From: Escherichia coli
Lineage (GTDB): Bacteria > Pseudomonadota > Gammaproteobacteria > Enterobacterales > Enterobacteriaceae
Direction: 5' to 3' (one strand)
Length of the DNA: 64,000 bases
Assembly: GCF_024223415.1 (NCBI RefSeq)
Contig: NZ_CP100503.1
Part shown: positions 1 to 64,000 of the stretch, piece after piece
Layout of the letters: the number at the start of each line of letters is the position of its first letter
Numbering within the stretch: the stretch's first letter is position 1
Program-made: the position numbers and the translations under genes
Notes under the pieces: model-generated
Seen by the model: only the letters and a program-made list of their open reading frames with translations
The model's database searches: none
What the model was told of the DNA's origin: nothing

Positions 1-13700: not shown

Positions 13701-13877
13701 CGCCAACTGTGATTTTACCGAAATAAATTCATAGCCCTGATTCCGCAGGTCCTGAATCAGTTCCCGTTCCAGGTCCGATTCGCTCTGGTAGCTGTCGCCT
13801 GTTTGCTCAGCTTTGATGTACTTATCAAGGACGATAAAGTTATTGGATTCAGCAATGGTGTGTATCTGATGAGTCAT
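10761..13877 (-). CDS. hsdR: Type I restriction enzyme R subunit, type IC (EcoR124 family), 1038 aa
   Basis: Near-identical in length and sequence to EcoR124I HsdR as I remember it ([23 protein letters not shown]...). Shows TTGSGKT Walker A and a DECH box ([10 protein letters not shown]). Confidence 0.95.
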
Positions 13878-13998
13878 AGCGCATCCTTTGTCCCGCCTGG
13901 CAAGGGCCGGAAGGGCGTTAAGAGTGACTTCCGGCGCGTAAAAAATAGTCTATATACAGACCGGGTGTTAAGGTGGCCCGGTCGGTAGCAATGGTCAA

Positions 13999-15233
<1,235 letters not shown>

Positions 15234-15237
<4 letters not shown>

Positions 15238-16796
15238 TTCTGCACCTCGCAGCCTTCAATTTCAGCCACAATCGCATCAATATCTTTACGCAATTGGTCG
15301 ATTTTGCTGACCGTGGTTTTCAGCTCTGCATTCAACTCAGCGATATCGATAATTTCGCGAGTATCTTTCGCTTCCACATAGCTGCTCACCGACAGGTTAT
15401 AGTCATTAGCTACAACGGTCTCAAACGCGACAGATTTTGCCAGATGAGCAACATCTTCCTTGCTGGTGAATACCTGCATAATTTGTTCGATATGGGCATC
15501 GGTCAGGATATTGTTGTTGGTCTCTTTTTTGAACAGTTCGCTGGCATCAATAAACTGAACGTTGGTATCCGTTTTATGTTTGGACAGAACCAGAATGTTT
15601 ACGGCAATGGTGGTGCCAAAGAACAGGTTCGGTGCCAGTGAAATCACGGTTTCGACATAGTTATTGTCAACCAGATACTGACGGATTTTCTGCTCCGCGC
15701 CGCCACGGTAAAAAATGCCCGGGAAGCAGACAATCGCAGCACGACCTTTGGCAGAAAGATAGTTCAGCGCATGTAATACAAACGCAAAGTCAGCTTTGGA
15801 TTTGGGGGCCAGAACGCCAGCCGGGGCAAAACGCTCATCGTTAATCAGCGTCGGGTCATCGCTGCCAATCCATTTCACCGAATACGGCGGGTTAGAAACG
15901 ATGGCATCAAACGGTTTTTCATCTCTGAAGTGCGGTTCAGTCAGCGTATTGCCCAGCTTGATATCAAACTTGTCGTAGTTGATGTTGTGCAAAAACATGT
16001 TCATACGTGCCAGGTTATAGGTCGTATGGTTGATTTCCTGTCCGAAAAAGCCTTCTTCAATGATATGGTTATCAAACTGCTTTTTAGCCTGCAACAACAG
16101 CGAACCGGAACCTGCTGCCGGGTCGTAGATTTTGTTAACGTGGGTCTGCCCGTGCATAGCCAGTTGTGCAATCAGCTTAGAGACGTGCTGTGGTGTAAAG
16201 AACTCGCCGCCTGACTTACCGGCATTCGCGGCATAGTTAGAAATCAGAAACTCATAGGCATCGCCAAACAGGTCAATCTGATGTTCGTTAAAGTCGCCAA
16301 GCTTTAATCCTTCAACCCCTTTCAGAACCGCAGCCAGGCGGGCATTTTTATCCTTAACGGTGTTACCCAGGCGGTTACTGGTGGTATCGAAATCAGCAAA
16401 CAAACCTTTGATGTCTGCTTCTGAAGGATAACCGTAAGCAGAACTTTCGATAGCAACGAAGATGCTGTTTAAATCTGCATTCAGTCTGTCATTAGTATTT
16501 GCTTTCGCAGCTACGTTGCAGAAAAGCTGACTTGGGTAGATGAAGTAGCCTTTGGTTTTGATGGCATCGTCTTTAATGTCATCAGTAATTACGCTGTCAT
16601 CCAGTTTCGCATAACAGATACTGTCATCACCGGCTTCAATATAGCTGGAAAAATTTTCGCTGATAAAACGGTAGAAAAGTGCGCCCAGAACGTATTGCTT
16701 AAAATCCCATCCATCGACCGAACCCCTGACATCGTTAGCAATTTGCCAGATTTGACGATGAAGCTCTGCGCGTTGTTGAATACTTGTCATTTTCAT
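15234..16796 (-). CDS. hsdM: Type IC N6-adenine methyltransferase subunit HsdM, 520 aa
   Basis: HsdM N-terminal domain is present ([14 protein letters not shown]). AdoMet motif [10 protein letters not shown] and catalytic NPPY (VSNPPYS) are seen. Confidence 0.95.
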
Positions 16797-16938
16797 CCAC
16801 TTATTTCAGGCTTATGTAATTGGCGGTGATTCTACAGCAACTTGGATGCTTTAGCAGTTCGGACATTAGGCTACGAATGATCTGCCTAGAGGTTTGTTAA
16901 GCCGCAAAGTGCTGGTGCTTTATGCCTGTGAAGTTTAT

Positions 16939-16968
16939 AATTGTGTACACATAACGAGTACATGAGGT
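16939..16968 (+). promoter_or_regulatory. Probable phd-doc promoter/operator region
   Basis: Palindrome tgtgtacaca (16942-16951) and the related gagtacat lie just upstream of the phd ATG. phd-doc is known to be autoregulated at palindromic sites. Exact site limits are not verified. Confidence 0.35.
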
Positions 16969-16972
16969 ATTT

Positions 16973-17194
16973 ATGCAATCCATTAACTTCCGTACCGCGC
17001 GCGGCAACCTTTCTGAAGTGCTCAACAATGTTGAGGCCGGGGAAGAGGTTGAAATCACCCGCAGAGGCCGTGAGCCAGCAGTAATTGTCAGCAAGGCTAC
17101 TTTCGAAGCCTACAAAAAAGCGGCGCTGGATGCTGAATTTGCATCCCTGTTTGACACCCTGGACTCCACCAACAAGGAACTGGTTAACCGATAA
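16973..17194 (+). CDS. phd: Phd antitoxin (prevent host death), 73 aa
   Basis: [73 protein letters not shown] matches P1 Phd from memory. ATGA overlap with doc. Confidence 0.95.
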
Positions 17195-17574
17195 TGAGGC
17201 ATATATCACCGGAAGAACTTATTGCGCTTCATGATGCGAATATAAACCGCTACGGCGGCCTGCCGGGAATGTCAGATCCGGGTAGGGCAGAGGCCATTAT
17301 CGGGAGAGTTCAGGCCAGAGTTGCCTACGAAGAGATCACCGACCTTTTCGAAGTCTCCGCCACCTACCTGGTGGCTACAGCGAGAGGGCATATATTCAAT
17401 GATGCCAATAAGCGTACCGCGCTAAACAGCGCGCTGCTATTTCTACGCCGTAACGGGGTGCAGGTATTTGATTCACCTGAACTGGCAGACCTTACTGTAG
17501 GCGCTGCGACTGGCGAGATATCTGTATCTTCTGTCGCCGACACGTTACGTAGATTGTATGGTTCTGCGGAGTAG
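17194..17574 (+). CDS. doc: Doc toxin (Fic-fold kinase), 126 aa
   Basis: Matches P1 Doc from memory, including the Fic-like motif [11 protein letters not shown]. Confidence 0.95.
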
Positions 17575-17578
17575 ATTA

Positions 17579-17758
17579 ATGGCACGCAAATACAACAAAT
17601 TGTCCCGTGAAGCGTTAAAGATGCTTCTTGATGGCGTGAGTCGCCGCGAGGTAAAGCAATACCTGGCTGGTAAGCAAATTGGTGCCAGGACCGCTATTGC
17701 TGTGTTATGCCGTCAGGAAATGGTTGTGCTTAAACAGAGAATGCCGGGCAGCAGATAA
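17579..17758 (+). CDS. pdcA: Small protein in the P1 pdcA position
   Basis: ORF immediately after doc (track start 17558; I prefer ATG 17579, MARKYNKLSREALK...). The name is by synteny only. Confidence 0.45.
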   Translation: MARKYNKLSREALKMLLDGVSRREVKQYLAGKQIGARTAIAVLCRQEMVVLKQRMPGSR

Positions 17759-17785
17759 AGCCCAATCAGTGATGAAAGGTGTGAT

Positions 17786-18829
17786 GTGAAAGCCGTAATT
17801 ACTCCCTTTGTACAAAAAGAGCTTGGCGTCGCCACATTCAAAGTGGATCAGGAAGTCAGAAAGCTGGTGGAGGCTGGCCGTAAATTTATTATGGAGCCGG
17901 TGCCGCGTGAGTTAATCGAGCACATGGACGACGGCCTCGTTGTTTCCGAGCAAACTATGGCAACAAATGAGGCGTTGCAGCCGTTTTTTAACAGCGATGA
18001 ACTGTTTCGCCGTATTGGTGGAATTGACTCGCTGGTGGCGTGGTTGCGCAGGAAAGAGGGGCAATGCCAGGCCGCAGATCGTAGCTGGTGTGACAACCAT
18101 ATTGTCCACGCTGAACGAGACAATAGCGCGGTGTTGTTGTGCTGGCATCACGATAACCATTACCGGATGCGTGGTTTTAATGAGCTGAAAGAAACGCTGC
18201 ACAATAATCGCGTTAACTGGATACTGGATGTCGCCCGTCAGGAAATGGGGCTTTCAGATGGCCATGATTTAAGTATTCAGGAACTGTGCTGGTGGGCTTT
18301 CATGCGCAACATGATGCACCTGATGCCGGAAGAAGTTTGCCGTATATCAATAAATAAGATGAAAGCCGCAACGCAGGATAGCGGACCTCTGAAAGAGGCG
18401 GATATTCGCCCGTATGACGATCGCGCTACAGCATATGTTCAGATGATGGAAGAACGCGCCGCGCCGATGCGTGCAAAAGTATGCCCTGTGGATGTTGACT
18501 CCGACCCTGGCATGGCGCATTTCAAAATACCAAAACTTCAATCGCTAAAATTGCCCGAGTACATGGACTTTGTGGCTTCCCGTCCATGCTGTGGCTGTGG
18601 AGCTGCGGGAGCTGGCGCTCACATTACGCCTTATATCGTTCGTCATAGTCGATTATGCGCGCATGACATTTATGCTATTCCTCTGTGCCAGTCATGCCAG
18701 CGTGATATTGAGCGTGACCGCGATAATTGGGAGAAGACGCACGGTAGGCTGGCGATGCATCAACGATTGTTCTTTGATTACGCGCTTGGAGTCGGCGCTA
18801 TCACAAGTCATTCGTCGAGCGTTAGATAA
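17786..18829 (+). CDS. pdcB: Cys/His-rich protein in the P1 pdcB position, 347 aa (GTG start)
   Basis: Long ORF between doc and lpa with several CxxC/CxH clusters (CCGCGAAGAG..., PLCQSCQRD). The name is by synteny. Confidence 0.55.
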
Positions 18830-18830
18830 A

Positions 18831-18847
18831 ATTGCTCTAATGTATTG
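18831..18847 (+). promoter_or_regulatory. C1 operator upstream of lpa
   Basis: attgctctaatgtattg, 14/17. C1 control of lpa is established for P1. Confidence 0.65.
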
Positions 18848-18917
18848 CTATTTCTTTAATCGAGGGTATTATATCCCACGTTGATTAGTTGACATGGGCT
18901 AATCAGTAGGTGACAGG

Positions 18918-19370
18918 ATGTTACTTAACTGGCAGGGACGCCACTTCATGGAAATAAATCACTCACGAATAACATCGTATGAGATTGCGGATTACATGAT
19001 CCGCACTAAATCTCTTCTATCAGCGAAAGAACTCGCAGCAATCCTTGAAAAGGAATACCCGCATCTGGATGTCGATAAGCGCGATGTTTATCTGCGCTTA
19101 AAGGCTATCGCTGTGTCTAAGTATTCGTCTGTTTTGATTGATGACAGTACACGCCCACGTAGATTTCAGATCCACTCTCTGAATCCTGAATTCTTTCGCC
19201 GCAGCCGCGCGCCGCGCCGGTTTGATGAAAAACTCCAGAACGAACTCTATATGACGCAGGACGAAAAGGAACGCCGGGAGCACCAGCCTTGGGTAATGGC
19301 GCGTCAACTTTTCAATAAGGTGGCCCGTCAGCACCGTCATTACGGTAATGCCACATCCGCACGTATGTGA
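18918..19370 (+). CDS. lpa: Late promoter activator Lpa (gp10)
   Basis: The size (~140-150 aa), the position between pdcB and pacA, and the upstream Op all fit P1 lpa. The start may be 18918 or 18948. Confidence 0.7.
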   Translation: MLLNWQGRHFMEINHSRITSYEIADYMIRTKSLLSAKELAAILEKEYPHLDVDKRDVYLRLKAIAVSKYSSVLIDDSTRPRRFQIHSLNPEFFRRSRAPRRFDEKLQNELYMTQDEKERREHQPWVMARQLFNKVARQHRHYGNATSARM

Positions 19371-19455
19371 TTGATTGCTTGCCCGTTCCGGGCCTTTTGA
19401 CATGTGACTTTCGTTACCCTCGCGTCAAAAAGAGTTTTTACGAAAGGAAGCATAA

Positions 19456-20649
19456 GTGACCTGGGACGATCACAAGAAGAATTTTGCTCGCCTGGCGCGA
19501 GATGGTGGTTACACCATCGCACAGTATGCCGCCGAGTTTAATCTTAACCCTAATACTGCACGTCGTTATCTCCGTGCCTTCAAAGAAGACACCAGGACAG
19601 CGGACAGCCGCAAGCCAAATAAGCCAGTCAGGAAGCCACTAAAAAGCATGATCATTGATCACTCTAATGATCAACATGCAGGTGATCACATTGCGGCTGA
19701 AATAGCGGAAAAACAAAGGGTTAATGCCGTTGTCAGTGCCGCAGTCGAGAACGCGAAGCGCCAGAATAAGCGCATAAATGATCGTTCTGATGATCATGAC
19801 GTGATCACCCGCGCCCACCGGACCTTACGTGATCGCCTGGAACGCGACACCCTGGATGATGATGGTGAACGCTTTGAATTCGAAGCTGGCGATTACCTGA
19901 TAGATAACGTTGAAGCGCGGAAGGCCGCTCGCGCTATGTTGCGTCGGTCCGGGGCTGATGTTCTGGAAACCACTCTTCTGGAAAAGTCTCTCTCTCATCT
20001 CCTTATGCTGGAGAACGCCAGGGATACGTGTATTCGCCTGGTGCAGGAAATGCGCGATCAGCAAAAAGACGATGATGAAGGGACTCCGCCTGAATATCGT
20101 ATCGCGAGCATGCTAAACAGCTGTTCCGCGCAGATAAGCAGCCTGATCAACACCATTTACAGCATCCGGAATAACTATCGAAAAGAAAGCCGGGAGGCGG
20201 AAAAGCACGCTTTATCTATGGGGCAAGCTGGCATTGTTAAGCTGGCATACGAACGAAAGCGTGAAAATAACTGGTCAGTGCTGGAAGCAGCTGAATTCAT
20301 CGAGGCGCATGGCGGAAAAGTGCCGCCCCTGATGCTGGAGCAAATCAAAGCCGATCTGCGTGCTCCTAAGACCAATACCGATGATGAGGAAAACCAAACA
20401 GCATCTGGCGCTCCATCACTTGAAGATCTGGATAAAATCGCGCGAGAACGGGCCGCCAGCCGCCGCGCTGATGCCGCATTGTGGATTGAGCATCGTAGAG
20501 AAGAAATTGCCGATATCGTCGATACAGGTGGTTATGGTGATGTCGATGCGGAAGGCATATCAAACGAAGCATGGCTTGAACAGGATCTGGACGAAGACGA
20601 GGAGGAAGACGAAGAAGTTACCCGCAAACTGTACGGGGATGATGATTAA
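19456..20649 (+). CDS. pacA: Terminase (pacase) subunit PacA, 397 aa, GTG start
   Basis: Contains the pac site internally. It has the acidic C-terminus (DEDEEEDEE) and ATGA-type overlap with pacB. Length and organisation are as in P1. Confidence 0.9.
19649..19807 (+). other. pac: pac packaging site: 4 + 3 TGATCA/G hexamers
   Basis: TGATCA occurs at 19649, 19656, 19668 and 19683. TGATCG occurs at 19779, and TGATCA at 19791 and 19802. This is the Dam-methylatable 4+3 arrangement described for P1 pac. Confidence 0.9.
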
Positions 20650-22133
20650 TGGCCAGAAGTTGCGTAACGGACCCACGTTGGCGCGAGCTTGTGGCGCTAT
20701 ATCGTTATGACTGGATTGCGGCCGCTGATGTGTTGTTTGGGAAGACACCAACCTGGCAGCAGGATGAGATCATTGAGTCCACGCAGCAGGACGGCAGTTG
20801 GACAAGTGTGACCTCCGGCCATGGTACTGGTAAGTCGGATATGACGAGTATCATTGCAATACTCTTCATCATGTTTTTCCCCGGCGCTCGCGTTATTCTG
20901 GTCGCTAACAAAAGACAGCAAGTCCTTGATGGTATTTTCAAATACATAAAGAGCAATTGGGCTACTGCTGTTAGCAGATTCCCGTGGTTGTCGAAGTATT
21001 TCATTCTTACAGAAACGTCTTTTTTTGAGGTGACTGGCAAGGGTGTTTGGACAATATTGATAAAGTCCTGTCGCCCCGGGAATGAGGAGGCGTTGGCTGG
21101 TGAACACGCCGATCATCTCTTGTATATCATCGACGAAGCGTCGGGTGTGAGTGATAAAGCATTCAGTGTGATAACAGGTGCGCTGACCGGTAAGGATAAC
21201 CGTATTCTGCTTCTTTCCCAGCCTACGCGACCTTCAGGCTATTTCTACGATTCACACCACAGACTAGCTATTCGCCCGGGAAATCCTGATGGATTGTTTA
21301 CTGCGATAATACTGAATAGTGAAGAATCTCCGCTTGTAGATGCAAAATTTATACGAGCAAAACTTGCGGAGTATGGCGGTCGTGATAACCCCATGTACAT
21401 GATCAAAGTACGTGGTGAATTTCCCAAATCTCAAGATGGCTTTCTTCTTGGTCGTGATGAGGTTGAGCGGGCGACGCGGCGAAAGGTCAAGATTGCCAAA
21501 GGATGGGGCTGGGTTGCATGTGTTGACGTTGCTGGTGGCACAGGACGAGATAAGTCCGTTATTAATATCATGATGGTGTCCGGCCAGCGAAATAAACGCC
21601 GTGTAATCAACTATCGTATGCTGGAATACACAGACGTTACAGAAACGCAGTTAGCCGCCAAGATTTTCGCAGAATGTAACCCAGAACGGTTCCCGAACAT
21701 AACCATAGCTATTGATGGCGATGGCTTGGGGAAATCGACGGCTGATCTAATGTACGAACGCTATGGCATTACCGTCCAGCGTATCCGCTGGGGTAAAAAG
21801 ATGCACAGCCGTGAAGATAAGAGCCTGTACTTTGATAAGCGTGCTTATGCCAACGTTCAAGCCGCAGAGGCCGTAAAATCTGGTCGTATGAGACTGGATA
21901 AGGGTAATGAAACTATTGAGGAAGCGTCGAAAATCCCTGTAGGGATTAACTCCGCAGGTCAATGGAAGGTGATGAGTAAGGAGGATATGAAGAAAAAACT
22001 CAACCTGCACTCACCAGACCATTGGGATACATATTGTTTCGCTATGCTGGCTGATTATGTTCCCCAGGATGAAGTGCTTAGCGTCGAAGACGAAGCGCAG
22101 GTTGATGAAGCTCTTGCATGGCTTAACGAATAA
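20649..22133 (+). CDS. pacB: Terminase large subunit PacB, 494 aa
   Basis: Walker A-like SGHGTGKS and Walker B-like [10 protein letters not shown] are present. Position is as in P1. Confidence 0.9.
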
Positions 22134-22136
22134 ATA

Positions 22137-22153
22137 TTTGCTCTAATAAATTG
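22137..22153 (+). promoter_or_regulatory. C1 operator at the head of immI-like module a
   Basis: tttgctctaataaattg, 15/17. It starts 4 nt after the pacB stop. Confidence 0.65.
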
Positions 22154-22334
22154 TGTTTTTTGACTGCCGATGTTACATTGAACCTGACCTCTTGCGCCTT
22201 GAGGCTTTTTCGGTTTATGCTTATCAGGCACCTCATTAAAACGGGTGCCGGGATTGGCCTCCCGCTTAAGTCTAAGGCGATACAGACGCCGCTCGCGTCT
22301 TTTTTGTATCGGCGTACACGCACACCTCTACAAT

Positions 22335-22410
22335 GGTGGGCTGTATGGGGCTACCTTCGGGTAGGCTGGTTACCTTGGACGCCAGTAAGGCCAACTCCGT
22401 ACAGTCCACC
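22335..22410 (+). ncRNA. c4: c4-type antisense repressor RNA, specificity variant a (76 nt)
   Basis: ggtgggctgtatggggctaccttcgggtaggctggttaccttggacgccagtaaggccaactccgtacagtccacc has the same scaffold as the two other c4 copies (GGUGGG...CCACC closing stem, UUCG hairpin). The loop sequences are complementary to flanking sites at 22254, 22271, 22421 and 22453. Confidence 0.7.
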
Positions 22411-22470
22411 GCCAGCAAGATTGGTCTCTTCTGCGGTGGTTACATACCAACGTCTAAGGAGGCTGCCAAT

Positions 22471-22692
22471 ATGGCTACTATCCCTACCCCAACTCATCCT
22501 GAATTTATCTGGCGCTTTTACTCCTGCCAAAAACGTCACTATCACTTCGTTATTGCACCAACAGAAGATGAGGCCCGCTCTCAGCTTCCTGACGCCCCAT
22601 GTATTTTCTCTGCCCGTTTTTCCACTGATTCACGCAATTCTCTCAGTTACTGGTGCCTCCCTGTTAACGCTTCTGCTCAGGAGGGACTATGA
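22471..22692 (+). CDS. icd: Icd-like protein, 73 aa, variant N-terminus
   Basis: MATIPTPTHPEFIWRFYSCQKRHYHFVIAPTEDEARSQLPDAPCIFSARFSTDSRNSLSYWCLPVNASAQEGL. The length is the same and the stop overlaps the ant start (ATGA), as for P1 icd-ant. Confidence 0.8.
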   Translation: MATIPTPTHPEFIWRFYSCQKRHYHFVIAPTEDEARSQLPDAPCIFSARFSTDSRNSLSYWCLPVNASAQEGL

Positions 22693-23804
22693 GAACGTCA
22701 TTAGTCACCCGTGAAGAGATGATCGAGGCAATTGAACAGCACACTGCCTGTATCAGTACCAGGGATATACCGGGCGTTATTGCCAACTACTTCATGATCA
22801 CCAAACAACTTTACCGGAGAAAGGACAAGAACGCGGTTCACCGCATTCTGCTAACCGATATCCGCGAATACCTGCTCGAACAGGGTCATCTGAATTACGC
22901 AACCGTCGCAGCCGAAACACGCAAGGAGGCACACAGAATGAAAGCAACTAACGTTAAATCAGAAAAAATTCATGCAACTTCAGTTCAGGAATCAGAGCTG
23001 GTGGTTGTTCAGAATCAGTCTGATGAAATTCCCGTTCTGGAATGGCTGGGAGTGCGTGTAGTGACAACCAAGATCCTTGCTAAGGGGTATGGGACCGATG
23101 CGGATAACATCAAGAAGAACTTTTCCCGTAATGCTGAACGTTTTTGTGAAGGCAAGCATTTCTATAAAGTTATTGGAGATGATTTGAACAATTTGCGGGT
23201 GACTTTAAGTAACTCACAAAATCCCATCTCTCCTAAAGCCCGTTCACTCATCCTCTGGACAGAACGCGGCGCTGCCCGTCACGCTAAAATGCTCGAAACC
23301 GATCAGGCATGGGCATTCTTTGAAAAACTGGAAGACAGCTACTTCCGGCAAAAAGAACAGCAACCGGTTGCAATCCCCCAAACATTACCAGAAGCCCTAC
23401 GCCTGGCTGCCGAACTGGCTGAACAAAAGCAGCTTCTGGAACAGAAAGCCCACCAGCTAAATCAGCAGCTGGTGGCCGCCGCTCCTAAGGTCGATTTTGC
23501 CGACCGGGTATCAGTAGCTAAAGGGATCCTGATTGGGAATTTTGCAAAGGTTGTTGGACTTAAGCAAAACGCGCTGTTTGCCTGGTTACGGGAGAACGGC
23601 ATCCTGATAGCGTCCGGTGGACGTAAAAATGTGCCGTTCCAGCAGTACATCAACGCGGGGTATTTCACGGTGAAAGAAGTGGTGCTGGATGATGAAGATG
23701 GCTACCAGATACGGTTGACGCCTCAATTAACGGGTAAAGGCCAGCAGTGGTTGACGCGTAAACTGCTCGATGCTGGCTTGTTAAAACCGGTGGCGGCTGA
23801 ATAA
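22689..23804 (+). CDS. ant: Antirepressor Ant, copy a (N-domain + ORF6N/Bro-like middle + KilAC/ANT C-domain), 371 aa
   Basis: The C-terminal ~130 aa (APKVDFADRVSVAKGILIGNFAKVVGLKQNALFAWLRENGIL...TGKGQQWLTRKLLDAGLL) is the phage antirepressor KilAC domain. It follows icd as in P1 immI. Confidence 0.8.
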   Translation: MRTSLVTREEMIEAIEQHTACISTRDIPGVIANYFMITKQLYRRKDKNAVHRILLTDIREYLLEQGHLNYATVAAETRKEAHRMKATNVKSEKIHATSVQESELVVVQNQSDEIPVLEWLGVRVVTTKILAKGYGTDADNIKKNFSRNAERFCEGKHFYKVIGDDLNNLRVTLSNSQNPISPKARSLILWTERGAARHAKMLETDQAWAFFEKLEDSYFRQKEQQPVAIPQTLPEALRLAAELAEQKQLLEQKAHQLNQQLVAAAPKVDFADRVSVAKGILIGNFAKVVGLKQNALFAWLRENGILIASGGRKNVPFQQYINAGYFTVKEVVLDDEDGYQIRLTPQLTGKGQQWLTRKLLDAGLLKPVAAE

Positions 23805-23811
23805 TGGAAGA

Positions 23812-23833
23812 ATGCCCGGTTGATGCCGGGCAT
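23812..23833. terminator. Hairpin between convergent ant(a) and c1
   Basis: atgcccgg-ttgatg-ccgggcat is a perfect 8-bp stem. The T-run is weak. Confidence 0.45.
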
Positions 23834-23836
23834 AAT

Positions 23837-24688
23837 TTATTGCGCGCTTTCGGGGTTGTCGTTTACTGGCTGCCCCTTCTTGGTTTTACGGCTGCGCGTA
23901 ACTGATGCGGCTGACTTAACCTTTTTCTCTTCGCGAGTGATGGCAATTTGTTTTTTTACATTTTCAATATCTGCCAGGCGATATATTTTTGCTTGCGGCC
24001 AGCGGTCGCAGATGATCGGTTCTATGGAGTCATAAAGGCTAAATTTTGCTTTTTCGAATTCACCGTTGATGATAATTCCATCACGGAGAGTTTCATCGCA
24101 GATAAACACGCCACACAGTGGCACATGGTAACTCACTGATTTACCGTTATTGTAGTTAGGACTACTGGAGATGTAGTGAACGCGCAGCATTGTTTCGCTA
24201 AAGCCGTGTACGCGCATACGGAATTTTTCATCCTCCGGGTACTGCTTCATTAGCTCTTTTGTTGCTTCCAGGTTCTCTATGTATTTCGCACTGTGCTCAT
24301 TGAACCCCGCGCTTTTTTGGATGCGAATGTCCTTATCAATCAGATGAATAATGCGGCCAGCGGTCATGTTGACGCTGTTTACAGCTTCTGTCTGATAGGT
24401 CGTAACCTTACGCACACCGCGAAGGATGTTAGGCACAGGATATAAAATAGTCTTTGGGATATTGAGGTCTGGGTACTGTTCCAGTTCCCGCGCCATTAAA
24501 GTCCATTTATCAATTTCAGCCTGAATGCTGTCAGTTTCTTTGAACGGTAGAACGACAACCGGGCGTACAGGACGACCGTCGCTGGCTGTATCAACGTGTT
24601 GGGCGCGTGCAACAGCTTTTTTTAGAAAGAGATCCCTGAAGCTGACGAACTCCTGGTACAGTTGTTCGCCGTAGACATAATTTATCAT
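23837..24688 (-). CDS. c1: C1 master repressor of lysogeny, 283 aa
   Basis: MINYVYGEQLYQEFVSFRDLFLKKAVARAQHVDTASDGRPVRPVVVLPFKETD... matches P1 C1 from memory. The length of 283 aa also matches. Confidence 0.95.
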   Translation of the reverse strand: MINYVYGEQLYQEFVSFRDLFLKKAVARAQHVDTASDGRPVRPVVVLPFKETDSIQAEIDKWTLMARELEQYPDLNIPKTILYPVPNILRGVRKVTTYQTEAVNSVNMTAGRIIHLIDKDIRIQKSAGFNEHSAKYIENLEATKELMKQYPEDEKFRMRVHGFSETMLRVHYISSSPNYNNGKSVSYHVPLCGVFICDETLRDGIIINGEFEKAKFSLYDSIEPIICDRWPQAKIYRLADIENVKKQIAITREEKKVKSAASVTRSRKTKKGQPVNDNPESAQ

Positions 24689-24782
24689 TGATCCTCCTCC
24701 AGAATTGACATGGTCAATAACGCCCGGCTGAGAAAACCGGTCATTACTGACCTATATTATAGAGGGATCAAACAAAAATAAT

Positions 24783-24799
24783 AGATTTATTAGTGCATT
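24783..24799 (-). promoter_or_regulatory. C1 operator (Op99-region variant) between c1 and coi
   Basis: Reverse complement is aatgcactaataaatct, 14/17. Confidence 0.55.
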
Positions 24800-25008
24800 T
24801 ATTGTGAGTCTAACTGGTTAGTTGCCATGAGATATTCGATTGTGTCAGTGAGGTCATCCAGGTCGTCTTGGGTGATGCGGTACTCCTGATTGGATATCTT
24901 TGAGTAGTGTTCAGCAATGGCGCGGGCAGCGTCGGTTTCGGCAGGGTCTACAGATAAAGCGTTAGAGCAATATCTAACGTCGTCGATGGTTGGTTGAATG
25001 AAAGCCAT
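24799..25008 (-). CDS. coi: Coi, C1 inactivator, 69 aa
   Basis: The size and the position immediately upstream of c1 on the same strand match P1. Confidence 0.75.
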   Translation of the reverse strand: MAFIQPTIDDVRYCSNALSVDPAETDAARAIAEHYSKISNQEYRITQDDLDDLTDTIEYLMATNQLDSQ

Positions 25009-25247
25009 AATTATGCCTCACTGTATTGACAACACAGAGCCTGAAGCTCTGACCTACTGTTTCACCCATAATCCATGCTGGGGGTAATCTAACAACATTG
25101 CGCTGTGTGTAAGATGAGCAATGCATAGCTGTAATGCCGTTGTATAAGGTTTCCCTGTTTGCTCATTTCCTTCTGAGCCGCTCTACAACGCTGAAGACAC
25201 ATTAAATAGTGAATCCAAAGTCGTATTACGTAACGGCGGCAAAACTA

Positions 25248-25264
25248 TAATTTATTAGAGCAAT
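25248..25264 (-). promoter_or_regulatory. C1 operator
   Basis: Reverse complement is attgctctaataaatta, 16/17. Confidence 0.7.
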
Positions 25265-25330
25265 TGTCAAACAACTATGAAAAACAATCCAGTTTTTGGC
25301 TGGTGGAGTGGGATTTTTCTCTCAAAATTT

Positions 25331-25347
25331 ATTGCTCTAATAGTTCT
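25331..25347 (+). promoter_or_regulatory. C1 operator
   Basis: attgctctaatagttct, 14/17. Confidence 0.55.
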
Positions 25348-25390
25348 TGATCTTTATGCGCAGCTGGACGTAAACTGCTCTTCAGACCTA

Positions 25391-25424
25391 ATAACTTCGT
25401 ATAGCAAACATTATACGAAGTTAT
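25391..25424 (+). other. loxP: lox site (loxP with a variant spacer)
   Basis: ataacttcgtata-gcaaacat-tatacgaagttat has both 13-bp arms identical to loxP. The spacer is GCAAACAT rather than the canonical GCATACAT. Confidence 0.95.
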
Positions 25425-25496
25425 CTTAAGGGTTATTGAACATGATTAATTTACCTGTAAATCCATACAGTTCAATACCTTATCAGGTCAAATAGT

Positions 25497-25516
25497 GATC
25501 ACTTGATCATTTGATC
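25497..25516 (+). promoter_or_regulatory. Cluster of three GATC (Dam) sites near lox
   Basis: gatcacttgatcatttgatc. A Dam-sensitive cre promoter near loxP is described for P1. Confidence 0.5.
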
Positions 25517-25661
25517 AAGGTTGCGCTACGTAAAATCTGCGAAATGTTGGCAGTGTTTGTGCTCCAGATTTCGCGTAGCGCATATATCCCAAGATGGGAC
25601 TAAAAAGCTTTACCTAATCCCAGAATGGGACTAATATACTTGCCGGGATAAGGAATATGTA

Positions 25662-25964
25662 ATGAAGATTATTTCGGTAAAAACATTGAGGGATTTTTGG
25701 TCTGTGAATCCCGATGCAGAACAACCATTAAAGGCCTGGGTTGACGAAGTCTCCAAGGCCACCTGGAAAAGCCCGGCTGATATCAAAGCGCAGTACCGAT
25801 CTGCCAGCATTCTTAAAAACAGGCGGGTTGTCTTCAACATCAAAGGTAATGACTACAGATTAATTGTTGCAATTGCTTATCAGCGAGGATGGATGTTCGT
25901 TAAGTTTATTGGAACACATAAGGAATACGATGCCATCGACGCGGATACAATAGAGCTGGAGTAA
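25662..25964 (+). CDS. higB: HigB-family type II toxin (RelE-fold mRNA interferase), 100 aa
   Basis: MKIISVKTLRDFW...ATWKSPADIKAQYRSASILKNRRVVFNIKGNDYRLIVAIAYQRGWMFVKFIGTHKEYDAID is the typical HigB_toxin pattern. It is followed 3 nt later by an HTH antitoxin, in the toxin-first order of hig loci. Confidence 0.8.
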   Translation: MKIISVKTLRDFWSVNPDAEQPLKAWVDEVSKATWKSPADIKAQYRSASILKNRRVVFNIKGNDYRLIVAIAYQRGWMFVKFIGTHKEYDAIDADTIELE

Positions 25965-25967
25965 ATC

Positions 25968-26327
25968 ATGAACATTAAACCTATCCGTACAGAACAAGAT
26001 TATCAGGCCGCACTACGCGCGGTCGAACCTATGTTCGATAACGAACCGGAAATGAACACCCCGGAAGGTGATTTCTTTGAGATAATGTGCCTGCTTATTG
26101 AAGAGTATGAAAAAAGACATTACCCAATTGAACCGCCTACACCCATTGAAGCGATTAAGTTCCGTATGGAACAGCAAGGGTTGACAGTGAAAGATCTGGA
26201 ACCGGCGATTGGTAAGTCGAACCGTGTTTACGAAGTTCTGAATGGAACGCGAAATTTAACGTTACCAATGATTAGGCGTTTGCACGTACAGTTTGGCATT
26301 CCTCTCGAAAGTCTGGTTGGTGTGTGA
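25968..26327 (+). CDS. higA: HigA-like antitoxin, XRE-type HTH at the C-terminus, 119 aa
   Basis: The C-terminal GLTVKDLEPAIGKSNRVYEVLNGTRNLTLPMIRRLHVQFGIP is an HTH. It is paired with higB. Confidence 0.75.
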   Translation: MNIKPIRTEQDYQAALRAVEPMFDNEPEMNTPEGDFFEIMCLLIEEYEKRHYPIEPPTPIEAIKFRMEQQGLTVKDLEPAIGKSNRVYEVLNGTRNLTLPMIRRLHVQFGIPLESLVGV

Positions 26328-26333
26328 CTTAAA

Positions 26334-27386
26334 ATGTCTAATGTCCTGACCGTACACCAAAATTTGCCTGCATTACCGGTCGATGCAACGAGTGATGAGG
26401 TTCGCAAGAACCTGATGGACATGTTCAGGGATCGCCAGGCGTTTTCTGAGCATACCTGGAAAATGCTTCTGTCCGTTTGCCGGTCGTGGGCGGCATGGTG
26501 CAAGTTGAATAACCGGAAATGGTTTCCCGCAGAACCTGAAGATGTTCGCGATTATCTTCTATATCTTCAGGCGCGCGGTCTGGCAGTAAAAACTATCCAG
26601 CAACATTTGGGCCAGCTAAACATGCTTCATCGTCGGTCCGGGCTGCCACGACCAAGTGACAGCAATGCTGTTTCACTGGTTATGCGGCGGATCCGAAAAG
26701 AAAACGTTGATGCCGGTGAACGTGCAAAACAGGCTCTAGCGTTCGAACGCACTGATTTCGACCAGGTTCGTTCACTCATGGAAAATAGCGATCGCTGCCA
26801 GGATATACGTAATCTGGCATTTCTGGGGATTGCTTATAACACCCTGTTACGTATAGCCGAAATTGCCAGGATCAGGGTTAAAGATATCTCACGTACTGAC
26901 GGTGGGAGAATGTTAATCCATATTGGCAGAACGAAAACGCTGGTTAGCACCGCAGGTGTAGAGAAGGCACTTAGCCTGGGGGTAACTAAACTGGTTGAGC
27001 GATGGATTTCTGTCTCTGGTGTAGCTGATGATCCGAATAACTACCTGTTTTGCCGCGTCAGAAAAAATGGTGTTGCCGCGCCATCACCCACCAGCCAGCT
27101 ATCAACTCGCGCCCTGGAAGGGATTTTTGAAGCAACTCACCGATTGATTTACGGGGCTAAGGATGACTCTGGCCAGAGGTACCTGGCCTGGTCTGGACAC
27201 AGTGCCCGTGTCGGAGCCGCGCGAGATATGGCCCGCGCCGGAGTTTCAATACCGGAGATCATGCAAGCTGGTGGCTGGACCAACGTAAATATTGTCATGA
27301 ACTATATCCGTAACCTGGATAGTGAAACAGGGGCAATGGTGCGCCTGCTGGAAGTTGACATCCTCCCCCACCTTCGCACTTCGTGA
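26334..27386 (+). CDS. cre: Cre recombinase with its last 3 codons replaced by a 10-codon IS-derived tail
   Basis: Matches Cre essentially residue for residue through ...ETGAMVRLLE (nt 27354). It then reads VDILPHLRTS* from the IS end instead of DGD*. Few substitutions are seen (e.g. L4V; an A->P in ...NGVAAPSPTSQ...). Confidence 0.97.
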   Translation: MSNVLTVHQNLPALPVDATSDEVRKNLMDMFRDRQAFSEHTWKMLLSVCRSWAAWCKLNNRKWFPAEPEDVRDYLLYLQARGLAVKTIQQHLGQLNMLHRRSGLPRPSDSNAVSLVMRRIRKENVDAGERAKQALAFERTDFDQVRSLMENSDRCQDIRNLAFLGIAYNTLLRIAEIARIRVKDISRTDGGRMLIHIGRTKTLVSTAGVEKALSLGVTKLVERWISVSGVADDPNNYLFCRVRKNGVAAPSPTSQLSTRALEGIFEATHRLIYGAKDDSGQRYLAWSGHSARVGAARDMARAGVSIPEIMQAGGWTNVNIVMNYIRNLDSETGAMVRLLEVDILPHLRTS

Positions 27387-27405
27387 CTCAGGAGGGGGAT
27401 TCCCA

Positions 27406-28638
27406 TTAGTGGGTGACGGCTGATTGCTCAGCGTCTGGTTCCTGCTTCAACGGGCGGTCTGACTGCACCGTCCCTCCACAGGCAAGTACGGCGTGCCCCG
27501 CCGCTAAAATGTTGCGAGCGCCGTTTACATCGGCGTTCGCTGTATATCCACAAGCCCGACACACGAATTTACTTTGTGTCAGGCGGTTTTCTTTCGCTGT
27601 ATGACCACAGCACGCGCAACGCTGGCTTGTGTACGCTGGCGGAACAGCAAGCACCTGACCACCACGCCAGAGCTGCTTGTACTCAAGCTGGCGGCGCATT
27701 TCATACCAGCCCTGATCCAGTATCGAACGGTTTAAACCTGATTTTGCCCGGACATTGCGCCCCGGCTGGCTGACCGTACCCGCTGCTGACTTTGACATGT
27801 TGCTGACCTTCAAATCCTCAATGACTATCATTGCGTGGTTTTTGCTGACGGTCGTTGTGACTTTGTGAAGGTAGTCCCTGCGGATATTTGCAATACGGGA
27901 ATGCAGTTGCTGTATTTTGCGTTTCTGCTTCTGCCAGTTGTTGCTGAATTTGACCCTGCGGCTTAACTGTCGCTGAAGTCTCGCCAGCTTCTTCTGGTTT
28001 TTCTGAAAACTGTTTACAGGTTCAAAGACTGTGCCATCTGACAGCGTGGCGAGTTTAGCCACGCCAGCATCCAGACCGACTATCGTTGTGCTTGTGTGAT
28101 TTGGTTCTGCCGTTTCAATTTCAACCTGAAACGAGATATACCACTGTCCCGCTAACTGACTGATTGTCGCATTTTTGATTTTACCGTTCACACGTTGAGA
28201 TTGCCGGAATTTTACCCACCCAAGACCTGACGGTAGCTTCACTCTGCGATTTTCAAGGCAGCAATATTTCTCAAAGTTCACAAAACGGATTGAGTCTCTG
28301 CCCTCATTTTTTCGTTTCCATACCGGAGCCTTAGCTGCGAGCTTTTTATCAAAACAACGTTTCCATGCGGTATGCAGGTCTTTCAGCTTTTGTTGCAGAT
28401 TGTCGGTATAAGCATCCTGTAAGAAGATATATTCCGGCATTTTTTTCCACACTGTAATCATCCGGTTCAACTCGAAAGCCGAAGGTAACTTTTCGCCTGA
28501 GCCAAGTACGCGCTTTGTCTCCGCAAGACCTAAATTCCAGACAAAACGGGCGCAACCACATAACTGCCGCAAACGCTGCGACTGTTCATGCGTTGGTTCC
28601 AGTCTGAATTTGTAGGCTTTCAGGATTAGCATCATCAT
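27406..28638 (-). CDS. tnpB: TnpB (RuvC-like RNA-guided nuclease family), 410 aa
   Basis: IVGLDAGV (RuvC-I), the zinc-finger CACCGH...CRACGY and ADVNGARNI (RuvC-III) are present. The C-terminal ~220 aa are nearly identical to the TnpB of copies 1/2, but the N-terminal ~190 aa are only distantly similar. Confidence 0.9.
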
Positions 28639-28690
28639 TCAGTGTGTAGTAGATTTTCTTGCAATATTACTGTTTTTACGGCCAACCTCA

Positions 28691-29095
28691 ATGCAAAAAT
28701 ACAAAATCAATCGTTCAAGACATGCTGCCTTCCTTTTGCATGTTCATCTTGTCTTTGTAACAAAATACCGTCGAAAGATACTGGGAGAGTTACACTGTGC
28801 AGCATTCCATCAGTATGCAGCAGAAGTCTGCCGTGACTTTGGGGCAGAACTTAAAGAAAGTAACGGAGATGTCGATCATGTCCACATGCTGATCGAATAC
28901 CCACCAACAGTGCAGCTTTCGGTACTGGTTAACTCACTGAAAGCAGTGACATCCCGCCGTCTGCGAAACGAATTTCTTGATTTGCGGGGGGCATACGGAA
29001 AAGCCGTGCTCTGGTCGAGGTCATACTTTGCTGGCTCCTGCGGAGGTGCGCCGCTGGAAGTTGTGAAGCAATATATTCAACATCAGCGAGGCTGA
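28691..29095 (+). CDS. tnpA: TnpA, Y1 (HUH) transposase of the IS200/IS605 family, 134 aa
   Basis: HUH motif (HVHLVF), DHVHML, and the C-terminal SYFAGSCGGAPLEVVKQYI containing the catalytic Tyr region. Confidence 0.9.
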   Translation: MQKYKINRSRHAAFLLHVHLVFVTKYRRKILGELHCAAFHQYAAEVCRDFGAELKESNGDVDHVHMLIEYPPTVQLSVLVNSLKAVTSRRLRNEFLDLRGAYGKAVLWSRSYFAGSCGGAPLEVVKQYIQHQRG

Positions 29096-29172
29096 GCACC
29101 CTTCGGGCTTTTCAAGCCCGTCCAAATTCCCCTGCCGCCTTATGTCGGCGGGAGTACCCTTTGGAAGTTAAG

Positions 29173-29183
29173 ATGGCGATTAG
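29173..29183 (+). other. Displaced native 3' end of cre (…at ggc gat tag)
   Basis: atggcgattag continues the canonical cre sequence ctggaag|atggcgattag exactly where the IS stops. Confidence 0.85.
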
Positions 29184-29200
29184 CCATTAACGCGTAAATG

Positions 29201-29217
29201 ATTGCTCTAATTCTTTG
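29201..29217 (+). promoter_or_regulatory. C1 operator downstream of cre
   Basis: attgctctaattctttg, 13/17 with the full 11-nt core. Confidence 0.5.
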
Positions 29218-29233
29218 ATATTTATGGTGACAT

Positions 29234-29545
29234 ATGAGAAAGGATTTCAACATCGACGGAAAATATGTAGTGCTGTCTGTAAGCACTAATATTCAGTCGC
29301 CAGCCGTCATTGTCACTGTAAAGCTGAGCGATAGAATACCTGATATTGACTCAATATCCGTTGCGTTCCCTGTCAAAAGTATTCGTAGTGCTGAACATTT
29401 CGTGATGAATGCCACCGAGGAAGAAGCACGGCGCGGTTTTGCTAAAGTGATGTCTGAGTTTGGCGAACTCTTGGGTAAGGTTAACAATGTCCTTTCAATC
29501 AGTTCAGCAAGGTCCAAAGCGTTAACAGCTTCCATGATGAAATAA
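29234..29545 (+). CDS. Hypothetical 103-aa protein (position of P1 cra)
   Basis: ORF preceded by an Op and followed by a hairpin (29551-29569). No family recognised. Confidence 0.5.
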   Translation: MRKDFNIDGKYVVLSVSTNIQSPAVIVTVKLSDRIPDIDSISVAFPVKSIRSAEHFVMNATEEEARRGFAKVMSEFGELLGKVNNVLSISSARSKALTASMMK

Positions 29546-29676
29546 AAAAAGCCTGGCAAGGAGCCAGGCTGCACAAAAGAGCGGGTTTGTATTCCGCATC
29601 CAATCAATCAAGAAGGAGTATAGCACACAGGTACTGAAGTGAAAAAATGTGATTCGCGATTAACAAAATATCTACC

Positions 29677-29693
29677 ATTGCTCTAATTGATTG
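29677..29693 (+). promoter_or_regulatory. C1 operator
   Basis: attgctctaattgattg, 14/17. Confidence 0.5.
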
Positions 29694-29759
29694 ATATAAT
29701 TAAGCCGCAGTTTTTGTCAACTACGAAGACATTGCCATTATAGACTCCGTGACATCATT

Positions 29760-29783
29760 GGCGGCCGAAAGGCCGCCTTTTTT
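29760..29783 (+). terminator. Rho-independent terminator
   Basis: ggcggcc-gaaa-ggccgcc followed by tttttt. It abuts the stop of convergent ant(b). Confidence 0.75.
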
Positions 29784-29785
29784 AA

Positions 29786-30850
29786 TCATTCAGCCGCCAC
29801 AGGTTTTAACAAGCCAGCATCGAGCAGTTTACGCGTCAACCACTGCTGGCCTTTCCCCGTTAATTGGGGCGTCAGCCGTATCTGGTAGCCCTCTTCATCA
29901 TCCAGCACCACTTCTTTCACTGTGAAATATCCGGCGTTTATGTACTGCTGGAACGGTACATTTTTACGTCCACCGGACGCTATCAGGATGCCGTTCTCCC
30001 GTAACCAGGCAAACAGCGCGTTTTGCTTAAGTCCAACAACCTTTGCAAAATTCCCAATCAGGATTCCATTAGCCACTGATACCCGGTCGGCAAAATCGAC
30101 TTTAGGAGCGGCGGCCACCAGCTGCTGATTTAGCTGGTGGGCTTTCTGTTCCAGAAGTTGCTTTTGTTCAGCCAACTCGGCAGCCAGGCGGAGGGCTTCG
30201 GGGAGTGTCTGGGGGATCGCTGGAGAAGCAGCGCTAACCTGCTGCAACTCCTCCAGCTTGTCGATCAACGAACGGCGGACCGCTTTTGACTCGCGCGCGG
30301 CAACTCGCAGGGCTTGTTTGTAGGTCATGGTTATGACCTCAAAAGAGCGCCCAGCCCTTGTGCCATGGGATTTTACGAAAGTTTCGTAAAATTCCCCATC
30401 AAGTTCATCCTTAATTCTATTGAGAAAATCGTTATTGCGGATCTCATTTTCCCCACATAGCTTGCGCGCCTCATTGACCATCTTTAACAGTGTCTGGCTG
30501 TCGATTGTGTCGCCCGTACTGGGGATAACATCCATGGCTGGTAGTGGTGTGGATTCTATCAAAGGCTTTGTAACGACAACATCTGGTTTGCTTGCTTTCA
30601 TTCTGTGTGCCTCCTTGCGTGCTTCGGCGGTTACGGTTGCATAATCAAGACGACCCTGTTCGAGCAGGTATTCACGGATATCAGTTAGCAGAATGCGGTG
30701 AACCGCGTTCTTGTCCTTTCTCCGGTAAAGTTGTTTGGTGATCATGAAGTAGTTGGCTATAACACCAGGAATGTCCCTGGCGCTGATACAGATTGTGTGC
30801 TGTTCAATAGCCTCGATCATTTCTTCACGGGTAACTAATGACGTTCTCAT
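29786..30850 (-). CDS. ant: Antirepressor Ant, copy b (alternative middle domain), 354 aa
   Basis: The N-terminal 85 aa and C-terminal KilAC domain are about the same as copies a/c. The middle (IDSQTLLKMVNEARKLCGENEIRNNDFLNRIKDELDGEFYE...) is shared instead with copy d. Confidence 0.8.
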   Translation of the reverse strand: MRTSLVTREEMIEAIEQHTICISARDIPGVIANYFMITKQLYRRKDKNAVHRILLTDIREYLLEQGRLDYATVTAEARKEAHRMKASKPDVVVTKPLIESTPLPAMDVIPSTGDTIDSQTLLKMVNEARKLCGENEIRNNDFLNRIKDELDGEFYETFVKSHGTRAGRSFEVITMTYKQALRVAARESKAVRRSLIDKLEELQQVSAASPAIPQTLPEALRLAAELAEQKQLLEQKAHQLNQQLVAAAPKVDFADRVSVANGILIGNFAKVVGLKQNALFAWLRENGILIASGGRKNVPFQQYINAGYFTVKEVVLDDEEGYQIRLTPQLTGKGQQWLTRKLLDAGLLKPVAAE

Positions 30851-31068
30851 AGCCCCTCCTGAGCAGAAGCGTTAACAGGGAGGCACCAGTAACTGAGAGA
30901 GTTGCGCGAGTCAGTAGAAAAGCGTGCAGAGAAAATGCAGGGAGCGTCAGGAAGCTGAGAACGGGCCTCATCTTCTGTTGGTGCAATGACGAAGTGATAG
31001 TGACGTTTTTGACAAGAATAGAAGCGCCAGATAAATTCCGGGCGTGCGCAAGGATTGGCATTAACCAT
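30847..31068 (-). CDS. icd: Icd, 73 aa, copy b
   Basis: MVNANPCARPEFIWRFYSCQKRHYHFVIAPTEDEARSQLPDAPCIFSARFSTDSRNSLSYWCLPVNASAQEGL. ATGA overlap with ant(b). Confidence 0.85.
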   Translation of the reverse strand: MVNANPCARPEFIWRFYSCQKRHYHFVIAPTEDEARSQLPDAPCIFSARFSTDSRNSLSYWCLPVNASAQEGL

Positions 31069-31118
31069 AGTTACGGCCTCACAAGTTGAATTAACAACCT
31101 GCTACCCGCTGTCAAACA

Positions 31119-31195
31119 GGTGGCAGGACGTGACAGGGTTGACAGACTGGCACTTGTGAAACCAGCAGGCCGAAGCCTCCCCATCACGCCCCACC
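31119..31195 (-). ncRNA. c4: c4 antisense repressor RNA, specificity variant b (77 nt)
   Basis: Minus strand reads ggtggggcgtgatggggaggcttcggcctgctggtttcacaagtgccagtctgtcaaccctgtcacgtcctgccacc. The loops CUGUCAA and UCACAAGU are complementary to flanking TTGACAG and ACTTGTGA sites. The 77-nt size agrees with published c4. Confidence 0.8.
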
Positions 31196-31385
31196 ATAAT
31201 TCGGGCGTAACGCGGTTTTACGGACACAAAAATACCGCAATAACGGAGTGATGCGGTTGTCCGCACAAGTATTCAGGCTGTCAAACCCGGTCGCAGAATT
31301 TGCTACGACGCAGGAACTATAAGCCTGAACGACGGGAAGATCAATAGTCTGGCGTCCAATAGTAGTTTATTTGTTCCAATAAATC

Positions 31386-31402
31386 AAATTTATTAGAGCA
31401 AT
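31386..31402 (-). promoter_or_regulatory. C1 operator (Op51-like) heading immI module b
   Basis: Reverse complement is attgctctaataaattt, 17/17. Confidence 0.85.
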
Positions 31403-31462
31403 ACAATCTGGTTGAATGTTTCCTCTCCGAGGTTGCAATGTGCACACTTATTGTTTTATTTG

Positions 31463-31479
31463 TATGCACTAATAAATAT
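31463..31479 (+). promoter_or_regulatory. Possible C1 operator variant upstream of the 31661 gene
   Basis: tatgcactaataaatat, 13/17, the same GCACTAATAAAT variant as at 24783. A TTGACA -35-like hexamer lies at 31501. Confidence 0.4.
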
Positions 31480-31660
31480 ATTATTTTTAATAATAAATAA
31501 TTGACAACTGACAAGTGACTTCAGTCAGAATCATCACACGCCCGGTACGGATGGATCCCTTTTCAAATATTCCATGGACGGCACAGTCTGAGTACCGGGC
31601 GCTACCTTCAGTTGTATTGCTAAGCCGCCGCTGGTGGCTTTTCTTTTTTGTAGGGGCGCT

Positions 31661-32302
31661 ATGGATAAGAAAATATGCGTTGTTTCAATGTGCGTCGGCA
31701 AACCGGCGTCAATGACTGCTGCATGGATCAACAATGAGCTGATCATGGCTGAGCGGACCAGCTACCCTGAACGCCGCCGCGATATGGAACTCCAGCTGCT
31801 GCGCGAATTGCGAGAAAAAGAGGAAAAGGGTTTTATCGTGCTGGTGGAAGAGGAAAACAGCTTTATTACCGGTCGAGTTGGCCAGCGTGTAAGGTTGCGT
31901 GATCCCTTCATGAACGGCAGACCGGTACTGATTGAAGCAATGCAGATTTACAAGGAATTGGAACGCCAGAAAGCGATCAAGTTACCGCGCAAGGAATCCG
32001 GCAAATACATCCTTCACCAAAGCATCTTCGATTCCGAACACGATAAAAAAGGCGATGAATTTTTCAACATCAACTGGAGCGAAATAACGACAGAGCACGT
32101 TCTGACGTTGTTATGCTGCTTCGCAACGGAATATAACAACGTTGCAAGCGCCGACTACATCAGGGCAATGGCTGGAGAAGTTGAGGCACGCCAGGAACCA
32201 TCGTTACTAAGCCCTCTGATTAACATAATTCGCGGCACACAGAGACTTGCGGAAAAAAGCGTTCCACACGGAATCTTAACTGGGAAGGGAAACTATTTTT
32301 AA
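31661..32302 (+). CDS. Hypothetical 213-aa protein (cargo between the inverted immI modules)
   Basis: Track ORF is 31634..32302. I prefer ATG 31661 (MDKKICVVSMCVGKPASMTAAW...). No motif recognised. Confidence 0.55.
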   Translation: MDKKICVVSMCVGKPASMTAAWINNELIMAERTSYPERRRDMELQLLRELREKEEKGFIVLVEEENSFITGRVGQRVRLRDPFMNGRPVLIEAMQIYKELERQKAIKLPRKESGKYILHQSIFDSEHDKKGDEFFNINWSEITTEHVLTLLCCFATEYNNVASADYIRAMAGEVEARQEPSLLSPLINIIRGTQRLAEKSVPHGILTGKGNYF

Positions 32303-32335
32303 CATCCCCAAATCCTTTTGGGGAACAACTCATTC

Positions 32336-32653
32336 TTACAATAGCTGCCCCATACATTGTCTCCAGGCACTCCCCTCATTACCGTTATCAAGAAACGTAG
32401 AGGTTGCATAAGGAATGCCTCTGATTTGTGTTGATGTGAATGGACCATCAGACGTCGAAGTTGTGCGCAGTTTTGATGTAAACTCGTAATTTCCACTGAT
32501 GCCTTTCTCTGCCAGAGCTTTTGATTTTGTGATAACTAAATCTGCACATTTCTCTGCGGCTACATATTGCGGGTCTTTTTCAGCTTTTCCGGCACATGCA
32601 GTTATCGTTAAAACGATAGCTGCGGCTAACAAATTACCTAGTTTCATCTGCAT
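32336..32653 (-). CDS. Small lipoprotein, 105 aa
   Basis: N-terminal signal peptide with lipobox (AAAIVLTITAC|AGK). Confidence 0.65.
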   Translation of the reverse strand: MQMKLGNLLAAAIVLTITACAGKAEKDPQYVAAEKCADLVITKSKALAEKGISGNYEFTSKLRTTSTSDGPFTSTQIRGIPYATSTFLDNGNEGSAWRQCMGQLL

Positions 32654-32751
32654 ACCTTATTAAGTGCATTAAAAACAGTAGGTTGCCAAGGTTTTAAACA
32701 AATTTCAATCCTCCATGACGCTCAATATGAGCAAAAATAACACACAAACAT

Positions 32752-32768
32752 CATTGCTCTAATAAATT
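32752..32768 (+). promoter_or_regulatory. C1 operator (Op51-like) heading immI module c
   Basis: attgctctaataaattt, 17/17. Confidence 0.85.
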
Positions 32769-32959
32769 TGATTTTTTAGGGCAAATAAACTACCATTGCG
32801 CACTGCCCTATTGATCTCCTTACCGTTCAGGCTTATATTCATGCCGTCGTAGCAAATTCTGCGACCGGGTTTAGCAGCCTGAATACTTACGCGGACAACC
32901 GCAGATATCCGATATTGCGGTATTTTCATGTCCGTATAACCGCGTTACGCCCGAATTAT

Positions 32960-33036
32960 GGTGGGGCGTGATGGGGAGGCTTCGGCCTGCTGGTTTCGTA
33001 AGTGCCAGTCTGCTAACCCCGTCACGTCCTGCCACC
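32960..33036 (+). ncRNA. c4: c4 antisense repressor RNA, specificity variant c (77 nt)
   Basis: ggtggggcgtgatggggaggcttcggcctgctggtttcgtaagtgccagtctgctaaccccgtcacgtcctgccacc. The loops CUGCUAA and UCGUAAGU are complementary to flanking TTAGCAG and ACTTACGA. Confidence 0.8.
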
Positions 33037-33086
33037 TGTTTAGCAGCGGGTCGCAGGTTGTTTTATCAACTTACGAGGCCGTAACT

Positions 33087-33308
33087 ATGGTTAATGCCAA
33101 TCCTTGCGCACGCCCTGAATTTATCTGGCGCTTTTACTCCTGCCAAAAACGTCACTATCACTTCGTTATTGCACCAACAGAAGATGAGGCCCGCTCTCAG
33201 CTTCCTGACGCCCCATGTATTTTCTCTGCCCGCTTTTCCACTGATTCGCGCAACTCTCTCAGTTACTGGTGCCTCCCTGTTAACGCTTCTGCTCAGGAGG
33301 GACTATGA
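33087..33308 (+). CDS. icd: Icd, 73 aa, copy c
   Basis: Protein identical to copy b. The track ORF 32958..33308 is an upstream extension through c4. Confidence 0.85.
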   Translation: MVNANPCARPEFIWRFYSCQKRHYHFVIAPTEDEARSQLPDAPCIFSARFSTDSRNSLSYWCLPVNASAQEGL

Positions 33309-34417
33309 GAACATCGTTAGTTACCCGTGAAGAGATGATCGAGGCAATTGAACAGCACACTGCCTGTATCAGTACCAGGGATATACCGGGCGTTATTGCC
33401 AACTACTTCATGATCACCAAACAACTTTACCGGAGAAAGGACAAAAACGCGGTTCACCGCATTCTGCTAACCGATATCCGTGAATACCTGCTCGAACAGG
33501 GTCATCTGAATTACGCAACCGTCGCAGCCGAAGCACGCAAGGAGGCACACAGAATGAAAGCAACTAACGTTAAATCAGAAAAAATTTATGCACCTTCAGT
33601 TCAGGAATCGGAACTGGTGGTTGTTCAGAATCAGCCGGATGAAATTCCCGTTCTGGAATGGCAGGGAGTACGTGTCGTGACAACCGAAACTCTTGCTAGA
33701 GGGTATGGGACCGAAACTAATAACATCAAAGTTAACTATACGCGTAATGCTGATCGCTTTGAGGAAGGTAAACATTACTTTCTACTAACTGGTTCAAAAT
33801 TAAAAGAATTGAAGGACAAGGTTACTCAAAGTAACTTAGTCGCACCGCGAGCAAAGCACCTCACTCTCTGGACGGAACGCGGCGCAGCCCGCCACGCTAA
33901 AATGCTCGAAACCGATCAGGCATGGGCATTCTTTGAAAAACTGGAAGACAGCTACTTCCGACAAAAAGAACAGCAACCGATCGCAATCCCCCAGACGCTT
34001 CCTGAAGCTCTGCGCCTGGCTGCCGAACTGGCTGAACAAAAGCAACTTCTGGAACAGAAAGCCCACCAGCTAAATCAGCAGCTGGTGGCCGCAGCCCCTA
34101 AAGTCGAGTTTGCCGACCGGGTATCAGTGGCCAAGGGGATCCTGATTGGGAATTTTGCAAAGGTTGTTGGACTTAAGCAAAACGCGCTGTTTGCCTGGTT
34201 ACGGGAGAACGGCATCCTGATAGCGTCCGGTGGACGTAAAAATGTGCCGTTCCAGCAATACATCAACGCCGGGTATTTCACGGTGAAAGAAGTGGTGCTG
34301 GATGATGAAGATGGCTACCAGATACGGTTGACGCCCCAGCTAACTGGGAAAGGCCAGCAGTGGTTGACGCGTAAACTGCTCGATGCTGGCTTGTTAAAAC
34401 CGGTGGCGGCTGAATAA
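33305..34417 (+). CDS. ant: Antirepressor Ant, copy c (ORF6N/Bro-like middle), 370 aa
   Basis: Collinear with copy a. The middle domain reads VLEWQGVRVVTTETLARGYGTETNNIKVNYTRNADRFEEGKHYFLL. Confidence 0.8.
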   Translation: MRTSLVTREEMIEAIEQHTACISTRDIPGVIANYFMITKQLYRRKDKNAVHRILLTDIREYLLEQGHLNYATVAAEARKEAHRMKATNVKSEKIYAPSVQESELVVVQNQPDEIPVLEWQGVRVVTTETLARGYGTETNNIKVNYTRNADRFEEGKHYFLLTGSKLKELKDKVTQSNLVAPRAKHLTLWTERGAARHAKMLETDQAWAFFEKLEDSYFRQKEQQPIAIPQTLPEALRLAAELAEQKQLLEQKAHQLNQQLVAAAPKVEFADRVSVAKGILIGNFAKVVGLKQNALFAWLRENGILIASGGRKNVPFQQYINAGYFTVKEVVLDDEDGYQIRLTPQLTGKGQQWLTRKLLDAGLLKPVAAE

Positions 34418-34425
34418 TGGAAGAA

Positions 34426-34445
34426 TGCCCGGTTGATGCCGGGCA
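34426..34445. terminator. Hairpin after ant(c), same element as after ant(a)
   Basis: tgcccgg-ttgatg-ccgggca. Confidence 0.4.
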
Positions 34446-34459
34446 AAAGGGCGGAAAGT

Positions 34460-34708
34460 TTAATCAGCATTCAGGAGCAATGCGTTATCTATGATGATCT
34501 GCTCCCATTCTTCGAATGCCCGGTCGCGGACGCCCTGGGGAACACTGTTAGTTTTGAAATCGACGACCATACGCCATTTCCCGTCCGGACGGTACATGCG
34601 CAGAGCTTTACTTCCCCCTTCCCTGCGCACCTCAACGTTATGCTTGTCAGCAAACTCTTGTAATGCTCGTAGCGTCCCATGCTTTACTGTGTAGTATCGC
34701 TTTTTCAA
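34460..34708 (-). CDS. Hypothetical 82-aa protein
   Basis: ORF with ATGA-type overlap with the upstream 146-aa gene. No family recognised. Confidence 0.5.
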   Translation of the reverse strand: MKKRYYTVKHGTLRALQEFADKHNVEVRREGGSKALRMYRPDGKWRMVVDFKTNSVPQGVRDRAFEEWEQIIIDNALLLNAD

Positions 34709-35145
34709 GTTTTCTCTCCAGCCTGTGCCAAGGCTTCAACTTCCAAATCGTAAGACTCAAACTCATAGTCCTGGTCGTCAACTTCTTCAGGCACTGGCAG
34801 TAAGTGCCAGGCTGAGTATATCTGACCATTATCAAAACGCTCCTGGCTGTAGAGCGTCGCGGCTATGAGTGTTAGCGCCGGGCGGTCATAACGGTAAATT
34901 TTGCGAACGTCACGGTCAACGAGACGACCGAAATTACCATAACCGCGCTCCAGTAATAATTTTTTAATTTCCGGCCAGTATGGACCATAGCTGCGGTACA
35001 GGCGGTGATTTTTCAGTAATCGCCCGCGTAGCCCTGACAGGAAGAAATCAACGTATTCGTCTTCTGTCTTTCCTAACAACGCTGTACGGAGTACCGCCTC
35101 AAGATATGTTTTATTCGGTTTTATTGTATCAGATAGTGTGGCCAT
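34705..35145 (-). CDS. Hypothetical 146-aa protein downstream of the darB-like gene
   Basis: ORF lying 33 nt downstream of the darB-like stop on the same strand. Confidence 0.55.
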   Translation of the reverse strand: MATLSDTIKPNKTYLEAVLRTALLGKTEDEYVDFFLSGLRGRLLKNHRLYRSYGPYWPEIKKLLLERGYGNFGRLVDRDVRKIYRYDRPALTLIAATLYSQERFDNGQIYSAWHLLPVPEEVDDQDYEFESYDLEVEALAQAGEKT

Positions 35146-35178
35146 ATTATGCGACGCCCGGCGAACCGGGCGCTCCTG

Positions 35179-38100
35179 TTATGCGTATTGTTGGATGACG
35201 GCCAGAACGTCCGCCACGTTGTGTTTTGTCTCGATAATCCACCAGTTACCCGGGAAATCGCTGTTCTTCGCCTTCGCTGGCAGCCAGCGAGCGCCGAATT
35301 TCGCCTTGATTGCGTCTTTCGCACGGAAAAGAACCCCTTTCATGCCTGAGGCTTCCTGAAGCCCAAATACCTCGCCAGCGGCGAATTTTGGTGCGTACAT
35401 CATCTTCAGGTCGGCGGTGGATACGCGATAATTCAGGCCAAGAGACTGAGCTATGCTGGTGGCATCACCCTGTATTGATGATAACTCTTCTTGTTTCTCG
35501 TTTCTGGCGGCAATCTCTTCCTCCGTGATGTTGCCAAGGGCCAGGTTTATCCGATCAGCGTCGGCCTGTTTCTCTTCATCGGTGCGCCCGGCAAGAACCG
35601 TGTTAATTCTCTGCAATATCTCCACATGATTCTTGCGCATGCTGAGCAATTCCGGCGTAACCTCGTTAAGATCCACCAGCCCAAGGATGGCAAGGTCGGA
35701 AAACATTGATACCAGGTTGTAGGTCATGCGATAGCTGAGTTGACCATAGGCTGATGGCAACTTCACCGCATCCATTTGATAGGCATCCATAAATTTAGAG
35801 CCGTCGTTTACGACATCCGCTATTGCAGGTGTGATTTTCCCTGTGGTGGCGGCCTCCCTGATTGCTGTTACCCACGATTGAGTCAGCGCGGCGACTGCAT
35901 GATTCAGATTGGCTTTCCGTTCTGCTGCGATGCGCGCGCTTGCTGCGTCCATTGCCTGCTTGATCTCGGCTTTATTGCTGTAAATGCCAATGGTGCCAAA
36001 CTGTGCTGTGGTGATCTCATAATCTGACGCCCGGAACTCATTGGTACCGAAAATGGCATTGGTGACTTCAAGTTCAGAATCCCCGTTACGAGTAGCCCCC
36101 TGGCTTGTTTTTTCCGGCATTCTGGCGATCGCATCCGCTATTTTCTCCTGAATTGCTTCAGGGGATAGCGTATCTCCGTATGACGCGATTACATCGCCAT
36201 AATTGGAGCCAAACAATTCAACCAGGAATGTTTCTGCCGAACGGATCTGGCGGTTATTCCCTTCCGACATCATACCAAGCACCCATTTTGCAATTGACGA
36301 CTTCAGCGCGCCGTCACGGCGATCCGGGTAAACCGCATGCTTCAGTGGGTCCGTATAGGTACCAACAAAATCAATGCTATAGCCTGACTCTGTAGTCTGA
36401 ACGCCGTATGAGTCAGTGATTTTGATCATGCCGCGCTGCTGGAAACGGTAGAAATCGTCACAGGAAATGATGTCGTTAATCCCGGCGATGGAGACGCCAC
36501 CACTGATTTTCTGCATAACAGCATCTTCATCGGGAGTTACATCCACCTGTTTATCCAGCGTCTTCACATCCCAGTTACCCGATTTGGTGCCTTTGAAGGT
36601 AAAGATGATCTCCACGTCTGCGCGCTGGCTGTCGAAGTCCAGCGACTTAATGCGAACGATATCACCGGCACAATCGTAGTATTGGCCTACACGCCATGAG
36701 CGATCGCCGATAACAAGGAACTCACTCGCATGGTTAACCAGGTCAGGATCAACATCCAGAATGCCTTTATTTATTGCATCCTCCACCAGCGGGCGCAGGC
36801 GTTTGATATCCGTCGCGGCCTTCTGAGTACGGTTCAATAATTTCTCATAGCGGGAGATGGCTTGAGAGATATTAGCCTTGCGCTGAATGGCGTTTTTCAA
36901 CGACGCGCGATACTGTGCTAACAACATACGGTCTGTGTGATGGACGCTCCCCCAGCGGGCCTTCCAGTCTGCGTTATCAGCTGCTTTGGCCATTACCGCC
37001 TGTTTGAATTTAGCTACCTCGGCGGTGGTCTTTTCAAGTTCCGCTTTGCTTCGCTCTAATTCAGCGGTAAGTACCTCCACATCCTCGCCAGCTGCGTGCT
37101 GCGCCTTGATGTAGTTCTGAAGGTCGATAGTAGCCTGTTCTTTCTGGCGAGCGCGTTGCGCGGCTTTCGCCTTATCCATTTGAACCTGCATCATTGCCAG
37201 ACGTTCGCCATCATCCTTAGCGGTATACATCTGCATTTCGATCATATCGTTGGCGTCGGCGTTCTCCATTTCAGACTTATCTGAGCGGAGGATATCGGAG
37301 ATCCAGCCTGCTTTACGCTTCAGCGTCTTCAGTCGGTATTCATCGAAAGAACCCTTGCCGCAGTAGTAGTGAACGCGAACGCTTGCACGGTTGGAACCAA
37401 CTCGGGCACCGCGACCGTTACGCTGTGCGATACTGGCTGGTGTCCATGGCAACGTCAGATGATGGATGTCAGTCGTTCCTCGATGCAGGTTGATACCCAC
37501 CTCTGCCTTTTTGTTGCAGATGATGATCGGAGTCCGGCCCTCCTGGAAGTCGGCAGCAATCTTTTCCAGCCCACCCAGCGACATTTCATTTTGCTGCGCG
37601 ATATAGGCGTCATACAGAGCCATTTGCTCGTTGTATTTCGCTATCTGTGCATCTGTTGGTTCATCCGGTAGCTCTTTCGGCGGTTTAACCGCTTTCAGTT
37701 TCTTACCGGTTTTACCTGCCTCGGCAACCGTCTGAGCATTCAGGATCCCCACCTTTGAAGGTTCAAGGTTAAGAGCATTGCAGATAATGCGCTTGAGCTT
37801 CTGGTGTTGCGTTTTTTCATCGGTGAAGATGATTTGCTTACCTTCCGGGAAAAACTCCTTCAGCGTGGCGATCAGCTTCGCGTATTTCGGCGTAACGGGG
37901 TGAGTTACGGTCTGTTCGTCAATGCCAAACCTGGCCAGGCGCTTATTCACTTCCTGCTCGAACGCTTCCGGAACCTGCAACTGAATAAACTCGCCCTTAT
38001 CTATCAGGGAGTATTGCGATTGCTGCGTGATCGAATCATCACTGTCGTCGTCTTCGCTGGTGGCTTGTTTAGGCAAACTGTCCGCCAGCTGCTGCACCGC

Positions 38101-40068
38101 ATCGGCGTACTCCGGCAGGAAACGATAGGTGATCCTGCGATAGTACAGGTCCATGTCAGTACATACGCGGTCCATATCCCTGATTATTGAGAAGATCGGA
38201 CGGGCTTTCTCGTGCTCAATCACGCCGTCTTCATTGACCGAGGTCGTTACGCCATTGTTGGCTTTGGCTGCCGCTTCCGCCTGCTGACGCAATTCTTCAT
38301 ACGCCGCCAGTTGTTCTTCCGTAAGTGGTGCATCCTGCTGGTGTTCGTCCAGTTCCGGGATCTCCACGGTATCCTTAACGTCTTCCGCCGTTTTAAGCGT
38401 TGTCCAGCGATGGAATATGCCGCGCAGCGCATCAAGGTTTTCAAAGCCCACCAGCGCCATTTTTTCTTCAACTTCACCGCTAATTTTCTGTACCGTTTCC
38501 AGCCTGGTCTTGCCGAAGAATTTAACGAAGTCATCAGGACCGTAGATCCCCATCTTCTGCCAGTATTCCTTCGGCAGCACATGAGAAAGCATGTTGTATG
38601 CATCGATCGGGGTGTTAACGACTGGCGTTGCAGTCAGGAGAACCGGTCCGCGCCCACCATTCTTTTTCATCAGGTACGCGTTTTTAATTGCCATATCCCG
38701 CGCCGATTGCGCCACCGCGCTGGTGGGCAGATAGGCCAGTTGTGACGCTTCGCGACCATTTTTATAGCTATTGCGGTAGTTGTGACCTTCGTCAGCGATC
38801 ACACTATCGAAGCCCATATCCTCAAAGTACGGATACTTCTCTGCTTTTTCGGTGCCGGTATCTGAATACTCCGACAATACCCGGCGACGCGCGGCCTCTT
38901 TGCGGTGGGAGTCGGAGTCCATTGCGCTGGCTACGCGCCCGGCGGCAACGAAGTCATAAAGCATATCCTGTGCATGCTCATCTACGGTGTCATCACGTAG
39001 CGGAATGCGGGCGTATTGTTCTTTGGTAAACACGACTGCACGGTAATTTGAGTGCGGGATCGCGTTCATCCGCGCCGTGATAGTGGCTTCATCTGCCAGC
39101 TTAAGAGCATCGCGCATAACTGGAGTGCCATCAGTACCAAGAACAGGTTTACCGTTCTCATTGAGCACCGGCACCTGGCGAATCTGATCGCCATCCATCA
39201 GCACATCAAGACCGACGAACAGGTAGTTACTGAATGCCTCTTCACTCAGGAACTCTTTTGCTTCGTAATACCAGTTTTCCAGCACTGATTTAGGCACTAC
39301 ATACGCAGTACGGGTGGAACGACCGTTCTCATAGTTGAACGCCTCAAGCGCCAGCGCGGTCGTGGTTTTACCCAGCCCGGTACCGAAGCCCAGGATGCCG
39401 CGCCCATCTTCGGACAGTCGGCGCACCTCGCTATTCTGGTAATCAAATGGCTGTCGCTTACCGCTTAATCCCTTCAACCCAAGCGGATCGCCAGAGTGTT
39501 CATACGGGATATTGCTATTGAACACATCGTTGTATTTGGCAACCAGCTCATCGTAGCGATCGTGCGTCTTGATCCACTTATTGAACTGGTCCTCAAGCAG
39601 TGCCATCTGCTCGCGGTAGCCGTTCGCCGTCGCGCTATCTTTGCCACCGATACGCGCACCATTGAGATACTTTTCCAGCTGTGCCGGGAACCCGGTCGCG
39701 TTTTCACCTGATTTACGGTCCCACTCGTAGCGGATCTCGCCTGTTTCTTTATCCTTGCGCTGGACGACACCGTATCGGTGCCCGACGAACAGACCATCAC
39801 CACCGTGATAGGTGTCAGAAACCATTTCGTCGCCTTCCAGCTGCACTGACTGCACATAGCGAAGATCCGGATAGCCGTTTTCCTGCAAAAATTCCAGAAT
39901 GACGGAACGGTCGAACCAACGGCTATTGAGCTTAAAGCGGATATTCTCTGCTGGCGTCTTGATGCGCTTCTCTTCGATCGCTGCCAGCTGATTAAGGACG
40001 TTGTTCTTTACCCAGTGCGCCGTAAAGCCCCGTCCTTCAGGTCGGGGATATAAGGCGCGGTTTTCCAC
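35179..40068 (-). CDS. darB: DarB-like giant SF2 helicase, N-terminally truncated by IS copy 1 (native sequence ends at 40011; first 19 codons come from the IS left end)
   Basis: Helicase motifs GFGTGLGKTTTAL, VIADEGHNYRN, LLTATPVVNTP and QRNGRGARVG are present. The reading frame enters the IS at TTAC (40008-40011). No methyltransferase domain is present upstream. Confidence 0.7.
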   Translation of the reverse strand: MENRALYPRPEGRGFTAHWVKNNVLNQLAAIEEKRIKTPAENIRFKLNSRWFDRSVILEFLQENGYPDLRYVQSVQLEGDEMVSDTYHGGDGLFVGHRYGVVQRKDKETGEIRYEWDRKSGENATGFPAQLEKYLNGARIGGKDSATANGYREQMALLEDQFNKWIKTHDRYDELVAKYNDVFNSNIPYEHSGDPLGLKGLSGKRQPFDYQNSEVRRLSEDGRGILGFGTGLGKTTTALALEAFNYENGRSTRTAYVVPKSVLENWYYEAKEFLSEEAFSNYLFVGLDVLMDGDQIRQVPVLNENGKPVLGTDGTPVMRDALKLADEATITARMNAIPHSNYRAVVFTKEQYARIPLRDDTVDEHAQDMLYDFVAAGRVASAMDSDSHRKEAARRRVLSEYSDTGTEKAEKYPYFEDMGFDSVIADEGHNYRNSYKNGREASQLAYLPTSAVAQSARDMAIKNAYLMKKNGGRGPVLLTATPVVNTPIDAYNMLSHVLPKEYWQKMGIYGPDDFVKFFGKTRLETVQKISGEVEEKMALVGFENLDALRGIFHRWTTLKTAEDVKDTVEIPELDEHQQDAPLTEEQLAAYEELRQQAEAAAKANNGVTTSVNEDGVIEHEKARPIFSIIRDMDRVCTDMDLYYRRITYRFLPEYADAVQQLADSLPKQATSEDDDSDDSITQQSQYSLIDKGEFIQLQVPEAFEQEVNKRLARFGIDEQTVTHPVTPKYAKLIATLKEFFPEGKQIIFTDEKTQHQKLKRIICNALNLEPSKVGILNAQTVAEAGKTGKKLKAVKPPKELPDEPTDAQIAKYNEQMALYDAYIAQQNEMSLGGLEKIAADFQEGRTPIIICNKKAEVGINLHRGTTDIHHLTLPWTPASIAQRNGRGARVGSNRASVRVHYYCGKGSFDEYRLKTLKRKAGWISDILRSDKSEMENADANDMIEMQMYTAKDDGERLAMMQVQMDKAKAAQRARQKEQATIDLQNYIKAQHAAGEDVEVLTAELERSKAELEKTTAEVAKFKQAVMAKAADNADWKARWGSVHHTDRMLLAQYRASLKNAIQRKANISQAISRYEKLLNRTQKAATDIKRLRPLVEDAINKGILDVDPDLVNHASEFLVIGDRSWRVGQYYDCAGDIVRIKSLDFDSQRADVEIIFTFKGTKSGNWDVKTLDKQVDVTPDEDAVMQKISGGVSIAGINDIISCDDFYRFQQRGMIKITDSYGVQTTESGYSIDFVGTYTDPLKHAVYPDRRDGALKSSIAKWVLGMMSEGNNRQIRSAETFLVELFGSNYGDVIASYGDTLSPEAIQEKIADAIARMPEKTSQGATRNGDSELEVTNAIFGTNEFRASDYEITTAQFGTIGIYSNKAEIKQAMDAASARIAAERKANLNHAVAALTQSWVTAIREAATTGKITPAIADVVNDGSKFMDAYQMDAVKLPSAYGQLSYRMTYNLVSMFSDLAILGLVDLNEVTPELLSMRKNHVEILQRINTVLAGRTDEEKQADADRINLALGNITEEEIAARNEKQEELSSIQGDATSIAQSLGLNYRVSTADLKMMYAPKFAAGEVFGLQEASGMKGVLFRAKDAIKAKFGARWLPAKAKNSDFPGNWWIIETKHNVADVLAVIQQYA

Positions 40069-40485
40069 CTAACCAGGTGTTTGCTGTTGTTCAATGTATT
40101 GGCGGATGATGGATATTGGTGCGCCACCGCAGCTACTGGCAAAATAGCTGGGACTCCATAAAACGCCTTTGTAGTAATATCGGGCTGCAATATCTGGTCG
40201 ATCTCGTCGCAATAATCTACTCGATACGCCCTTGAGACTGTTCACCAGGCTGGATATCGCCAATTTGGGGGGATAGTTAATTAGCAGGTGAACGTGATCT
40301 CGTTCTCCATCCATTTCAACCAGTTCAGCTTCAAAATCAGCACATACACTTGAAAAGTAAGTGCGTAGTTTTTCTATTGCGTCATGGTCAAAAATCTGAC
40401 GTCGGTATTTTGCGACAAAGACCAGGTGAACGTGCATCAGGAAGACGCAGTGTCTTCCACGTCGGATATCAGTTTCTTTTTTTAT
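40069..40485 (-). CDS. tnpA: TnpA Y1 transposase, copy 1; canonical ATG replaced by ATA
   Basis: Same protein as copy 2 (KKETDIRRGRHCVFLMHVHLVFVAKYRR...SYFASSCGGAPISIIRQYIEQQQTPG), but nt 40483 is T where copy 2 has C. The copy-2 start codon is therefore ATA here. The track's 178-aa ORF uses an upstream ATG. Confidence 0.7.
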   Translation of the reverse strand: MKKETDIRRGRHCVFLMHVHLVFVAKYRRQIFDHDAIEKLRTYFSSVCADFEAELVEMDGERDHVHLLINYPPKLAISSLVNSLKGVSSRLLRRDRPDIAARYYYKGVLWSPSYFASSCGGAPISIIRQYIEQQQTPG

Positions 40486-40507
40486 GGACCAAAGTATAAT
40501 TTGGCTT

Positions 40508-41716
40508 ATGAAACGACTACAAGCTTTCAAATTCCAGTTAAGACCAAATGGACAGCAGGAGCGTGAAATGAGGCGCTTCGCGGGCGCATGTCGTTTCGTT
40601 TTCAATCGTGCTCTGGCGCTTCAGAATGAGAATCATGAGGCCGGGAACAAATATATTTCTTATGCAAAGATGACTTCCTGGCTGGTTGAATGGAAAAATG
40701 CTACTGAAACGCAATGGCTTAAAGATTCTCCCTCACAGCCATTGCAGCAGTCACTGAAAGACCTTGAGCGAGCCTACAAAAATTTCTTTCAGAAGCGTGC
40801 CTCTTTTCCCCGCTTCAAAAAGCGGGGACAGAATGATGCATTCCGCTATCCGCAGGGCGTTAAGCTCGACCAAGGGAACGGTCGTATTTTTCTGCCAAAA
40901 CTTGGCTGGATGCACTACCGGAACAGCCGTCAGGTCTCGGGGATTGTGAAAAACGTCACTGTCAGCCAGTCCTGCGGTAAGTGGTACATCAGTATTCAGA
41001 CAGAAAGTGAAGTATCAACTCCGGTTCACCCTTCAGCATCAATAGTCGGTCTGGATGCAGGCGTGGCTAAACTCGCCACGCTGTCAGATGGCACAGTCTT
41101 TGAGCCTGTAAACAGTTTTCAGAAAAACCAGAAGACGCTGGCGAGACTTCAGCGACAGTTAAGCCGCAAGGTCAAATTCAGCAACAACTGGCAGAAGCAG
41201 AAATGCAAAATACAGCGACTGCATTCCCGTATCGCAAATATCCGCAGGGACTACCTTCACAAAGTCACAACGACCGTCAGCAAAAACCACGCCATGATAG
41301 TCATTGAGGATTTGAAGGTCAGTAACATGTCAAAGTCAGCAGCGGGTACGGTCAGCCAGCCGGGGCGCAATGTCCGGGCAAAATCAGGTTTAAACCGTTC
41401 GATACTGGATCAGGGCTGGTATGAAATGCGCCGTCAGCTTGAGTACAAGCAGCTCTGGCGAGGCGGTCAGGTGCTTGCGGTTCCGCCAGCGTACACAAGC
41501 CAGCGTTGCGCGTGCTGTGGTCATACAGCGAAAGAAAACCGCCTGTCACAAAGTCAATTCAGATGCCAGGTATGTGGATATACAGCGAACGCCGATGTAA
41601 ACGGCGCTCGTAACATTTTAGCGGCGGGGCACGCCGTTCTTGCCTGTGGAGGGATGGTGCAGTCAGGCCGCCCGTTGAAGCAGGAACCCACCGAAATGAT
41701 TCAGGCGACAGCCTGA
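40508..41716 (+). CDS. tnpB: TnpB, copy 1
   Basis: [17 protein letters not shown]... with IVGLDAGV, the CACCGH..CQVCGY zinc finger and ADVNGARNI. The track start 40484 is probably 8 codons too early. Confidence 0.9.
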
Positions 41717-41797
41717 ACGTAGCAGGAATCCACGTCCTTCAGGGCGTGGAGGATGTCAATGGAGCCTCCCCTTCTCTGCCGACGTTCAGGGGGGTTT

Positions 41798-42835
41798 ATG
41801 AAAACACCTCTCGTCACCCGTAATGACATAGCCGAAGCGATCGCCCTGCATACTGCCTGTATGCCGACACGGGAGATCCCCGGCGCAATTGCCAACTATT
41901 TCATGATAACCAGACGTTTTTATACCCGAACAGATAAGGCTGTGATCAACAAGCTACTGATAGCCGAGATCAGGGATTATTTGATTGAACAAGGACGTCT
42001 ACGTTACGCAACAGTGGCAGCAGAAATGAGAAAGGAGGCACATAGAATGACCGGTAATAATTTAAATGTTGAAAAACCAGCACCTGTTGCTTCAGCTACG
42101 CCAGCACCAGCCGTGAATATCATCCCCAACACCGGAGACACAATCGACAGCCTGACACTGTTAAAGATGGTCAATGAAGCGCGTAAGTTATGTGGGGAAC
42201 CAGAGGTTCGGAACAACAAATTCATCGAAAAAATACTCGATGAGCTTGATGGTGAGCACTACACAAAAAGTGTAGTGGAAAAAATGAACAAAACATCAAT
42301 GCTTGTCATAACCATGACTTTCAAACAAGCCCTGCGAGTCGCCGCGCGCGAGTCAAAAGCGGTCCGCCGTTCGCTGATCGACAAACTGGAAGAATTACAG
42401 CAGGCAAACTCACCTACCCCATCGATCCCCCAGACATTACCAGAAGCCCTACGCCTGGCTGCCGAGTTGGCAGAACAGAAAATGCAGCTGGAACAACAGC
42501 TGGTGGCCGCAGCCCCTAAAGTCGATTTTGCCGACCGGGTATCAGTGGCCAATGGAATCCTGATCGGGAACTTTGCAAAGGTCGTTGGACTTAAGCAAAA
42601 CGCCCTTTTCTCATGGTTGCGCCAGAACGGCATTCTCATGGCTTTTGGTGCGCGCAAAAACGTACCGCGCCAACAGTACATCAACGCCGGGTATTTCACG
42701 GTGAAAGAAGTGGTGCTGGATGATGAAAATGGCTACCAGATACGGCTGACGCCCCAATTAACGGGTAAAGGCCAGCAGTGGTTAACTCGCAAGCTACTTG
42801 ATGCTGGTTTGTTAAAACCAGTAGCAATAGGTTAA
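41798..42835 (+). CDS. ant: Antirepressor Ant, copy d (native immI position upstream of kilA), 345 aa
   Basis: MKTPLVTRNDIAEAIALHTACMPTREIPGAIANYFMI... has the same three-part architecture, with the middle domain as in copy b. The upstream 38 nt resemble the 3' end of icd and abut the IS right end. Confidence 0.8.
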   Translation: MKTPLVTRNDIAEAIALHTACMPTREIPGAIANYFMITRRFYTRTDKAVINKLLIAEIRDYLIEQGRLRYATVAAEMRKEAHRMTGNNLNVEKPAPVASATPAPAVNIIPNTGDTIDSLTLLKMVNEARKLCGEPEVRNNKFIEKILDELDGEHYTKSVVEKMNKTSMLVITMTFKQALRVAARESKAVRRSLIDKLEELQQANSPTPSIPQTLPEALRLAAELAEQKMQLEQQLVAAAPKVDFADRVSVANGILIGNFAKVVGLKQNALFSWLRQNGILMAFGARKNVPRQQYINAGYFTVKEVVLDDENGYQIRLTPQLTGKGQQWLTRKLLDAGLLKPVAIG

Positions 42836-42848
42836 CAAAAGAAAAAAA

Positions 42849-42871
42849 CCTGCCAGCAAACTGGCAGGTTT
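42849..42871 (+). terminator. Rho-independent terminator after ant(d)
   Basis: cctgccag-caaa-ctggcagg followed by ttt. Confidence 0.6.
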
Positions 42872-42913
42872 CTGAGCAGATCGTCCAACCCGATCTGGAT
42901 CGAGCCAGAAAAA

Positions 42914-42930
42914 TTTGCTCTAATAAATTT
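42914..42930 (+). promoter_or_regulatory. C1 operator (Op53-like) controlling kilA-repL
   Basis: tttgctctaataaattt, 16/17. C1 control of the kilA-repL operon is established for P1. Confidence 0.8.
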
Positions 42931-42999
42931 CGTTTTCTAAGTGCAAAGAATCACCATTTCGAGCTGGTGATTGAAGGTTGATGCAAATTTGGAGAAAAA

Positions 43000-43800
43000 A
43001 TGCAACAAACATTCAATGCGGATATGAATATATCAAACCTTCATCAAAATGTCGATCCTTCAACCACTCTGCCTGTTATTTGTGGTGTTGAAATTACGAC
43101 CGACCGCGCTGGCCGTTACAACCTTAATGCTCTACACAGAGCGAGCGGACTCGGTGCCCATAAAGCGCCAGCTCAATGGCTAAGAACGCTGTCAGCCAAA
43201 CAGCTCATCGAAGAGCTGGAAAAAGAAACTATGCAGAATTGCATAGTTTCGTTCGAAGGCCGTGGCGGCGGCACTTTTGCCCATGAATTGCTCGCTGTGG
43301 AGTACGCAGGCTGGATTTCTCCCGCGTTTCGGCTGAAGGTAAACCAGACATTTATCGACTATCGAACCGGAAGATTACAACCTGCTATTCCGCAGAGTCT
43401 CCCTGAAGCTCTCCGTTTGGCTGCCGACCTGGCAGAGCAAAAGCAACGGCTGGAGCAAAAAATGCTTATGGATGCACCTAAAGTCGAATTCGCTGAACGC
43501 GTTGCTACCGCCAGCGGGGTTCTAATCGGCAACTATGCCAAAGTGCTCGGCCTGGGCCAAAACTATCTCTTCACCTGGTTGCGTGATAACGGAATTCTGA
43601 TCGCAACCGGTGAACGCAGGAACGTCCCCAAACAAGAATACATATCTCGTGGGTATTTCACCCTTAAAGAAACCGTGATCGATACAAGCAATGGAAGCAG
43701 GATTTCTTTCACGACTCGTATAACCGGCAAAGGTCAGCAGTGGCTGATGAAGCGATTGCTTGATGCTGGTGTGCTGGTACCTGTCGCGGCAACGCGCTAA
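43000..43800 (+). CDS. kilA: KilA (KilA-N domain + KilAC/ANT domain), 266 aa
   Basis: The N-terminal KilA-N region (RYNLNALHRASGLGAHKAPAQWLR...GTFAHELLAVEYAGWISPAFRLKV) and position upstream of repL match P1. Confidence 0.85.
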   Translation: MQQTFNADMNISNLHQNVDPSTTLPVICGVEITTDRAGRYNLNALHRASGLGAHKAPAQWLRTLSAKQLIEELEKETMQNCIVSFEGRGGGTFAHELLAVEYAGWISPAFRLKVNQTFIDYRTGRLQPAIPQSLPEALRLAADLAEQKQRLEQKMLMDAPKVEFAERVATASGVLIGNYAKVLGLGQNYLFTWLRDNGILIATGERRNVPKQEYISRGYFTLKETVIDTSNGSRISFTTRITGKGQQWLMKRLLDAGVLVPVAATR

Positions 43801-43829
43801 CAGACGTAGTAAGAACCACCAGCATTGTA

Positions 43830-44675
43830 ATGCTGGCTAAAGTCACTTTCCTGAGCTGTATAACGATGAGCGATTTTACTTTTTCTGGCTATGAATTGGC
43901 CTGCTTTGTAACACACTCCGGTCTATCCCGTAGCGCCGGGCATATCCTGTCGCAATGTGCAAATCTCGCGGCAACAACCAGTGAATACTTCATTCACAAG
44001 CCTCACCGCCTGATCGCGGCAGAAACTGGTTATAGCCAATCAACCGTCGTTCGTGCATTCCGTGAAGCTGTAAACAAAGGAATTCTGTCTGTAGAGATTG
44101 TTATCGGCGATCACCGTGAACGTCGCGCTAACCTGTACCGGTTTACACCATCCTTTTTGGCCTTCGCACAACAAGCCAAAAATGCGCTGATTGAAAGCAA
44201 ATTAAAGATCTCTTCAGCGGCAACCAAGGTTAAAGCTGTTCTCGCTAAGACATTGGCTTTATTTAATTTTTTATCCACACCCCCATGTCAAAATGATACC
44301 CCCTCCCCCTGTCAGGATGACGTGGCAATAAAGAATAAGAAGTCAGAAATTAAAAAAACAAAAAGATCAGTTTCCGGCGGTGCCGGAACGACCAGCCTCA
44401 AAAAACTGACTTCATGGATCGCCGAGGCAAAAGCAAAGGCTGACAATCTGCGGTTATCCAAAAAACGCGCTCAAAAACATGAGTTCAAGCAGAAAGTAGA
44501 GGCGGCAGCGCGGAAATATGCTTACCTGAAGGACAAGCGTTCTCCTGATATTGGCGGGATATCAAACTTCGATAATCTGCCGCATTGCATGACAGTAAAC
44601 GAAGCTCTTAATGCGGTATTAGCCAAAAATAAAGATAACGAACAATGGGGTATACCGGCAGGATTCAGAGGGTGA
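43830..44675 (+). CDS. repL: RepL lytic replication initiator, 281 aa (oriL expected inside)
   Basis: The length and sequence (…GYSQSTVVRAFREAVNKGILSVEIVIGDHRERRANLYRFTPSFL…) match P1 RepL from memory. Confidence 0.9.
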   Translation: MLAKVTFLSCITMSDFTFSGYELACFVTHSGLSRSAGHILSQCANLAATTSEYFIHKPHRLIAAETGYSQSTVVRAFREAVNKGILSVEIVIGDHRERRANLYRFTPSFLAFAQQAKNALIESKLKISSAATKVKAVLAKTLALFNFLSTPPCQNDTPSPCQDDVAIKNKKSEIKKTKRSVSGGAGTTSLKKLTSWIAEAKAKADNLRLSKKRAQKHEFKQKVEAAARKYAYLKDKRSPDIGGISNFDNLPHCMTVNEALNAVLAKNKDNEQWGIPAGFRG

Positions 44676-44678
44676 TAG

Positions 44679-44695
44679 ATTGCTCTAATCTGGAG
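44679..44695 (+). promoter_or_regulatory. Possible C1 operator half-match
   Basis: attgctctaatctggag has only the 11-nt core conserved. Confidence 0.35.
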
Positions 44696-44725
44696 TCACC
44701 TGGCGTTTTCAGTTTGAGGTCGGAG

Positions 44726-44971
44726 ATGCAATCTGATTTTTTACAGTTAGCGATCGCTTTTGCAGGATATGTTTGTATTGGCTTCTGTGTATACATGATC
44801 AGCCGAAGAATGCTTGTCGATATCGACCGCAAAGAACGAACAGAGGAGATCTTAGTATGGATTTTCTTTGGCGCGGTCTGGCCATTAGGGATCATGTTTG
44901 CTGCAACATTTCTTCTGATGTGGATATTCACCCTTCCTGGTGATTTCTATAGAAAAAAAGCCAGACATTGA
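44726..44971 (+). CDS. Small membrane protein (P1 rlfA position), 81 aa
   Basis: MQSDFLQLAIAFAGYVCIGFCVYMI... shows two predicted TM segments, with SD ggag 3 nt upstream. The track ORF starts at 44645, inside repL. Confidence 0.45.
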   Translation: MQSDFLQLAIAFAGYVCIGFCVYMISRRMLVDIDRKERTEEILVWIFFGAVWPLGIMFAATFLLMWIFTLPGDFYRKKARH

Positions 44972-45153
44972 TACAATCGTTACGGGTGCTTGAGGCTATC
45001 TGCTTCAGGCATTACCCGAAAAGCAGATAGAAGAAAGCCCCAGATAACATTACGCGTCCTGCAAGACGCTTAACATTAATCTGAGGCCATCTCTATGCTT
45101 AGCATACGTAGATTAACCCTCTCCCCTTTTAAGGAGCAAGGAATTTTTTACTG

Positions 45154-45750
45154 CTATGCCGCATTTCCAATTATGGATTCAGCGACCAGAACAACCCCAT
45201 GCTTACTTCGATCTGGGTGTTCACTCCATATCTCGGATTCAGGAATACTTACCCCGTCATAGCAAACACGTTCGCCGTCAAACGGGTAATACTGAGCGGC
45301 ATCGGTGTCAAGGATAAACACTTTTAGCTCGGAAGAGCGACGGGCGATGTGTTGCCAAAGAGCTTTTCCACCTTCGTATTGCTCATTATCACTGAGCAAA
45401 ACAACACCAGCTTTTGAGGCTACGGTTTCGTAAACAAAAGTAGCTAAACCGACATCCCGGACGGTTCCATCAACCACGATACCTTCAATCTGGGCAACAT
45501 CGCTATCCTCCCAGAACTTCCTTACCAGTACGCCTTCAAGCTGCGGGCGACGTTGAAGTTCAAGAGTAGCGACAACCTTATGGCGCATATCACCATCGAT
45601 AATAGAAGGCGCAGCCTCTATTACAGCTGCAAATGGGGTTTTGGAATCCCATATAACCTGGTAAAGCACACCCTGGATGGTAACTCCGTCCAGGATCGAA
45701 AATCGACGAGCGACAGTACCCGGGGAGTACGACATTGGAATCACAGCCAT
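45154..45750 (-). CDS. Hypothetical 198-aa protein
   Basis: Track ORF is 45154..45786. ATG 45750 has a good SD (aaggggga). No family recognised. Confidence 0.55.
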   Translation of the reverse strand: MAVIPMSYSPGTVARRFSILDGVTIQGVLYQVIWDSKTPFAAVIEAAPSIIDGDMRHKVVATLELQRRPQLEGVLVRKFWEDSDVAQIEGIVVDGTVRDVGLATFVYETVASKAGVVLLSDNEQYEGGKALWQHIARRSSELKVFILDTDAAQYYPFDGERVCYDGVSIPESEIWSEHPDRSKHGVVLVAESIIGNAA

Positions 45751-45877
45751 TTTAGAGTCCCCCTTTAACAGTACAGGCACAAACATCTACCTCAATAATT
45801 GTAGTTTATTAGAACATTAATAATCTAACATAAAACTCCAGACAATGTTATCGATGCATGTTTATATAAAATAGTTA

Positions 45878-45900
45878 TAAAAAAAGCTCCCGAAGGAGCT
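45878..45900 (-). terminator. Rho-independent terminator ending the structural operon
   Basis: Minus strand reads agctcc-ttcg-ggagc followed by ttttttt. Confidence 0.7.
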
Positions 45901-45921
45901 TTAAAATACAAGGGATGACTC

Positions 45922-46431
45922 TTAATCCCACTCAATCCAGTTGTAGACGATACGAAGTGACGGGCGCACAGCGGCAGTCACATCTTCGGTACTAAAGTCG
46001 ATTGCATCACTGTAGATTTTGCAGTCCAACATTTCAATTGTTGTAGCAGCTTTTGTCACAGCGTTAACCCCGGAAGATTTGGATTCAGGGGTCGCAGCCA
46101 TCGTGATATCAACATAGTCCTTCGCCGCAATGCGATCCTTGATGAACTGAAGAATATCGCCTTCGATAGTCTCCACGCACTGGACCTGGATTTCCCCAGA
46201 GTTTCGAATTGGTCCGTGCTGGTTGAACTTCACACCATTCGGACCATAGTCCTCCACATCCTCGCGGGTCATTTCAGGAATTTGCGACGTGCGAACCAGT
46301 ACGCTGATATCTTCATGGCCTGCAAAAGTGAGCTGGAATTCAGAAGATACCAGTCGTTCGCCTTTGGCCGCGTTGGCAGTATAGCGGCCCTTAATAAATT
46401 TACGGTTTCCCTTAGTGTTATTGTGCCCCAT
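45922..46431 (-). CDS. Structural protein, 169 aa (P1 bplB position; tube/baseplate-like)
   Basis: Last gene of the 23-22-21 operon. The assignment is by synteny only. Confidence 0.55.
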   Translation of the reverse strand: MGHNNTKGNRKFIKGRYTANAAKGERLVSSEFQLTFAGHEDISVLVRTSQIPEMTREDVEDYGPNGVKFNQHGPIRNSGEIQVQCVETIEGDILQFIKDRIAAKDYVDITMAATPESKSSGVNAVTKAATTIEMLDCKIYSDAIDFSTEDVTAAVRPSLRIVYNWIEWD

Positions 46432-46442
46432 ATAAAATCCTT

Positions 46443-47024
46443 TTACTGGAACGCCCGAACAATATCGGAGCTGTTATATATCGAAGAACCGGTCAACTGG
46501 AGGTTGACGGTGTTTTTCAGGAAATGCCCATTGCTGTCCCTGGGCGCATCGAGATCGAAACTTATGTCCTGGATAGCGACATCAATGATGTTGATCCGGC
46601 GACCAATGTTTAGCGTCACACGCTCCGGGATTCGACCACCAATACTGGCATCTTTGAGTTCCGGGCTAATCATCGCTGACAATGCGGCGATAGCTCCTGA
46701 AACCTCCGTGAATGGGTCAAACAAAGCGATGAAAGTTACTGGCAGCGTGAAAGTCGGCGGTGTTCCCCCTTCCCAAACCATTAAGCTGTTCCAACGAGCA
46801 ACAGACGTTGTTTCAGTACCAACCTGCGCAAAACCACTGAAGGCACCAGCAACAGAACCCATGGACATACCAGTAAAAGGTGCTTCCCAATTCTGGGCCA
46901 TGTTCATTGCCGCCCCCTGGCTGATATATCCGGTAACCTGGTACTGAGAGTTCGTTAAAGTAACTTTCAGAAATGGCGATACACCGTCAGCCTGGCTGTA
47001 AACCCCATAAGGTATAGGTGCCAT
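46443..47024 (-). CDS. Structural/morphogenetic protein, 193 aa (P1 pmgG position)
   Basis: Operon context only. Confidence 0.55.
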   Translation of the reverse strand: MAPIPYGVYSQADGVSPFLKVTLTNSQYQVTGYISQGAAMNMAQNWEAPFTGMSMGSVAGAFSGFAQVGTETTSVARWNSLMVWEGGTPPTFTLPVTFIALFDPFTEVSGAIAALSAMISPELKDASIGGRIPERVTLNIGRRINIIDVAIQDISFDLDAPRDSNGHFLKNTVNLQLTGSSIYNSSDIVRAFQ

Positions 47025-47059
47025 TCAAGTTAAAGGCCGGAGTTCTCCGGCCTCCTCCT

Positions 47060-47875
47060 TTAGCCGAGGCGCTTACGGCGCAGTTTCATTGACTTTTTGC
47101 GGGCCAGTTTTGCCGCGCCGGTCTGGGCTTTACGACGCGCTTTTTTCAGCGCCGATTTTTGAGCCGCAGTCAGACGTTTTTTACGCAGGCGTTTACGGAT
47201 GAGTTTGATCTCACCGTTACGAACAACCTTCTTAAATGCTTCAGTCAGCATTTCATCAGAAGTGCCAGCAACAACAAACGCCGCTTCCAGTTCGTCACGG
47301 TCGTCGCTATCTAAACCAGCGATAGAGGCACCAACATCAGCAGCTGCGTCGTCGTCTTCATCGTCAGCCAGTGCTTCGATCAGGTCATCATCTACACCGC
47401 ATGCTGCGAGGAAGTCAGCAACATTTGCCCATGCTTCGTTATAGGCATCGTCCTGTTCTTCTGTAACTTCGGAGTCGTCGTCATCAGAGATACCAGCGAT
47501 AGCCTGAACGAAACCATCAAGGGAGTCGAAAGTCAGATCACCGCTATCAGCCCAGGCGAAAACGGCGTCGGCCGCATCACTCAACGCATTCTGCATAGCA
47601 CTTCGATTTGCAGCTTCCAGAATCATCTGGTGCGCCTGTTCGACGGTCCATTCTTTACCGTCTTTCCCTTCCAGGATTTGCTCAGGAGCCGGGGCAGATG
47701 GAACGTTATCGTTAGTCTGTGCCGCCGGTTCCGGATTATTATTAATAACCGGATCTGTTGGCGGTTCGGCGCTTGCTCGGGCAGACTCCATCAGCTGCAC
47801 AGGATCAGAGTTCAAAGCGAAACGGGACAGTCCATTCCCCAAAAATGCCCCGGATTGAAAAAAGTTTTTGCTCAT
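47060..47875 (-). CDS. Acidic protein with highly basic C-terminal tail, 271 aa (P1 gene 21 position)
   Basis: A D/E-rich centre and the tail RKRLRKKRLTAAQKSALKKARRKAQTGAAKLARKKSMKLRRKRLG. Synteny supports the position. Confidence 0.6.
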   Translation of the reverse strand: MSKNFFQSGAFLGNGLSRFALNSDPVQLMESARASAEPPTDPVINNNPEPAAQTNDNVPSAPAPEQILEGKDGKEWTVEQAHQMILEAANRSAMQNALSDAADAVFAWADSGDLTFDSLDGFVQAIAGISDDDDSEVTEEQDDAYNEAWANVADFLAACGVDDDLIEALADDEDDDAAADVGASIAGLDSDDRDELEAAFVVAGTSDEMLTEAFKKVVRNGEIKLIRKRLRKKRLTAAQKSALKKARRKAQTGAAKLARKKSMKLRRKRLG

Positions 47876-47884
47876 TGTATTCCC

Positions 47885-49474
47885 TTACTTAATAAGCAGC
47901 GGTACGCCCTGGATACGACGGGCTACGCCAGTCGGGCAGCAGGCCCAGACTACTTCCCATTTATCGAATTCCGCCTGCGTAACTTTCAGCACATACGGTT
48001 CTGTACCGTCAGCATCGGGATCACGAGGAGCCACCAGAGCGCCGGAGGCGACAAAGCGATCTAAAAGTTTGGTCATCCCTTTAGTCAGGCCAGCCGCAGT
48101 AATACCGTCCGGGCTATGCTTCATCTGTCGGGCTAACTGGACAAAGAAACGGCTGATTGCATTCATCAGGGATGGGACGTGCTGGAAGTGCAGATAGTTA
48201 TCCTGCGTGCAGCAAGTTAAAGCATCGTCGATGATCATCTGGCCAGAGGTGCCAACAGATACTTTATTGAGACGGCCCTTGACCATTGCTTCTTCGTCCG
48301 GGGTATCTTCCGGATACAGCGGTTGAATTGACGCACGAGCAATGACGGCACGTTCTTCACCAGCCGGTGAGTAATGCCAACCGCCGACATCAGAGTTTTT
48401 CTTGACGCCATGAGCTTTCGCCGCATACGCCACGCCAGACAGACCAAAGACCACACGGGATTGGGTCCATTTGTCTTTGCAGGAGAACGGATAGTGATAG
48501 AAAGAACAGCTTACATAATCGGTACCAAGTAAACCGGTATCTTCAACAGCAGACAGCGCTTCCGTATACGTCAATGTCGGTTTGACATCAAAGAAGCCAT
48601 CAATCAGGCGATCAGAACAGATATTACCTAACGCGGTGATAGCCGCATTGTCATAGCAGCCCAGGCCAAGAACAGCGGTGTACATGTACGGCGCATTGTT
48701 CAGCACTTTCACCGCACGCAGGTACGCAGCGGTTGAGATTTTCGACTGATCACCGTTGGTACCACCAGTGAACGCCAACGATTTTTTGTTTGTTACTTTC
48801 GCTGTAGAAATCAGATCTTCATTAACAACCGCGCGCAGATATTTAGAACGGGCTTCCAGAGCCGTAGGCAGATAACACAAGCGGCCCATATCATCTTTCG
48901 CTTCTTCCGCCAAAGACACAGTGTGTGTCTCCAGGGTCGTTACCACGCCGAGCGAAGTCGTCTGGGTCAGTTTCAGGAGGAAGCGTTCATTACCTGCGCT
49001 GTCCGCTGTTGCCATTTCGATGGTTAACTCACGGGTAGGTGAAATACACGGATCACCATCATCAACGTAGATAGCAAAGGCTTCGCCGCTATCAAGTTCA
49101 ATTTCAGAACCGTATGGCAACGCACTGTAAGCCGGTTCGCCTGATTCATCGAACATAATAACCGGGAACTTCGCATCATCCGGAACAGCACGGACAACAT
49201 AACCAGACGTTTGCTGAATAGCTTCGTATACATGGCGAATTGGTTCGAACTGTGAGCCGGAAGACGGCTTCAGCGGTTCGCCGAGAACATCTTCGTAATT
49301 GGACTCAGTAACCGCAAGAACAGTAAACGGCTTGCCACGCGCAAATACGCCAATACCAGCCCACAAGCTGCTATTTAATGCAACACCGGTAGATAACATC
49401 GCATCGGTATTGATCGGGCTAACCGCGACGCCGGATGCATTACCTAATGACTGTTGAATTGAATATTGAGACAT
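47885..49474 (-). CDS. Probable contractile tail sheath protein, 529 aa (P1 gene 22 position)
   Basis: The size and position between genes 23 and 21 match P1. The sequence family was not independently verified. Confidence 0.6.
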   Translation of the reverse strand: MSQYSIQQSLGNASGVAVSPINTDAMLSTGVALNSSLWAGIGVFARGKPFTVLAVTESNYEDVLGEPLKPSSGSQFEPIRHVYEAIQQTSGYVVRAVPDDAKFPVIMFDESGEPAYSALPYGSEIELDSGEAFAIYVDDGDPCISPTRELTIEMATADSAGNERFLLKLTQTTSLGVVTTLETHTVSLAEEAKDDMGRLCYLPTALEARSKYLRAVVNEDLISTAKVTNKKSLAFTGGTNGDQSKISTAAYLRAVKVLNNAPYMYTAVLGLGCYDNAAITALGNICSDRLIDGFFDVKPTLTYTEALSAVEDTGLLGTDYVSCSFYHYPFSCKDKWTQSRVVFGLSGVAYAAKAHGVKKNSDVGGWHYSPAGEERAVIARASIQPLYPEDTPDEEAMVKGRLNKVSVGTSGQMIIDDALTCCTQDNYLHFQHVPSLMNAISRFFVQLARQMKHSPDGITAAGLTKGMTKLLDRFVASGALVAPRDPDADGTEPYVLKVTQAEFDKWEVVWACCPTGVARRIQGVPLLIK

Positions 49475-49534
49475 AACTTTCCCTGTTATGCGCCCCGCAC
49501 GGGGGCGCTATGTTAAACGGAGAACTTCCCCTGA

Positions 49535-51262
49535 TTACTCAGAGTCACCGGCATCAATCGTGTCGCCGCTTATGAAGTTAAGCCCGCCTTTTTTGGCCAT
49601 TGTCAGCGTTACACGAGTGAAGTAATCAGCGCCGTTGCGTGGGTGCATATCGTTGATAGCCGAACCCCACAGCGTGGTACGGTTGACCAGCGCCGGAGTG
49701 GTCGGATGCTGGAACGGGATGGCCGGGACAGCATCACCAGTCACGAAGCCTGCTTTACCCGGATTTTCATCACGGACGTAGCACAGCACATCCATCGAGC
49801 TGAACTGAATGTTCTCTGTCGTTAAGTTCTTACAAATACCAGCAGGTACTTCGTACACTTTCACGTTACCGAACAGGGTACCGATGTAGTGAACATACGG
49901 AGTCTGGATATAGTCTTCGGCTGGCTGGAAGAAATCCTTCGGCAACTGTTTGAAGAAAGATGCTGCATCAGCACCAGCAAACATCCCCATCGCACCAGAA
50001 GATTTAACGCGCTCAATAATGTCGCGATATACAGTCTGGAATTTGCCACGAATGATGGTTGCCCATACATCAAAGGACTGGTTAACCGGCAGAGCGATGT
50101 CAAAGGTGTCGTTCGCAAGAGTACGCCAGATCATGATGCGAAGACGCAGCATATCCTGTTCATGAGACAGGTATTCCTTCAGGGTGCGGAACTGTAGGGA
50201 ACCCAGGTCCAGACCAAATTCACGCTGTGCTTCATACGCCGCCTGTACCGTGTGCTCAGCCGCGATAACGAACTGGCTTGGGAACAGGGTGTATTTCTTC
50301 ATTTCGTGGTTGATCAGCGGGATCAGCTCAGGAGCGGCTTCAATATTGATTTCCGTCTCAATTGCGATCTCAGTGCCTTTATCCGGCGCTTTGGAGAACG
50401 ACAGGGCAATCTGACCAATGTTGTAGTTCAGAGAGCAGGTAACAGTGATTTGCTCACCAGCAGCATTAGTAAACGAGTGAAGTAGGCTGCCGGAACCGTT
50501 ATCAACAACAGACTTAATACGGTTAACGTAGATATTAGTGCGACCTTTTCGGATTGGTACATTCTGGCCTTCGAAGTCTTCCATCTTGAAGGTTGCGGTT
50601 TTGCTGGTGCCATCGGAGCTTGCCACCAGCACATAGCGGCGGCGTAACTGGCTGTACACACCGACGGATTGCATGTCCAGAACATCACCAGCAGCATAAG
50701 AACCAAAAGAGGAACCTGCCACGTTAAAGACTTCATAGATGTCGGACTGGTCACGCGTAACCGGAATGAAGGTACACGCATCAGCGGTAGCTGCCCCCAA
50801 CTGAACAGGCAGGATCATCGCGAGGAATAAAGGCAGACGCATAACACCGTCAGAAACGCTCATCATCTCTGCTGCGACGGATTCCAGCATCGCTTTATTA
50901 GTGGCATCCATGCTATTGCGGGTAGACTCAATCAGGCAGTTTTCCAGCGTCTGGTGGCAGGAGGCCAGAATTTCCGGACGCGGCATAGATTTATGTGCTG
51001 CGGCGTAGTCAGCCAGTGCACTTGCCCACGCTGTAGCGATTTGAGCGGTGGCATTATCAGAGATACCCGCAAAAACCGGGTCTTTACGTGCAGCTTCAAG
51101 GATAGATGCGGCACGCGCGGCATCATCTTTAATGAATTGGTTATCAGTACCGAACTGCGCAGTGCTTGCCCAGCCAAGCACAGCTTTAGAGCGTTTTGCG
51201 ATATCTGCAATACGATTCTGGTATTCGCGTAAGTTACTCAATTTACTCTTCCTTAAACACAA
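49535..51262 (-). CDS. Probable major head protein precursor, 575 aa (P1 gene 23 position)
   Basis: The size and position immediately adjacent to parS/parB match P1. Assignment is by synteny. Confidence 0.6.
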   Translation of the reverse strand: MCLRKSKLSNLREYQNRIADIAKRSKAVLGWASTAQFGTDNQFIKDDAARAASILEAARKDPVFAGISDNATAQIATAWASALADYAAAHKSMPRPEILASCHQTLENCLIESTRNSMDATNKAMLESVAAEMMSVSDGVMRLPLFLAMILPVQLGAATADACTFIPVTRDQSDIYEVFNVAGSSFGSYAAGDVLDMQSVGVYSQLRRRYVLVASSDGTSKTATFKMEDFEGQNVPIRKGRTNIYVNRIKSVVDNGSGSLLHSFTNAAGEQITVTCSLNYNIGQIALSFSKAPDKGTEIAIETEINIEAAPELIPLINHEMKKYTLFPSQFVIAAEHTVQAAYEAQREFGLDLGSLQFRTLKEYLSHEQDMLRLRIMIWRTLANDTFDIALPVNQSFDVWATIIRGKFQTVYRDIIERVKSSGAMGMFAGADAASFFKQLPKDFFQPAEDYIQTPYVHYIGTLFGNVKVYEVPAGICKNLTTENIQFSSMDVLCYVRDENPGKAGFVTGDAVPAIPFQHPTTPALVNRTTLWGSAINDMHPRNGADYFTRVTLTMAKKGGLNFISGDTIDAGDSE

Positions 51263-51378
51263 GGCACTTGTGTGAATCCCTTTTCGGAAGAGATTTTATT
51301 GAAAGTCACTTGTTGACTTTCTCGTGACAAGCAATTTTTTTATTTTTTTCGGGAGTAGGGGAGGAAGGTAAAATCCAA

Positions 51379-51462
51379 GGTGAAATCGTGGCGATTTCAC
51401 CTTGAAATTTTAGATGGATTTACTTTAAAAACAGTAGGTTAATAGTGAAATTTGAATGGCGA
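51379..51462 (-). other. parS: parS centromere
   Basis: gtgaaatcgtggcgatttcac...(AT-rich IHF-like spacer)...agtgaaatttgaatggcga contains box A heptamers ATTTCAC and box B TCGCCA on both arms. It matches P1 parS from memory. Confidence 0.85.
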
Positions 51463-51466
51463 AAGT

Positions 51467-52468
51467 TTAAGGCTTCGGCTTTTTATCGAGGCTCTTTCTA
51501 AGGATATGCCCAATCATCCTGTCGAGTTCTTCCTGTAGCTCTTTTGAAAGTCGATTAAACTCATAAGAAAATGCACGGCCTTTCACGCGCTTCCTTGCAA
51601 AGCGATCCTTGTCCTCAAATTTCCATAATTCAGTAACTACGGACTTATCTTTAGAACCTTTATCCGTGAGTAGTGAGGCTTCCTTTGTTATCAAGCGCAG
51701 GATTTTATTTTTAACTTCATCTTCGGCCATTTCTTCAATGGATAAGATGTCGTTTATTTCCGGGGATATGTTTTGAATAAGCTGATCAAACTCTAAATTC
51801 TTGTTCCCCATTTCGTCGCCAACAGCACAAAGCGTTTTGTAGTCCGAAAAGGTTAATTCCGACTGCACAGGGAAAAGGGCGACTAATTCTTCCGGAGCAC
51901 TCGCTGCCTGGAGAGCACGCGTGACCTTCGCCTGAGACAGCCCTTCTTTGGCTGCAATATCCTTCTGACTCATCCCATCATTTTTCATTCGCATCAAACG
52001 CAGACCTATTTCTCGAATGCTGTGCTGCAATGCTGTCTGAACGTCTTTCGCTAAATTTTGCGCTTCCTGAACGCTGATCTCCTGGTCCGTGACTAAAACC
52101 CGCAACCCTACGTTCTCTAAGATGGCAGAAGCTCGACGCCGGGAACCATCCAAAATTTCAATTTTCCCTGTAGCCTGTCTAACACCTATTGCAGGGTAAA
52201 ATTGCTGATGCTTAATAGTGCTTCGGATACTTTTTAATGATTTTGGCGTAAGAGATGCCTGGTCACGCCCGTTGTTATGCTGATCAACAAAGGTATCGCT
52301 TTCTACCTGGTTCGGAGGTATTACCTCTTCAATAAATGTGGCCTGGCGACCAGTTGATAACTTGAATACCTGCTCGACTCGATCGCCAGAGGCTGAAGAA
52401 CTATCAAATCCGCTTAATATTGAAGGATTAAGGGTTCGCCCAATTGTTGGTCTGTTTTTCTTTGACAT
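51467..52468 (-). CDS. parB: ParB partition protein, 333 aa
   Basis: MSKKNRPTIGRTLNPSILSGFDSSSASGDRVEQVFKLSTGRQATFIEEVIPPNQVESDTF... matches P1 ParB from memory, and the length matches. Confidence 0.95.
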   Translation of the reverse strand: MSKKNRPTIGRTLNPSILSGFDSSSASGDRVEQVFKLSTGRQATFIEEVIPPNQVESDTFVDQHNNGRDQASLTPKSLKSIRSTIKHQQFYPAIGVRQATGKIEILDGSRRRASAILENVGLRVLVTDQEISVQEAQNLAKDVQTALQHSIREIGLRLMRMKNDGMSQKDIAAKEGLSQAKVTRALQAASAPEELVALFPVQSELTFSDYKTLCAVGDEMGNKNLEFDQLIQNISPEINDILSIEEMAEDEVKNKILRLITKEASLLTDKGSKDKSVVTELWKFEDKDRFARKRVKGRAFSYEFNRLSKELQEELDRMIGHILRKSLDKKPKP

Positions 52469-52484
52469 GGGGGTTTCTTACTCC

Positions 52485-53681
52485 TCAGTTAGATCTGATA
52501 AATTCAATACGGTCAAAAACTGCTTTAGCAAAATCTTCCGCAGCAATTCGCGCGTTCTTCAATGCATCAGCACTACCAACATACGTTGCCGGGTTAGCTG
52601 AAATAACAGTGTCAAAAGACTCGCCGCAGCGTTCAAAACCGTCAAGGCGAGGGAGGACGACATCAAGCATATCCCCACCGAACACTTCTTTAGCCAGGCT
52701 ATGGCAATACTTATGGTCTGCCTTGTTACTCAACTTGGACATAAAACCAATGTTAGTCGCAAGCTGGCACTCGCAGCCTTCATCCGAAATGAGTTTCACC
52801 AACTCAGGAAGGCGAGCAACATATTTAAGCGATGAGTGGAAATCAACCGTTGCAGGCGGCAGAGGTGTAAACAGTATATTGGCCGAGGCCAAAGCATTTT
52901 TCAGGAAGGCGTCAAGGTGAGGACCACTATCAACGAGGATAAAGTCATAATCGCTCTTCAGCTTATCAATCACATTTTCTTTCAGGACTGCATGGATGTT
53001 CTGACCCGGTAGATGCTCATTGCACAGCTCTCTCCAATCGGATGCAATAAAGGCATCGTCAATCGACGCAGGCATAACGTCAACCCCAGGTACAACAGAA
53101 GGAACAATAAACTCCTCTAACAGCTCTTCACGGCTTACATTCTGCAACATAGCCTGTGCAGATGTTGCGTTTACGATACCAATAGAGTGTTTATGGCTTA
53201 AAAACATCGTTGCTGAAGATTGCGGATCAAGGTCAATAACCAGAATCCTTAAATCTTCCATCAGAAGATGAGGGTGAGCACGCATTGCATGCGCCAGAGA
53301 AACCGTCGATACAGTTTTTGACACACCGCCTTTAAGATTGGAGATGAAAATCACATACGCTTCGCTGTAGCGATCCCGGTATTTTGGCACTCCGCGATGT
53401 TCATATATGTCAATGATGTTCTGAATTGACATCGCATATTTCATTGAAGAGCCAGCAGGGCGTTTATCGAAAACATAACCCTTTTCTTCCATTTCACTTA
53501 CGGCATAGTCAACGTTCGCTCGAGTCAGTAGAGGCAATTTTGCCAGTGCCGCTTTCGCATAGACTTGGTAAAACTCGTTCGCGTGTAGCTCATCCTTTTG
53601 CAACTGTACTTGTTCAGTCAGAACATTGAGCATTCTGTTTGCTCTTTGAGCAACCTTGTGAAGCTGGCTGGAATCACTCAT
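52485..53681 (-). CDS. parA: ParA partition ATPase, 398 aa
   Basis: Deviant Walker A KGGVSKT and an N-terminal HTH region. Matches P1 ParA. Confidence 0.95.
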   Translation of the reverse strand: MSDSSQLHKVAQRANRMLNVLTEQVQLQKDELHANEFYQVYAKAALAKLPLLTRANVDYAVSEMEEKGYVFDKRPAGSSMKYAMSIQNIIDIYEHRGVPKYRDRYSEAYVIFISNLKGGVSKTVSTVSLAHAMRAHPHLLMEDLRILVIDLDPQSSATMFLSHKHSIGIVNATSAQAMLQNVSREELLEEFIVPSVVPGVDVMPASIDDAFIASDWRELCNEHLPGQNIHAVLKENVIDKLKSDYDFILVDSGPHLDAFLKNALASANILFTPLPPATVDFHSSLKYVARLPELVKLISDEGCECQLATNIGFMSKLSNKADHKYCHSLAKEVFGGDMLDVVLPRLDGFERCGESFDTVISANPATYVGSADALKNARIAAEDFAKAVFDRIEFIRSN

Positions 53682-53821
53682 CGAAAGTCATCCTTTATGC
53701 TGTATTTTTGAATTTACTTAAAAATGCTGCATAAAATAATAATGTATGCACAGATGCTTGTACATAGCATTCTCTGCATGTTTGGTTCATTTTGCACGAT
53801 TGAGAGTTACAAGGAGGACAC

Positions 53822-53842
53822 AAAAAAGCCCCGTTCAGGGGC
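53822..53842 (-). terminator. Rho-independent terminator after the T5orf172-like gene
   Basis: Minus strand reads gcccc-tgaac-ggggc followed by tttttt. Confidence 0.7.
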
Positions 53843-53849
53843 ATCAGTG

Positions 53850-54659
53850 TTATTTGCTAAGAGCAGCGAATAATCGTTCGAAATCGATAGTATCTATAGC
53901 ACGCGTAAGCGCCGGAAGTTCAGTCTCAAAGTACCCGTGTCGATCGTAAAAGAAGGGACCGAAGAGCGAGGCATGTTGGATTCTACTTCGCCCCAGCCCG
54001 GACACACAGTTAAGCCCATTACCGGCTAAAAGGCTAAAAAACTTCTCTGGATTATCGTGGTAAAGCTGGGAATCAATGGTGGCGGTTAACTCTTCCATAG
54101 GGAAGCACACCCGCCCTGTCTCCCAGGGATATTTAGTCCGAAGCATAAACACTGCTTTCAGCAATTCACATTGAGCGCGGATCGCGTCCGGTTCATAGCC
54201 AGATATGGAGACATAAGCCACGTCCCTCATTCCTGCGTCATCTTTGAAAGTCACGATAGAAGTAACATCCAACTCTTTTTCGAAAGAGCGAGCAGCATCT
54301 ACTGGACGCTGAAGTAAATCATTCGACTTAATGCGCTCGAGAATCCCTCCCCACATATCATTTAGATATTCGATATGAGCCAAAACCTTATCAAGACACT
54401 CTCGTGTAAACCATTCAGTATGCCCGCCACCGGCGCTTTTCTCCCACGGCGCATTCCAGGGGAAAAAGGTTGCGTGTAAAGCCCGCTCAAGATTAACTAT
54501 TGCCAAACGCGTACCACGATAGACCCGTGAAAGCGCAAAATCGGGACTCACTTGTAGCCCTTTAAACCGTGCCAATGGACCACATGAAATGCCGATTTTA
54601 AAAGTATCTCCATTCTCCGGCACCAGAACGTAGAGGTAGTGTTGTTTCTCTTCTTGCAT
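53850..54659 (-). CDS. T5orf172 / GIY-YIG-like domain protein, 269 aa
   Basis: N-terminal YLYVLVPENGDTFKIGIS...LERALHATF...GGHTEWF is the T5orf172 (MUG113-like) signature. The C-terminal ~150 aa are unrecognised. Confidence 0.65.
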   Translation of the reverse strand: MQEEKQHYLYVLVPENGDTFKIGISCGPLARFKGLQVSPDFALSRVYRGTRLAIVNLERALHATFFPWNAPWEKSAGGGHTEWFTRECLDKVLAHIEYLNDMWGGILERIKSNDLLQRPVDAARSFEKELDVTSIVTFKDDAGMRDVAYVSISGYEPDAIRAQCELLKAVFMLRTKYPWETGRVCFPMEELTATIDSQLYHDNPEKFFSLLAGNGLNCVSGLGRSRIQHASLFGPFFYDRHGYFETELPALTRAIDTIDFERLFAALSK

Positions 54660-54693
54660 ATCAATACCACTGCTTGATGAGAACCGCGCAAAT

Positions 54694-54950
54694 GTTGACT
54701 ATGCGCGAAAGTTAATGTGAATAGTTGACTATGCGCGATGTGACTACAGTAAAAAGTTGACTGTAGTCGATTTAACTCCACCAAAGATCGACTATGTAAG
54801 ATATTGTCGGGAGAAACGTTGACTATACGCGATGAAATGACCCTAAAAGCCATCTCAATAGCGACTTGCAGAATATTGACGCCAGCAAAAATCCACCAGC
54901 GTCAACGAATGTCGCCTATAGTCAACTTCTCGCTATCGCATATAGTCAAT
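54694..54950. repeat. incA: incA-like iteron array downstream of repA (about 8 copies, both orientations)
   Basis: Copies of GTTGACTATGCGCGA / its complement TCGCGTATAGTCAAC occur at ~54694, 54724, 54756, 54818, 54910 and 54935, plus degenerate copies. Confidence 0.8.
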
Positions 54951-54951
54951 A

Positions 54952-55836
54952 TTATGGATTACGCTTATGGATCTGGAAGCCGATTTTCCTGCCGTTTTTT
55001 ATCTCTGAAAATTTAAGATATTCAATAGCTTCCAAATCTTTCATGGCTTTTCTGATAACGCTATTTTGCACGCTAACGGATGATTTGAGATTAAGCCTTG
55101 CTCTAAGGCGCTCAATGCTGACAGGTGCCGGGTTGGCGGGTAGAGCCTCAAAGAATGTATACAGTACCTTGGCCGTCTCTTTGCGCCCGAGCTTATCCAG
55201 CATCTTCAGCTTCAGGATTCGCTTATAGTCAACATAGTAAAGTTCAGATAGCTGTTTCTGCGGCTGGATCTCGATAACATCAAGCTCGGTATTCAGGCTG
55301 CTATATGCCAACAAGTTGACGTTAATGTTATTGAGATGACCTTTTGCCGCCGGGAAGCGGAATTTGACAACTGTCTGCTGAATGCGTGTCAGAGAGTCAT
55401 CAATACTTTTACGGAACGCCTTTGAAAGGCGCTTACGTGGATAGCCGCATCGATCGGCAAACTCGGAGAATGGCAGGGTGATTATGCCGTCATCATCAGG
55501 TGCGTAGTCAAACAACGCGGAGGTTATGCCCACCCACACCTTAAAATCAGTATCCATATCCAGGCGTGGACCATGAATTTCAATTCCCTCATAGCCTTCC
55601 TGCTCAACAATTTTGAGGCTTGATAGTTCTTCGGTTGCGTTCGTTGTGTTTGTAGTAACTGACGATCCGCGACGTAGTGCCACATTGGTAGATTTTAAGG
55701 TTGGCACAAACACACCTAAGCGCAACAAAGCGATGGGTTGTATAGTGCTATTGTTATTGGGTTTCAGGCTGTGGATTTCTCCTGTATTTCCTGCAACTTC
55801 TTCAACGCTAAGGAAGCCTTTATTTTCTTCCGGCAT
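54952..55836 (-). CDS. repA: RepA plasmid replication initiator (iteron-binding), 294 aa
   Basis: Homologous but clearly not identical to P1 RepA (shared ...LLRLGVFVP...GPRLDMDTDFK.W.G...). I prefer ATG 55836 with SD ggag over the track start 55893. Confidence 0.85.
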   Translation of the reverse strand: MPEENKGFLSVEEVAGNTGEIHSLKPNNNSTIQPIALLRLGVFVPTLKSTNVALRRGSSVTTNTTNATEELSSLKIVEQEGYEGIEIHGPRLDMDTDFKVWVGITSALFDYAPDDDGIITLPFSEFADRCGYPRKRLSKAFRKSIDDSLTRIQQTVVKFRFPAAKGHLNNINVNLLAYSSLNTELDVIEIQPQKQLSELYYVDYKRILKLKMLDKLGRKETAKVLYTFFEALPANPAPVSIERLRARLNLKSSVSVQNSVIRKAMKDLEAIEYLKFSEIKNGRKIGFQIHKRNP

Positions 55837-55913
55837 CGTGGTTTCTCCATATGTGGCGCGGCCTGGCGTCATCTGGATTGCAGTTATCAACAACTGTGAA
55901 TAGTCAGGCTCTA

Positions 55914-56015
55914 AAATCGCGTACAGTCAATGTTTCTGTCGCGTATAGTCAACAATAAATCGCGTGCAGTCAACAATAAATCGTGCACAGTCAACATAAA
56001 ATCGCGTATAGTCAA
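55914..56015 (+). repeat. incC: Five direct iterons (incC) in oriR, ~21-bp spacing
   Basis: aaatcgcgtacagtcaa, tgtcgcgtatagtcaac, aaatcgcgtgcagtcaac, aaatcgtgcacagtcaac, aaatcgcgtatagtcaa. Confidence 0.85.
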
Positions 56016-56056
56016 TGTTAATCCCATTTCAGGCCAGAAATGGCGCGGCTTACAGC

Positions 56057-56127
56057 GATCCGGGATCTTCTTTGGATCTTCCTGGGTTCTCTTTAGGATC
56101 TGTTTATTGGATCTATGCTGTGGATAA
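56057..56127 (+). other. oriR: oriR core: five GATC-containing repeats plus a DnaA box
   Basis: GATC occurs at 56057, 56064, 56075, 56097 and 56110. tgtggataa (56119-56127) is the complement of the DnaA box TTATCCACA. The layout is the same as P1 oriR. Confidence 0.8.
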
Positions 56128-56169
56128 GTTGAATAAACCGGCCAACATAGCCGGTTGGAAGGAAGGGTA

Positions 56170-56562
56170 TTATTCTACGCTTTCGATAAGAAGACCATGT
56201 TCATAACATTTAAGCTCATCGCCTTCGTACAGGAATTGGTATCCAATACCACCATTTTCATGGACATTAGGGAATAACTCATAACTCACTGAAGAGCAAA
56301 TCACACCAATGCAACGATCAACGCCTTCTCGTTCTTCAGTGCTGAAAAAATCCTCTTCGGTAAGAACATGAGTACATTGCTCATCAGCATAGGTCGGAAA
56401 TACATGCTCGATGCAATCCGGGTGTTTTAAACCAAGCTGATCGGCAAGCTCGAAAGCATGACGGTATTGTTCAGATCCTGGCTTGCCAACAGTGATGTGC
56501 TCAATTTTGTAGATTGAAGTCGCTTTGTTGATAGTTTGCTTTACTGTTACTTTATCAGACAT
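56170..56562 (-). CDS. Hypothetical 130-aa protein (P1 upfA position)
   Basis: ORF with synteny support only. Confidence 0.5.
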   Translation of the reverse strand: MSDKVTVKQTINKATSIYKIEHITVGKPGSEQYRHAFELADQLGLKHPDCIEHVFPTYADEQCTHVLTEEDFFSTEEREGVDRCIGVICSSVSYELFPNVHENGGIGYQFLYEGDELKCYEHGLLIESVE

Positions 56563-56573
56563 AAAAATCCCTT

Positions 56574-56825
56574 TTAGTTACCGCTGATAGCGCGGTTGTA
56601 ATCATTAACGTTGCGATTCTTCCTGTTAATCCCCTTCAGCATCGTTTCTGTATCAAGGATATAGGCTGGCAGATCATCAAAATATTCACTGCTAAATTCT
56701 GGCATCCTGCACATAAATGCACTTTTGGGGGCAGGGTGGTTAACCTTTGTCGGCGTCGGCGTTAAATTCGCTGATCGACTCCCGGAGCAACCGCTGAGTG
56801 TCAGCAGGAATACGCTGGCGAACAT
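56574..56825 (-). CDS. mlp: Lipoprotein (P1 mlp); candidate o-spanin
   Basis: MFASVFLLTLSGC|SGSRSANLTPTPTKVNHPAP has a lipobox followed by a Pro/Thr-rich segment. The track ORF extends to 56906. Its start lies inside the upstream gene in another frame. Confidence 0.65.
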   Translation of the reverse strand: MFASVFLLTLSGCSGSRSANLTPTPTKVNHPAPKSAFMCRMPEFSSEYFDDLPAYILDTETMLKGINRKNRNVNDYNRAISGN

Positions 56826-57162
56826 TACCCGCCGCAACCAGTTGTTTCTGAACTTCAGCTTTTCGTTCCATTTGCCTGTCAGCATACTTGGCTTGTTCTG
56901 ATTCATTTTTCACTTCCTGGCTGTGAAAATGTTGCTCTGCTTTGTTCATCGTCTCAATGGCCTGGTTAAGATCCATTATTGACTTATCACGTTCCTTAAC
57001 AGCCTGATCAAGACTGCCAATTTTCTCCATGGCTTGCTTTAGCTGATGACGTTCCCATGCAAACCCAGCACCAACAAGTGCGCAAATCAGAACAAGAACA
57101 CCAGTAGCAGCAAGTTTCTCCTTCAAAGACAAAGCTGTTTTTAACGTAGAAAAGAATGACAT
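56740..57162 (-). CDS. ppfA: Membrane-anchored periplasmic coiled-coil protein (P1 ppfA); candidate i-spanin
   Basis: MSFFSTLKTALSLKEKLAATGVLVLICALVGAGFAW (TM segment) is followed by a charged coiled-coil. The 3' end overlaps the mlp start. Confidence 0.6.
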   Translation of the reverse strand: MSFFSTLKTALSLKEKLAATGVLVLICALVGAGFAWERHQLKQAMEKIGSLDQAVKERDKSIMDLNQAIETMNKAEQHFHSQEVKNESEQAKYADRQMERKAEVQKQLVAAGNVRQRIPADTQRLLRESISEFNADADKG

Positions 57163-57201
57163 GTCTTCCTCCTGAAGAAAAATTATCAATGAAGTCCTTT
57201 G

Positions 57202-58047
57202 TTACTGTGCCGCTTTGTTTAATTCATCAAGAACAGAATCAGGAACCAAAGCGGCAACTGCGCTGGCTGTGCTGGCCTTATTTGCTGATGCTTCCGCAAG
57301 CGCGGTACCGATAGCATGGTTATAAGCAGTTATGGCTACGTTGGCGCTTTCATTCGCTCGTTCATACTGCTGTTGTAACGCAGTTGTGGGCGCTGTTGTC
57401 TGGTTGAAAACAACCCCAAACTGTTCAGTTGCTACTTTCAGAGATTCAATTTGCTCTTCTGTTAGTGCTGGTGGGGGAATGGCAGTGCCGCCGCCTGAAC
57501 CAGAGCCTGACGAGCTTCCTGAACCAGTGTTAAGGGTCTGGTTAATCTCCCCCATAGCAGCGACTAAACTTGATGTATTAAGCGCGTTAACAGCGTCCTC
57601 AAGCGATTTAGTAATATTCACATCACCAATGGCAATAGAGATCAGCAGTTCTGAAACTTCTCGCTCATTAGCACGGCAGTAAACATCCCAACCAATATCG
57701 AGTTGAAGCAGCATTGACAGATCTGCATAACCAGCCAACAGGTCCGCGTGCTTAGTTGCCAGTTCTCCAATGTTCGTTAAGCCGGTTGTGGTTGTTCTGA
57801 TCGTTGAAACATAGCTGGTAATAGTGTCGGGATAGACAATTGTATCCAGAATTAATCCGGTCAATTCTTCTGCAAGCTGTTTTGCCGTGTTAGCACTGTT
57901 TCGTGCCGATGTTATGGCACCAGGTGTTTTCATCCCACCGGCAGCGGCCAATTTTTTATATGCGGATAACTGGTAGTCTTTTTCCAGCATGATATCTCCT
58001 AACTTACCTGAACCAGGCCGTCTCCTGACGCTACGGTAGAGCCGCAT
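57202..58047 (-). CDS. Hypothetical 281-aa protein with a Gly/Ser linker (P1 upfB position)
   Basis: ORF containing an internal GSGSSSGSGSGGG. The true start may be the internal MLEKDY (57990). Confidence 0.5.
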   Translation of the reverse strand: MRLYRSVRRRPGSGKLGDIMLEKDYQLSAYKKLAAAGGMKTPGAITSARNSANTAKQLAEELTGLILDTIVYPDTITSYVSTIRTTTTGLTNIGELATKHADLLAGYADLSMLLQLDIGWDVYCRANEREVSELLISIAIGDVNITKSLEDAVNALNTSSLVAAMGEINQTLNTGSGSSSGSGSGGGTAIPPPALTEEQIESLKVATEQFGVVFNQTTAPTTALQQQYERANESANVAITAYNHAIGTALAEASANKASTASAVAALVPDSVLDELNKAAQ

Positions 58048-58283
58048 GAAACAGGGTCACCAACGCATACGACCCCTTTACCATTGACGGTAAACCATGC
58101 CCTGGTTGATATAGCTTGCCCACCGTGCGTACTGTTTCCATCGGTATGCTGTGCATATTGCTTACCATCAACTAACACTTCGACTCCGTTGACTTTAAGT
58201 AGTGGTTCACTCTCTACAGGAGGCCTGGATGGGAATCCTCCGTGCCCCGAACAAATGCTGTCTTTTGTTGCAATACTTGCCAC
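57999..58283 (-). CDS. PAAR-domain protein, 94 aa (P1 upfC position)
   Basis: DSICSGHGG...VNGVEVLVDG...HTDGNSTHGG...VNGKGVVCVGDPVSCGSTVASG shows repeated beta-strand/metal-ligand motifs typical of PAAR spike-tip proteins. Confidence 0.65.
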   Translation of the reverse strand: MASIATKDSICSGHGGFPSRPPVESEPLLKVNGVEVLVDGKQYAQHTDGNSTHGGQAISTRAWFTVNGKGVVCVGDPVSCGSTVASGDGLVQVS

Positions 58284-58363
58284 GTCATCACCAATTATTT
58301 GCTCTGGTTTTTGTTATTTTAACTTAGGTTACTTGTGGTCTAAATGGCGTTAACTATTGCATA

Positions 58364-58380
58364 ATTGCTCTAATAAATAT
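58364..58380 (+). promoter_or_regulatory. C1 operator upstream of the uhr-hrdC-dmt operon
   Basis: attgctctaataaatat, 16/17. Confidence 0.75.
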
Positions 58381-58451
58381 TGTTTTTTATGTCGTGTTTT
58401 CGGTACCATTCAGCCATCGCCCTTCAATGGGCATTTGTTTGGAGTCGTCAG

Positions 58452-58736
58452 ATGCAGATGGAGCTAATAAGCCGCAAGGAGTTCGATAGCCGTGTAACCA
58501 GCGGTGAACTCGACAACTTGCAGGCTATCAAGGTGAAAGAAGGCTTTTGCCTCATTGGGAATCAGAGCGGAACAAATCGCGTTTTTATGCTTCGCCGTAC
58601 GGATTTGAAGCCATTTGTCTGGAAGAACGAAATTGGTCCCAGCTCATACGCTCAAACGAGGGGGTGCCACAACCTGGCCTTTTTCTACAAAGACGAGCTT
58701 TCTGTGGTTGATATTCAAGGGTTACAACATGTTTAA
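58452..58736 (+). CDS. Hypothetical 94-aa protein (P1 uhr position)
   Basis: ATG 58452 with SD ggag. It overlaps the hrdC start. Confidence 0.5.
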
Positions 58737-59634
58737 GCACTGGAAAAACATTACTATTTATAAACTTTCTCGTGAGGCGGATCTGACCGACTTAGAAGAT
58801 AAAAAGAAAATGATCCTTTTCACGCCATGCGGTAGTCAGGATATGGCCAAGTTCGGTTTTGTATCTCCATTTGGTGATAATTCCGAAGTTATCGCTATGC
58901 ATGGAAATGGTTTTATCCTTGTTGAAGCAAAGCGCGAAACAAAAATTCTTCCCCCGCCGGTTATCCAGCGAGCTATTCAAGAAAAAATTGAAAAACTTGA
59001 GCAAGAACAAGCGCGTAAACTGAAGAAAACAGAGAAGGACTCCCTGAAAGACGAAGTTCTGCATTCTCTTCTGCCACGGGCTTTTTCAAAGTTTTCTGTT
59101 ATCCAGGCGATCTACGACGGTTCAACTAAACGTATCTATATCAATGCCAGCACGCGGCAGGCAGAGGATATGCTCGCGCTTATGCGTAAGTCTCTGGGTT
59201 CTCTTCCTGTTGTTCCCCTGAGTGTTGAAAATCCCATTGAATTAACGCTGACCGACTGGGTACGTGATGGTAGTGCTCCACAGGGATTTCAAATGGGGGA
59301 TGCGGCAGAACTTAAGGCAGTGCTTGAGGATGGCGGTATTGCCCGAGTGAAAAAGCAGGATTTGGGAAGCGATGAAATTTCCACACACCTGGAAGCTGGC
59401 AAGCTCGTCACTAAGTTGGCACTCGACTGGCAGAACCGCATTAAATTTACACTGGACCATAACTTCAGCCTTACCAGCGTCAAATTTGCGGATGAATTGC
59501 TTGAGCAGAACTCTGATATTGATAGTGAAGATGTAGCGCAGCGACTGGACGCAGATTTCTTCCTGTTGACCAGTGAAATTTCGTGCCTGGTTGATGCTCT
59601 GGTAAATGCCCTTGGTGGAGAGGCTAAGCAGTGA
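58729..59634 (+). CDS. hrdC: RdgC-family recombination-associated protein (P1 HrdC), 301 aa
   Basis: Collinear similarity to E. coli RdgC from memory ([14 protein letters not shown]...[42 protein letters not shown]...[25 protein letters not shown]). Confidence 0.9.
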
Positions 59635-62291
59635 AAGAGCTGTGCTATGGATCTGTTTGCAGTGGAATTGAAGCCGCGAGTATTGCCTGGGAACCGTTGG
59701 GTATGCGTCCGGCGTGGTTTGCTGAAATCGAGCCTTTTCCATCAGCCGTTCTTGCGCACCGCTGGCCCCATGTCGCCAACCTTGGCGACATGACAAAACT
59801 TGCCAAAAAAGTCCTGGCTGGGGAAATCGAATCCCCTGATGTGCTGGTGGGAGGGACACCATGTTTTACCGCGGGCCATATGGTTCTTTGTAAAAATGGT
59901 TATAAACCAATAGAAGATGTTTGCCCTGGCGATTACGTAGTCAGTCATCTCGGGCGGTTACAACAAGTAAAAAAAGTTGGTTCAAAAATAGCTAATACGG
60001 GGTTACTTAATGCCGTTGGGCAGCCTTTAGGTATAAGAACAACCAACGACCATCCCTTCCTGGCGGTTCGGTGGAAAGCCCAAAACACCCGGAAAAATGG
60101 CACATATTTTAAGAGAGAGTTGTTGTCTGAACCGGAATGGCGAGCAGCATGTGATATGCCGGGATATCAATGGTGTGCTCTAACTAATTTCAATATTGCA
60201 TCTCCAGATATTTGTTCTCGGTTCTTGTCTGAAGAACAGGCTATGTATCTTGCGGGCGCTTATGTTGGCGATGGATATATTAGGAGATGGAGAGGTAAAT
60301 CTAAGAAGGCGGTTGTTTTTGGCATAAATTGCCAGAAATTGAGAAAGTTTCATTGCCGCATATCAGAAAACATATTTTCCGTGGCAAGCGAAATCCGAGG
60401 GAGCATCAAAGTAACCTTGAATGATACGTGTTATGCCAATTGGCTTAATGAACATTTTGGCGAGTTAAGCCATGCTAAGCGTATCCCTGCATGGGTGATG
60501 TCGCATCCATTGCGTCATGTGTTTTTACAAGGCTATCTTGATACTGATGGGACACCAAGTGGTAAAGCGGGATTTAGAATTAATAGTGTTAGTCCTGCGC
60601 TTGCTTGGGGCGTTGCGGAGTTGTCACAGACTTGTGGTTATGTTTCTTCGGTCAGCTTTATTGAAGTTGAGCCCAAAAAAGTGATTGAGGATCGCGTGGT
60701 AAATCAACGGAATTATTATCAGGTAACAATCTGCCCGCAGAAATTGTCACGTAAATCAAGATTGGCTCATGGAATGCTTTTACGAACAGTCAAAGAGTTT
60801 AAATCGGTAGGCCTAGATACTGTATACAACATAGAAGTCGAAGGTGATCATTCCTATATCCTCAATGGTGCGGTGGTCCATAACTGTCAGGCATTCAGTA
60901 TCGCTGGATTACGTGGCGGGCTTGATGATGAGCGTGGCGCGCTAACTTTAAAGTATGTGGAGCTTGCAAATGCAATTGACGACAAACGGGCTGAGTCATT
61001 TCTCAAACCAGCCGTTATCGTCTGGGAAAATGTCCCAGGAGTCTTGTCATCGGCAGATAACGCCTTCGGATGTTTCCTTGCCGGATTGGCTGGAGAAGAT
61101 GTGCCATTTGAACCAGGTGATCGACCTGAATCAGGAAAAAGCAACGCGTTCTGGCGGTGGGATGGCAAAACCGGTTGCCATGTTCCAAAGTGGCCGCAGT
61201 GTGGTTGTATTTATGGACCGCAGCGAAAGGTGGCCTGGAGAATCCTTGATGCCCAATACTTCGGAGTGGCACAACGACGCCGACGCGTGTTTGTTGTCGC
61301 AAGTGCTCGAACAGACCTCGATCCCGCAACGGTACTTTTTGAGTTCGAAGGCGTGCGCCGGAATATTGCGCCGAGCCGAAAAAAGAAGGAAATCGCTTCC
61401 GCCATTACTGCAAATGGCGCTGCAATCAGTGGCGAAAGCCTAAATCCATGCCTACACGCTGGCATGTCCCCCGGTATGAAATCGACGAAAGCCGTAAACG
61501 CTTTCAGGATGGCAGCATTTGGGGAATATATTGACGATGAAACCGCATCGACAGTAAAGGCAAGAGATTTTAAAGATGCCACTGACCTTGCCGTTTTTAG
61601 CAGCACAGGAGCAGGTTTTTGGTCAGAAGGGCATGGTACATTGCGGGCACGTGAGCAAGAAAGCCATGAGCATCTTGTTACATTGGCTTTTCCTGAGCGT
61701 ATGAGCGGTACACAACATGCTGCAACTAAGAATACTTCACCATCTCTAATGGCTAAAAATCCAACAGCTGTTTGCTATGAAGTAAGAAACGCAGAAGTAG
61801 CTGTCCGCCGTCTTACCCCTGTCGAATGTGAAAGGCTGCAAGGTTTTCCTGATGGGCATACGTTGATCCCGACGGAAAAGCGTAAAAAAGTTAATTCAGA
61901 TGAACTGGCATATCTTCGCAATCACTATCCAGATTTAAGCGAAGAAGAGGCCGCGATGCTTGCAGCTGACGGACCGCGTTACAAAGCGATCGGCAATAGT
62001 ATGGCAATACCAGTAATGCGCTGGATTGGCGATCGGATTACTAAGGCCGTATGTCGGCAGAAAGAAGGAAGTGAAACAAAAGAGCGAAAAGTTAAACCAG
62101 CGGCAGAATTCGAACGGTCCATATTCAAATGGGCTGGTGGAAAATTTGGTGTTCTGGAACAAATCTTTCGCTATTTGCCAGAAGGGAAGCGCCTGATTGA
62201 ACCTTTTGTCGGTGGCGGAGCTGTCTTCACGAATGCCGGATACCAGGAAAATCTGCTAAATGATGTGAATGCTGACCTGATTAACTTTTAC
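59631..62291 (+). CDS. dmt: Dmt bifunctional DNA methyltransferase: C5-cytosine MTase domain (interrupted by an intein) + Dam-like N6A domain truncated by IS copy 2
   Basis: C5 motifs seen are I (VCSGIEAAS), IV (GGTP[intein]CQAFS), VI (ENVPG), VIII (QRRRRVF) and X (GNSMAIPV). A Dam-like domain follows ([14 protein letters not shown]...[10 protein letters not shown]...[11 protein letters not shown]) and stops at TTAC/IS. The ORF continues 13 codons into the IS (stop at 62333). Confidence 0.88.
59862..60884 (+). mobile_element. Intein (341 aa) with LAGLIDADG homing-endonuclease domain
   Basis: Cys1 ([13 protein letters not shown]), block B (TTNDHPF), LAGLIDADG x2 ([12 protein letters not shown]; [11 protein letters not shown]), block F ([14 protein letters not shown]) and block G (NGAVVHN|C) are all present. 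Length is 1023 nt, in frame. Excision restores GGTPCQAFS. Confidence 0.88.
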
Positions 62292-62348
62292 CCAGTGCGC
62301 CGTAAAGCCCCGTCCTTCAGGTCGGGGATATAAGGCGCGGTTTTCCAC

Positions 62349-62765
62349 CTAACCAGGTGTTTGCTGTTGTTCAATGTATTGGCGGATGATGGATATTGGT
62401 GCGCCACCGCAGCTACTGGCAAAATAGCTGGGACTCCATAAAACGCCTTTGTAGTAATATCGGGCTGCAATATCTGGTCGATCTCGTCGCAATAATCTAC
62501 TCGATACGCCCTTGAGACTGTTCACCAGGCTGGATATCGCCAATTTGGGGGGATAGTTAATTAGCAGGTGAACGTGATCTCGTTCTCCATCCATTTCAAC
62601 CAGTTCAGCTTCAAAATCAGCACATACACTTGAAAAGTAAGTGCGTAGTTTTTCTATTGCGTCATGGTCAAAAATCTGACGTCGGTATTTTGCGACAAAG
62701 ACCAGGTGAACGTGCATCAGGAAGACGCAGTGTCTTCCACGTCGGATATCAGTTTCTTTTTTCAT
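62349..62765 (-). CDS. tnpA: TnpA Y1 transposase, copy 2 (intact ATG), 138 aa
   Basis: MKKETDIRRGRHCVFLMHVHLVFVAKYRR... has the HUH motif and the C-terminal Tyr region. Confidence 0.88.
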   Translation of the reverse strand: MKKETDIRRGRHCVFLMHVHLVFVAKYRRQIFDHDAIEKLRTYFSSVCADFEAELVEMDGERDHVHLLINYPPKLAISSLVNSLKGVSSRLLRRDRPDIAARYYYKGVLWSPSYFASSCGGAPISIIRQYIEQQQTPG

Positions 62766-62787
62766 GGACCAAAGTATAATTTGGCTT

Positions 62788-63996
62788 ATGAAACGACTAC
62801 AAGCTTTCAAATTCCAGTTAAGACCAAATGGACAGCAGGAGCGTGAAATGAGGCGCTTCGCGGGCGCATGTCGTTTCGTTTTCAATCGTGCTCTGGCGCT
62901 TCAGAATGAGAATCATGAGGCCGGGAACAAATATATTTCTTATGCAAAGATGACTTCCTGGCTGGTTGAATGGAAAAATGCTACTGAAACGCAATGGCTT
63001 AAAGATTCTCCCTCACAGCCATTGCAGCAGTCACTGAAAGACCTTGAGCGAGCCTACAAAAATTTCTTTCAGAAGCGTGCCTCTTTTCCCCGCTTCAAAA
63101 AGCGGGGACAGAATGATGCATTCCGCTATCCGCAGGGCGTTAAGCTCGACCAAGGGAACGGTCGTATTTTTCTGCCAAAACTTGGCTGGATGCACTACCG
63201 GAACAGCCGTCAGGTCTCGGGGATTGTGAAAAACGTCACTGTCAGCCAGTCCTGCGGTAAGTGGTACATCAGTATTCAGACAGAAAGTGAAGTATCAACT
63301 CCGGTTCACCCTTCAGCATCAATAGTCGGTCTGGATGCAGGCGTGGCTAAACTCGCCATGCTGTCAGATGGCACAGTCTTTGAGCCTGTAAACAGTTTTC
63401 AGAAAAACCAGAAGACGCTGGCGAGACTTCAGCGTCAGTTAAGCCGCAAGGTCAAATTCAGCAATAACTGGCAGAAGCAGAAACGCAAAATACAGCGACT
63501 GCATTCCCGTATCGCAAATATCCGCAGGGACTACCTTCACAAAGTCACAACGACCGTCAGCAAAAACCACGCAATGATAGTCATTGAGGATTTGAAGGTC
63601 AGCAACATGTCAAAGTCAGCAGCGGGTACGGTCAGCCAGCCGGGGCGCAATGTCCGGGCAAAATCAGGTTTAAACCGTTCGATACTGGATCAGGGCTGGT
63701 ATGAAATGCGCCGTCAGCTTGAGTACAAGCAGCTCTGGCGAGGCGGTCAGGTGCTTGCGGTTCCGCCAGCGTACACAAGCCAGCGTTGTGCGTGCTGTGG
63801 TCATACAGCGAAAGAAAACCGCCTGTCACAAAGTCAATTCAGATGCCAGGTATGTGGATATACAGCGAACGCCGATGTAAACGGCGCTCGTAACATTTTA
63901 GCGGCGGGGCACGCCGTTCTTGCCTGTGGAGGGATGGTGCAGTCAGGCCGCCCGTTGAAGCAGGAACCCACCGAAATGATTCAGGCGACAGCCTGA
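62788..63996 (+). CDS. tnpB: TnpB, copy 2
   Basis: Same as copy 1 except for e.g. T->M (KLAMLSDG) and C->R (QKRKIQRL). Confidence 0.9.
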
Positions 63997-64000
63997 ACGT

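Follow-up and report, generated by a model that had tools for sequence, protein, structure and literature searches.

In phage P1, just 24 nt separate the stop codon of pacB from that of c1. In the stretch of Escherichia coli DNA considered here (64 kb in all, referred to as the window), pacB ends at 22133 and a segment of 1.7 kb follows before c1. What is this segment, and could it work as the immI switch of P1 does? The preliminary description of the DNA had proposed a complete immI-like module (c4, icd and ant), inserted where P1 has nothing, and had noted that presence of the segment in P1 itself would take away its novelty. P1 indeed lacks it, as do P7 and SJ46, and all the features that had been listed are found in place.

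Layout of the pacB-c1 segment

The segment is a genuine cassette that combines a C4-type antisense RNA and its four target sites with genes for an antirepressor and an inhibitor of cell division. It is called module A below, modules B and C being the other two in the window, where Rfam also locates further C4 RNAs at 31116-31201 (- strand) and 32954-33039 (+ strand). Its features are as follows.

22137-22153, + strand: C1-operator-like 17-mer TTTGCTCTAATAAATTG, counterpart of Op51/Oc4 of P1 immI; two mismatches, both terminal, to ATTGCTCTAATAAATTT
22151-22179, + strand: candidate operator-overlapping promoter TTGTGT-17-TACATT, picked by eye, placed like P1 P2c4/P51a
22192-22221, + strand: candidate promoter TTGCGC-18-TATGCT, picked by eye; its -10 lines up with TATATT in the heads of D6 and TL-2011c
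22228-22305, + strand: isrK-type leader RNA with the upstream targets (Rfam RF01394, 60.8 bits, gathering score 50)
22254-22260, + strand: site a1, TTGGCCT, in a hairpin loop of the leader
22270-22277, + strand: site b1, GTCTAAGG, single-stranded in the leader fold
22284-22305, + strand: intrinsic terminator, hairpin plus T-run (terminator scan)
22335-22410, + strand: C4-type antisense RNA, 76 nt (Rfam RF01695, match 22329-22416, full-length model)
22373-22380, + strand: b', CCUUGGAC, in the 10-nt loop of hairpin 2
22388-22394, + strand: a', AGGCCAA, single-stranded junction
22421-22427, + strand: site a2, TTGGTCT, in the icd leader; one G:U with a'
22452-22459, + strand: site b2, GTCTAAGG, in the icd leader, overlapping the Shine-Dalgarno sequence; one G:U with b'
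22456-22462, + strand: icd Shine-Dalgarno sequence AAGGAGG, overlapped by b2
22471-22692, + strand: icd-like gene, 73 aa, MATIPTPTH... (NCBIfam NF033153, phage_ICD_like, 49.8 bits)
22689-23804, + strand: ant1-like gene for a 371-aa antirepressor, sharing ATGA (22689-22692) with the end of icd
22938, + strand: in-frame ant2-like start ATG (Met84), with Shine-Dalgarno sequence AAGGAGG at 22923-22929; placed where the P1 annotation has its ant2 start
23812-23833, no strand assigned: hairpin ATGCCCGGTTGATGCCGGGCAT in the gap between ant and c1, which converge; given 9 pairs, 6 being G-C, by the terminator-like scan

The order of parts is thus operator-like 17-mer, isrK-type leader, C4, icd and ant, with target sites on both sides of the RNA, exactly as in P1. 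Both the 17-mer immediately after the pacB stop and the 73-aa icd joined by ATGA to a 371-aa ant had been described correctly. P1 immI lies between the sim genes and kilA-repL; since module A sits between pacB and c1, it is an immI-like paralogue, distinct from the immI locus proper. An IS200/IS605 element has cost the canonical immI of this genome its c4 head, which makes the number of circuits less simple than the three that had been assumed.

The 17-mer opening the segment has an intact core and is invariant in 29 unique homologous heads. When sites were counted at up to 3 mismatches from ATTGCTCTAATAAATTT, the P1 C1-operator consensus, 15 operator-like sites were found in the window, 0.2 being expected; by its sequence, the site at 22137-22153 is a candidate for C1 binding. 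The sequence of the candidate promoter overlapping it is kept in all homologues. The second candidate promoter could set a transcription start near 22228, the putative 5' end of the isrK-like RNA, where the match to the Rfam isrK model also begins. A scan for sigma-70 consensus sequences upstream of the module RNAs reported no promoter and picked up neither of these candidates, both of which are weak. At the other end, the hairpin between ant and c1, which belongs to the inserted DNA and is missing from the P1 junction, is likely to be a terminator.

Both reading frames are intact, the ATGA coupling and the ant2 start are conserved, and icd is joined to a nested ant1/ant2 pair in the P1 manner. 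The first eight codons or so of icd are of the D6/lambdoid head type and the remainder is of P1 type: Icd shares 53 of 66 residues (80% over 66 aa) with P1 Icd, and from about residue 10 onwards it is identical to Icd of modules B and C. Ant is 55% identical to P1 Ant1, conserved in its N- and C-terminal parts, and contains an ANT/KilAC domain (Pfam PF03374) at residues 259-360, scoring 109.4 bits with a gathering score of 25.3. It may act as an antirepressor of the resident C1. Its central part, residues 117-201, is an ORF6N domain (Pfam, 66 bits), unlike that of P1 Ant1.

The antisense RNA, its targets and their co-variation

The 76-nt RNA had been described as a c4 scaffold bearing loops different from those of the other two modules, and both points stand. 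It scores 75.9 bits against the Rfam C4 model (gathering score 45, E = 4.7e-13) and has a predicted minimum folding energy (MFE) of -40.1 kcal/mol (z = -4.3). The MFE and centroid folds agree on a long closing stem, a UUCG-type hairpin 1, b' exposed in the loop of hairpin 2 and a' single-stranded. Among 10 aligned C4 variants, of P1 type and isrK type together, compensatory changes were found at 12 of the 22 consensus pairs; hairpin 2 is misaligned, because of a 1-nt length difference, so the evidence is confined to the closing stem and hairpin 1, which were the parts used. The 3' tail, ACC-GCCA, is invariant and resembles a tRNA acceptor end; it is the only sequence hint that this C4 may be processed by RNase P. 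A long ORF running from the C4 AUG (22333) in frame into icd was not treated as a gene, since it is open in the subfamily of the window alone (15 of the 29 unique heads).

As expected for the C4 family, a' and b' are complementary to two sites of the downstream leader, of which b2 lies at the ribosome-binding site. The sequences GTCTAAGG and GATTGGYCTC occur twice each in the 64-kb window, both strands considered, solely at a1, b1, a2 and b2 and on the RNA's own strand. In the allele of the window, a G:U pair is present in every cognate duplex (a'-a2, b'-b1, b'-b2) except a'-a1, and the a'-a2 duplex is predicted to reach only about -9 kcal/mol. The upstream sites lie in a leader showing the covariance score, the two 5' hairpins and the Rho-independent terminator of an isrK or a1-b1 leader. 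It matches Rfam isrK, not the P1-type c4-a1b1 model (clan-related family RF03163), and its fold is by itself not significant (z = -1.0).

Five a/b specificity classes are represented among 42 copies at the pacB-c1 locus, with 24, 10, 5, 2 and 1 members. All of them have a1 equal to a2 and complementary to a', and b1 equal to b2 and complementary to b' (G:U pairs allowed). Specificity resides in 4 variable nucleotides after a constant UUG at site a, and 4 before a constant AAGG at site b, and it is exactly at these 4 + 4 nucleotides that the alleles of the locus differ. Of the 24 site columns, about half vary within the RCS47/JL22 subfamily; of some 380 other columns, about 5% do. RCS47 and JL22 carry alleles other than that of the window; the JL22-type allele (a = AGAC, b = GCAA) is also carried by D6, and heads from Stx phages have a specificity of their own (a = CTAC, b = AATC), with matching loops. 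The joint change of a1/a'/a2 and of b1/b'/b2 in five classes is strong evidence, drawn from sequence comparison, that the pairing is functional.

It had also been proposed that the three modules of the window form mutually orthogonal circuits. RNA-RNA interaction prediction agrees as far as the C4 of module A is concerned, which pairs with the targets of B and C at background energy, making its orthogonality plausible; B and C differ from each other by 2 + 2 nt, the same as the P1/P7 pair. Three mutually orthogonal circuits are no more than a prediction.

Mosaic origin and distribution

The cassette is a mosaic, by sequence comparison, of an isrK+C4 head and a P1-type icd/ant body. The head (22134-22490) is 40-58% identical to P1-type heads and is not the variant of P1 c4 that it had been taken for, its lineage being the isrK+C4 one that D6, Stx phages and Gifsy-1 also have. 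The body, starting at about 22495 (icd codon 9 or so), matches module C at 93-100% identity except in the central ant domain (about 23073-23250), where identity falls to 48-75%.

With P1 and P7 immI, module A shares the order and logic of Op51/Oc4 (a candidate operator in module A), a1-b1, c4, a2-b2, icd and ant1/ant2, an order that in the P1 GenBank annotation is experimentally based, together with the Rfam C4 family and the size of Icd. The leaders belong to different families, and the P1 loops CUGUCAA and CACUAAC are unrelated to AGGCCAA and CCUUGGAC of module A. D6 immI has a head of the same lineage (isrK 59.1 bits, C4 76 bits), an Icd beginning with MATIPTPTH and then an antirepressor; its ant, however, is of the Rha/Roi/KilA type, and its genomic context and upstream region are different, the operator-bearing 90 nt (22137-22227) of module A being P1-type and not common to D6. 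Heads of Stx lambdoid phages (TL-2011c, P13374, VT2phi_272, F039) show about 79% nucleotide identity over 22228-22480, including the Shine-Dalgarno sequence and the MATIP codons, but are fused directly to genes of Rha-family regulators, with neither icd nor a C1 operator. At the Gifsy-1 locus, Rfam finds isrK (79.3 bits) and C4 (69 bits) upstream of anrP. Gifsy-1 shares with module A an isrK leader with a leaky terminator, a C4-family RNA and an ORF6N antirepressor coupled by AUGA; unlike it, this integrated lambdoid prophage lacks both icd and a separate a2/b2 leader. The C4-family RNA corresponds to the orf45/STnc1160 region of Hershko-Shalev et al. 2016 (PMC4825925), where terminator read-through, processing to an RNA of about 80 nt and trans-activation by IsrK were shown experimentally for isrK-orf45-anrP. 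Hfq binding and trans-activation of downstream ORFs by isrK have been shown for Gifsy-1 only (PMC4825925).

The preliminary description had presented the segment as novel. It is in fact common: it is present in RCS47, JL22 and vB_EcoM-673R5, in 280 plasmids of PLSDB and, among 5,426 complete E. coli genomes, in 263. An uninterrupted P1-type junction was found in 308 E. coli genomes, so that, of the E. coli P1-like elements whose junction could be scored, about 46% have the module (263 vs 308). RCS47, pTZ20_1P, JL22 and vB_EcoM-673R5 have the same cassette at the same locus, with 91-97% identity over at least 91% of the segment, and a TUM1886 plasmid is 99.9% identical over the module, differing at the b' loop of module B and at the canonical immI. 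An apparent tandem duplication of the module in one IMG/VR locus (L020) was set aside as a probable assembly artefact, its junction containing an N. A paper of 2019 mentions that "ant" is inserted between pacB and c1. The cassette is hence a common accessory module, of a known type of system, already contained in published genomes. The accessible records and literature on the insertion in RCS47, pTZ20_1P, JL22 and vB_EcoM-673R5 contain no annotation or discussion of the RNA genes and of their targets. Current annotation pipelines call these RNA genes hypothetical or "ash family" pseudo-CDSs, while Rfam finds them easily.

A proposed switch and its alternatives

In P1, C4 is cut by RNase P from a longer precursor, as an RNA of about 77 nt. 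The P1 mechanism reportedly rests, beside the GenBank annotation, on the work of Citron and Schuster (1990/1992) and Heinrich et al. (1995). We consider it probable, at about 0.8, that module A is an accessory functional switch of the immI type, working like P1 immI. Against this weigh the negative promoter scan, the G:U pairs and the weak a'-a2 duplex of this allele, the ORF6N centre of Ant and the apparent redundancy of several ant genes in one genome. As we infer it, transcription would proceed rightward from just past pacB, probably under a C1 operator, and would first give the isrK-like leader carrying a1 and b1, ending at a leaky terminator. Read-through would yield C4 and then the icd-ant mRNA, with C4 probably excised by RNase P as in P1. 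Once free, C4 would pair through its exposed a' and b' with a2 and b2, cover the icd Shine-Dalgarno sequence and stop translation of icd; through the ATGA coupling of the two genes, synthesis of Ant1 and Ant2 would be blocked too. The antirepressor would thus be off in a cell containing the cognate C4, such as a lysogen, while in a cell lacking it Ant would be made and could inactivate the C1 repressor. The short leader RNA, having the same a/b sequences as the mRNA, may titrate C4, as IsrK does in Gifsy-1.

This last step can be given the leading role. The module would then be mainly an activator switch of the Gifsy-1 type, with superinfection immunity as a side effect: the read-through transcript would be silent in cis, and abundant leader (22228-22305) would open icd-ant in trans, for example under stress. 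The isrK-type leader with its own terminator, the 79% identity of the head to lambdoid isrK/C4 units, an ORF6N part of Ant 53% identical to that of AnrP and the trans-activation of orf45-anrP by IsrK (PMC4825925) all point this way. In module A, however, C4 is followed by a2/b2 sites of their own and by a genuine icd, as in P1 and unlike Gifsy-1, and these a2/b2 sites co-vary with the C4 loops, as a trans-acting C4 repressor requires; an activator as the main function is accordingly rather unlikely. Activation by IsrK and repression by C4 are not mutually exclusive modes.

The same parts could be read as a post-segregational or host-control device, with Icd as toxic effector and C4 as RNA antidote, stabilising the plasmid prophage instead of conferring immunity. 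P1 Icd is annotated as an inhibitor of cell division, and the cassette is an accessory insertion that looks mobile, the plasmid around it having also collected phd/doc, higBA and a sok-like RNA. Such a device is improbable: there is no sign of differential RNA stability, ant is always kept and translationally coupled, icd is given in the P1 annotation as required for ant expression, and the candidate C1 operator and the neighbourhood of c1 tie the module to lysis-lysogeny control. Finally, module A might be a functionless relic of recombination, a duplicated piece of immI hitch-hiking in P1-like plasmids. The near-identity of its body to module C does point to recent intragenomic recombination, and the several ant paralogues of the genome look redundant, so that a selective value of the module A ant can only be inferred. 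Yet all ORFs are intact, hundreds of replicons have kept the module, and the three-way changes across five alleles need selection for pairing, which makes a relic very improbable.

The immI-type switch that we favour leads to a broader and tentative proposal, to which we give somewhat less than even odds. P1-like phage-plasmids would carry up to four C4-icd-ant paralogues (at immI, to either side of mat and at pacB-c1), whose RNA "barcodes" of 4 + 4 nt, matched at three places each, would be shuffled combinatorially; the pacB-c1 site, occupied in about half of the E. coli P1-like elements and with at least five alleles in all, would be an immunity/anti-immunity locus, polymorphic across the population and engaged in an RNA arms race. 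An extra C4 would block one class of incoming antirepressor, and an extra ant cassette would let a phage escape from lysogens lacking the matching C4.

P1 and P7 are the textbook case of an immunity set by one c4 locus. If module A works as proposed, immunity in P1-like elements would instead be a variable set of RNA specificities, and this set would decide which elements co-exist, exclude or induce each other, among phage-plasmids that often carry resistance genes in E. coli. The natural alleles would also provide ready-made, short, two-site antisense regulators, which are probably orthogonal.

The C4-icd-ant cassette between pacB and c1

The window is a P1-like phage-plasmid. Its 1.7-kb cassette (module A) consists of a regulatory head, including C4, its leader and its target sites, and an icd-ant body. 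Its parts and flanks are listed below; RNA families were called with Rfam at curated thresholds.

19456-20649, pacA
20649-22133, pacB, followed by the 1.7-kb segment
22137-22153, C1-operator-like site TTTGCTCTAATAAATTG, four nt past the pacB stop
22228-22305, isrK-family RNA (Rfam, 60.8 bits)
22254-22260, target a1, TTGGCCT, loop of leader hairpin 2
22270-22277, target b1, GTCTAAGG
22329-22416, C4 antisense RNA (Rfam, 75.9 bits)
22421-22427, target a2, TTGGTCT
22452-22459, target b2, GTCTAAGG, overlapping the icd Shine-Dalgarno
22471-22692, icd, 73 aa, Icd-like family match
22689-23804, ant, 371 aa, ORF6N and KilAC domains, ATGA overlap with icd
23812-23833, hairpin between ant and convergent c1
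23837-24688, minus strand, c1, followed by coi, a higBA pair and cre

The Op-like 17-mer of the preliminary description departs from the P1 C1-operator consensus at both end positions only; 15 operator-like sites with up to three mismatches are found in the window, versus 0.2 expected by chance. The proposed C4-like 76-nt RNA is borne out by the Rfam match and by the C4 architecture predicted for its core (22335-22410; -40.1 kcal/mol, z = -4.3), in which the pairing segment b' (CCUUGGAC) lies in a hairpin loop and a' (AGGCCAA) in the single-stranded junction. Both proposed pairs of target sites were recovered, and a search of both strands found no further copies of their motifs elsewhere in the 64 kb. 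The icd and ant frames and their junction were likewise as first described. The icd product is 80% identical to P1 Icd (66 residues compared), and an ant2-type in-frame start (ATG 22938, AAGGAGG upstream) is kept at the position of the annotated P1 ant2. A consensus scan gave no strong promoter for the cassette; by analogy, two candidates are proposed, TTGTGT-17-TACATT, which overlaps the operator, and TTGCGC-18-TATGCT, which precedes the leader.

An AUG at the C4 5' end (AAUGGUGGG) opens a 119-codon stop-free frame into icd (22333-22692), similar to 'orf45', which overlies C4 in Gifsy-1. Just 15 of 29 unique heads, those of the window's subfamily, have this frame open, so it is probably incidental rather than a real gene. 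RefSeq/PGAP records place at 22217-22447 (14081-14311 of the homologous locus L004) an 'ash family protein' pseudogene ('incomplete, missing C-terminus'). This call spans the isrK-like leader and the C4 RNA, both RNAs being unannotated in such records, and is probably a protein-model match on RNA genes.

By analogy, we infer transcription, processing, repression, C1 binding and Ant activity for the cassette. As in the annotated P1 operon, C4 would pair as a'-a2 and b'-b2 and so cover the ribosome-binding site of icd, and masking of icd would also silence ant through translational coupling; where no cognate C4 is present, Ant1/Ant2 would be synthesised and C1 inactivated. Homology with Gifsy-1, studied experimentally (PMC4825925), suggests that the leader terminator may be leaky, and that a short leader, whose a and b sequences are those of the mRNA, could titrate C4 and turn translation on.

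Allele classes and mosaic origin

Heads at the pacB-c1 site were compared in 42 copies (IMG/VR loci L007-L045, three phages and the window), with the pacB end directly upstream in all and c1 downstream in most. Five site-a/site-b combinations occur (24, 10, 5, 2 and 1 copies): site a reads GCCT/GTCT, AGAC or GAAC after a constant TTG, and site b GTCT, GTCA or GCAA before a constant AAGG. In every copy, a' complements a1 and a2, and b' complements b1 and b2, G:U pairs being allowed. In the RCS47/JL22 subfamily, variation affects about half of the 24 columns that make up the sites (a1 columns included), versus about 5% of the other ~380. That three separate places change in concert, for site a and again for site b, is difficult to account for unless RNA-RNA pairing is under selection. 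In addition, 12 of 22 pairs in the C4 closing stem and hairpin 1 have undergone compensatory changes.

Compared with the heads of P1, P7 and modules B and C, the two further C4 modules of the window, the head (22134-22490) reaches only 40-58% identity. From about 22495 (icd codon ~9) onwards, most of the cassette matches module C at 93-100% identity, the exception being the central ant domain (~23073-23250; 48-75%). From 22228 the head resembles, at ~79% identity, the isrK+C4 units that Stx-converting lambdoid phages carry fused to Rha-family regulator genes, which likewise begin MATIP. The immI head of plasmid prophage D6 is of the same type, with the JL22 allele and an Icd starting MATIPTPTH. 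Gifsy-1 carries isrK (79.3 bits) and then C4 (69 bits; both Rfam) upstream of anrP, whose product shares 53% identity with the ORF6N part of the cassette Ant. Specificity to the P1-like context is confined to the first ~90 nt (22137-22227), C1 operator included. The cassette is therefore a hybrid, in which a portable RNA head of D6/lambdoid type, comprising leader, C4, targets, SD and first codons, is attached to an icd-ant body of P1 type and placed under a P1 operator. In phage TL-2011c (locus L049), the Rha-like regulator that follows the isrK/C4 head is separated from the next antirepressor gene by an sRNA-Xcc1 family RNA (3523-3606; RF02221, 79.6 bits).

Other immunity modules and predicted orthogonality

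Rfam reports two additional C4 and c4-a1b1 pairs in the window, at ~31.1-31.3 kb (-) and ~32.8-33.0 kb (+). They belong to modules B and C, inverted, flanking mat and downstream of c8.

29786-31402 (-), module B, complete operator-a1b1-C4-icd-ant; site a TTGACAG (P1-type), site b ACTTGTG
32753-34417 (+), module C, equally complete; site a TTAGCAG (P7-type), site b ACTTACG
35179-40068 (-), 5'-truncated darB-like ORF, adjoining an IS200/IS605 element
40069-40605 (-), tnpA (Y1 transposase ORF)
40484-41716 (+), tnpB (TnpB/OrfB ORF)
41760-41801, icd remnant, last ~13 codons, adjoining the same element
41798-42835, intact P1-type ant1/2

Modules B and C share an identical Icd; the Ant centre is P1-type in B and ORF6N in C. 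In their C4 loops, a sites of P1/P7 type are combined with new b sites, the P1 sites being TTGACAG and GTTAGTG and those of P7 TTAGCAG and GATTGTG. Pairing was scored as the sum of predicted loop-to-target duplex energies at a2 and b2, absolute values being inflated because stem flanks are included. Cognate pairs reach -24 to -28 kcal/mol, whereas C4-A with the targets of B, C, P1 or P7, or the C4 of any of these with module A targets, gives -7 to -10. On these values, clean orthogonality of module A towards B and C is predicted. B x C (-15 to -20) diverge about as much as P1 x P7 (-17 to -19), and P1 and P7 are heteroimmune. Module B against P1-type, with site a in common, gives about -21.5 kcal/mol, and the pacB-c1 alleles against one another -14 to -18.

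TUM1886, the most closely related plasmid (99.9% over the cassette), has CGTAAGT as b' of its module B counterpart, versus CACAAGT in the window, so this locus is polymorphic too. An IMG/VR locus (L044, IMGVR_UViG_2534681832_000017) has a P1-type C4 with P1 b' (CACTAAC) and P7 a' (CTGCTAA), which suggests that a and b sites may reassort independently in the P1-type head as well. In another (L020, 1210-2800), pacB end, operator and module occur twice, 1,566 nt apart and with ~800 nt identical. The junction contains an N, and the arrangement probably reflects misassembly, not a genuine tandem duplication.

The fourth module of TUM1886 is a canonical immI of P1 specificity. The window retains canonical ant1/2-kilA-repL (41798-44675), but c4, a1/b1, a2/b2, Op51 and all of icd except the remnant are replaced by the IS200/IS605 element, at whose junction ~32 kb of TUM1886 are absent. 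The window thus holds three intact C4 circuits and one decapitated ant. An in-frame ATG (41753) could yield an N-terminally extended Ant free of C4 control.

Two toxin-antitoxin loci were also observed. A higB/higA-like pair (25662-26327) occupies the interval from coi to cre, which in P1 contains imcB, imcA and cra. Just downstream of repL, a sok antitoxin RNA (44984-45158; RF01794, 91.4 bits) implies a hok/sok-type type I locus, which P1 itself is not known to have.

Occurrence of the cassette

The segment is absent from P1, as first supposed, the pacB and c1 stops being 24 nt apart, and from P7, SJ46 and phiW39, whose flanks match. RCS47 carries it at the same site (92.9% identity; annotated as 'ant' alone), as do JL22 and vB_EcoM-673R5. 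At a coverage of at least 80%, it is present in 280 PLSDB plasmids and in 263 of 5,426 complete E. coli genomes; an uninterrupted P1-type junction occurs in 308, and about 46% of scorable E. coli P1-like elements therefore carry the cassette. An 'ant' insertion between pacB and c1 had already been remarked on by Venturini et al., who name RCS47 (PMC6906374). The insertion was therefore known, and the preliminary description holds for identity and specificity but exaggerates the novelty. No analysis of the insertion's RNA content or specificity was found in the accessible literature. The cassette is an un-annotated new member of the known C4/immI family, with allelic diversity at the population level.

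Follow-up and report, generated by a model that had tools for sequence, protein, structure and literature searches.

The P1-like phage-plasmid of Escherichia coli studied here, in a window of 64,000 nucleotides (the whole stretch of DNA that was analyzed), possesses two intact extra copies of the immI region placed head-to-head with the mat gene between them, raising the question of whether they define distinct immunity specificities and what the element might gain from them. The heteroimmunity of P1 and P7 is the standard example of how changes of only two bases can determine the specificity of an antisense RNA, and to our knowledge it has been described for two types only, with one module per phage. 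This heteroimmunity has been put down to small differences in immI (PMC6906374), and the c4 RNA of this region represses the antirepressor Ant in trans (PMC8546580).

The two copies, modules b and c (Table 1), form an interrupted inverted repeat flanking mat and a 105-aa ORF, consistent with the original prediction of an imperfect repeat of about 1.6 kb around a core of about 1.35 kb. Two pairs of arms were recovered, namely one of 811 nt (30592-31402 and 32753-33563; 90% complementary, spacing 1350 nt) and a second of 446 nt (29775-30220 and 33983-34428; 93% complementary). Their identity is 90-93% over a combined length of about 1.26 kb, and the longest stretches without a mismatch measure 107, 64 and 60 nt. 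Both arms occur together in four complete, independently assembled E. coli genomes; independent complete assemblies showing this layout are those of TUM1886, two O111:H11 strains and UMNF18. That an assembly error had merely duplicated one module is a general risk with any repeat; here it is refuted by this recurrence and by the divergence of the arms, in which about 10% of positions are different and the central domain of Ant is entirely so, making such an artefact improbable in the extreme. In the core, the N-terminus of the 105-aa ORF resembles a lipoprotein signal when judged by eye.

Table 1. Coordinates of the features of modules b, c and a and of the intervening core
Feature	Position	Strand	Details
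Module b (c4-icd-ant)	29786-31402	-	
C1 operator, b	31386..31402	-	17/17 to ATTGCTCTAATAAATTT
Promoter, b	31316..31344	-	sigma-70-like, TTGATC-17-TATAGT; downstream of operator; conserved in P1 and P7 (alignment)
c4-a1b1 (RF03163), b	31270-31322	-	Rfam match, 56.8 bits; overlaps a1/b1 sites
Upstream targets, b	31264..31284	-	a1 TTGACAG 31278-31284; b1 ACTTGTG 31264-31270
C4 (RF01695), b	31116-31201	-	Rfam match, 68.6 bits
c4 RNA, b	31119..31195	-	77 nt; b' loop UCACAAGU, a' CUGUCAA
Downstream targets, b	31079..31115	-	a2 31109-31115; b2 ACTTGTGA 31079-31086, over icd Shine-Dalgarno GAGG
icd b	30847..31068	-	73 aa; stop overlaps ant start (ATGA); named icd by RefSeq in sister plasmid
ant b	29786..30850	-	354 aa; Ant1 N-terminus, internal Ant2 start 30599-30601, P1-type central head, KilAC
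mat (maturation control)	31634..32302	+	core between arms; orientation as in P1
105-aa ORF	32336..32653	-	core between arms; phrog_16031
Module c (c4-icd-ant)	32753-34417	+	
C1 operator, c	32753..32769	+	17/17 to ATTGCTCTAATAAATTT
Promoter, c	32811..32839	+	sigma-70-like, TTGATC-17-TATATT; P51b-like
c4-a1b1 (RF03163), c	32833-32885	+	Rfam match, 54.6 bits; overlaps a1/b1 sites
Upstream targets, c	32871..32891	+	a1 TTAGCAG 32871-32877; b1 ACTTACG 32885-32891
C4 (RF01695), c	32954-33039	+	Rfam match, 70.8 bits
c4 RNA, c	32960..33036	+	77 nt; b' loop UCGUAAGU, a' CUGCUAA
Downstream targets, c	33040..33076	+	a2 33040-33046; b2 ACTTACGA 33069-33076, over icd Shine-Dalgarno
icd c	33087..33308	+	73 aa; protein same as Icd b
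ant c	33305..34417	+	370 aa; Ant1 N-terminus, internal Ant2 start 33554-33556, ORF6N head, KilAC
Module a (diverged c4-icd-ant)	22137..23804	+	third unit, between pacB and c1
Operator, a	22137-22153	+	15/17
isrK-like leader, a	22228-22305	+	Rfam isrK match directly upstream of C4
C4, a	22329-22416	+	diverged
icd a	22471-22692	+	
ant a	22689-23804	+	ORF6N and KilAC

The repeat had also been proposed to be a substrate for inversion of the core. Homologous recombination between the arms might turn the mat core around, or might exchange the c4 cassettes that precede the two ant genes. The length, identity and perfect runs of the arms are compatible with such an exchange, and a crossover inside icd would trade c4 cassettes between Ants with the P1-type and the ORF6N heads, a reassortment that is seen in the population. 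However, when both core orientations were looked for, each of the four complete genomes that have the two arms proved collinear with the window (a weak test, as they represent only about three lineages), with mat in its P1 orientation. Moreover, the arms are 7-10% diverged, including 14 synonymous changes in icd, which argues against frequent exchange or homogenization. A search for a site-specific recombinase site found none, and the arms are diverged gene copies rather than the short crossover sites of a Cin/Hin-type invertible segment, a candidate that was accordingly rejected. Inversion of the core is thus without support and appears highly improbable as the role of the repeat.

The regulatory region of each module points to control by the C1 repressor. 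Both operators are perfect, as predicted, but that of module c sits at 32753-32769 and not at 32752-32768; all the other predicted target and antisense sites are present with the expected sequence and coordinates. Allowing up to three mismatches, the operator 17-mer occurs at 15 sites in the window versus 0.2 expected by chance, the only perfect ones being those of modules b and c, which are better than the canonical immI operator. The promoter of module b is presumably the equivalent of P51b. In both modules the a1 and b1 sites in the leader are complementary to the a' and b' elements of the c4 RNA, and the c4-a1b1 and C4 families were recovered by Rfam profiles (gathering scores 46.7 for RF03163 and 45 for RF01695). 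Downstream, b2 runs into the icd ribosome-binding site as ACUUGUGA-GG in module b and ACUUACGA-GG in module c, about 9 nt before the icd ATG in each.

Comparison of the two c4 RNAs revealed five differing positions: 39-40 in the b' hairpin loop, 54-55 in the a' junction and 61 in a stem (G.U versus G-C). Hence the two predicted 2-nt patches are real, but they are not the sole differences, as the stem base had been overlooked. As had been anticipated, the targets change in step with c4, all four sites following the antisense RNA. The P1, P7, b and c RNAs share the same minimum-free-energy fold, in which the variable bases are unpaired, and 8 of 27 pairs are compensatory between the module-a-type c4 and those of the P1 clade. 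The Rfam matches, sites and alignment agree in supporting the a1-b1-c4-a2-b2 plan, and because two complete modules display in-step 2-nt antisense and target changes, one genome carries two immI specificities.

These specificities are not simply those of the two classical phages, and the alignment led us to reject either type for both modules. The a' element of module b (CUGUCAA, target UUGACAG) is of the P1 type and that of module c (CUGCUAA, target UUAGCAG) of the P7 type; however, the b' patches of b (CACAAGU), c (CGUAAGU), P1 (CACUAAC) and P7 (CACAAUC) are four different sequences, and in every case the b1 and b2 sites of the module concerned are complementary to them. Cognate b'-b2 duplexes have predicted energies of -11 to -12 kcal/mol, versus -3.4 to -7.5 kcal/mol for non-cognate ones; the predicted a' duplex energies are uninformative. 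In theory CGUAAGU, the b' of c4(c), could still pair with the module b site ACUUGUG at 7/7 positions, including two G.U wobbles, and the predicted independence of the modules is to this extent incomplete.

The proteins encoded downstream are equally well preserved. The Icd proteins are identical, as predicted, though their genes are 14 nucleotides apart; as all these differences are synonymous, both icd copies are under purifying selection. The ATGA overlap of icd and ant and the internal Ant2 start are conserved, with AGGAGG-N-ATG at Ant codon 84. All the Ants contain a C-terminal KilAC domain, recognized by Pfam (PF03374) with E-values of 1e-30 to 1e-32. Ant b shares 73-76% identity with the Ants of P1, P7 and the canonical module, and 69% with Ant c; its central domain is a P1-type head, versus ORF6N in Ant c. 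Cross-acting antirepressors are known from Gifsy and P22. Gifsy antirepressors are reported to bind and inactivate lysogenic repressors (PMC4825925), which raises the alternative that the ORF6N-headed Ants of modules c and a, in which this domain takes the place of the P1-type central head, inactivate repressors of unrelated prophages rather than P1 C1 and thereby induce competitors. The free reassortment of Ant head type with c4 type in the population speaks for this proposal. Nevertheless, the modules retain perfect C1 operators upstream and the RNA logic of P1, and both the Ant1 N-terminus and the KilAC C-terminus show high conservation relative to P1 Ant. We consider this alternative rather unlikely, and it is in any case compatible with a role in immunity.

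Thus, modules b and c display the sequence features of P1/P7-type immI (Op51, c4, icd, ant1/ant2): C1 operator, promoter, a1-b1, 77-nt c4 and a2-b2 in the same order, b2 over the icd Shine-Dalgarno, a 73-aa Icd, ATGA-coupled ant1, nested ant2 start, KilAC and 2-nt specificity patches. They differ from it in flanking mat, where they replace ref and res-mod, instead of adjoining kilA-repL; in b/b' elements matching neither phage, with a/a' P1-like in b and P7-like in c; in the ORF6N head of Ant c; and in the presence of several modules per genome.

To place these modules in a wider context, 126 related modules were surveyed, revealing two a-types and six main b-types, with 11 of the 12 possible a/b combinations represented. 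About a dozen lack one target pair; in all those with both pairs readable, except L045, the targets fit the c4 loops 7/7 and 2/2. From the promoter -10 to the icd start, entropy is almost zero outside a1, b1, b', a', a2 and b2. A c4+icd query matched 1027 places in 676 E. coli records, including four places in the TUM1886 plasmid, and at least two such places were found in about one third of 60 evenly spaced sampled records. One contig carries module a as a tandem duplicate with identical c4, a point against independent modules. Co-resident modules of identical specificity were observed in 1 of 38 pairs versus 4.3 expected (P about 0.06, the samples being non-independent), which is only suggestive of an avoidance of shared specificity.

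A sister plasmid, 99.4% identical, additionally contains a canonical P1-type immI adjoining kilA-repL. Over 5.2 kb, 31 positions distinguish it from the window, and 19 of the 31 are concentrated in the leader/c4 cassette (208 bp) of its module b, where a different specificity cassette is present with b1, b' and b2 all switched together. In this plasmid b' is common to modules b and c, and a' alone sets them apart; this counts against full independence of the modules, and it makes the contribution of a' alone versus b' alone to specificity directly testable.

These observations bear on the possibility that the modules are passengers, i.e. intact by-products of recombination between P1-like plasmids at a variable ref / res-mod hot spot that add nothing beyond the canonical immI. 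Both module positions do correspond to known variable regions, RD-1 (PMC6906374), the two arms were found together in only 4 of 5426 complete genomes, and plasmids with module b alone and others with module c alone exist, so that the double form could have arisen by a single cross. However, passengers would not readily account for icd differences that are synonymous throughout, operators more perfect than the canonical one, matched targets in b and c with no exception, variation limited to the specificity patches, a cassette swapped on a near-identical backbone and the retention of at least two modules by about a third of the sampled P1-like records. Accordingly, we regard this explanation as unlikely.

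Instead, it appears probable from sequence that modules b and c are additional intact immI operons under C1 control, which would act as largely independent switches that broaden immunity and break that of rivals. By analogy to P1 and P7, each c4, if expressed, would be released by processing of the leader of the operon transcript to which it belongs, and its b' loop and a' junction would pair with b2 and a2 to cover the icd ribosome-binding site; since icd and ant are translationally coupled, Ant synthesis would be blocked too. Because b', a' and the four targets differ between the modules, each c4 should mainly silence its own module, and the element would therefore keep a number of antirepressors each under an RNA lock that is largely independent of the others. 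In the prophage state, the c4 RNAs could act in trans to silence the Ant of incoming P1-like phages with shared c4 types, resulting in a broader immunity, so that the superimmunity suggested earlier is plausible. In an infecting phage, at least one Ant might escape a resident prophage that has no matching c4 and thereby break its immunity.

Comparable logic is seen in other phages. In the satellite phage P4 and phiR73, the CI RNA is a processed leader RNA that pairs both upstream and downstream of itself (the seqA/seqC targets), and relatives likewise differ in specificity through a few bases; however, it governs transcription termination of the P4 early operon and is not known to be associated with an icd-ant antirepressor or a C1 operator. 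In the immI of P22 (sar, ant, arc, mnt), an antirepressor is partly checked by a small antisense RNA, but this is an analogy only, as the RNA is unrelated to c4 and protein repressors are involved. Module a alone resembles the IsrK-orf45-AnrP system of Salmonella Gifsy-1, with an isrK match before C4 and a short ORF coupled to the antirepressor gene, but it lies behind a C1-type operator. In Gifsy-1 the short IsrK RNA activates anrP translation (PMC4825925), whereas P1 c4 represses.

More tentatively, and with rather less than even confidence, P1-like phage-plasmids might be viewed as using a combinatorial RNA lock-and-key code, with at least two a-types and at least six b-types in the P1 clade and at least two isrK-type c4 specificities, in which up to four or more mutually distinct modules are stacked at fixed sites as an arms-race strategy. 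Under such a code every extra c4 would widen the prophage shield and every extra Ant would be a key against residents lacking the matching c4; diversifying, frequency-dependent selection would likely act on six short interacting patches only, and specificity cassettes of about 200 bp would swap between otherwise identical genomes. The two-base logic of P1 and P7 now extends to a larger set, in which 11 or more a/b combinations are self-consistent and only the pairing patches vary, and to several distinct immI-type modules in a single element. These modules furnish a natural, ready-made set of short RNA regulator/target pairs that are possibly mutually independent. If expressed and independent, they would explain coexistence or displacement among the P1-like plasmids, on which genes for resistance and virulence are commonly carried in E. 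coli.

Modules b and c, which face each other across mat, are real, intact members of the P1/P7 immI family of c4-icd-ant units. As described in the original prediction, both are complete, with the Rfam families C4 and c4-a1b1 recovered in each (see the table), and all sites quoted for them were found in place with the expected sequence, except that the perfect 17-mer of the module c operator lies at 32753-32769. The predicted perfect 17/17 C1 operators were borne out as the sole perfect sites in the window, in which 15 sites with up to 3 mismatches to the 17-mer were recovered, against 0.2 expected. The c4 antisense RNAs had been proposed to differ at exactly two 2-nt patches; both patches are present, at positions 39-40 in the 9-nt hairpin loop (b') and 54-55 in the single-stranded junction (a'), but five bases differ in all, the fifth being at position 61, where a stem G.U in one copy is G-C in the other. 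The predicted fold is identical in all four P1-clade c4 RNAs (P1, P7, b and c), and comparison with the diverged RNA of module a, a third c4-icd-ant unit, supported it through compensatory changes in 8 of the 27 pairs. The Icd proteins of b and c are identical as claimed, while their genes differ at 14 nucleotides, all of them synonymous, which shows that selection keeps both copies. Every Ant protein combines an Ant1-specific N-terminus, an internal Ant2 start and a KilAC domain. In Ant b the central head is of the P1/P7 type; Ant c and Ant a have an ORF6N domain there.

Coordinates of the immunity modules, their parts and other loci in the window
Feature	Position	Strand	Remarks
Module a, c4-icd-ant	22137-23804		between pacB and c1; third unit in window
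Module a operator	22137-22153		15/17 match
Module b, c4-icd-ant	29786-31402	-
Module c, c4-icd-ant	32753-34417	+
Inverted-repeat pair 1	30592-31402 / 32753-33563		811 nt, 90%
Inverted-repeat pair 2	29775-30220 / 33983-34428		446 nt, 93%
Rfam C4, module b	31116-31201	-	score above gathering threshold
Rfam C4, module c	32954-33039	+	score above gathering threshold
Rfam c4-a1b1, module b	31270-31322	-	score above gathering threshold
Rfam c4-a1b1, module c	32833-32885	+	score above gathering threshold
c4 RNA of module b	31119-31195	-	77 nt, ends set by homology to annotated P7 c4
c4 RNA of module c	32960-33036	+	77 nt, ends set by homology to annotated P7 c4
105-aa ORF	32336-32653		divergent from module c
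IS200/IS605-type insertion	27406-29095		between cre-like integrase and c8
1629-aa ORF	35179-40068	-
Rfam sok antitoxin RNA	44984-45158		91.4 bits

The window belongs to a P1-like phage-plasmid. Its region 29500-34700 matches the E. coli TUM1886 plasmid pMTY1886_untypable_1 (97,409 bp; hereafter the sister plasmid) over its full length with 99.4% identity. The gene order is c8, ant b-icd b-c4 b-Op b, mat, the 105-aa ORF, Op c-c4 c-icd c-ant c and lxc, whereas the equivalent region of P1 reads cre-c8-ref-mat-res-mod-lxc; hence module b replaces ref, and the small ORF and module c occupy the position of res-mod. Within each arm the gap between the two repeat segments corresponds to the central part of ant, which is non-homologous between the copies, so that the difference in Ant heads accounts for the interruption of the inverted repeat. 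The 105-aa ORF belongs to phrog_16031, has no Pfam match and has an N-terminus resembling a lipoprotein signal; lipoprotein genes also lie in the equivalent position upstream of the canonical immI of P7. In other P1-like plasmids (e.g. NZ_CP122941.1, NZ_CP142921.1 and NZ_CP123256.1) a mat-adjacent icd-ant module lies beside varied cargo, including SIR2, PIN, MBL-fold hydrolase, DUF2971, GNAT and HTH plus DUF3944 genes, which suggests that this module borders a hot spot for defence or accessory genes.

It had also been proposed that the repeat is a substrate for inversion of the core. The arms could in principle recombine, their longest perfect runs being 107, 64 and 60 nt, but they have diverged by 7-10%, mat is oriented as in P1, and the four genomes with both arms are all collinear, with no inverted isomer found among database plasmids; inversion thus finds no support.

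Alignment of both modules with P1 (X15639) and P7 (AF503408) showed that b and c correspond only in part to those two types. The a system of module b (site UUGACAG, a' CUGUCAA) is of the P1 type and that of module c (site UUAGCAG, a' CUGCUAA) of the P7 type, but their b systems match neither phage and are distinct in each of the four: site GUUAGUG with b' CACUAAC in P1, GAUUGUG with CACAAUC in P7, ACUUGUG with CACAAGU in module b, and ACUUACG with CGUAAGU in module c. The predicted change of antisense and target in step holds throughout, with b1 and b2 matching b' in P1, P7, b and c alike, and in all four b2 extends into the icd Shine-Dalgarno. The energies predicted for b'-b2 pairing are -11 to -12 kcal/mol for cognate partners versus -3.4 to -7.5 kcal/mol for non-cognate ones. 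This discrimination is asymmetric: b' of c4(c) pairs with the module b site at 7/7 positions, counting two G.U wobbles (-6.3 kcal/mol), whereas the reverse pairing of c4(b) with the module c site has two A.C mismatches. Duplex energies of a' did not discriminate, as this segment finds alternative partners in the leader. Heteroimmunity between P1 and P7 has been ascribed to small immI differences (PMC6906374). What sets modules b and c apart is their b' specificities unlike those of P1 and P7, their mosaic a/b combinations and the different Ant head in one of them.

A scan of IMG/VR with the invariant c4 hairpin recovered at least 120 stretches, and the parsed set comprised at least 126 P1-clade modules (the IMG/VR matches listed plus two Escherichia genome contigs). 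Among the matches listed, a' comes in two types and b' in six main ones (CACAAUC 42, CACUAAC 26, CGUAAGU 24, CAUUCGU 15, CAUGUAC 14 and CACAAGU 3), with at least 11 of the 12 combinations present; the code of module c (P7-type a', CGUAAGU) is common and often that of the canonical immI of other plasmids, and the code of module b is rare. In an entropy profile of 61 distinct leaders among these matches, the stretch between the promoter -10 and the start of icd is near-invariant; the exceptions are the six patches that interact and a few columns scattered elsewhere. The c4 type reassorts with the Ant head type. Genomic context could be assigned for about half of the IMG/VR loci, the rest having truncated flanks or non-P1 backbones. 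A pattern scan of genome contigs yielded P1-type modules at two Escherichia loci only, along with two divergent c4-like sequences, in a Duganella MAG and in Glaciimonas; its other matches were mostly chance occurrences in unrelated GC-rich genomes.

Wherever both target pairs were readable among the matches listed, all four targets, a1, b1, a2 and b2, show a perfect match to the RNA, with a sole exception. In this locus (L045, IMGVR_UViG_2565956613_000015), on the minus strand near a contig end, b1 and b' belong to the CAUUCGU type, but b2 and the downstream icd to the P1 type. This arrangement suggests recombination, with a crossover that fell between a2 and b2, and the locus might produce Ant constitutively. 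In the sister plasmid (region L001), 19 of the 31 positions differing from the window over 5.2 kb cluster in the leader/c4 cassette of module b (31081-31288), where they jointly turn b1, b' and b2 from the CACAAGU into the CGUAAGU type; the O111:H11 plasmid p88_0502-1 has the same types as the window. This clustered, joint switch in a near-identical backbone indicates that recombination exchanges the specificity cassette.

The leader of module a matches Rfam isrK (60.8 bits), and the module further comprises a diverged C4 (75.9 bits), icd and ant; its a', b' and four targets, read directly from the sequence, are mutually complementary. This isrK-type c4 is nearly monomorphic across IMG/VR (31 of 34 copies), a single other specificity being seen; at least two specificities exist, with matched targets in each. 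The sister plasmid, in a part beyond the window (L135 24578-26000, NZ_CP128972.1), has a canonical immI adjoining kilA-repL with the exact P1 c4 specificity, and a counterpart probably exists in the plasmid from which the window derives. As a c4+icd query found four places in the sister plasmid, the element most likely has four antirepressor modules, each with an RNA code of its own.

Co-resident module pairs share an identical code in 1 of 38 cases against 4.3 expected (P about 0.06), which is only suggestive of avoidance. The stricter notion that co-resident modules never share specificity is weakened by this value, by the shared b' of modules b and c in the sister plasmid, and by locus L145 (IMGVR_UViG_2698536372_000019), where an isrK-type module (1001-2589) occurs as a tandem duplicate, 1566 bp apart with identical c4. 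The same contig also holds two P1-clade modules.

Of the 5426 complete E. coli genomes, the c4+icd query matched 655, with a total of 1027 places spread over 676 records. Among 60 records sampled at even intervals, 15 had two places, 3 had three and 2 had four. The head-to-head pair around mat is rare (4 genomes). Brief mentions of additional icd/ant copies exist for pSvP1 RD-1 and pTZ20_1P (PMC6906374) and a D6-like plasmid (PMC6799933). We found no RNA-specificity analysis of such copies in the searchable literature, though Gilcrease and Casjens 2018 may already catalogue c4 types.

Among the other loci of the window, the IS200/IS605-type insertion encodes a 134-aa Y1 transposase and, from a minus-strand ORF, a TnpB-like protein of 410 aa with OrfB_IS605 and Cas12f1-like TNB domains, and is absent from the equivalent position of the sister plasmid. 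The sok match implies a hok/sok-type post-segregational killing locus. The 1629-aa ORF occupies the position of a darB-like, 6.8-kb N-6 DNA methylase gene of the sister plasmid; that gene contains an internal stop and is annotated as a pseudogene.

Judging by its anatomy, each module should work like the immI of P1: C1 would control its upstream promoter, the conserved promoter downstream of the operator would supply c4, and c4 would block translation of icd and, via coupling, of ant. In the known system c4 exerts its effect on Ant synthesis in trans, and C1 is antagonised by Ant1/Ant2 (PMC8546580). The genome of modules b and c stacks three to four such switches, and we infer that several distinct codes would confer both broader immunity, as in the superimmunity originally envisaged, and a capacity for immunity-breaking.

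Follow-up and report, generated by a model that had tools for sequence, protein, structure and literature searches.

A P1-like replicon with one IS between darB and icd

The window, a 64,000-nucleotide stretch of Escherichia coli DNA (contig NZ_CP100503.1), derives, by its sequence, from a P1-like phage-plasmid. Local BLASTN against the P1 reference NC_005856 aligns it as a P1-like replicon laid out in P1 map orientation, with window positions 1-10685 corresponding to P1 73786-84482, 16897-22133 to P1 87970-93206 and 23838-25582 to P1 93232-94799 and then 1-175, so that the last of these blocks crosses lox. Further blocks are found at 26332-27357 (P1 434-1459, cre), 29170-29783 (P1 1454-2069, c8), 31464-32303 (P1 2629-3469, mat) and 34453-40011 (P1 9743-15301, with lxc, ulx and the 3' part of darB), and, on the other side of an insertion sequence (IS), at 41760-44689 (P1 48650-51585, with the end of icd, ant1, kilA and repL), 45880-53783 (P1 53412-61315), 56033-59864 (P1 62807-66645) and 60885-62291 (P1 66643-68049, dmt). 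The genes cre, c8, mat, lxc and ulx keep P1 order and P1 orientation; parAB, a Rep3-type RepA, repL, phd/doc and hok/sok are all kept, and the other structural genes of the window are approximately 98% P1-like and without visible decay.

The left flank of the IS is a remnant of darB on the minus strand (35179-40011), which comprises codons 646-2255 and the stop codon. A preliminary description held that darB points here against its direction on the P1 map, which is not the case: the gene is annotated as complement(10469..17236) in the P1 record, with icd and ant1 on the plus strand, and the lxc-ulx-darB block matches plus-to-plus between window and P1. That about 1610 native codons with the helicase part remain was correctly seen, as 1,610 native DarB codons are left and match P1 DarB residues 646-2255 without gaps at 1598 of 1610 positions (BLASTP). 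Pfam assigns SNF2-rel_dom, Helicase_C and ResIII to this part, while the N6_Mtase/Eco57I domain lies in the missing 645 residues of P1 DarB, as had been proposed for the methylase; no part of these N-terminal 645 residues was found anywhere in the window. Thus, of the 2,255-aa methyltransferase-helicase antirestriction protein of P1, which unites an N6-adenine methyltransferase and an SNF2-type helicase in one polypeptide, only the helicase/SNF2 part is present, 99% identical to P1 over residues 646-2255, and promoter, start codon and N6-methylase domain are lacking. Read upstream from residue 646, the frame of the remnant reaches the stop codon of the IS gene tnpA after 18 codons. The DarB partners darA, hdf, ddrA and ddrB of P1 are absent from the window as well. 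With its promoter and start codon lost and the Dar partners missing too, the remnant is most likely a fresh pseudogene; the frame is open and undecayed at 99% identity to P1, which fits a recent event.

The preliminary description had also considered that a helicase gene without methyltransferase might be the natural state in relatives. Among close relatives full-length DarB is the norm, and this explanation was rejected. Exact-protein look-ups retrieved many contigs of the same lineage, which have in common an hsd locus, a cre disrupted by an IS and three additional c4/icd/ant modules. Nearly all of them encode a DarB of 2,255 aa followed by prt and pro, and relatives of this lineage possess an intact icd preceded by sit to sim; the cluster of DarB sequences comprises 16,340 members of 2,255 aa. 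Three relatives are without darB and ulx altogether, and a distant homologue with 47% identity has 1,648 aa. A DarB product of 1,625 aa on L028 (CADHPJ010000075.1) has the length expected of a start at native codon 631 (GTG) and is a different lesion from this joint. A search with full-length DarB returned other truncated forms (1,623 and 1,239 aa) with native N-termini and no truncated DarB with an IS-derived leader, and a protein search with the chimeric DarB N-terminus matched one fragment only.

To the right of the IS, the plus strand carries the last 13 codons and the stop codon of icd (41760-41801, equal to P1 48650-48691), which had likewise been recognized beforehand. It is followed by an intact ant1 of 345 codons (41798-42835, plus strand; Pfam ANT) and by kilA and repL in P1 order. 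Lacking at this joint are icd codons 1-60 and the c4 RNA gene with its promoters; Rfam detects no C4 RNA upstream of this ant1, and C4 RNA genes persist at three other modules in the window. The exact Ant1 protein occurs in 554 database blocks, and in the contigs that were read an intact icd is always located upstream.

Anatomy and target sites of the IS

The IS, here designated copy 1, is complete, extends over 1,748 bp (40012-41759; along the plus strand it runs from its left to its right end) and is the sole DNA between the two P1 breakpoints. It belongs to the IS609 group of the IS200/IS605 family, being approximately 93.7% identical to the annotated IS609 of E. coli, while two IncI plasmids carry copies that match it at 99.7%. 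Its tnpA (40069-40485, minus strand, 138 codons) encodes a Y1/HUH transposase with a full-length match to Pfam Y1_Tnp (E = 3.5e-42), whose start codon is ATA by a single-nucleotide change, whereas copy 2 (see below) and the plasmid copies have ATG. The divergent tnpB (40508-41716, plus strand) is intact with 402 codons and the Pfam domains HTH_OrfB_IS605, OrfB_IS605 and Cas12f1-like_TNB (zinc-ribbon/TNB domain), and is transcribed towards ant1. The left end abuts TTAC (40008-40011, plus strand, P1 15298-15301) within the confirmed darB frame, as the preliminary description had stated, and carries a guide AAAG (40024-40027) and a subterminal hairpin CCCCGTCCTTCAGGTCGGGG (40028-40047; DNA fold z = -3.7), both on the plus strand. 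The right end (41726-41759, plus strand) is composed of GAAT (41726-41729), a hairpin (41730-41749) and 10 nt ending in the cleavage site TCAA (41756-41759). Terminal inverted repeats and a target duplication are absent, and the flanks, TTTAC and TGGAG, differ. Y1 TnpA, TnpB, subterminal hairpins and a guide-paired left target together assign the element to the IS200/IS605 family.

In IS608, guide tetranucleotides beside the hairpins recognize the cleavage sites TTAC and TCAA, AAAG pairing with TTAC (PMC3201880; PMC5027513), and TCAA is located 10 nt 3' of the right hairpin foot (PMC3201880). Copy 1 resembles IS608 and IS609 in its Y1 HUH TnpA, divergent tnpB and subterminal hairpins and in lacking inverted repeats and target duplication, and IS608 in particular in having its left end 3' of TTAC with an AAAG guide and its TCAA cut 10 nt 3' of the hairpin foot, although the distance from TTAC to the hairpin foot is 16 nt as compared to 19 nt in IS608. 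From chromosomal IS609 this variant differs by the guide, which is AAAG at TTAC instead of AAAA at TTAT, and copy 1 in addition by the missing ATG of tnpA. Judged by family membership, the element would move by the IS608-type single-strand 'peel and paste' route through a single-stranded circle, with its AAAG guide predicted to select TTAC and its right end to be cut after TCAA.

The target preference can be read from the insertions themselves. TTAC immediately precedes the left end at all eight sites of IS copies with the AAAG guide, that is, the two copies in the window and those on L005, L006, L017, L018, L024 and L025, and TTAT precedes it at all four chromosomal IS609 copies with the AAAA guide. 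This covariation of guide and target (AAAG with TTAC, AAAA with TTAT) is as predicted by the IS608 base-pairing rule (PMC5027513; PMC3201880). TTAC occupies 0.4% of positions in P1, equivalent to a chance of 0.004 per position.

A second copy (copy 2, 62292-64000, plus strand) has the same orientation and interrupts dmt at P1 68049/68050, with TTAC (62288-62291) directly 5' of it; the window stops 39 bp short of its right end, so that its right flank lies beyond. The two copies differ at eight positions, two of which are private to copy 1 and six to copy 2, the latter clustered at IS positions 1068-1312. Three derived bases common to both distinguish them from the plasmid copies, which indicates that the IS multiplied within this replicon lineage. 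No mosaic of two copies is visible in copy 1 from this pattern of differences, which is uninformative on a hybrid origin.

Origin of the joint

The joint does not represent a simple insertion, as had already been concluded, since the two flanks are not contiguous in P1 but 33,348 bp apart. They ascend together in P1 coordinates, with P1 9743-15301 on the left and P1 48650-51585 on the right, so that the order is 15301, IS, 48650 and the equivalent of P1 15302-48649 (33,348 bp) is skipped; two collinear flanks and such a gap constitute a deletion-type joint. The interval encompasses darB codons 1-645, prt, pro, lydE/D, lyz, ssb, isaA, IS1, isaB and hxr, further ddrB, ddrA, darA, hdf and lydB/A/C, then cin with the invertible tail-fibre segment, S, R and gene 16, and finally bplA, pmgA, sit, pmgB, tub, pmgC, simCBA, c4 and icd codons 1-60. 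When the interval was compared by BLASTN with the 64-kb window, P1 15302-48136 had no match anywhere, and the only matches of the interval were to the paralogous c4/icd modules; the segment from prt, pro and lyd through cin and the tail fibres to sit and sim is hence absent between darB and icd, as the preliminary description had remarked.

Alignment with P1 and IS-free relatives, which had been suggested as a check, confirmed the collinear flanks and located both ancestral breakpoints. After the TTAC in darB, P1, SJ46 and vB_EcoM-673R5 continue with TGGACCGTCGG. At the right breakpoint P1 reads CACTTAGTTAC before and TGGAACCTCC after the joint, and 10 of 10 IS-free contigs with an identical Ant1 read AGTTAC followed by TGGAGCCTCC, the bases after the breakpoint being exactly those of the right flank in the window. 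The right breakpoint is therefore placed directly 3' of TTAC in P1 and in all ten relatives, as the left one is in darB. The base before this TTAC is G at the icd site as compared to T at seven and A at one of the eight observed IS sites.

With TTAC on the plus strand before both P1 15302 and P1 48650, either ancestral breakpoint is a site that could have accepted this IS, and in one and the same orientation. As TTAC is the target of this IS and is rare, its presence before the icd breakpoint makes it most likely that a second copy in the same orientation formerly resided in icd. We therefore regard the joint as probably the scar of an ordinary IS-mediated deletion between direct copies. On this account there would have been three or more insertions of the IS609-group element, all in one orientation and all 3' of TTAC: one in darB (P1 15301/15302), one in icd (P1 48649/48650) and one in dmt (P1 68049/68050). 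The darB and icd copies, being direct repeats, would then have undergone homologous recombination, by which the interval was looped out together with one IS copy. A single IS would have stayed behind, with darB codons 646-2255 to its left and the final 13 codons of icd to its right, while the excised circle, with neither oriR nor oriL, would have been lost. As in a deletion by homologous recombination between direct IS repeats, which is the classical way in which IS elements reduce genomes, one IS remains at the joint, both flanks are collinear with the ancestral map and the interval is missing; what differs is that this IS family makes no target duplication, so that the test for mismatched duplications is inapplicable and the evidence comes from the target tetranucleotide, present at the two ancestral breakpoints. 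The paralogous c4/icd/ant modules were also considered as possible partners of a recombination, and rejected, because both breakpoints coincide exactly with IS ends.

Six collections, INPHARED, PLSDB, RefSeq complete E. coli, IMG/VR, JGI metagenomes and GTDB representatives, were searched for the joints of darB with the left end, of the right end with icd and of dmt with the left end, and contained none of them; nor did they contain the exact left-end sequence of this IS or, in relatives, the parental simple insertions in darB or icd, an absence that does not exclude their existence. By exact protein look-up the chimeric DarB reading frame, an extended Ant1 and TnpB (in two start versions) had no record, and TnpA of this lineage was on record in unrelated contexts only.

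Four other histories have to be weighed against a deletion between direct copies. The 33-kb interval could have been moved rather than lost, if the circle used the homology of its one IS to integrate again at another copy, for instance beyond copy 2 in dmt or at a chromosomal IS609, which would leave the phage genome rearranged rather than defective. In its favour, the window breaks off 39 bp short of the right end of copy 2, IS609-type copies occur in approximately 5,000 of 5,426 E. coli genomes, and the remaining structural genes of the window are in an approximately 98% P1-like, visibly undecayed state. Yet an extra step is required, and the type of junction it predicts is absent from all collections searched, which cover other genomes only; we consider relocation unlikely.

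It is also rather improbable that the joint is an assembly artefact or a minority isomer, the true replicon having an IS in each of darB and icd, the 33 kb still in place and the assembler having jumped between the two IS copies. The IS is a 1.75-kb repeat with at least two copies, and the junction is found in no other public sequence of the collections searched, as an artefact would have it; however, copies 1 and 2 were resolved with eight distinct differences, so that the repeats were not simply collapsed.

A transposase-made deletion would arrive at the identical product, with TTAC at both breakpoints, from a single IS copy in icd: TnpA would cut the left end of this copy and the distant TTAC in darB on the same strand and exchange the strands, by which the darB TTAC is joined to the IS left end and the interval is released as a single-stranded circle. 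Recognition of a target TTAC by the left-end guide is part of normal integration (PMC5027513). Such a reaction would nevertheless need synapsis over 33 kb of single-stranded DNA, and tnpA of copy 1 has lost its ATG, though copy 2 could supply TnpA; moreover, with copies of the same orientation present in the replicon, plain homologous recombination suffices. We know of no report of an adjacent deletion of this kind by an IS200/IS605 element, and give this route only a slim chance.

The preliminary description had proposed recombination between IS copies in darB and icd in inverted orientation, with inversion of the segment between them. Its idea of two copies is supported by the TTAC at both breakpoints, but the copies would have been direct, and an inversion, for which nothing speaks except the non-contiguous flanks, is refuted by their orientation: it would have placed P1 48649, descending, beside the IS instead of 48650, ascending, neither flank is reversed against the ancestral map, darB is on the minus strand in P1 too, and cre, c8, mat and the lxc-ulx-darB block are in P1 order and orientation.

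Probable consequences for the phage-plasmid

If the interval was lost from the whole replicon through deletion between direct copies, the darA operon and the genes for portal, lysis, cin, tail fibres, baseplate, sit, tail tube, sim and c4 went with it, as judged from gene content. Without the darA operon, portal, lysis, tail fibre, baseplate and tail tube genes, the element could no longer make particles, while the retained parAB, Rep3 RepA, repL and phd/doc would allow it to persist as a plasmid. At the right flank, ant1 would be left without c4, the c4 promoters and its coupling to icd, with tnpB reading towards it. That P1-like phage-plasmids can become plasmids through the loss of genes has been documented (Pfeifer and Rocha 2024, PMC10879196). 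The element resembles those P1-derived plasmids in combining a P1 backbone with replication, partition and addiction modules and in lacking essential virion genes; it differs in that breakpoints and responsible element are resolved to the base and that the absence of genes is known for the 64-kb window.

The right flank invites a further, doubtful conjecture on the intact tnpB. TnpB proteins use as guide the approximately 16-20 nt just 3' of the right end of their element, and their TAM corresponds to the IS target. The guide RNA of this TnpB might accordingly include TGGAGCCTCCCCTTCTCTGC, and P1-like genomes, in which this sequence stands beside TTAC, might be cut at icd, a form of accidental RNA-guided superinfection exclusion to which we attach little probability. 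The exact TAM and target, TGGAGCCTCCCCTTCTCTGC next to TTAC, are present in the intact icd of 10 of 10 IS-free P1-like relatives. If true, a defective P1 plasmid could cut incoming wild-type P1-like genomes by means of a transposon nuclease.

The event is of a known kind and of low general interest, its two parental insertions are what we infer, and knowledge of P1 or of IS200/IS605 elements is unchanged by it. What the locus offers is a base-resolved example of how a phage-plasmid may turn into a plain plasmid in one step, and an indication that, in IS families which do not duplicate their target, a recombinant joint is still recognizable by the target tetranucleotide at the ancestral breakpoints.

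Guide and target sequences and the two IS609-group copies

Within the IS609 group, guide and target covary. A left guide AAAG goes with insertion 3' of TTAC at all eight sites, those of the two copies in the window and of six further loci (L005, L006, L017, L018, L024 and L025), and a left guide AAAA with insertion 3' of TTAT at all four sites of the chromosomal IS609 copies (L020-L023).

The tnpA start codon is ATA (40483-40485) in copy 1 (40012-41759), the copy at the deletion joint between darB and icd, and ATG in the plasmid copies and in copy 2 (62763-62765), which lies in dmt (62292-64000) in the same orientation; copy 1 probably does not produce its own transposase. The two copies differ from each other at eight positions, six of them private to copy 2 and confined to 245 bp of tnpB (63359-63603; IS positions 1068-1312), a clustering which looks like a gene-conversion patch received from a more distant IS609 donor.

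A related sequence is found in the P1 reference (NC_005856), where a 140-bp stretch next to incA (P1 61346-61484, in the stretch handled as L004 13946-14084) shares 79% identity with the last 140 bp of the window IS, comprising the tnpB 3' end and the right end. It may be the relic of an old IS609-type element.

A third IS200/IS605-family element in cre

Distinct from copies 1 and 2 and opposite to them in orientation, a third element of the family (27358-29169), with tnpB on the minus strand (27406-28638) and tnpA on the plus strand (28691-29095), sits within the final codons of cre, giving a Cre C-terminus that reads ...LLEVDILPHLRTS and not ...LLEDGD. No TTAC is present at its left flank. 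Over a 647-bp patch its tnpB is 96% identical to that of copy 1 (27437-28083 and 41042-41688 respectively), and the identical cre::IS allele is carried by 227 database blocks.

Immunity modules and other replacements relative to P1

The window carries three extra c4/icd/ant-like immunity modules, at 22228-23804, at 29786-31322 on the minus strand and at 32755-34417, two of which replace P1 ref and res/mod. Each encodes an ANT-domain protein and has a C4 antisense RNA matched in Rfam (22329-22416, 31116-31201 on the minus strand and 32954-33039, respectively), whereas the canonical immI, its icd truncated at the IS joint, has lost its own c4.

P1 84483-87969 is replaced by a type I restriction-modification locus on the minus strand (10761-16796) encoding HsdR of the EcoR124 type, HsdS and HsdM. 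At window 53784-56032, two minus-strand genes take the place of P1 incA/repA, one for a divergent initiator of the Rep3 type (54952-55893) and the other for a protein with a T5orf172 domain (53850-54659). Downstream of repL, the sok antitoxin RNA of a hok/sok module (44984-45158; Rfam) is found in place of the rlfA/rlfB of P1.

The darB region in P1-like relatives

In three contigs of P1-like relatives (L057, L061 and L063, at about 4419-4732), prt is followed directly by lxc, and darB and ulx are missing. In this lineage the darB region is variable and dispensable.

Follow-up and report, generated by a model that had tools for sequence, protein, structure and literature searches.

In P1 and P7 the immI region is arranged as Op51/P51-c4-icd-ant1/ant2 and lies upstream of Op53-kilA-repL, with the icd stop codon and the ant1 start codon sharing an ATGA overlap. 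The coupling of icd and ant was reportedly described in Heinrich et al. 1994 and in Biere et al. 1992. That icd is required for ant expression is noted in the GenBank record of P1 and in the literature (PMC8201110), and the active core of Icd comprises residues 12-51 (PMC11897509). In P1vir, point mutations in the immI region are accompanied by a very high level of ant1 expression and by obligate virulence (PMC8198154, PMC8201110).

The remodelling of P1-like plasmids by insertion sequences (ISs) is already documented, and the rearrangement reported here is of an ordinary kind. The P1-like plasmids pJIE250-3, pSvP1 and pTZ20_1P have undergone IS-mediated rearrangements, in which inversions and deletions have stripped out morphogenesis modules and have altered immI or eliminated it (Venturini et al. 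2019, PMC6906374); like the plasmid studied here they carry IS609-type elements with a TCAA right cleavage site (PMC6906374). The left cleavage site of IS609 is given as TTAT (PMC6906374), and IS608 has TTAC at its left and TCAA at its right end (PMC3201880). Elements of this kind encode TnpB, whose omega RNA has a structured scaffold, encoded by the 3' end of tnpB together with the right end of the element, and after it a guide of about 16 nt from the flank (PMC8612924), the right-end RNAs running about 16 nt into the flanking DNA (PMC8612924, Karvelis 2021).

In the window, by which we mean the whole 64-kb stretch of Escherichia coli DNA that was analysed, an ant gene (ant-d) is preceded by an IS that abuts a truncated darB. 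The sequence shows ant-d to be an intact native antirepressor gene that has lost its control elements, and it fixes the breakpoints. We consider it probable that recombination between an IS in darB and an IS in icd removed about 32 kb together with these elements and that the gene is now subject to weak, uncontrolled read-out; this mechanism and all that concerns expression are inferred. The features of the locus are as follows.

35179-40011, minus strand: darB remnant, about 1.9 kb of its 5' part lost, including the N-terminal methyltransferase part
40012-41759, plus strand: IS copy 1, a complete 1,748-bp element of the IS200/IS605 family, IS608/IS609-like
40028-40047: left-end hairpin of IS copy 1, a stem with a TTCA loop
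40069-40485, minus strand: tnpA of IS copy 1, start codon changed from ATG to ATA
40508-41716, plus strand: tnpB of IS copy 1
41589-41775, plus strand: putative omega/right-end RNA, its predicted scaffold formed by the tnpB 3' end and the right end
41729-41750: right-end hairpin of IS copy 1, a stem with a TTCA loop
41748-41761, plus strand: putative junction-made translation start (GGAGG at 41748-41752, 6-nt spacer, ATG at 41759-41761)
41756-41759: terminal TCAA of IS copy 1, the right end reading ...GGATGTCAA
41760-41801, plus strand: icd remnant, the last 13 codons (WSLPFSADVQGGL) and the stop codon overlapping the ant1 ATG
41798-42835, plus strand: ant-d (ant1), 345 aa, full length, with a Pfam ANT/KilAC domain
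42047, plus strand: in-frame start of ant2 (M84, conserved), with AAGGAGG at 42032-42038
42844-42873: GC-rich hairpin terminator after ant
42914-42930, plus strand: C1 operator Op53 (OrepL), kept, before kilA-repL (operator scan and P1 annotation)
43000-43800: kilA, downstream of ant-d, as in P1
43830-44675: repL, after kilA, as in P1
62292-64000, plus strand: IS copy 3, oriented like copy 1, with which it shares 99.5% identity

Several lines of evidence identify ant-d as the native antirepressor gene of immI (ant1/ant2), still intact, in a P1-like phage-plasmid. Its product is 94% identical to P1 Ant1, the exact protein is present in 554 blocks of public assemblies, and the ant-d region differs from its relatives at 3 nt in 1,076 nt, all of them synonymous. 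The nested in-frame ant1 and ant2 ORFs stand upstream of kilA-repL, the order that the initial annotation had likened to that of P1, and the P1/P7-type ATGA overlap of the icd stop and the ant1 start is retained. In the relatives examined, the identical Ant allele stands behind a complete Op51-c4-icd unit in 10/10 cases.

Immediately beyond the right end of the IS at 41759, the window matches P1 (NC_005856) from position 48650, within icd (48470-48691) and ahead of the ant1 ATG at 48688, and it matches ten IS-free P1-like contigs starting at their position 9963. Homology to P1 and to every IS-free relative thus begins exactly at 41760, 39 nt ahead of the ATGA in which the icd stop overlaps the start of ant1. 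The 41-nt stretch that runs from TGGAGCC to the ATG is identical at 41/41 positions to the ten relatives and at 40/41 to P1; against the three other icd alleles of the window the figure is about 26/41. Because of this gradation, the icd-like stretch at 41760 is orthologous to icd. The initial annotation had recognised here the 3' end of icd and the ATGA junction and had named a fortuitous origin of the 38-nt similarity as a refutation, which the pattern of identities removes. The four bases before the right-flank sequence are TTAC in all five intact icd alleles examined, and TTAC likewise precedes the matching sequence in P1, in each of the ten relatives and in the window's three other icd alleles. 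A full icd has 73 codons, of which 13 are left at ant-d and codons 1-60 are absent; the icd frame contains no start codon after the stop at 41598-41600.

The control elements upstream of ant-d are gone. Matches to the Rfam C4 RNA lie at 22329-22416, 31116-31201 (minus strand) and 32954-33039, and C4 and c4-a1b1 matches are confined to these three other modules, with no C4 RNA near ant-d. C1-operator matches fall at 22137, 31386 (minus strand), 32753 and 42914 (Op53), the interval from 35000 to 42900 being free of them; in the 6 kb left of IS copy 1 there is neither a C4 RNA nor a C1 operator. On the plus strand between tnpB and ant-d (41716-41798) no sigma-70-like promoter or terminator-like site was detected, and a sigma-70 consensus scan of the plus strand from 39900 to 43100, tnpB included, found no promoter-like site. 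The ant-d locus is therefore not a complete immI, since Op51 with P51a/b, C4 with its a/b targets and a full icd are all absent; unlike P1/P7 immI it has no operator, promoters, C4 RNA, a1/b1 and a2/b2 targets or icd codons 1-60. Operator, promoters, C4, targets and icd are all kept in three other modules of the window, which are paralogous and complete. One relative (L007) has a C4 RNA with c4-a1b1 targets upstream of an identical ant, and throughout the IS-free relatives the identical Ant has c4 and a full icd directly upstream; the case that the initial annotation had named as refuting, an IS-free relative with no icd/c4 before this ant, did not turn up. The Rfam, operator and promoter scans thus agree with the initial annotation, which had described ant-d as lacking the Op51 promoter, c4, the a/b sites and most of icd. 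Its further suggestion that the other c4 circuits might compensate does not stand, because ant-d has lost the C4 target sites on which they would act.

IS copy 1 is an element of the IS200/IS605 family (IS608/IS609 type) and combines a Y1 TnpA, a TnpB, hairpins and TTAC/TCAA ends. Pfam searches return Y1_Tnp (E 7e-42), OrfB_IS605, Cas12f1-like_TNB and HTH_OrfB_IS605, and its TnpB aligns over its full length with ISDra2 TnpB (8BF8; E 6e-57), the RuvC D-E-D triad included. Subterminal hairpins are found at both ends, without terminal inverted repeats; the element is joined 3' of TTAC without target duplication and carries TCAA at its right end, 9-10 nt from the foot of the right hairpin. The same boundaries are shared by copy 1, copy 3 and the independent copies L023 and L024, and the left flank is TTAC for copy 1, copy 3 and L023/L024 (three independent copies). 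The exact TnpB protein of copy 3 occurs only on two short contigs, which confirmed the ends of the IS. The Y1 TnpA and TnpB, the subterminal hairpins and the TCAA right end are features in common with IS608 (Helicobacter pylori) and IS609 (E. coli), as is joining 3' of TTAC without duplication. Differences from these references are that tnpA and tnpB are divergent, that the copy-1 tnpA lacks its ATG (copy 3 keeps it), that DNA identity to chromosomal IS609-type copies is about 90-95%, and that the left cleavage site is TTAC as opposed to the TTAT given for IS609 (PMC6906374). ISEc46, an annotation used in RCS47, was rejected as a name for the element, having no blastn similarity to it.

The initial annotation had regarded ant-d as decapitated by an IS. 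The loss of upstream control holds, but insertion as its cause does not: a simple insertion into icd is rejected since what borders the IS on the left is a darB that has lost its 5' part, rather than immI or sim DNA, and some 32 kb are missing. The darB remnant ends at a TTAC (40008-40011) abutting the IS left end, homology to darB ('N-6 DNA methylase') of P1-like plasmids stops exactly at 40011, and Pfam finds SNF2/helicase domains only. In pMTY1886 the spacing between lxc and prt is 6.9 kb compared with 4.8 kb kept in the window, and the sequences flanking the IS lie 32,039 bp apart there, none of the intervening DNA being present in the window. Since the flanks are about 32 kb apart in this relative and both show the TTAC geometry, IS copy 1 is best explained as the joint of homologous recombination between darB::IS and icd::IS copies in the same orientation. 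One copy would have entered 3' of TTAC in darB and a second 3' of the conserved TTAC that lies 39 nt from the end of icd, and recombination between them would have taken out the DNA in between: the darB 5' end, prt, pro, lyz, ssb, the dar operon, tail fibres, cin, sit, tub and sim-like genes, as well as Op51/P51, c4, the a/b target sites and icd codons 1-60. Precursors with darB::IS or icd::IS, and either junction, are absent from all collections searched, so that we infer the two-insertion history from this geometry. Megablast searches of phages, PLSDB and E. coli complete genomes with the junction region as query did not find the same junction, and exact-pattern scans for the left and right junctions in viral, genome and metagenome contigs gave none. 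Exact-protein look-ups of the junction-extended Ant ORF, of a Dmt-IS fusion ORF and of copy-1 TnpB with two alternative starts likewise had none on record. Relatives retrieved by way of hsdS differ from the window in the ISs that they carry. The joint in the window (darB, IS, icd 3' end) leaves ant intact, whereas pJIE250-3 lost all of immI and repL (PMC6906374). A comparable derivative is pMB9366_2 (NZ_CP103510.1), a 63-kb IncY/IncFIA P1-derived plasmid with lxc-darB-prt joined directly to repL, which has independently lost the same morphogenesis/immI block; its deletion took ant and kilA too, however, and is not flanked by the IS of the window.

The other IS copies of the window bear on how the joint arose. 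IS copy 3 is inserted 3' of TTAC in dmt, the window ending 39 nt short of its right end, and the sequence to the right of it and the rest of the replicon lie outside the 64-kb window. The shared orientation of copies 1 and 3 fits the lagging-strand insertion bias of the IS200/IS605 family (PMC5027513). IS copy 2 (27358-29169) was rejected as a recombination partner because it is a different IS605-family element with only about 650 nt of tnpB in common with copy 1. With a third copy of the same orientation in dmt at 62292 and its right flank beyond the window, the 32-kb segment might have left as a circular molecule with one IS on it and then recombined, through homology, into another copy such as copy 3, in which case the phage would still be complete and the replicon would retain the Op51-c4-icd 5' half of immI at another place. 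About 6.3 kb of backbone that one would expect, from the 3' end of dmt to ban, likewise does not appear, indicating that the replicon continues past the window. Such a translocation nevertheless requires two recombination events in place of one and has left no sign within the window, and we regard it as unlikely, deletion being the more likely outcome. Even if true it would restore no control to ant-d, as c4 acts on target sites that ant-d has lost.

A joint of the same appearance would also result if a deletion had already fused the darB TTAC to the icd 3' end and a single IS had then inserted at that TTAC, given that IS200/IS605 elements insert 3' of TTAC without duplication and that insertion at darB-TTAC followed by TGGAGCC would look identical. 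The endpoints would have to fall exactly 3' of the icd TTAC and at the darB TTAC, a coincidence at one or both ends because the frequency of TTAC in the window is just 0.0037 per position. An IS-free joint of darB and icd is absent from PLSDB, E. coli complete genomes and the contig collections, and a microhomology deletion between the two 4-nt TTAC motifs, although conceivable, is much less likely than recombination over 1.7 kb of homology; this course of events is most improbable. Only slightly less so, and still very improbable, is a misassembly in which separate darB::IS, icd::IS and dmt::IS insertions led the assembler to jump between 1.75-kb repeats and to drop the 32 kb. Two copies that are 99.5% identical in the same orientation are the setup for repeat-collapse misjoins, and the junction is unique among all collections searched. 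The contig, however, threads three IS copies over more than 64 kb and retains 8 copy-specific SNPs, which argues that reads spanned the repeats; independent P1-like deletion derivatives over the same region also exist, in pMB9366_2 and in the cases of PMC6906374. Homologous recombination between darB::IS and icd::IS remains the preferred origin of the joint.

As regards expression, low and unregulated read-out from tnpB/omega-RNA transcription appears most likely. Left without operator, own promoter and C4 target, ant-d would receive only those sense transcripts that begin within the IS, whether mRNA of tnpB or the precursor of the omega RNA. Such read-out is possible, since the stretch from tnpB to ant-d contains no terminator-like site. 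In a conserved hairpin the 3' end of icd is paired with the Shine-Dalgarno sequence and AUG of ant1; the native ant1 Shine-Dalgarno would stay locked in it, there being no icd-frame ribosomes left to open it. Two routes of translation would remain. At the junction, the last base of the IS (A) and the first two of the flank (TG) create an ATG that follows a good Shine-Dalgarno sequence, is in frame with ant1 and is predicted to add 13 residues, single-sequence folds of this junction being no better than shuffled controls; the other route is ant2's own strong ribosome-binding site, which fold prediction finds unstructured. The likeliest state would be weak constitutive synthesis of Ant, outside C1 and C4 control and too little to break C1 repression. 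As in P1 vir/virs, ant escapes normal C4/C1 control in the window plasmid, but P1 vir mutants retain the strong immI promoter and icd whereas ant-d has neither, and the element is maintained as a plasmid. With immI promoter and icd gone, expression should be far below that in P1 vir.

It is also possible, though on balance doubtful, that ant-d is silent and a recent inert relic, either because tnpB is barely expressed or because read-through is halted by the TnpB-bound right-end hairpin or by Rho in the untranslated leader. The absence of a sigma-70-like promoter on the plus strand (39900-43100), the sequestered ant1 Shine-Dalgarno, the lost icd coupling and the evident viability of the carrier speak for silence. 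The ORF is undecayed, yet just 3 synonymous changes separate it from its relatives, and the rearrangement may therefore be very recent. Silence is harder to reconcile with the right-end RNAs that TnpB elements typically make across the IS boundary, with the lack of an intrinsic terminator between tnpB and ant-d, with the open and strong ribosome-binding site of ant2 and with the new in-frame Shine-Dalgarno and ATG of the junction.

The putative omega RNA has a further corollary. As a guide it would use some 16 nt at the start of the icd remnant (41760-41775, TGGAGCCTCCCCTTCT), and TTAC+TGGAGCCTCCCCTTCTCTGC is the putative target sequence for copy-1 TnpB, a protein that appears intact from its sequence. 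At gathering thresholds Rfam reports no omega-RNA family at the IS end; its sub-threshold matches are HgcC (41649-41770, E 0.002, 24 bits compared with a gathering score of 50), sot0042 (41589-41750, score 19 compared with 88) and RAGATH-18 (41643-41686). TTAC+TGGAGCCTCCCC... is present in the native icd of a widespread P1-like phage-plasmid group, identical in 10/10 relatives and with one mismatch in P1. A TnpB-omega RNA complex programmed against TTAC+TGGAGCCTCCCC... could cut relatives at immI while Ant-d could derepress their C1-controlled genes, a scenario that we consider decidedly unlikely. The plasmid's own three icd paralogues would probably be spared, because they differ from the guide at 5/16 positions, position 4 included. 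If true, it would amount to an accidental RNA-guided exclusion of, or incompatibility with, incoming or co-resident relatives, and the guide prediction offers a testable case of a guide aimed at a phage immunity locus.

The joint at ant-d does not overturn current understanding. For annotation, the replicon should be flagged as a rearranged, probably defective P1-like prophage, with a shortened darB and without the 32 kb of genes for head, tail and lysis at their usual place. It also points to a route of decay in which IS200/IS605 copies in the same orientation serve as direct repeats along which phage-plasmids break down. It provides, too, a natural experiment, an intact antirepressor stripped of every known control, and ant-d could show to what extent P1 ant needs translation of icd and control by C4/Rho for its expression, and what amount of uncontrolled Ant can be borne by a C1/Lxc lysogen.

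The window is a P1-like phage-plasmid, whose layout was established by BLAST against phage, plasmid and E. coli collections and by synteny with the relative pMTY1886_untypable_1 (NZ_CP128972; pMTY1886 below):

1-22133: pmg/lpa/pacAB backbone, interrupted by a type I restriction–modification (R-M) insertion at 10686-16896
22151-23804: extra c4-icd-ant module with ant-a, between pacB and c1
23837-24688, minus strand: c1
25662-27386: higBA and cre
27358-29169, minus strand: IS copy 2
29786-30850, minus strand: c4-icd-ant module with ant-b, inverted relative to the ant-c module around mat
33305-34417, plus strand: c4-icd-ant module with ant-c, inverted relative to the ant-b module around mat
34705-35145, minus strand: lxc
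35179-40011, minus strand: darB
40012-41759, plus strand: IS copy 1
41798-42835: ant-d
43000-43800: kilA
43830-44675: repL
44676-59630: baseplate, sheath and head genes, then parBA and repA
59631-62291 (ORF listed to 62333): dmt
62292 to the end of the window, plus strand: IS copy 3

The R-M cluster (hsdR 10761-13877, hsdS 13999-15237, hsdM 15234-16796) is inserted relative to pMTY1886 and is present in other P1-like contigs, in which a solo tnpB is also found between lpa and pacA. Downstream of repL, an Rfam match to the sok antitoxin RNA (91 bits, 44984-45158) indicates a hok/sok addiction module at the position that the rlfA/rlfB genes occupy in P1. The dmt ORF, cut by IS copy 3 about 627 nt short of its end, encodes Pfam domains Hint_2 (residues 77-126) and LAGLIDADG_3 (residues 298-361), and its stretch 59865-60884 is without a match in pMTY1886; these domains point to an intein, equipped with a homing-endonuclease domain, within the C5-methylase part of the Dmt methyltransferase. 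Three complete extra Op-c4-icd-ant modules (22151-23804; 29786-31402, minus strand; 32753-34417) each possess a C1 operator, a C4 RNA and a 73-codon icd, with a1/b1 target matches in modules b and c and an isrK match upstream of C4 in module a. Modules b and c make up an inverted repeat of 811 nt around mat; an ORF6N N-terminal domain is present in Ant-a and Ant-c, and the centre of Ant-b resembles Ant-d and P1 Ant1.

The antirepressor gene at the native immI position, ant-d, belongs to the P1 ant1/ant2 family. Its product is full length, includes an ANT/KilAC domain and is 94% identical to P1 Ant1, the internal ant2 start is conserved, and the exact 345-aa protein is encoded in 554 blocks of public assemblies. 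With only 3 synonymous substitutions in 1,076 nt relative to its relatives, ant-d is, judged by its sequence, free of decay. P1-family matches to the region, in phage records and in thousands of E. coli plasmids, all start at 41760, as does the homology in ten IS-free contigs of 55-94 kb. This position corresponds to P1 position 48650, which lies within P1 icd (48470-48691; ant1 starts at 48688), and 41760-41798 therefore reads as the true 3′ end of icd. These 39 nt and the following ATGA overlap are identical to the relatives at 41/41 positions and to P1 at 40/41, while the same stretch shares only ~63% identity with the window's three paralogous icd alleles, on which the initial annotation had drawn for comparison; the resemblance to icd is thus not fortuitous.

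What precedes this remnant in relatives is missing at ant-d, where, of the five features that define a complete immI operon, four were not found. Only 13 codons of icd are left, and these fall outside the core (12-51) that is needed for Icd activity (PMC11897509). An Rfam scan confined C4 RNA and a1/b1 targets to the three other modules, and C1-operator matches lie upstream of each of these and at Op53 before kilA, with none in 35000-42900. A 73-codon icd precedes the identical Ant-d in all ten places shown, and in L007, an IS-free P1-like relative, C4 RNA and a1/b1 targets are also present upstream. The initial annotation, which held that c4, its target sites, the promoter and most of icd are gone, is borne out by these comparisons.

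IS copy 1 encodes a Y1 transposase (minus strand) and TnpB (plus strand), the latter aligning along its full length with TnpB of ISDra2 and retaining the catalytic D-E-D triad. Its ends were set by comparing it with copy 3 and two independent copies found in other assemblies: TTAC forms the last four bases of the left flank in every case, the element starts CCAGTGCG... and finishes ...GGATGTCAA, hairpins with a TTCA loop are present at both ends, and the terminal TCAA at the right lies 9 nt past the hairpin foot. This geometry matches that of IS608, in which TTAC is the target and left cleavage site and the right cleavage site TCAA is located 10 nt from the hairpin (PMC3201880), and the element also resembles IS609 of P1-like plasmids, whose sites are TTAT/TCAA (PMC6906374). 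All four structural features of the IS200/IS605 family that were tested are present; identity with ISEc46, as annotated in RCS47, was rejected on comparison. The tnpA start codon is ATA in copy 1 (40483-40485) versus ATG in copy 3 (62763-62765), so that copy 1 is probably unable to make its own transposase and hence non-autonomous. The TnpB proteins of copies 1 and 3 differ at two residues (T191M and C233R). Copy 2, a distinct member of the family, has only ~650 nt of tnpB in common with copy 1; it sits a few bases before the cre stop (cre 26334-27386) and swaps the last three Cre residues (DGD) for a 10-residue tail, the first 340 being identical to a relative.

The view that an IS beheaded ant-d holds for the loss of its controls, but not as a simple insertion into icd, which would leave the icd 5′ part, c4 and Op51 to the left of the element. 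What lies there instead is darB, whose homology to the N-6 methylase/helicase gene of P1-like plasmids stops exactly at TTAC 40008-40011, and the remnant lacks ~1.9 kb of its 5′ end, the methyltransferase part included. On the other side, TTAC directly precedes TGGAGCC, TGGAACC or TGGTGCC in P1, the ten relatives and all three paralogous icd genes, and the right flank therefore starts exactly at the expected insertion site. Since TTAC accounts for 0.37% of positions, a chance deletion endpoint exactly 3′ of the icd TTAC is unlikely. In pMTY1886, 32,039 bp lie between the two flanks and carry the darB 5′ end, prt, pro, lyz, ssb, the dar operon, tail fibres, cin, sit, pmgB, tub, pmgC, sim-like genes, c4 and the icd 5′ end, and this DNA matches the window only via IS-related tnpB and paralogous c4-icd sequences. 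The economical reading is that one IS copy inserted in darB and a second in icd in the same orientation, whereupon homologous recombination across the 1.75-kb repeats would have removed the intervening DNA. Copies in the same orientation are expected because the family inserts into the lagging-strand template (PMC5027513), and copy 3 in dmt is oriented like copy 1. As neither precursor nor either junction was found in any collection searched, we infer this history from the geometry.

The window stops 39 nt short of the right end of copy 3, and the fate of the 32-kb segment lies beyond its view. Plain deletion, resulting in a defective plasmid of ~70 kb, requires a single recombination event and has precedents both in published cases (PMC6906374) and in pMB9366_2 (NZ_CP103510.1), a 63-kb P1-derived IncY/IncFIA plasmid in which prt (portal) is almost directly joined to repL (11562-14465), an independent deletion having taken the same morphogenesis/immI block plus ant and kilA. 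Translocation, whereby the excised circle would have re-integrated at copy 3, would need two events. A repeat-induced assembly error is a possibility, yet the contig threads three IS copies and keeps eight copy-specific SNPs.

Upstream of ant-d there is no operator, C4 target or consensus promoter. On the plus strand, no intrinsic-terminator-like site lies between the tnpB stop (41716) and the ant1 ATG (41798), and the next terminator hairpin is located 3′ of ant (42844-42873). TnpB elements produce a right-end (omega) RNA of ~150 nt in which the final ~16 nt derive from flanking DNA, so that transcription normally crosses the right end (PMC8612924). In line with this, Rfam matches below threshold to HgcC, sot0042 and RAGATH-18 were obtained for the tnpB 3′ end and right end of copy 1, and the HgcC match extends past the boundary of the IS into the icd remnant. 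Among the ncRNAs reported at tnpB 3′ ends before the function of TnpB was known are HgcC and sot RNAs. A perfect TATAAT at 40495-40500, 7 nt 5′ of the tnpB ATG (40508), has no recognisable -35 and was not flagged by the consensus promoter scan; it is possibly a weak promoter for a leaderless tnpB mRNA.

According to the P1 annotation and earlier work, icd is required for ant expression (PMC8201110). The icd frame here contains no start codon 3′ of the stop at 41598-41600, and icd-ant coupling is consequently lost. Five icd alleles share a hairpin in which the ant1 Shine-Dalgarno pairs with CCUCC of the icd 3′ end, and the AUG with the TTAC region; within this small sample of related alleles the pairing varies by one compensatory change and several G-U changes, and the hairpin is kept in the icd remnant. 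The last A of the IS and the first TG of the flank create a junction ATG (41759-41761) in the ant1 frame, 6 nt past the right-end GGAGG; ribosomes starting there would pass through the hairpin and yield Ant1 with 13 extra residues. The internal start ant2 has AAGGAGG 8 nt 5′ of its ATG in an unstructured region. Our best estimate is that Ant would be made weakly and constitutively from ant-d, without dependence on C1 or C4, and that this would be tolerated owing to low tnpB transcription; the main functional rival is complete silence of the gene. Compensation by resident C4, as initially envisaged, finds no footing because the three C4 RNAs have no target sites in any ant-d transcript. If the 32 kb are truly lost, derepression could also no longer end in lysis.

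In P1-like plasmids, IS609-type insertions have already been described, as have IS-mediated deletions or inversions by which immI is remodelled or removed (PMC6906374), and the ant-d locus is a further instance. What sets it apart is the exact darB|IS|icd-3′ joint, together with an antirepressor that is intact yet has no known control left, and a start codon made by the junction. The omega RNA guide of copy 1 would be TGGAGCCTCCCCTTCT. The 20-mer formed by TTAC and this guide is the exact sequence of the intact native icd in ten relatives, with one mismatch in P1; it has no further occurrence within the window, whose paralogous icd genes differ from the guide at 5/16 positions. On the strength of established TnpB biology, TnpB of copy 1, if active, should cut relatives that carry an intact immI.

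What the first reader, a model, noticed from the sequence alone, without database searches (positions are those of the whole stretch)
59862..60884. LAGLIDADG intein splitting the catalytic PCQ motif of the Dmt C5-cytosine methyltransferase in a P1-family phage
The dmt ORF reads ...[11 protein letters not shown]|[20 protein letters not shown]...(341 aa)...[16 protein letters not shown]|[18 protein letters not shown]. Deleting 59862..60884 (1023 nt, in frame) recreates the universal C5-MTase motif IV GGTPCQAFS. Motifs VI ENVPG, VIII QRRRRVF and X GNSMAIPV follow in the normal order. The inserted block has every class-1 intein hallmark. These are Cys1, block B T-x-x-H (TTNDHPF), two LAGLIDADG motifs about 90 aa apart ([23 protein letters not shown]), block [15 protein letters not shown], and a terminal His-Asn followed by a +1 Cys. 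The +1 nucleophile would be the methyltransferase's own catalytic cysteine, so methylation activity would depend strictly on splicing. By eye the segment is AT-richer than the flanking dmt sequence. To my knowledge inteins are essentially absent from E. coli-group chromosomes and have not been described in P1 or its Dmt. An intein in a phage anti-restriction methyltransferase would be a new host-protein class and could act as a conditional switch.
Basis: partly seen in the sequence, partly recalled or inferred. Interest (0 to 1): 0.92.

Follow-up and report, generated by a model that had tools for sequence, protein, structure and literature searches.

The report
Homing intein in phage P1-family Dmt
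The 1,023-base insert is a self-splicing protein element (an intein with its own homing endonuclease) sitting directly in front of the catalytic cysteine of the cytosine-methyltransferase half of the P1-family Dmt protein; it is genuine but an ordinary member of a large intein family, and about three in ten P1-like dmt genes in complete E. coli genomes carry it, with no annotation as an intein.

Summary

- **Structure of the insert.** The in-frame 341-codon insert at 59862..60884 is exactly absent from reference P1 Dmt. It has Cys1, TxxH, two LAGLIDADG motifs, a block-F Asp, terminal His-Asn and a +1 Cys.
- **Fold.** The model is confident (pLDDT 92.7), and its best structural matches are PI-SceI and the archaeal VMA, PI-PfuI and PI-PkoII inteins.
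- **Effect of removal.** Removing the insert in silico restores one continuous C5-methyltransferase match.
- **Rarity claim fails.** The intein is in 151 of 5,426 complete E. coli genomes, in 132 PLSDB plasmids (Escherichia, Salmonella, Shigella), and in phages RCS47, Ro157c2YLVW and a laboratory P1.
- **Host-class claim fails.** It belongs to a family of at least about 200 50%-identity clusters. Nearly all sit at the same P|C…N|CQxxS site of phage and bacterial C5-methyltransferases. Inteins in phage DNA methylases, including C-5 methylases, are already published.
- **Mobility.** The intein is about 4.5-fold less diverse than its flanks and occurs in different dmt backgrounds, which fits recent homing.
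- **Untested.** Splicing, endonuclease activity and any switch role.

In this window dmt is also truncated by an IS200/IS605 insertion. Verdict: new member of a known kind; moderate interest.

The parts
58364..58409 (+). C1 operator Odmt (58364..58380) and sigma-70 promoter Pdmt (58380..58409) of the uhr-hrdC(rdgC)-dmt operon
   Evidence: The operator and the -35 and -10 hexamers are identical to those annotated in P1 NC_005856. That they drive dmt expression here is inferred from the P1 annotation.
58729..59634 (+). hrdC/rdgC gene immediately upstream; its stop overlaps the dmt GTG start by 4 nt
   Evidence: Coordinates were transferred from the P1, RCS47 and plasmid annotations. The ORF is present.
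59631..62333 (+). dmt precursor ORF as it stands in this window (900 codons plus stop). Genuine dmt sequence ends at 62291; the last 13 codons and the stop come from the inserted IS.
59631..59861 (+). N-extein (77 aa): C5-methyltransferase motif I (SVCSGIE, 59652..59672) through GGTP of motif IV. The last codon is CCA (Pro).
   Evidence: The Pfam DNA_methylase match becomes continuous over residues 8-135 once the intein is removed.
59862..60884 (+). Intein, 341 aa, class 1, with an embedded LAGLIDADG homing endonuclease domain
   Evidence: Pfam LAGLIDADG_3 5e-9, Hint_2 2.4e-6 (at threshold) and Intein_splicing 1.3e-4 (below threshold); TIGR01443 intein C-terminal region 8e-6, above its cut-off. 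AlphaFold2 pLDDT 92.7 and pTM 0.89. Foldseek best match PI-SceI at 2.5e-17. The insert is exactly absent from intein-less alleles.
59862..59879 (+). Block A, CFTAGH; Cys1 is the first splicing nucleophile
   Evidence: Cys1 is conserved in 35 of 35 P1-family alleles and in 135 of 136 family representatives.
60042..60053 (+). Block B, T61-N-D-H64 (TxxH)
   Evidence: T61 and H64 are conserved in 35 of 35 alleles and throughout alignment A2 wherever the N-terminal part is present.
60246..60281 (+). LAGLIDADG motif 1 ([12 protein letters not shown]) with acidic residue D137
   Evidence: D137 is conserved in at least 90% of the family and in 35 of 35 alleles.
60522..60554 (+). LAGLIDADG motif 2 ([11 protein letters not shown]) with acidic residue D229
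   Evidence: D229 is conserved in at least 90% of the family and in 35 of 35 alleles. The Pfam LAGLIDADG_3 match covers intein residues 221-284.
60822..60884 (+). Blocks F and G: [21 protein letters not shown], with D329, H340 and terminal N341
   Evidence: TIGR01443 match. The region aligns with the C-terminus of the Spl DnaX mini-intein. N341 is invariant in the family.
60885..60899 (+). +1 Cys (60885..60887) and the rest of motif IV (CQAFS). It is the catalytic cysteine of the C5-methyltransferase and the second splicing nucleophile.
   Evidence: 116 of 136 representatives have +1,+2 = CQ.
60885..62111 (+). C-extein, C5-methyltransferase part: motif VI ENVPG (61026..61040), motif VIII QRRRRVF (61272..61292), the long P1-type variable (target-recognition) region, and motif X GNSMAIPV (61992..62015)
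62112..62291 (+). First ~60 residues of the Dam (D12-class N6-adenine methyltransferase) domain, cut off by the IS
   Evidence: Pfam MethyltransfD12 matches profile positions 1-59 of 253 only. Identity to RCS47 dmt ends at 62291, directly after TTAC.
62292..64000 (.). IS200/IS605-family insertion (tnpA 62349..62885 on the - strand; tnpB/InsQ 62764..63996 on the + strand) that truncates dmt. It is not part of the intein but decides what this copy can encode.
   Evidence: Pfam Y1_Tnp 7e-42; OrfB_IS605 plus the Cas12f1-like TNB domain. Relatives are annotated as IS200/IS605 tnpA and InsQ/TnpB.

Best explanation
The insert is a canonical class-1 intein carrying a LAGLIDADG homing endonuclease. It is inserted between Pro77 and the catalytic Cys of motif IV (GGTP|CQAFS) of the C5-cytosine methyltransferase half of the bifunctional P1-family Dmt protein.

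**Expression (inferred from the P1 annotation).** dmt is the last gene of the uhr-hrdC-dmt operon, behind the C1-repressed promoter Pdmt. The precursor would therefore be made on infection or induction.

**Splicing (inferred from conserved residues and fold).**
1. Cys1 undergoes an N-to-S acyl shift.
2. The thioester is passed to the +1 Cys.
3. Asn341 cyclises and releases the intein.
4. An S-to-N shift joins the exteins and recreates GGTPCQAFS.

The cysteine that ends up as the methyltransferase nucleophile is the one used for trans-thioesterification. Cytosine-methyltransferase activity would therefore need splicing.

**Homing (inferred).** The released 341-aa protein, through D137 and D229 of its two LAGLIDADG motifs, would cut intein-less dmt alleles at the motif IV coding sequence. 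Repair from an intein-plus copy would then spread the element among P1-like phage-plasmids, carrying the adjacent CCA codon along.

**Shown here.** The anatomy, the fold, the exact presence/absence polymorphism, purifying selection, the low diversity of the intein relative to its flanks, and its occurrence in different dmt backgrounds and genera.

**Not shown.** Splicing, cleavage and homing themselves.

**This copy.** An IS200/IS605 element truncates the Dam domain at 62291. At most it can yield a spliced C5-methyltransferase without Dam activity.
For: **Anatomy and family membership.**
- Junctions and motifs were read directly from the sequence.
- Pfam LAGLIDADG_3 scores 36.7 bits against a cut-off of 22.5. 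Hint_2 scores 28.4 against 28.4. TIGR01443 scores 25.9-29.1 against 15.6.
- The AlphaFold2 model has pLDDT 92.7 and pTM 0.89.
- The top 16 Foldseek PDB matches are all intein-endonucleases: PI-SceI (2.5e-17), the TliVMA and PhoVMA inteins, PI-PfuI and PI-PkoII. I-DmoI and I-SceI follow for the endonuclease domain.

**Clean insertion.**
- P1 reference Dmt, P7, SJ46 and four plasmid alleles read GGTP|CQAFS (WGTP|CQAFS in the P1 reference) with nothing in between.
- 337 complete E. coli genomes carry an uninterrupted allele and 151 carry the intein.

**In-silico splicing.**
- Pfam DNA_methylase rises from 107.1 to 128.1 bits, with one stretch running across the junction.
- TIGR00675 rises from 99.9 (below its 100.65 cut-off) to 119.9.

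**Constraint.**
- All 35 P1-family alleles are open.
- All 35 keep C1, T61, H64, D137, D229, D329, H340 and N341.
- Intein pN/pS is 0.30.
- Relatives at about 30% identity keep the same residues.

**Mobility.**
- Synonymous diversity is 0.013 in the intein, 0.060 in 711 nt of flanking extein of the same 33 alleles, and 0.118 in the N-extein alone.
- The commonest single intein haplotype occurs with both the long (P1-type) and the short (P7-type) variable region.
- The intein is 98.6-99.5% identical across E. coli, E. albertii, E. fergusonii, Salmonella and Shigella.
- All 35 intein-plus alleles have CCA at codon -1, and all six intein-less alleles examined have CCT.
- No intein-less allele in the E. 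coli collection matches the spliced junction better than 70 of 72 nt.

**Site-specific family.** 116 of 136 top cluster representatives, and most of the distinct IMG/VR relatives examined, sit at P|C...N|CQxxS.

**Operon control.** The operator and promoter are identical to those annotated in P1.
Against: - No experiment exists. Splicing, endonuclease activity and homing are all inferred.
- Pfam Intein_splicing is below its cut-off (22.2 against 35.8 bits), and Hint_2 only just reaches its own.
- The P1-lineage intein has Asp (or Glu) at position 277, where the wider family has a nearly invariant Gly (IEGR becomes IEDR). This could weaken or retarget the endonuclease.
- P1-like plasmids recombine freely. 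General homologous recombination could therefore produce part of the mosaic pattern without endonuclease-driven homing.
- Selection for splicing may be weaker than in classical intein hosts. The documented essential function of Dmt is its C-terminal Dam activity (PMC12707154), which might survive in an unspliced precursor. C5 activity of P1 Dmt is only 'perhaps' in the P1 record.
- Every intein-less allele examined differs at codon -1 (CCT). I cannot tell whether present-day empty sites are still cleavable.
Confidence: 0.8

Rival explanations
1. The intein is splicing-competent but its homing endonuclease is no longer active, or no cleavable targets remain. The element would then persist by vertical descent with the plasmid and move only through ordinary homologous recombination among P1-like elements.
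For: - Lineage-specific G277D change at a Gly that is nearly invariant in the family.
- All sampled empty sites carry CCT rather than CCA at codon -1, and no exact empty version of the intein-plus junction exists in 5,426 genomes.
- P1-like dmt genes are visibly mosaic.
Against: - Both LAGLIDADG acidic residues and the invariant Lys206 are intact in all 35 alleles, with no stop or frameshift in the endonuclease domain.
- pN/pS of 0.30 over the whole intein argues against free decay.
- The intein is about 4.5-fold less diverse at synonymous sites than its own flanks. This is what a recent invasion predicts, and it is not expected from long vertical residence.
Confidence: 0.15
2. The insert no longer splices in this lineage. 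It acts as a tolerated disruption of a dispensable C5-methyltransferase domain, while the C-terminal Dam domain of the same polypeptide provides the selected function.
For: - The documented requirement for Dmt is Dam methylation for packaging (PMC12707154).
- C5 methylation is only 'perhaps' in the P1 annotation.
- The P1 reference itself carries Trp in place of a conserved Gly in GGTPCQ.
- dmt is often damaged in nature: by an IS here, by IS100 in pZ1323CEC0006-2, and by a frameshift in strain 06-00048.
Against: - Every splicing residue is conserved in 35 of 35 alleles and across relatives down to 30% identity.
- The C5 motifs IV, VI, VIII and X are intact, and extein pN/pS is 0.24-0.33.
- A non-splicing insert would be expected to accumulate changes at C1, N341 or in block B.
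Confidence: 0.04
3. The insert is not an intein. It would be an ordinary inserted domain, a bacterial intein-like (BIL) domain, or a free-standing endonuclease gene fused by chance.
For: PGAP once annotated the segment as a separate pseudogene, 'LAGLIDADG family homing endonuclease', in a frameshifted allele. Pfam Intein_splicing is below its threshold.
Against: - The insert is in frame with no start or stop codon of its own.
- The Hint fold wraps around the endonuclease domain as in PI-SceI.
- The terminal Asn and +1 Cys are invariant.
- The insertion is exact to the codon in a universally conserved motif, and empty alleles exist.
- By my knowledge of the family (not tested here), BIL domains lack endonuclease domains and sit in variable regions.
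Confidence: 0.01

Closest known systems
PI-SceI (the yeast VMA1 intein) and the archaeal TliVMA, PhoVMA, PI-PfuI and PI-PkoII inteins
   Same: The architecture is the same: a class-1 Hint splicing domain split by a two-motif LAGLIDADG endonuclease domain, with Cys1, a terminal Asn and a +1 Cys. These are the best structural matches (Foldseek E from 2.5e-17 to 7.6e-9). PI-PkoII also matches weakly by sequence.
   Different: Sequence identity is only 11-18%. The P1 intein is smaller (341 aa against 360-540). The host proteins are unrelated (V-ATPase and DNA polymerase). There are no biochemical data for the P1 element.
Inteins in actinobacteriophage DNA methylases: N6/N4 DNMT-1/2 in Kelley et al. 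2016 (PMC5050341); the methylase family in PMC9957025; C-5 methylase (IPR001525) listed in bioRxiv 10.1101/2025.01.02.630785
   Same: They are phage-borne, sit in a DNA methyltransferase, have a patchy presence/absence distribution, and show evidence of horizontal transfer between diverged host alleles.
   Different: Those hosts are phages of Actinobacteria. The published text I could read gives no insertion site for the C-5 case, so I could not test whether it is the same site. My searches did find actinobacterial C5-methyltransferase inteins at about 30% identity in the same motif IV position (P0018, P0021).
The unnamed intein family at motif IV of C5-methyltransferases seen in metagenomes, IMG/VR phages and Pasteurellaceae (for example Mannheimia haemolytica P0011 and Rodentibacter P0024)
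   Same: The insertion point is the same (P|C...HN|CQxFS), as are the block A CFTAGH, the length of about 340 aa and the domain order. Identity to the P1 intein is 44-57% for the nearest clusters.
   Different: The host methyltransferases and replicons differ. Some members sit in decayed genes (Mannheimia) or have Ser at +1. None is characterised experimentally as far as I could find.
Inteins whose splicing is conditional, such as the Pyrococcus horikoshii RadA intein (PMC4513877) and the ssDNA/DNA-damage-stimulated recombinase intein (PMC5238726)
   Same: The intein sits in the active site of a nucleic-acid enzyme, so splicing gates activity. Both junction nucleophiles are cysteines.
   Different: There is no evidence of conditional splicing for the Dmt intein. 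This resemblance is a lead, not a result.

Membership tests
Class-1 intein (Hint splicing domain) | N-terminal Cys or Ser nucleophile (block A) | tested here: met
   Cys1 in CFTAGH. Present in 35 of 35 alleles and 135 of 136 family representatives.
Class-1 intein (Hint splicing domain) | Block B TxxH | tested here: met
   T61-N-D-H64, conserved in 35 of 35 alleles and across alignment A2.
Class-1 intein (Hint splicing domain) | Blocks F and G with a block-F Asp, penultimate His and terminal Asn | tested here: met
   VYNIEVEGD329HSYIL...VVH340N341. TIGR01443 is above its cut-off. N341 is invariant in the family.
Class-1 intein (Hint splicing domain) | +1 Cys, Ser or Thr on the C-extein | tested here: met
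   Cys419 of the ORF, invariant in alignment A2.
Class-1 intein (Hint splicing domain) | Hint fold | tested here: met
   AlphaFold2 pLDDT 92.7. Foldseek matches to PI-SceI, TliVMA and mini-inteins. Pfam Hint_2 scores exactly its gathering score, and Intein_splicing is below its own, so sequence-profile support is marginal and fold support is strong.
Class-1 intein (Hint splicing domain) | In-frame insertion in a conserved site of a host protein, with intein-less homologues | tested here: met
   Exact 341-aa gap in P1, P7, SJ46 and plasmid alleles. There are 337 intein-less against 151 intein-plus genomes. Profile scores improve after in-silico splicing.
Class-1 intein (Hint splicing domain) | Autocatalytic protein splicing that yields ligated exteins and free intein | not testable with these tools
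   Needs expression followed by western blot or mass spectrometry.
LAGLIDADG (DOD) homing endonuclease, single-chain two-motif type | Two LAGLIDADG motifs, each with a catalytic acidic residue | tested here: met
   YLAGAYVGD137GYI and FLQGYLDTD229GT. Both Asp residues are conserved in at least 90% of the family and in 35 of 35 alleles. Pfam LAGLIDADG_3 scores 36.7 against 22.5 bits.
LAGLIDADG (DOD) homing endonuclease, single-chain two-motif type | The alpha-beta-beta-alpha-beta-beta-alpha endonuclease fold | tested here: met
   Foldseek matches to I-DmoI and I-SceI at E from 3e-5 to 1e-4 over about 180 columns.
LAGLIDADG (DOD) homing endonuclease, single-chain two-motif type | Site-specific cleavage of the empty allele, and homing | not testable with these tools
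   Only indirect population evidence is available: patchy distribution, pS 0.013 against 0.060 in the flanks, the same intein haplotype in two dmt backgrounds, and a fixed CCA at codon -1. A G277D change at a conserved Gly is a caveat.
C5-cytosine DNA methyltransferase (the host protein) | Ordered motifs I, IV (PCQ), VI (ENV), VIII (QRR) and X (GNS), plus a profile match | tested here: met
   Motifs located. The spliced product scores 128.1 bits on Pfam DNA_methylase and 119.9 on TIGR00675 against a cut-off of 100.65.
C5-cytosine DNA methyltransferase (the host protein) | Demonstrated 5-methylcytosine formation | not testable with these tools
   The P1 record says 'perhaps at C5 cytosine'. I found no paper showing this activity.
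Bacterial intein-like (BIL) domain (considered and rejected) | A Hint domain without an endonuclease, in variable regions of non-conserved proteins, usually lacking a canonical +1 nucleophile (definition from my own knowledge of the family) | tested here: not met
   An endonuclease domain is present, the insertion is in a universally conserved catalytic motif, and the +1 Cys is invariant.

The most novel reading that the evidence does not exclude
The Dmt intein is an actively homing element now spreading through P1-family phage-plasmids of Escherichia, Salmonella and Shigella, and its splicing is conditional. One possibility is a Cys1/Cys+1 redox trap; another is sensing of DNA substrate. Either would let the phage time or gate cytosine methylation after induction. 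If so, this would be a native E. coli/P1 system for studying both intein homing and post-translational control of a phage methyltransferase. It would also stand for a large family, uncharacterised as far as I could find, that specifically targets the catalytic cysteine of C5-methyltransferases.
Probability: 0.1. Interest if true: 0.65.

Novelty: new member of a known kind. Interest (0 to 1): 0.4.

Why it matters
- **Annotation.** A real intein sits unannotated in a classic model phage family. About 31% of P1-like dmt genes in complete E. coli genomes carry it, and all of them are labelled simply 'Dam family methyltransferase'. Annotation of these genes should record the intein. Methylome or restriction-evasion predictions for these plasmids should take into account that C5 activity would depend on splicing.
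- **Experimental system.** It gives intein biology a tractable native system: P1 genetics in E. coli, with intein-plus (RCS47, P1 OP279344) and intein-less (reference P1, P7) partners already in hand.
- **Context.** It illustrates a broad rule that is already known: inteins target catalytic residues of nucleic-acid enzymes carried by phages.
- **Limit.** It does not define a new kind of element or a new host-protein class.

Tried and rejected
**Literature.** Full-text searches for intein together with P1-like or dmt, and for LAGLIDADG or homing endonuclease together with phage P1 or Punavirus, found no relevant paper. One search failed on a term that was too short. The Mannheimia genome paper mentions only BIL domains in FhaB, not the methyltransferase intein. 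The main text of Novikova 2016 does not mention methyltransferases, and I did not open its supplements.

**Sequence search of solved structures.** With the intein alone this gave only weak hits: Spl DnaX mini-intein at 1.4e-3 and PI-PkoII at 0.016. The fold comparison was needed.

**Empty site with CCA.** I looked for an intein-less allele carrying the intein-plus junction (CCA at codon -1). That would have indicated either precise intein loss or a naive target. None exists in 5,426 E. coli genomes, so the question of target sensitivity stays open.

**Other readings considered and rejected.**
- A group I or group II intron. The insert is in frame, has no stops, and has a protein-level Hint fold.
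- A BIL domain.
- A free-standing endonuclease ORF.

**Not done.** I could not measure the Cys1 to Cys+1 distance in the model, because coordinates are not exposed. I did not use the genome contigs or metagenome-contig scans, because the IMG/VR scan and the 1.84-billion-protein search already answered the distribution question.


Full report
**1. What is in the sequence**

- The + strand ORF 59631..62333 starts with GTG, overlaps the stop of the upstream rdgC/hrdC gene, and is the P1-family dmt gene.
- It reads ...VLVGGTP|[10 protein letters not shown]...(341 aa)...NGAVVHN|[12 protein letters not shown]....
- The 1,023-nt block 59862..60884 is in frame and free of stops.
- Both boundary codons are TGT, so the DNA-level boundary is ambiguous by 3 nt. 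By convention the first Cys belongs to the intein.
- The block is AT-richer than its surroundings: 42.7% GC against 55.0% for the N-extein, 49.1% for the C-extein and 47.7% for the window.

**2. It is an insertion, exact to the codon**

- Reference P1 Dmt is 754 aa. The RCS47 and vB_EcoM-Ro157c2YLVW proteins are 1,095 aa, a difference of exactly 341.
- In the alignment the P1 protein reads VLVWGTP-CQAFS, with a clean gap over the whole block.
- P7, SJ46 and four E. coli plasmid alleles are likewise uninterrupted.
- Removing the block in silico raises the Pfam DNA_methylase score from 107.1 to 128.1 bits, with one stretch crossing the junction.
- The same removal lifts TIGR00675 from just under its cut-off (99.9 against 100.65) to 119.9.

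**3. It is an intein with a homing endonuclease**

- *Profile evidence.*

| Profile | E-value | Status |
|---|---|---|
| LAGLIDADG_3 | 5e-9 | above cut-off |
| Hint_2 | 2.4e-6 | exactly at cut-off |
| Intein_splicing | 1.3e-4 | below cut-off |
| TIGR01443 (intein C-terminal region) | 8e-6 | above cut-off |

- *Structure.* A model built on an alignment of 15 relatives is confident (pLDDT 92.7, pTM 0.89).
- *Fold matches.* The 16 best PDB matches are all intein-endonucleases: PI-SceI (2.5e-17), the TliVMA and PhoVMA inteins, PI-PfuI and PI-PkoII. I-DmoI and I-SceI follow for the central domain.
- *Residues kept across relatives down to about 28% identity.*
  - Cys1
  - the Thr and His of block B
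  - both LAGLIDADG Asp residues (D137, D229)
  - Lys206
  - the block-F Asp (D329)
  - the terminal Asn and the +1 Cys
- *Variable residue.* The penultimate His varies (H, K, A or N).
- *Class.* The features fit a class-1 intein (class criteria from my own knowledge): an N-terminal Cys is present, as class 1 requires. I did not see the class-3 WCT motif, though I ran no specific search for it.

**4. Distribution**

The element is common, not rare.

- Intein DNA at 98.6-99.5% identity is in 132 PLSDB plasmids: Escherichia 117 (including E. albertii and E. fergusonii), Salmonella 14 and Shigella 1.
- It is in 151 of 5,426 complete E. coli genomes, at 147 plasmid and 5 chromosomal places.
- A spliced 531-nt probe finds dmt in 491 genomes, of which 337 are uninterrupted. 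About 31% of dmt alleles therefore carry the intein.
- It is in phage RCS47, in vB_EcoM-Ro157c2YLVW, and in a laboratory P1 stock (OP279344) used in Argonaute work.
- No source names the protein as intein-containing. It is uniformly called 'Dam family site-specific DNA-(adenine-N6)-methyltransferase'.
- PGAP once called the block a pseudogene, 'LAGLIDADG family homing endonuclease', in a frameshifted allele.

**5. Signs of mobility and constraint**

The sample is 35 intein-plus alleles: this window, 7 annotated records and 27 IMG/VR contigs.

- All 35 inteins are open, and all keep the eight key residues.
- Intein pN/pS is 0.30.
- Synonymous diversity is 0.013 in the intein. It is 0.060 in 711 nt of flanking extein from the same 33 alleles, and 0.118 in the N-extein alone.
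- The commonest intein haplotype occurs with both the long P1-type and the short P7-type variable region. Overall 20 alleles are short, 12 long and 3 other.
- Flanking haplotypes are mosaic.
- Every intein-plus allele has CCA as the Pro codon next to the intein. All six empty alleles examined have CCT.
- No empty allele in the E. coli collection matches the spliced junction better than 70 of 72 nt.

This pattern fits a recent invasion with tight co-conversion of the adjacent base. It does not prove endonuclease-driven homing, because P1-like plasmids recombine freely.

One caveat concerns the endonuclease. The P1 lineage has Asp (or Glu) at position 277, where the wider family has a nearly invariant Gly.

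**6. The wider family**

- A search of 1.84 billion cluster representatives found 4,593 relatives at E ≤ 1e-3 and 197 at E ≤ 1e-30.
- Of the 136 best with full-length matches, 135 start with Cys and all 136 end in Asn.
- Of those 136, 116 are followed by CQ and 121 are preceded by Pro. This is the PC|Q site of C5-methyltransferase motif IV.
- IMG/VR holds 348 confirmed relatives. Most of the distinct ones examined sit at the same site. A subgroup sits in SPD|C...|CKHFSKAKG proteins.
- The nearest non-P1 relatives, at 44-57% identity, are in metagenomic and Pasteurellaceae methyltransferases.

**7. What is known**

- Inteins in phage DNA methylases are published: N6/N4 methylases of mycobacteriophages (PMC5050341) and an actinophage methylase family with horizontal intein transfer (PMC9957025).
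- A 2025 survey lists both N-6/N-4 and C-5 methylases among hosts 'previously reported as containing inteins' (bioRxiv 10.1101/2025.01.02.630785).
- I found nothing on an intein in P1, P1-like elements or Dmt. The library lacks most subscription journals.
- The documented role of P1 Dmt is Dam methylation needed for pac-site packaging (PMC12707154). C5 methylation is annotated only as 'perhaps'. 'Anti-restriction methyltransferase' is therefore an assumption.

**8. Mechanism**

- *Shown.* The anatomy, fold, polymorphism, constraint and low diversity of the intein.
- *Inferred from the P1 annotation.* Expression comes from the C1-repressed Pdmt promoter. The operator and both promoter hexamers are identical to P1's in this window.
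- *Inferred from class-1 chemistry.* The acyl shift at Cys1, the transfer to the +1 Cys, the cyclisation of Asn341, and ligation that recreates GGTPCQAFS. The C5 active site would then exist only after splicing.
- *Inferred.* The free intein cuts empty dmt alleles and is copied in by repair.
- *A weakness specific to this host.* The Dam domain lies in the C-extein of the same polypeptide and may work unspliced. Selection for splicing may therefore be weaker than in classical intein hosts. The perfect conservation of splicing residues argues that splicing is still selected.

**9. This copy**

- Identity to intact dmt ends at 62291, directly after TTAC.
- There an IS200/IS605-family element begins, with a Y1 transposase and TnpB/InsQ.
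- The ORF keeps the whole C5 domain and the intein, but only about 60 residues of the Dam domain.

**10. Verdict**

The intein interpretation is strongly supported at the sequence and fold level, but is untested biochemically. The claims of a new host-protein class and of rarity are not supported. This is a new, unannotated and seemingly undescribed member of a known kind of element, and of a large site-specific family. Interest is moderate (0.4). Its main value is as a native E. coli/P1 system for intein homing, and as an annotation correction affecting hundreds of genomes.

Noticed in passing
window 62292..64000 (junction at 62291/62292): An IS200/IS605-family element (tnpA 62349..62885 on the - strand; tnpB/InsQ 62764..63996 on the + strand) is inserted directly 3' of TTAC inside the Dam domain of dmt and truncates the gene. 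The best-matching P1-like plasmids stop aligning with the window at this point, so they appear to lack the insertion. Relatives at 90-95% identity occur in about 5,000 of 5,426 E. coli genomes, and near-identical copies in only a few plasmids.
   Followed up: partly
L003 (P1 NC_005856), dmt codon 74; corresponds to window 59850..59852: Reference P1 Dmt has Trp (TGG) where every other allele examined has the conserved Gly of GGTPCQ (it reads VLVWGTPCQ). This change is next to the catalytic loop and might impair the C5 activity of the classical laboratory P1.
   Followed up: no
window 59859..59861, and the same codon in L001-L041 and L061: The Pro codon next to the intein is CCA in all 35 intein-plus alleles and CCT in all 6 intein-less alleles examined. 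No empty allele with CCA exists in the complete E. coli genomes. This may be a co-conversion marker, or a sign that the remaining empty sites differ from the original target.
   Followed up: partly
P0011 (Mannheimia haemolytica, seen on 578 contigs); L054 and L055: An intact-looking related intein (47% identity) is followed by a decayed C-extein (HN|CQSDKGGTVKASGGGFEWRE, protein ends at 439 aa). Here the intein has outlived its host methyltransferase gene.
   Followed up: no
P0088; L063 1734..2780: Some family members have Ser instead of Cys at +1 (HN|SQGFS). Splicing could persist in these, but the methyltransferase would lack its catalytic cysteine.
   Followed up: no
L072, L075, L076, L083, L084, L090-L092 (IMG/VR): A subgroup of related inteins (28-30% identity) sits at SPD|C...HN|CKHFSKAKG in a different host protein family. 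I did not identify that family.
   Followed up: no
L002 (OP279344), L005-L008 compared with the window, L001 and L004: dmt comes in at least two variable-region (target-recognition) types: long P1-type, 754 aa spliced, and short P7-type, 672 aa spliced. The laboratory 'P1' stock OP279344 carries the short type plus the intein, so its dmt differs from that of the reference P1 sequence.
   Followed up: partly
L012 (pZ1323CEC0006-2) and L009 (strain 06-00048 plasmid): Other natural dmt copies are also damaged: an IS100 insertion in an intein-less allele, and a 1-nt deletion just upstream of the intein in an intein-plus allele. This suggests dmt is often dispensable in the plasmid state.
   Followed up: no
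window 60684..60695 (intein residues 275-278): The P1-lineage intein reads IEDR where relatives read IEGR or IQGR, with the Gly conserved in at least 90% of the family. Among the 35 alleles, 34 have D and 1 has E. This might affect endonuclease activity or specificity.
   Followed up: no
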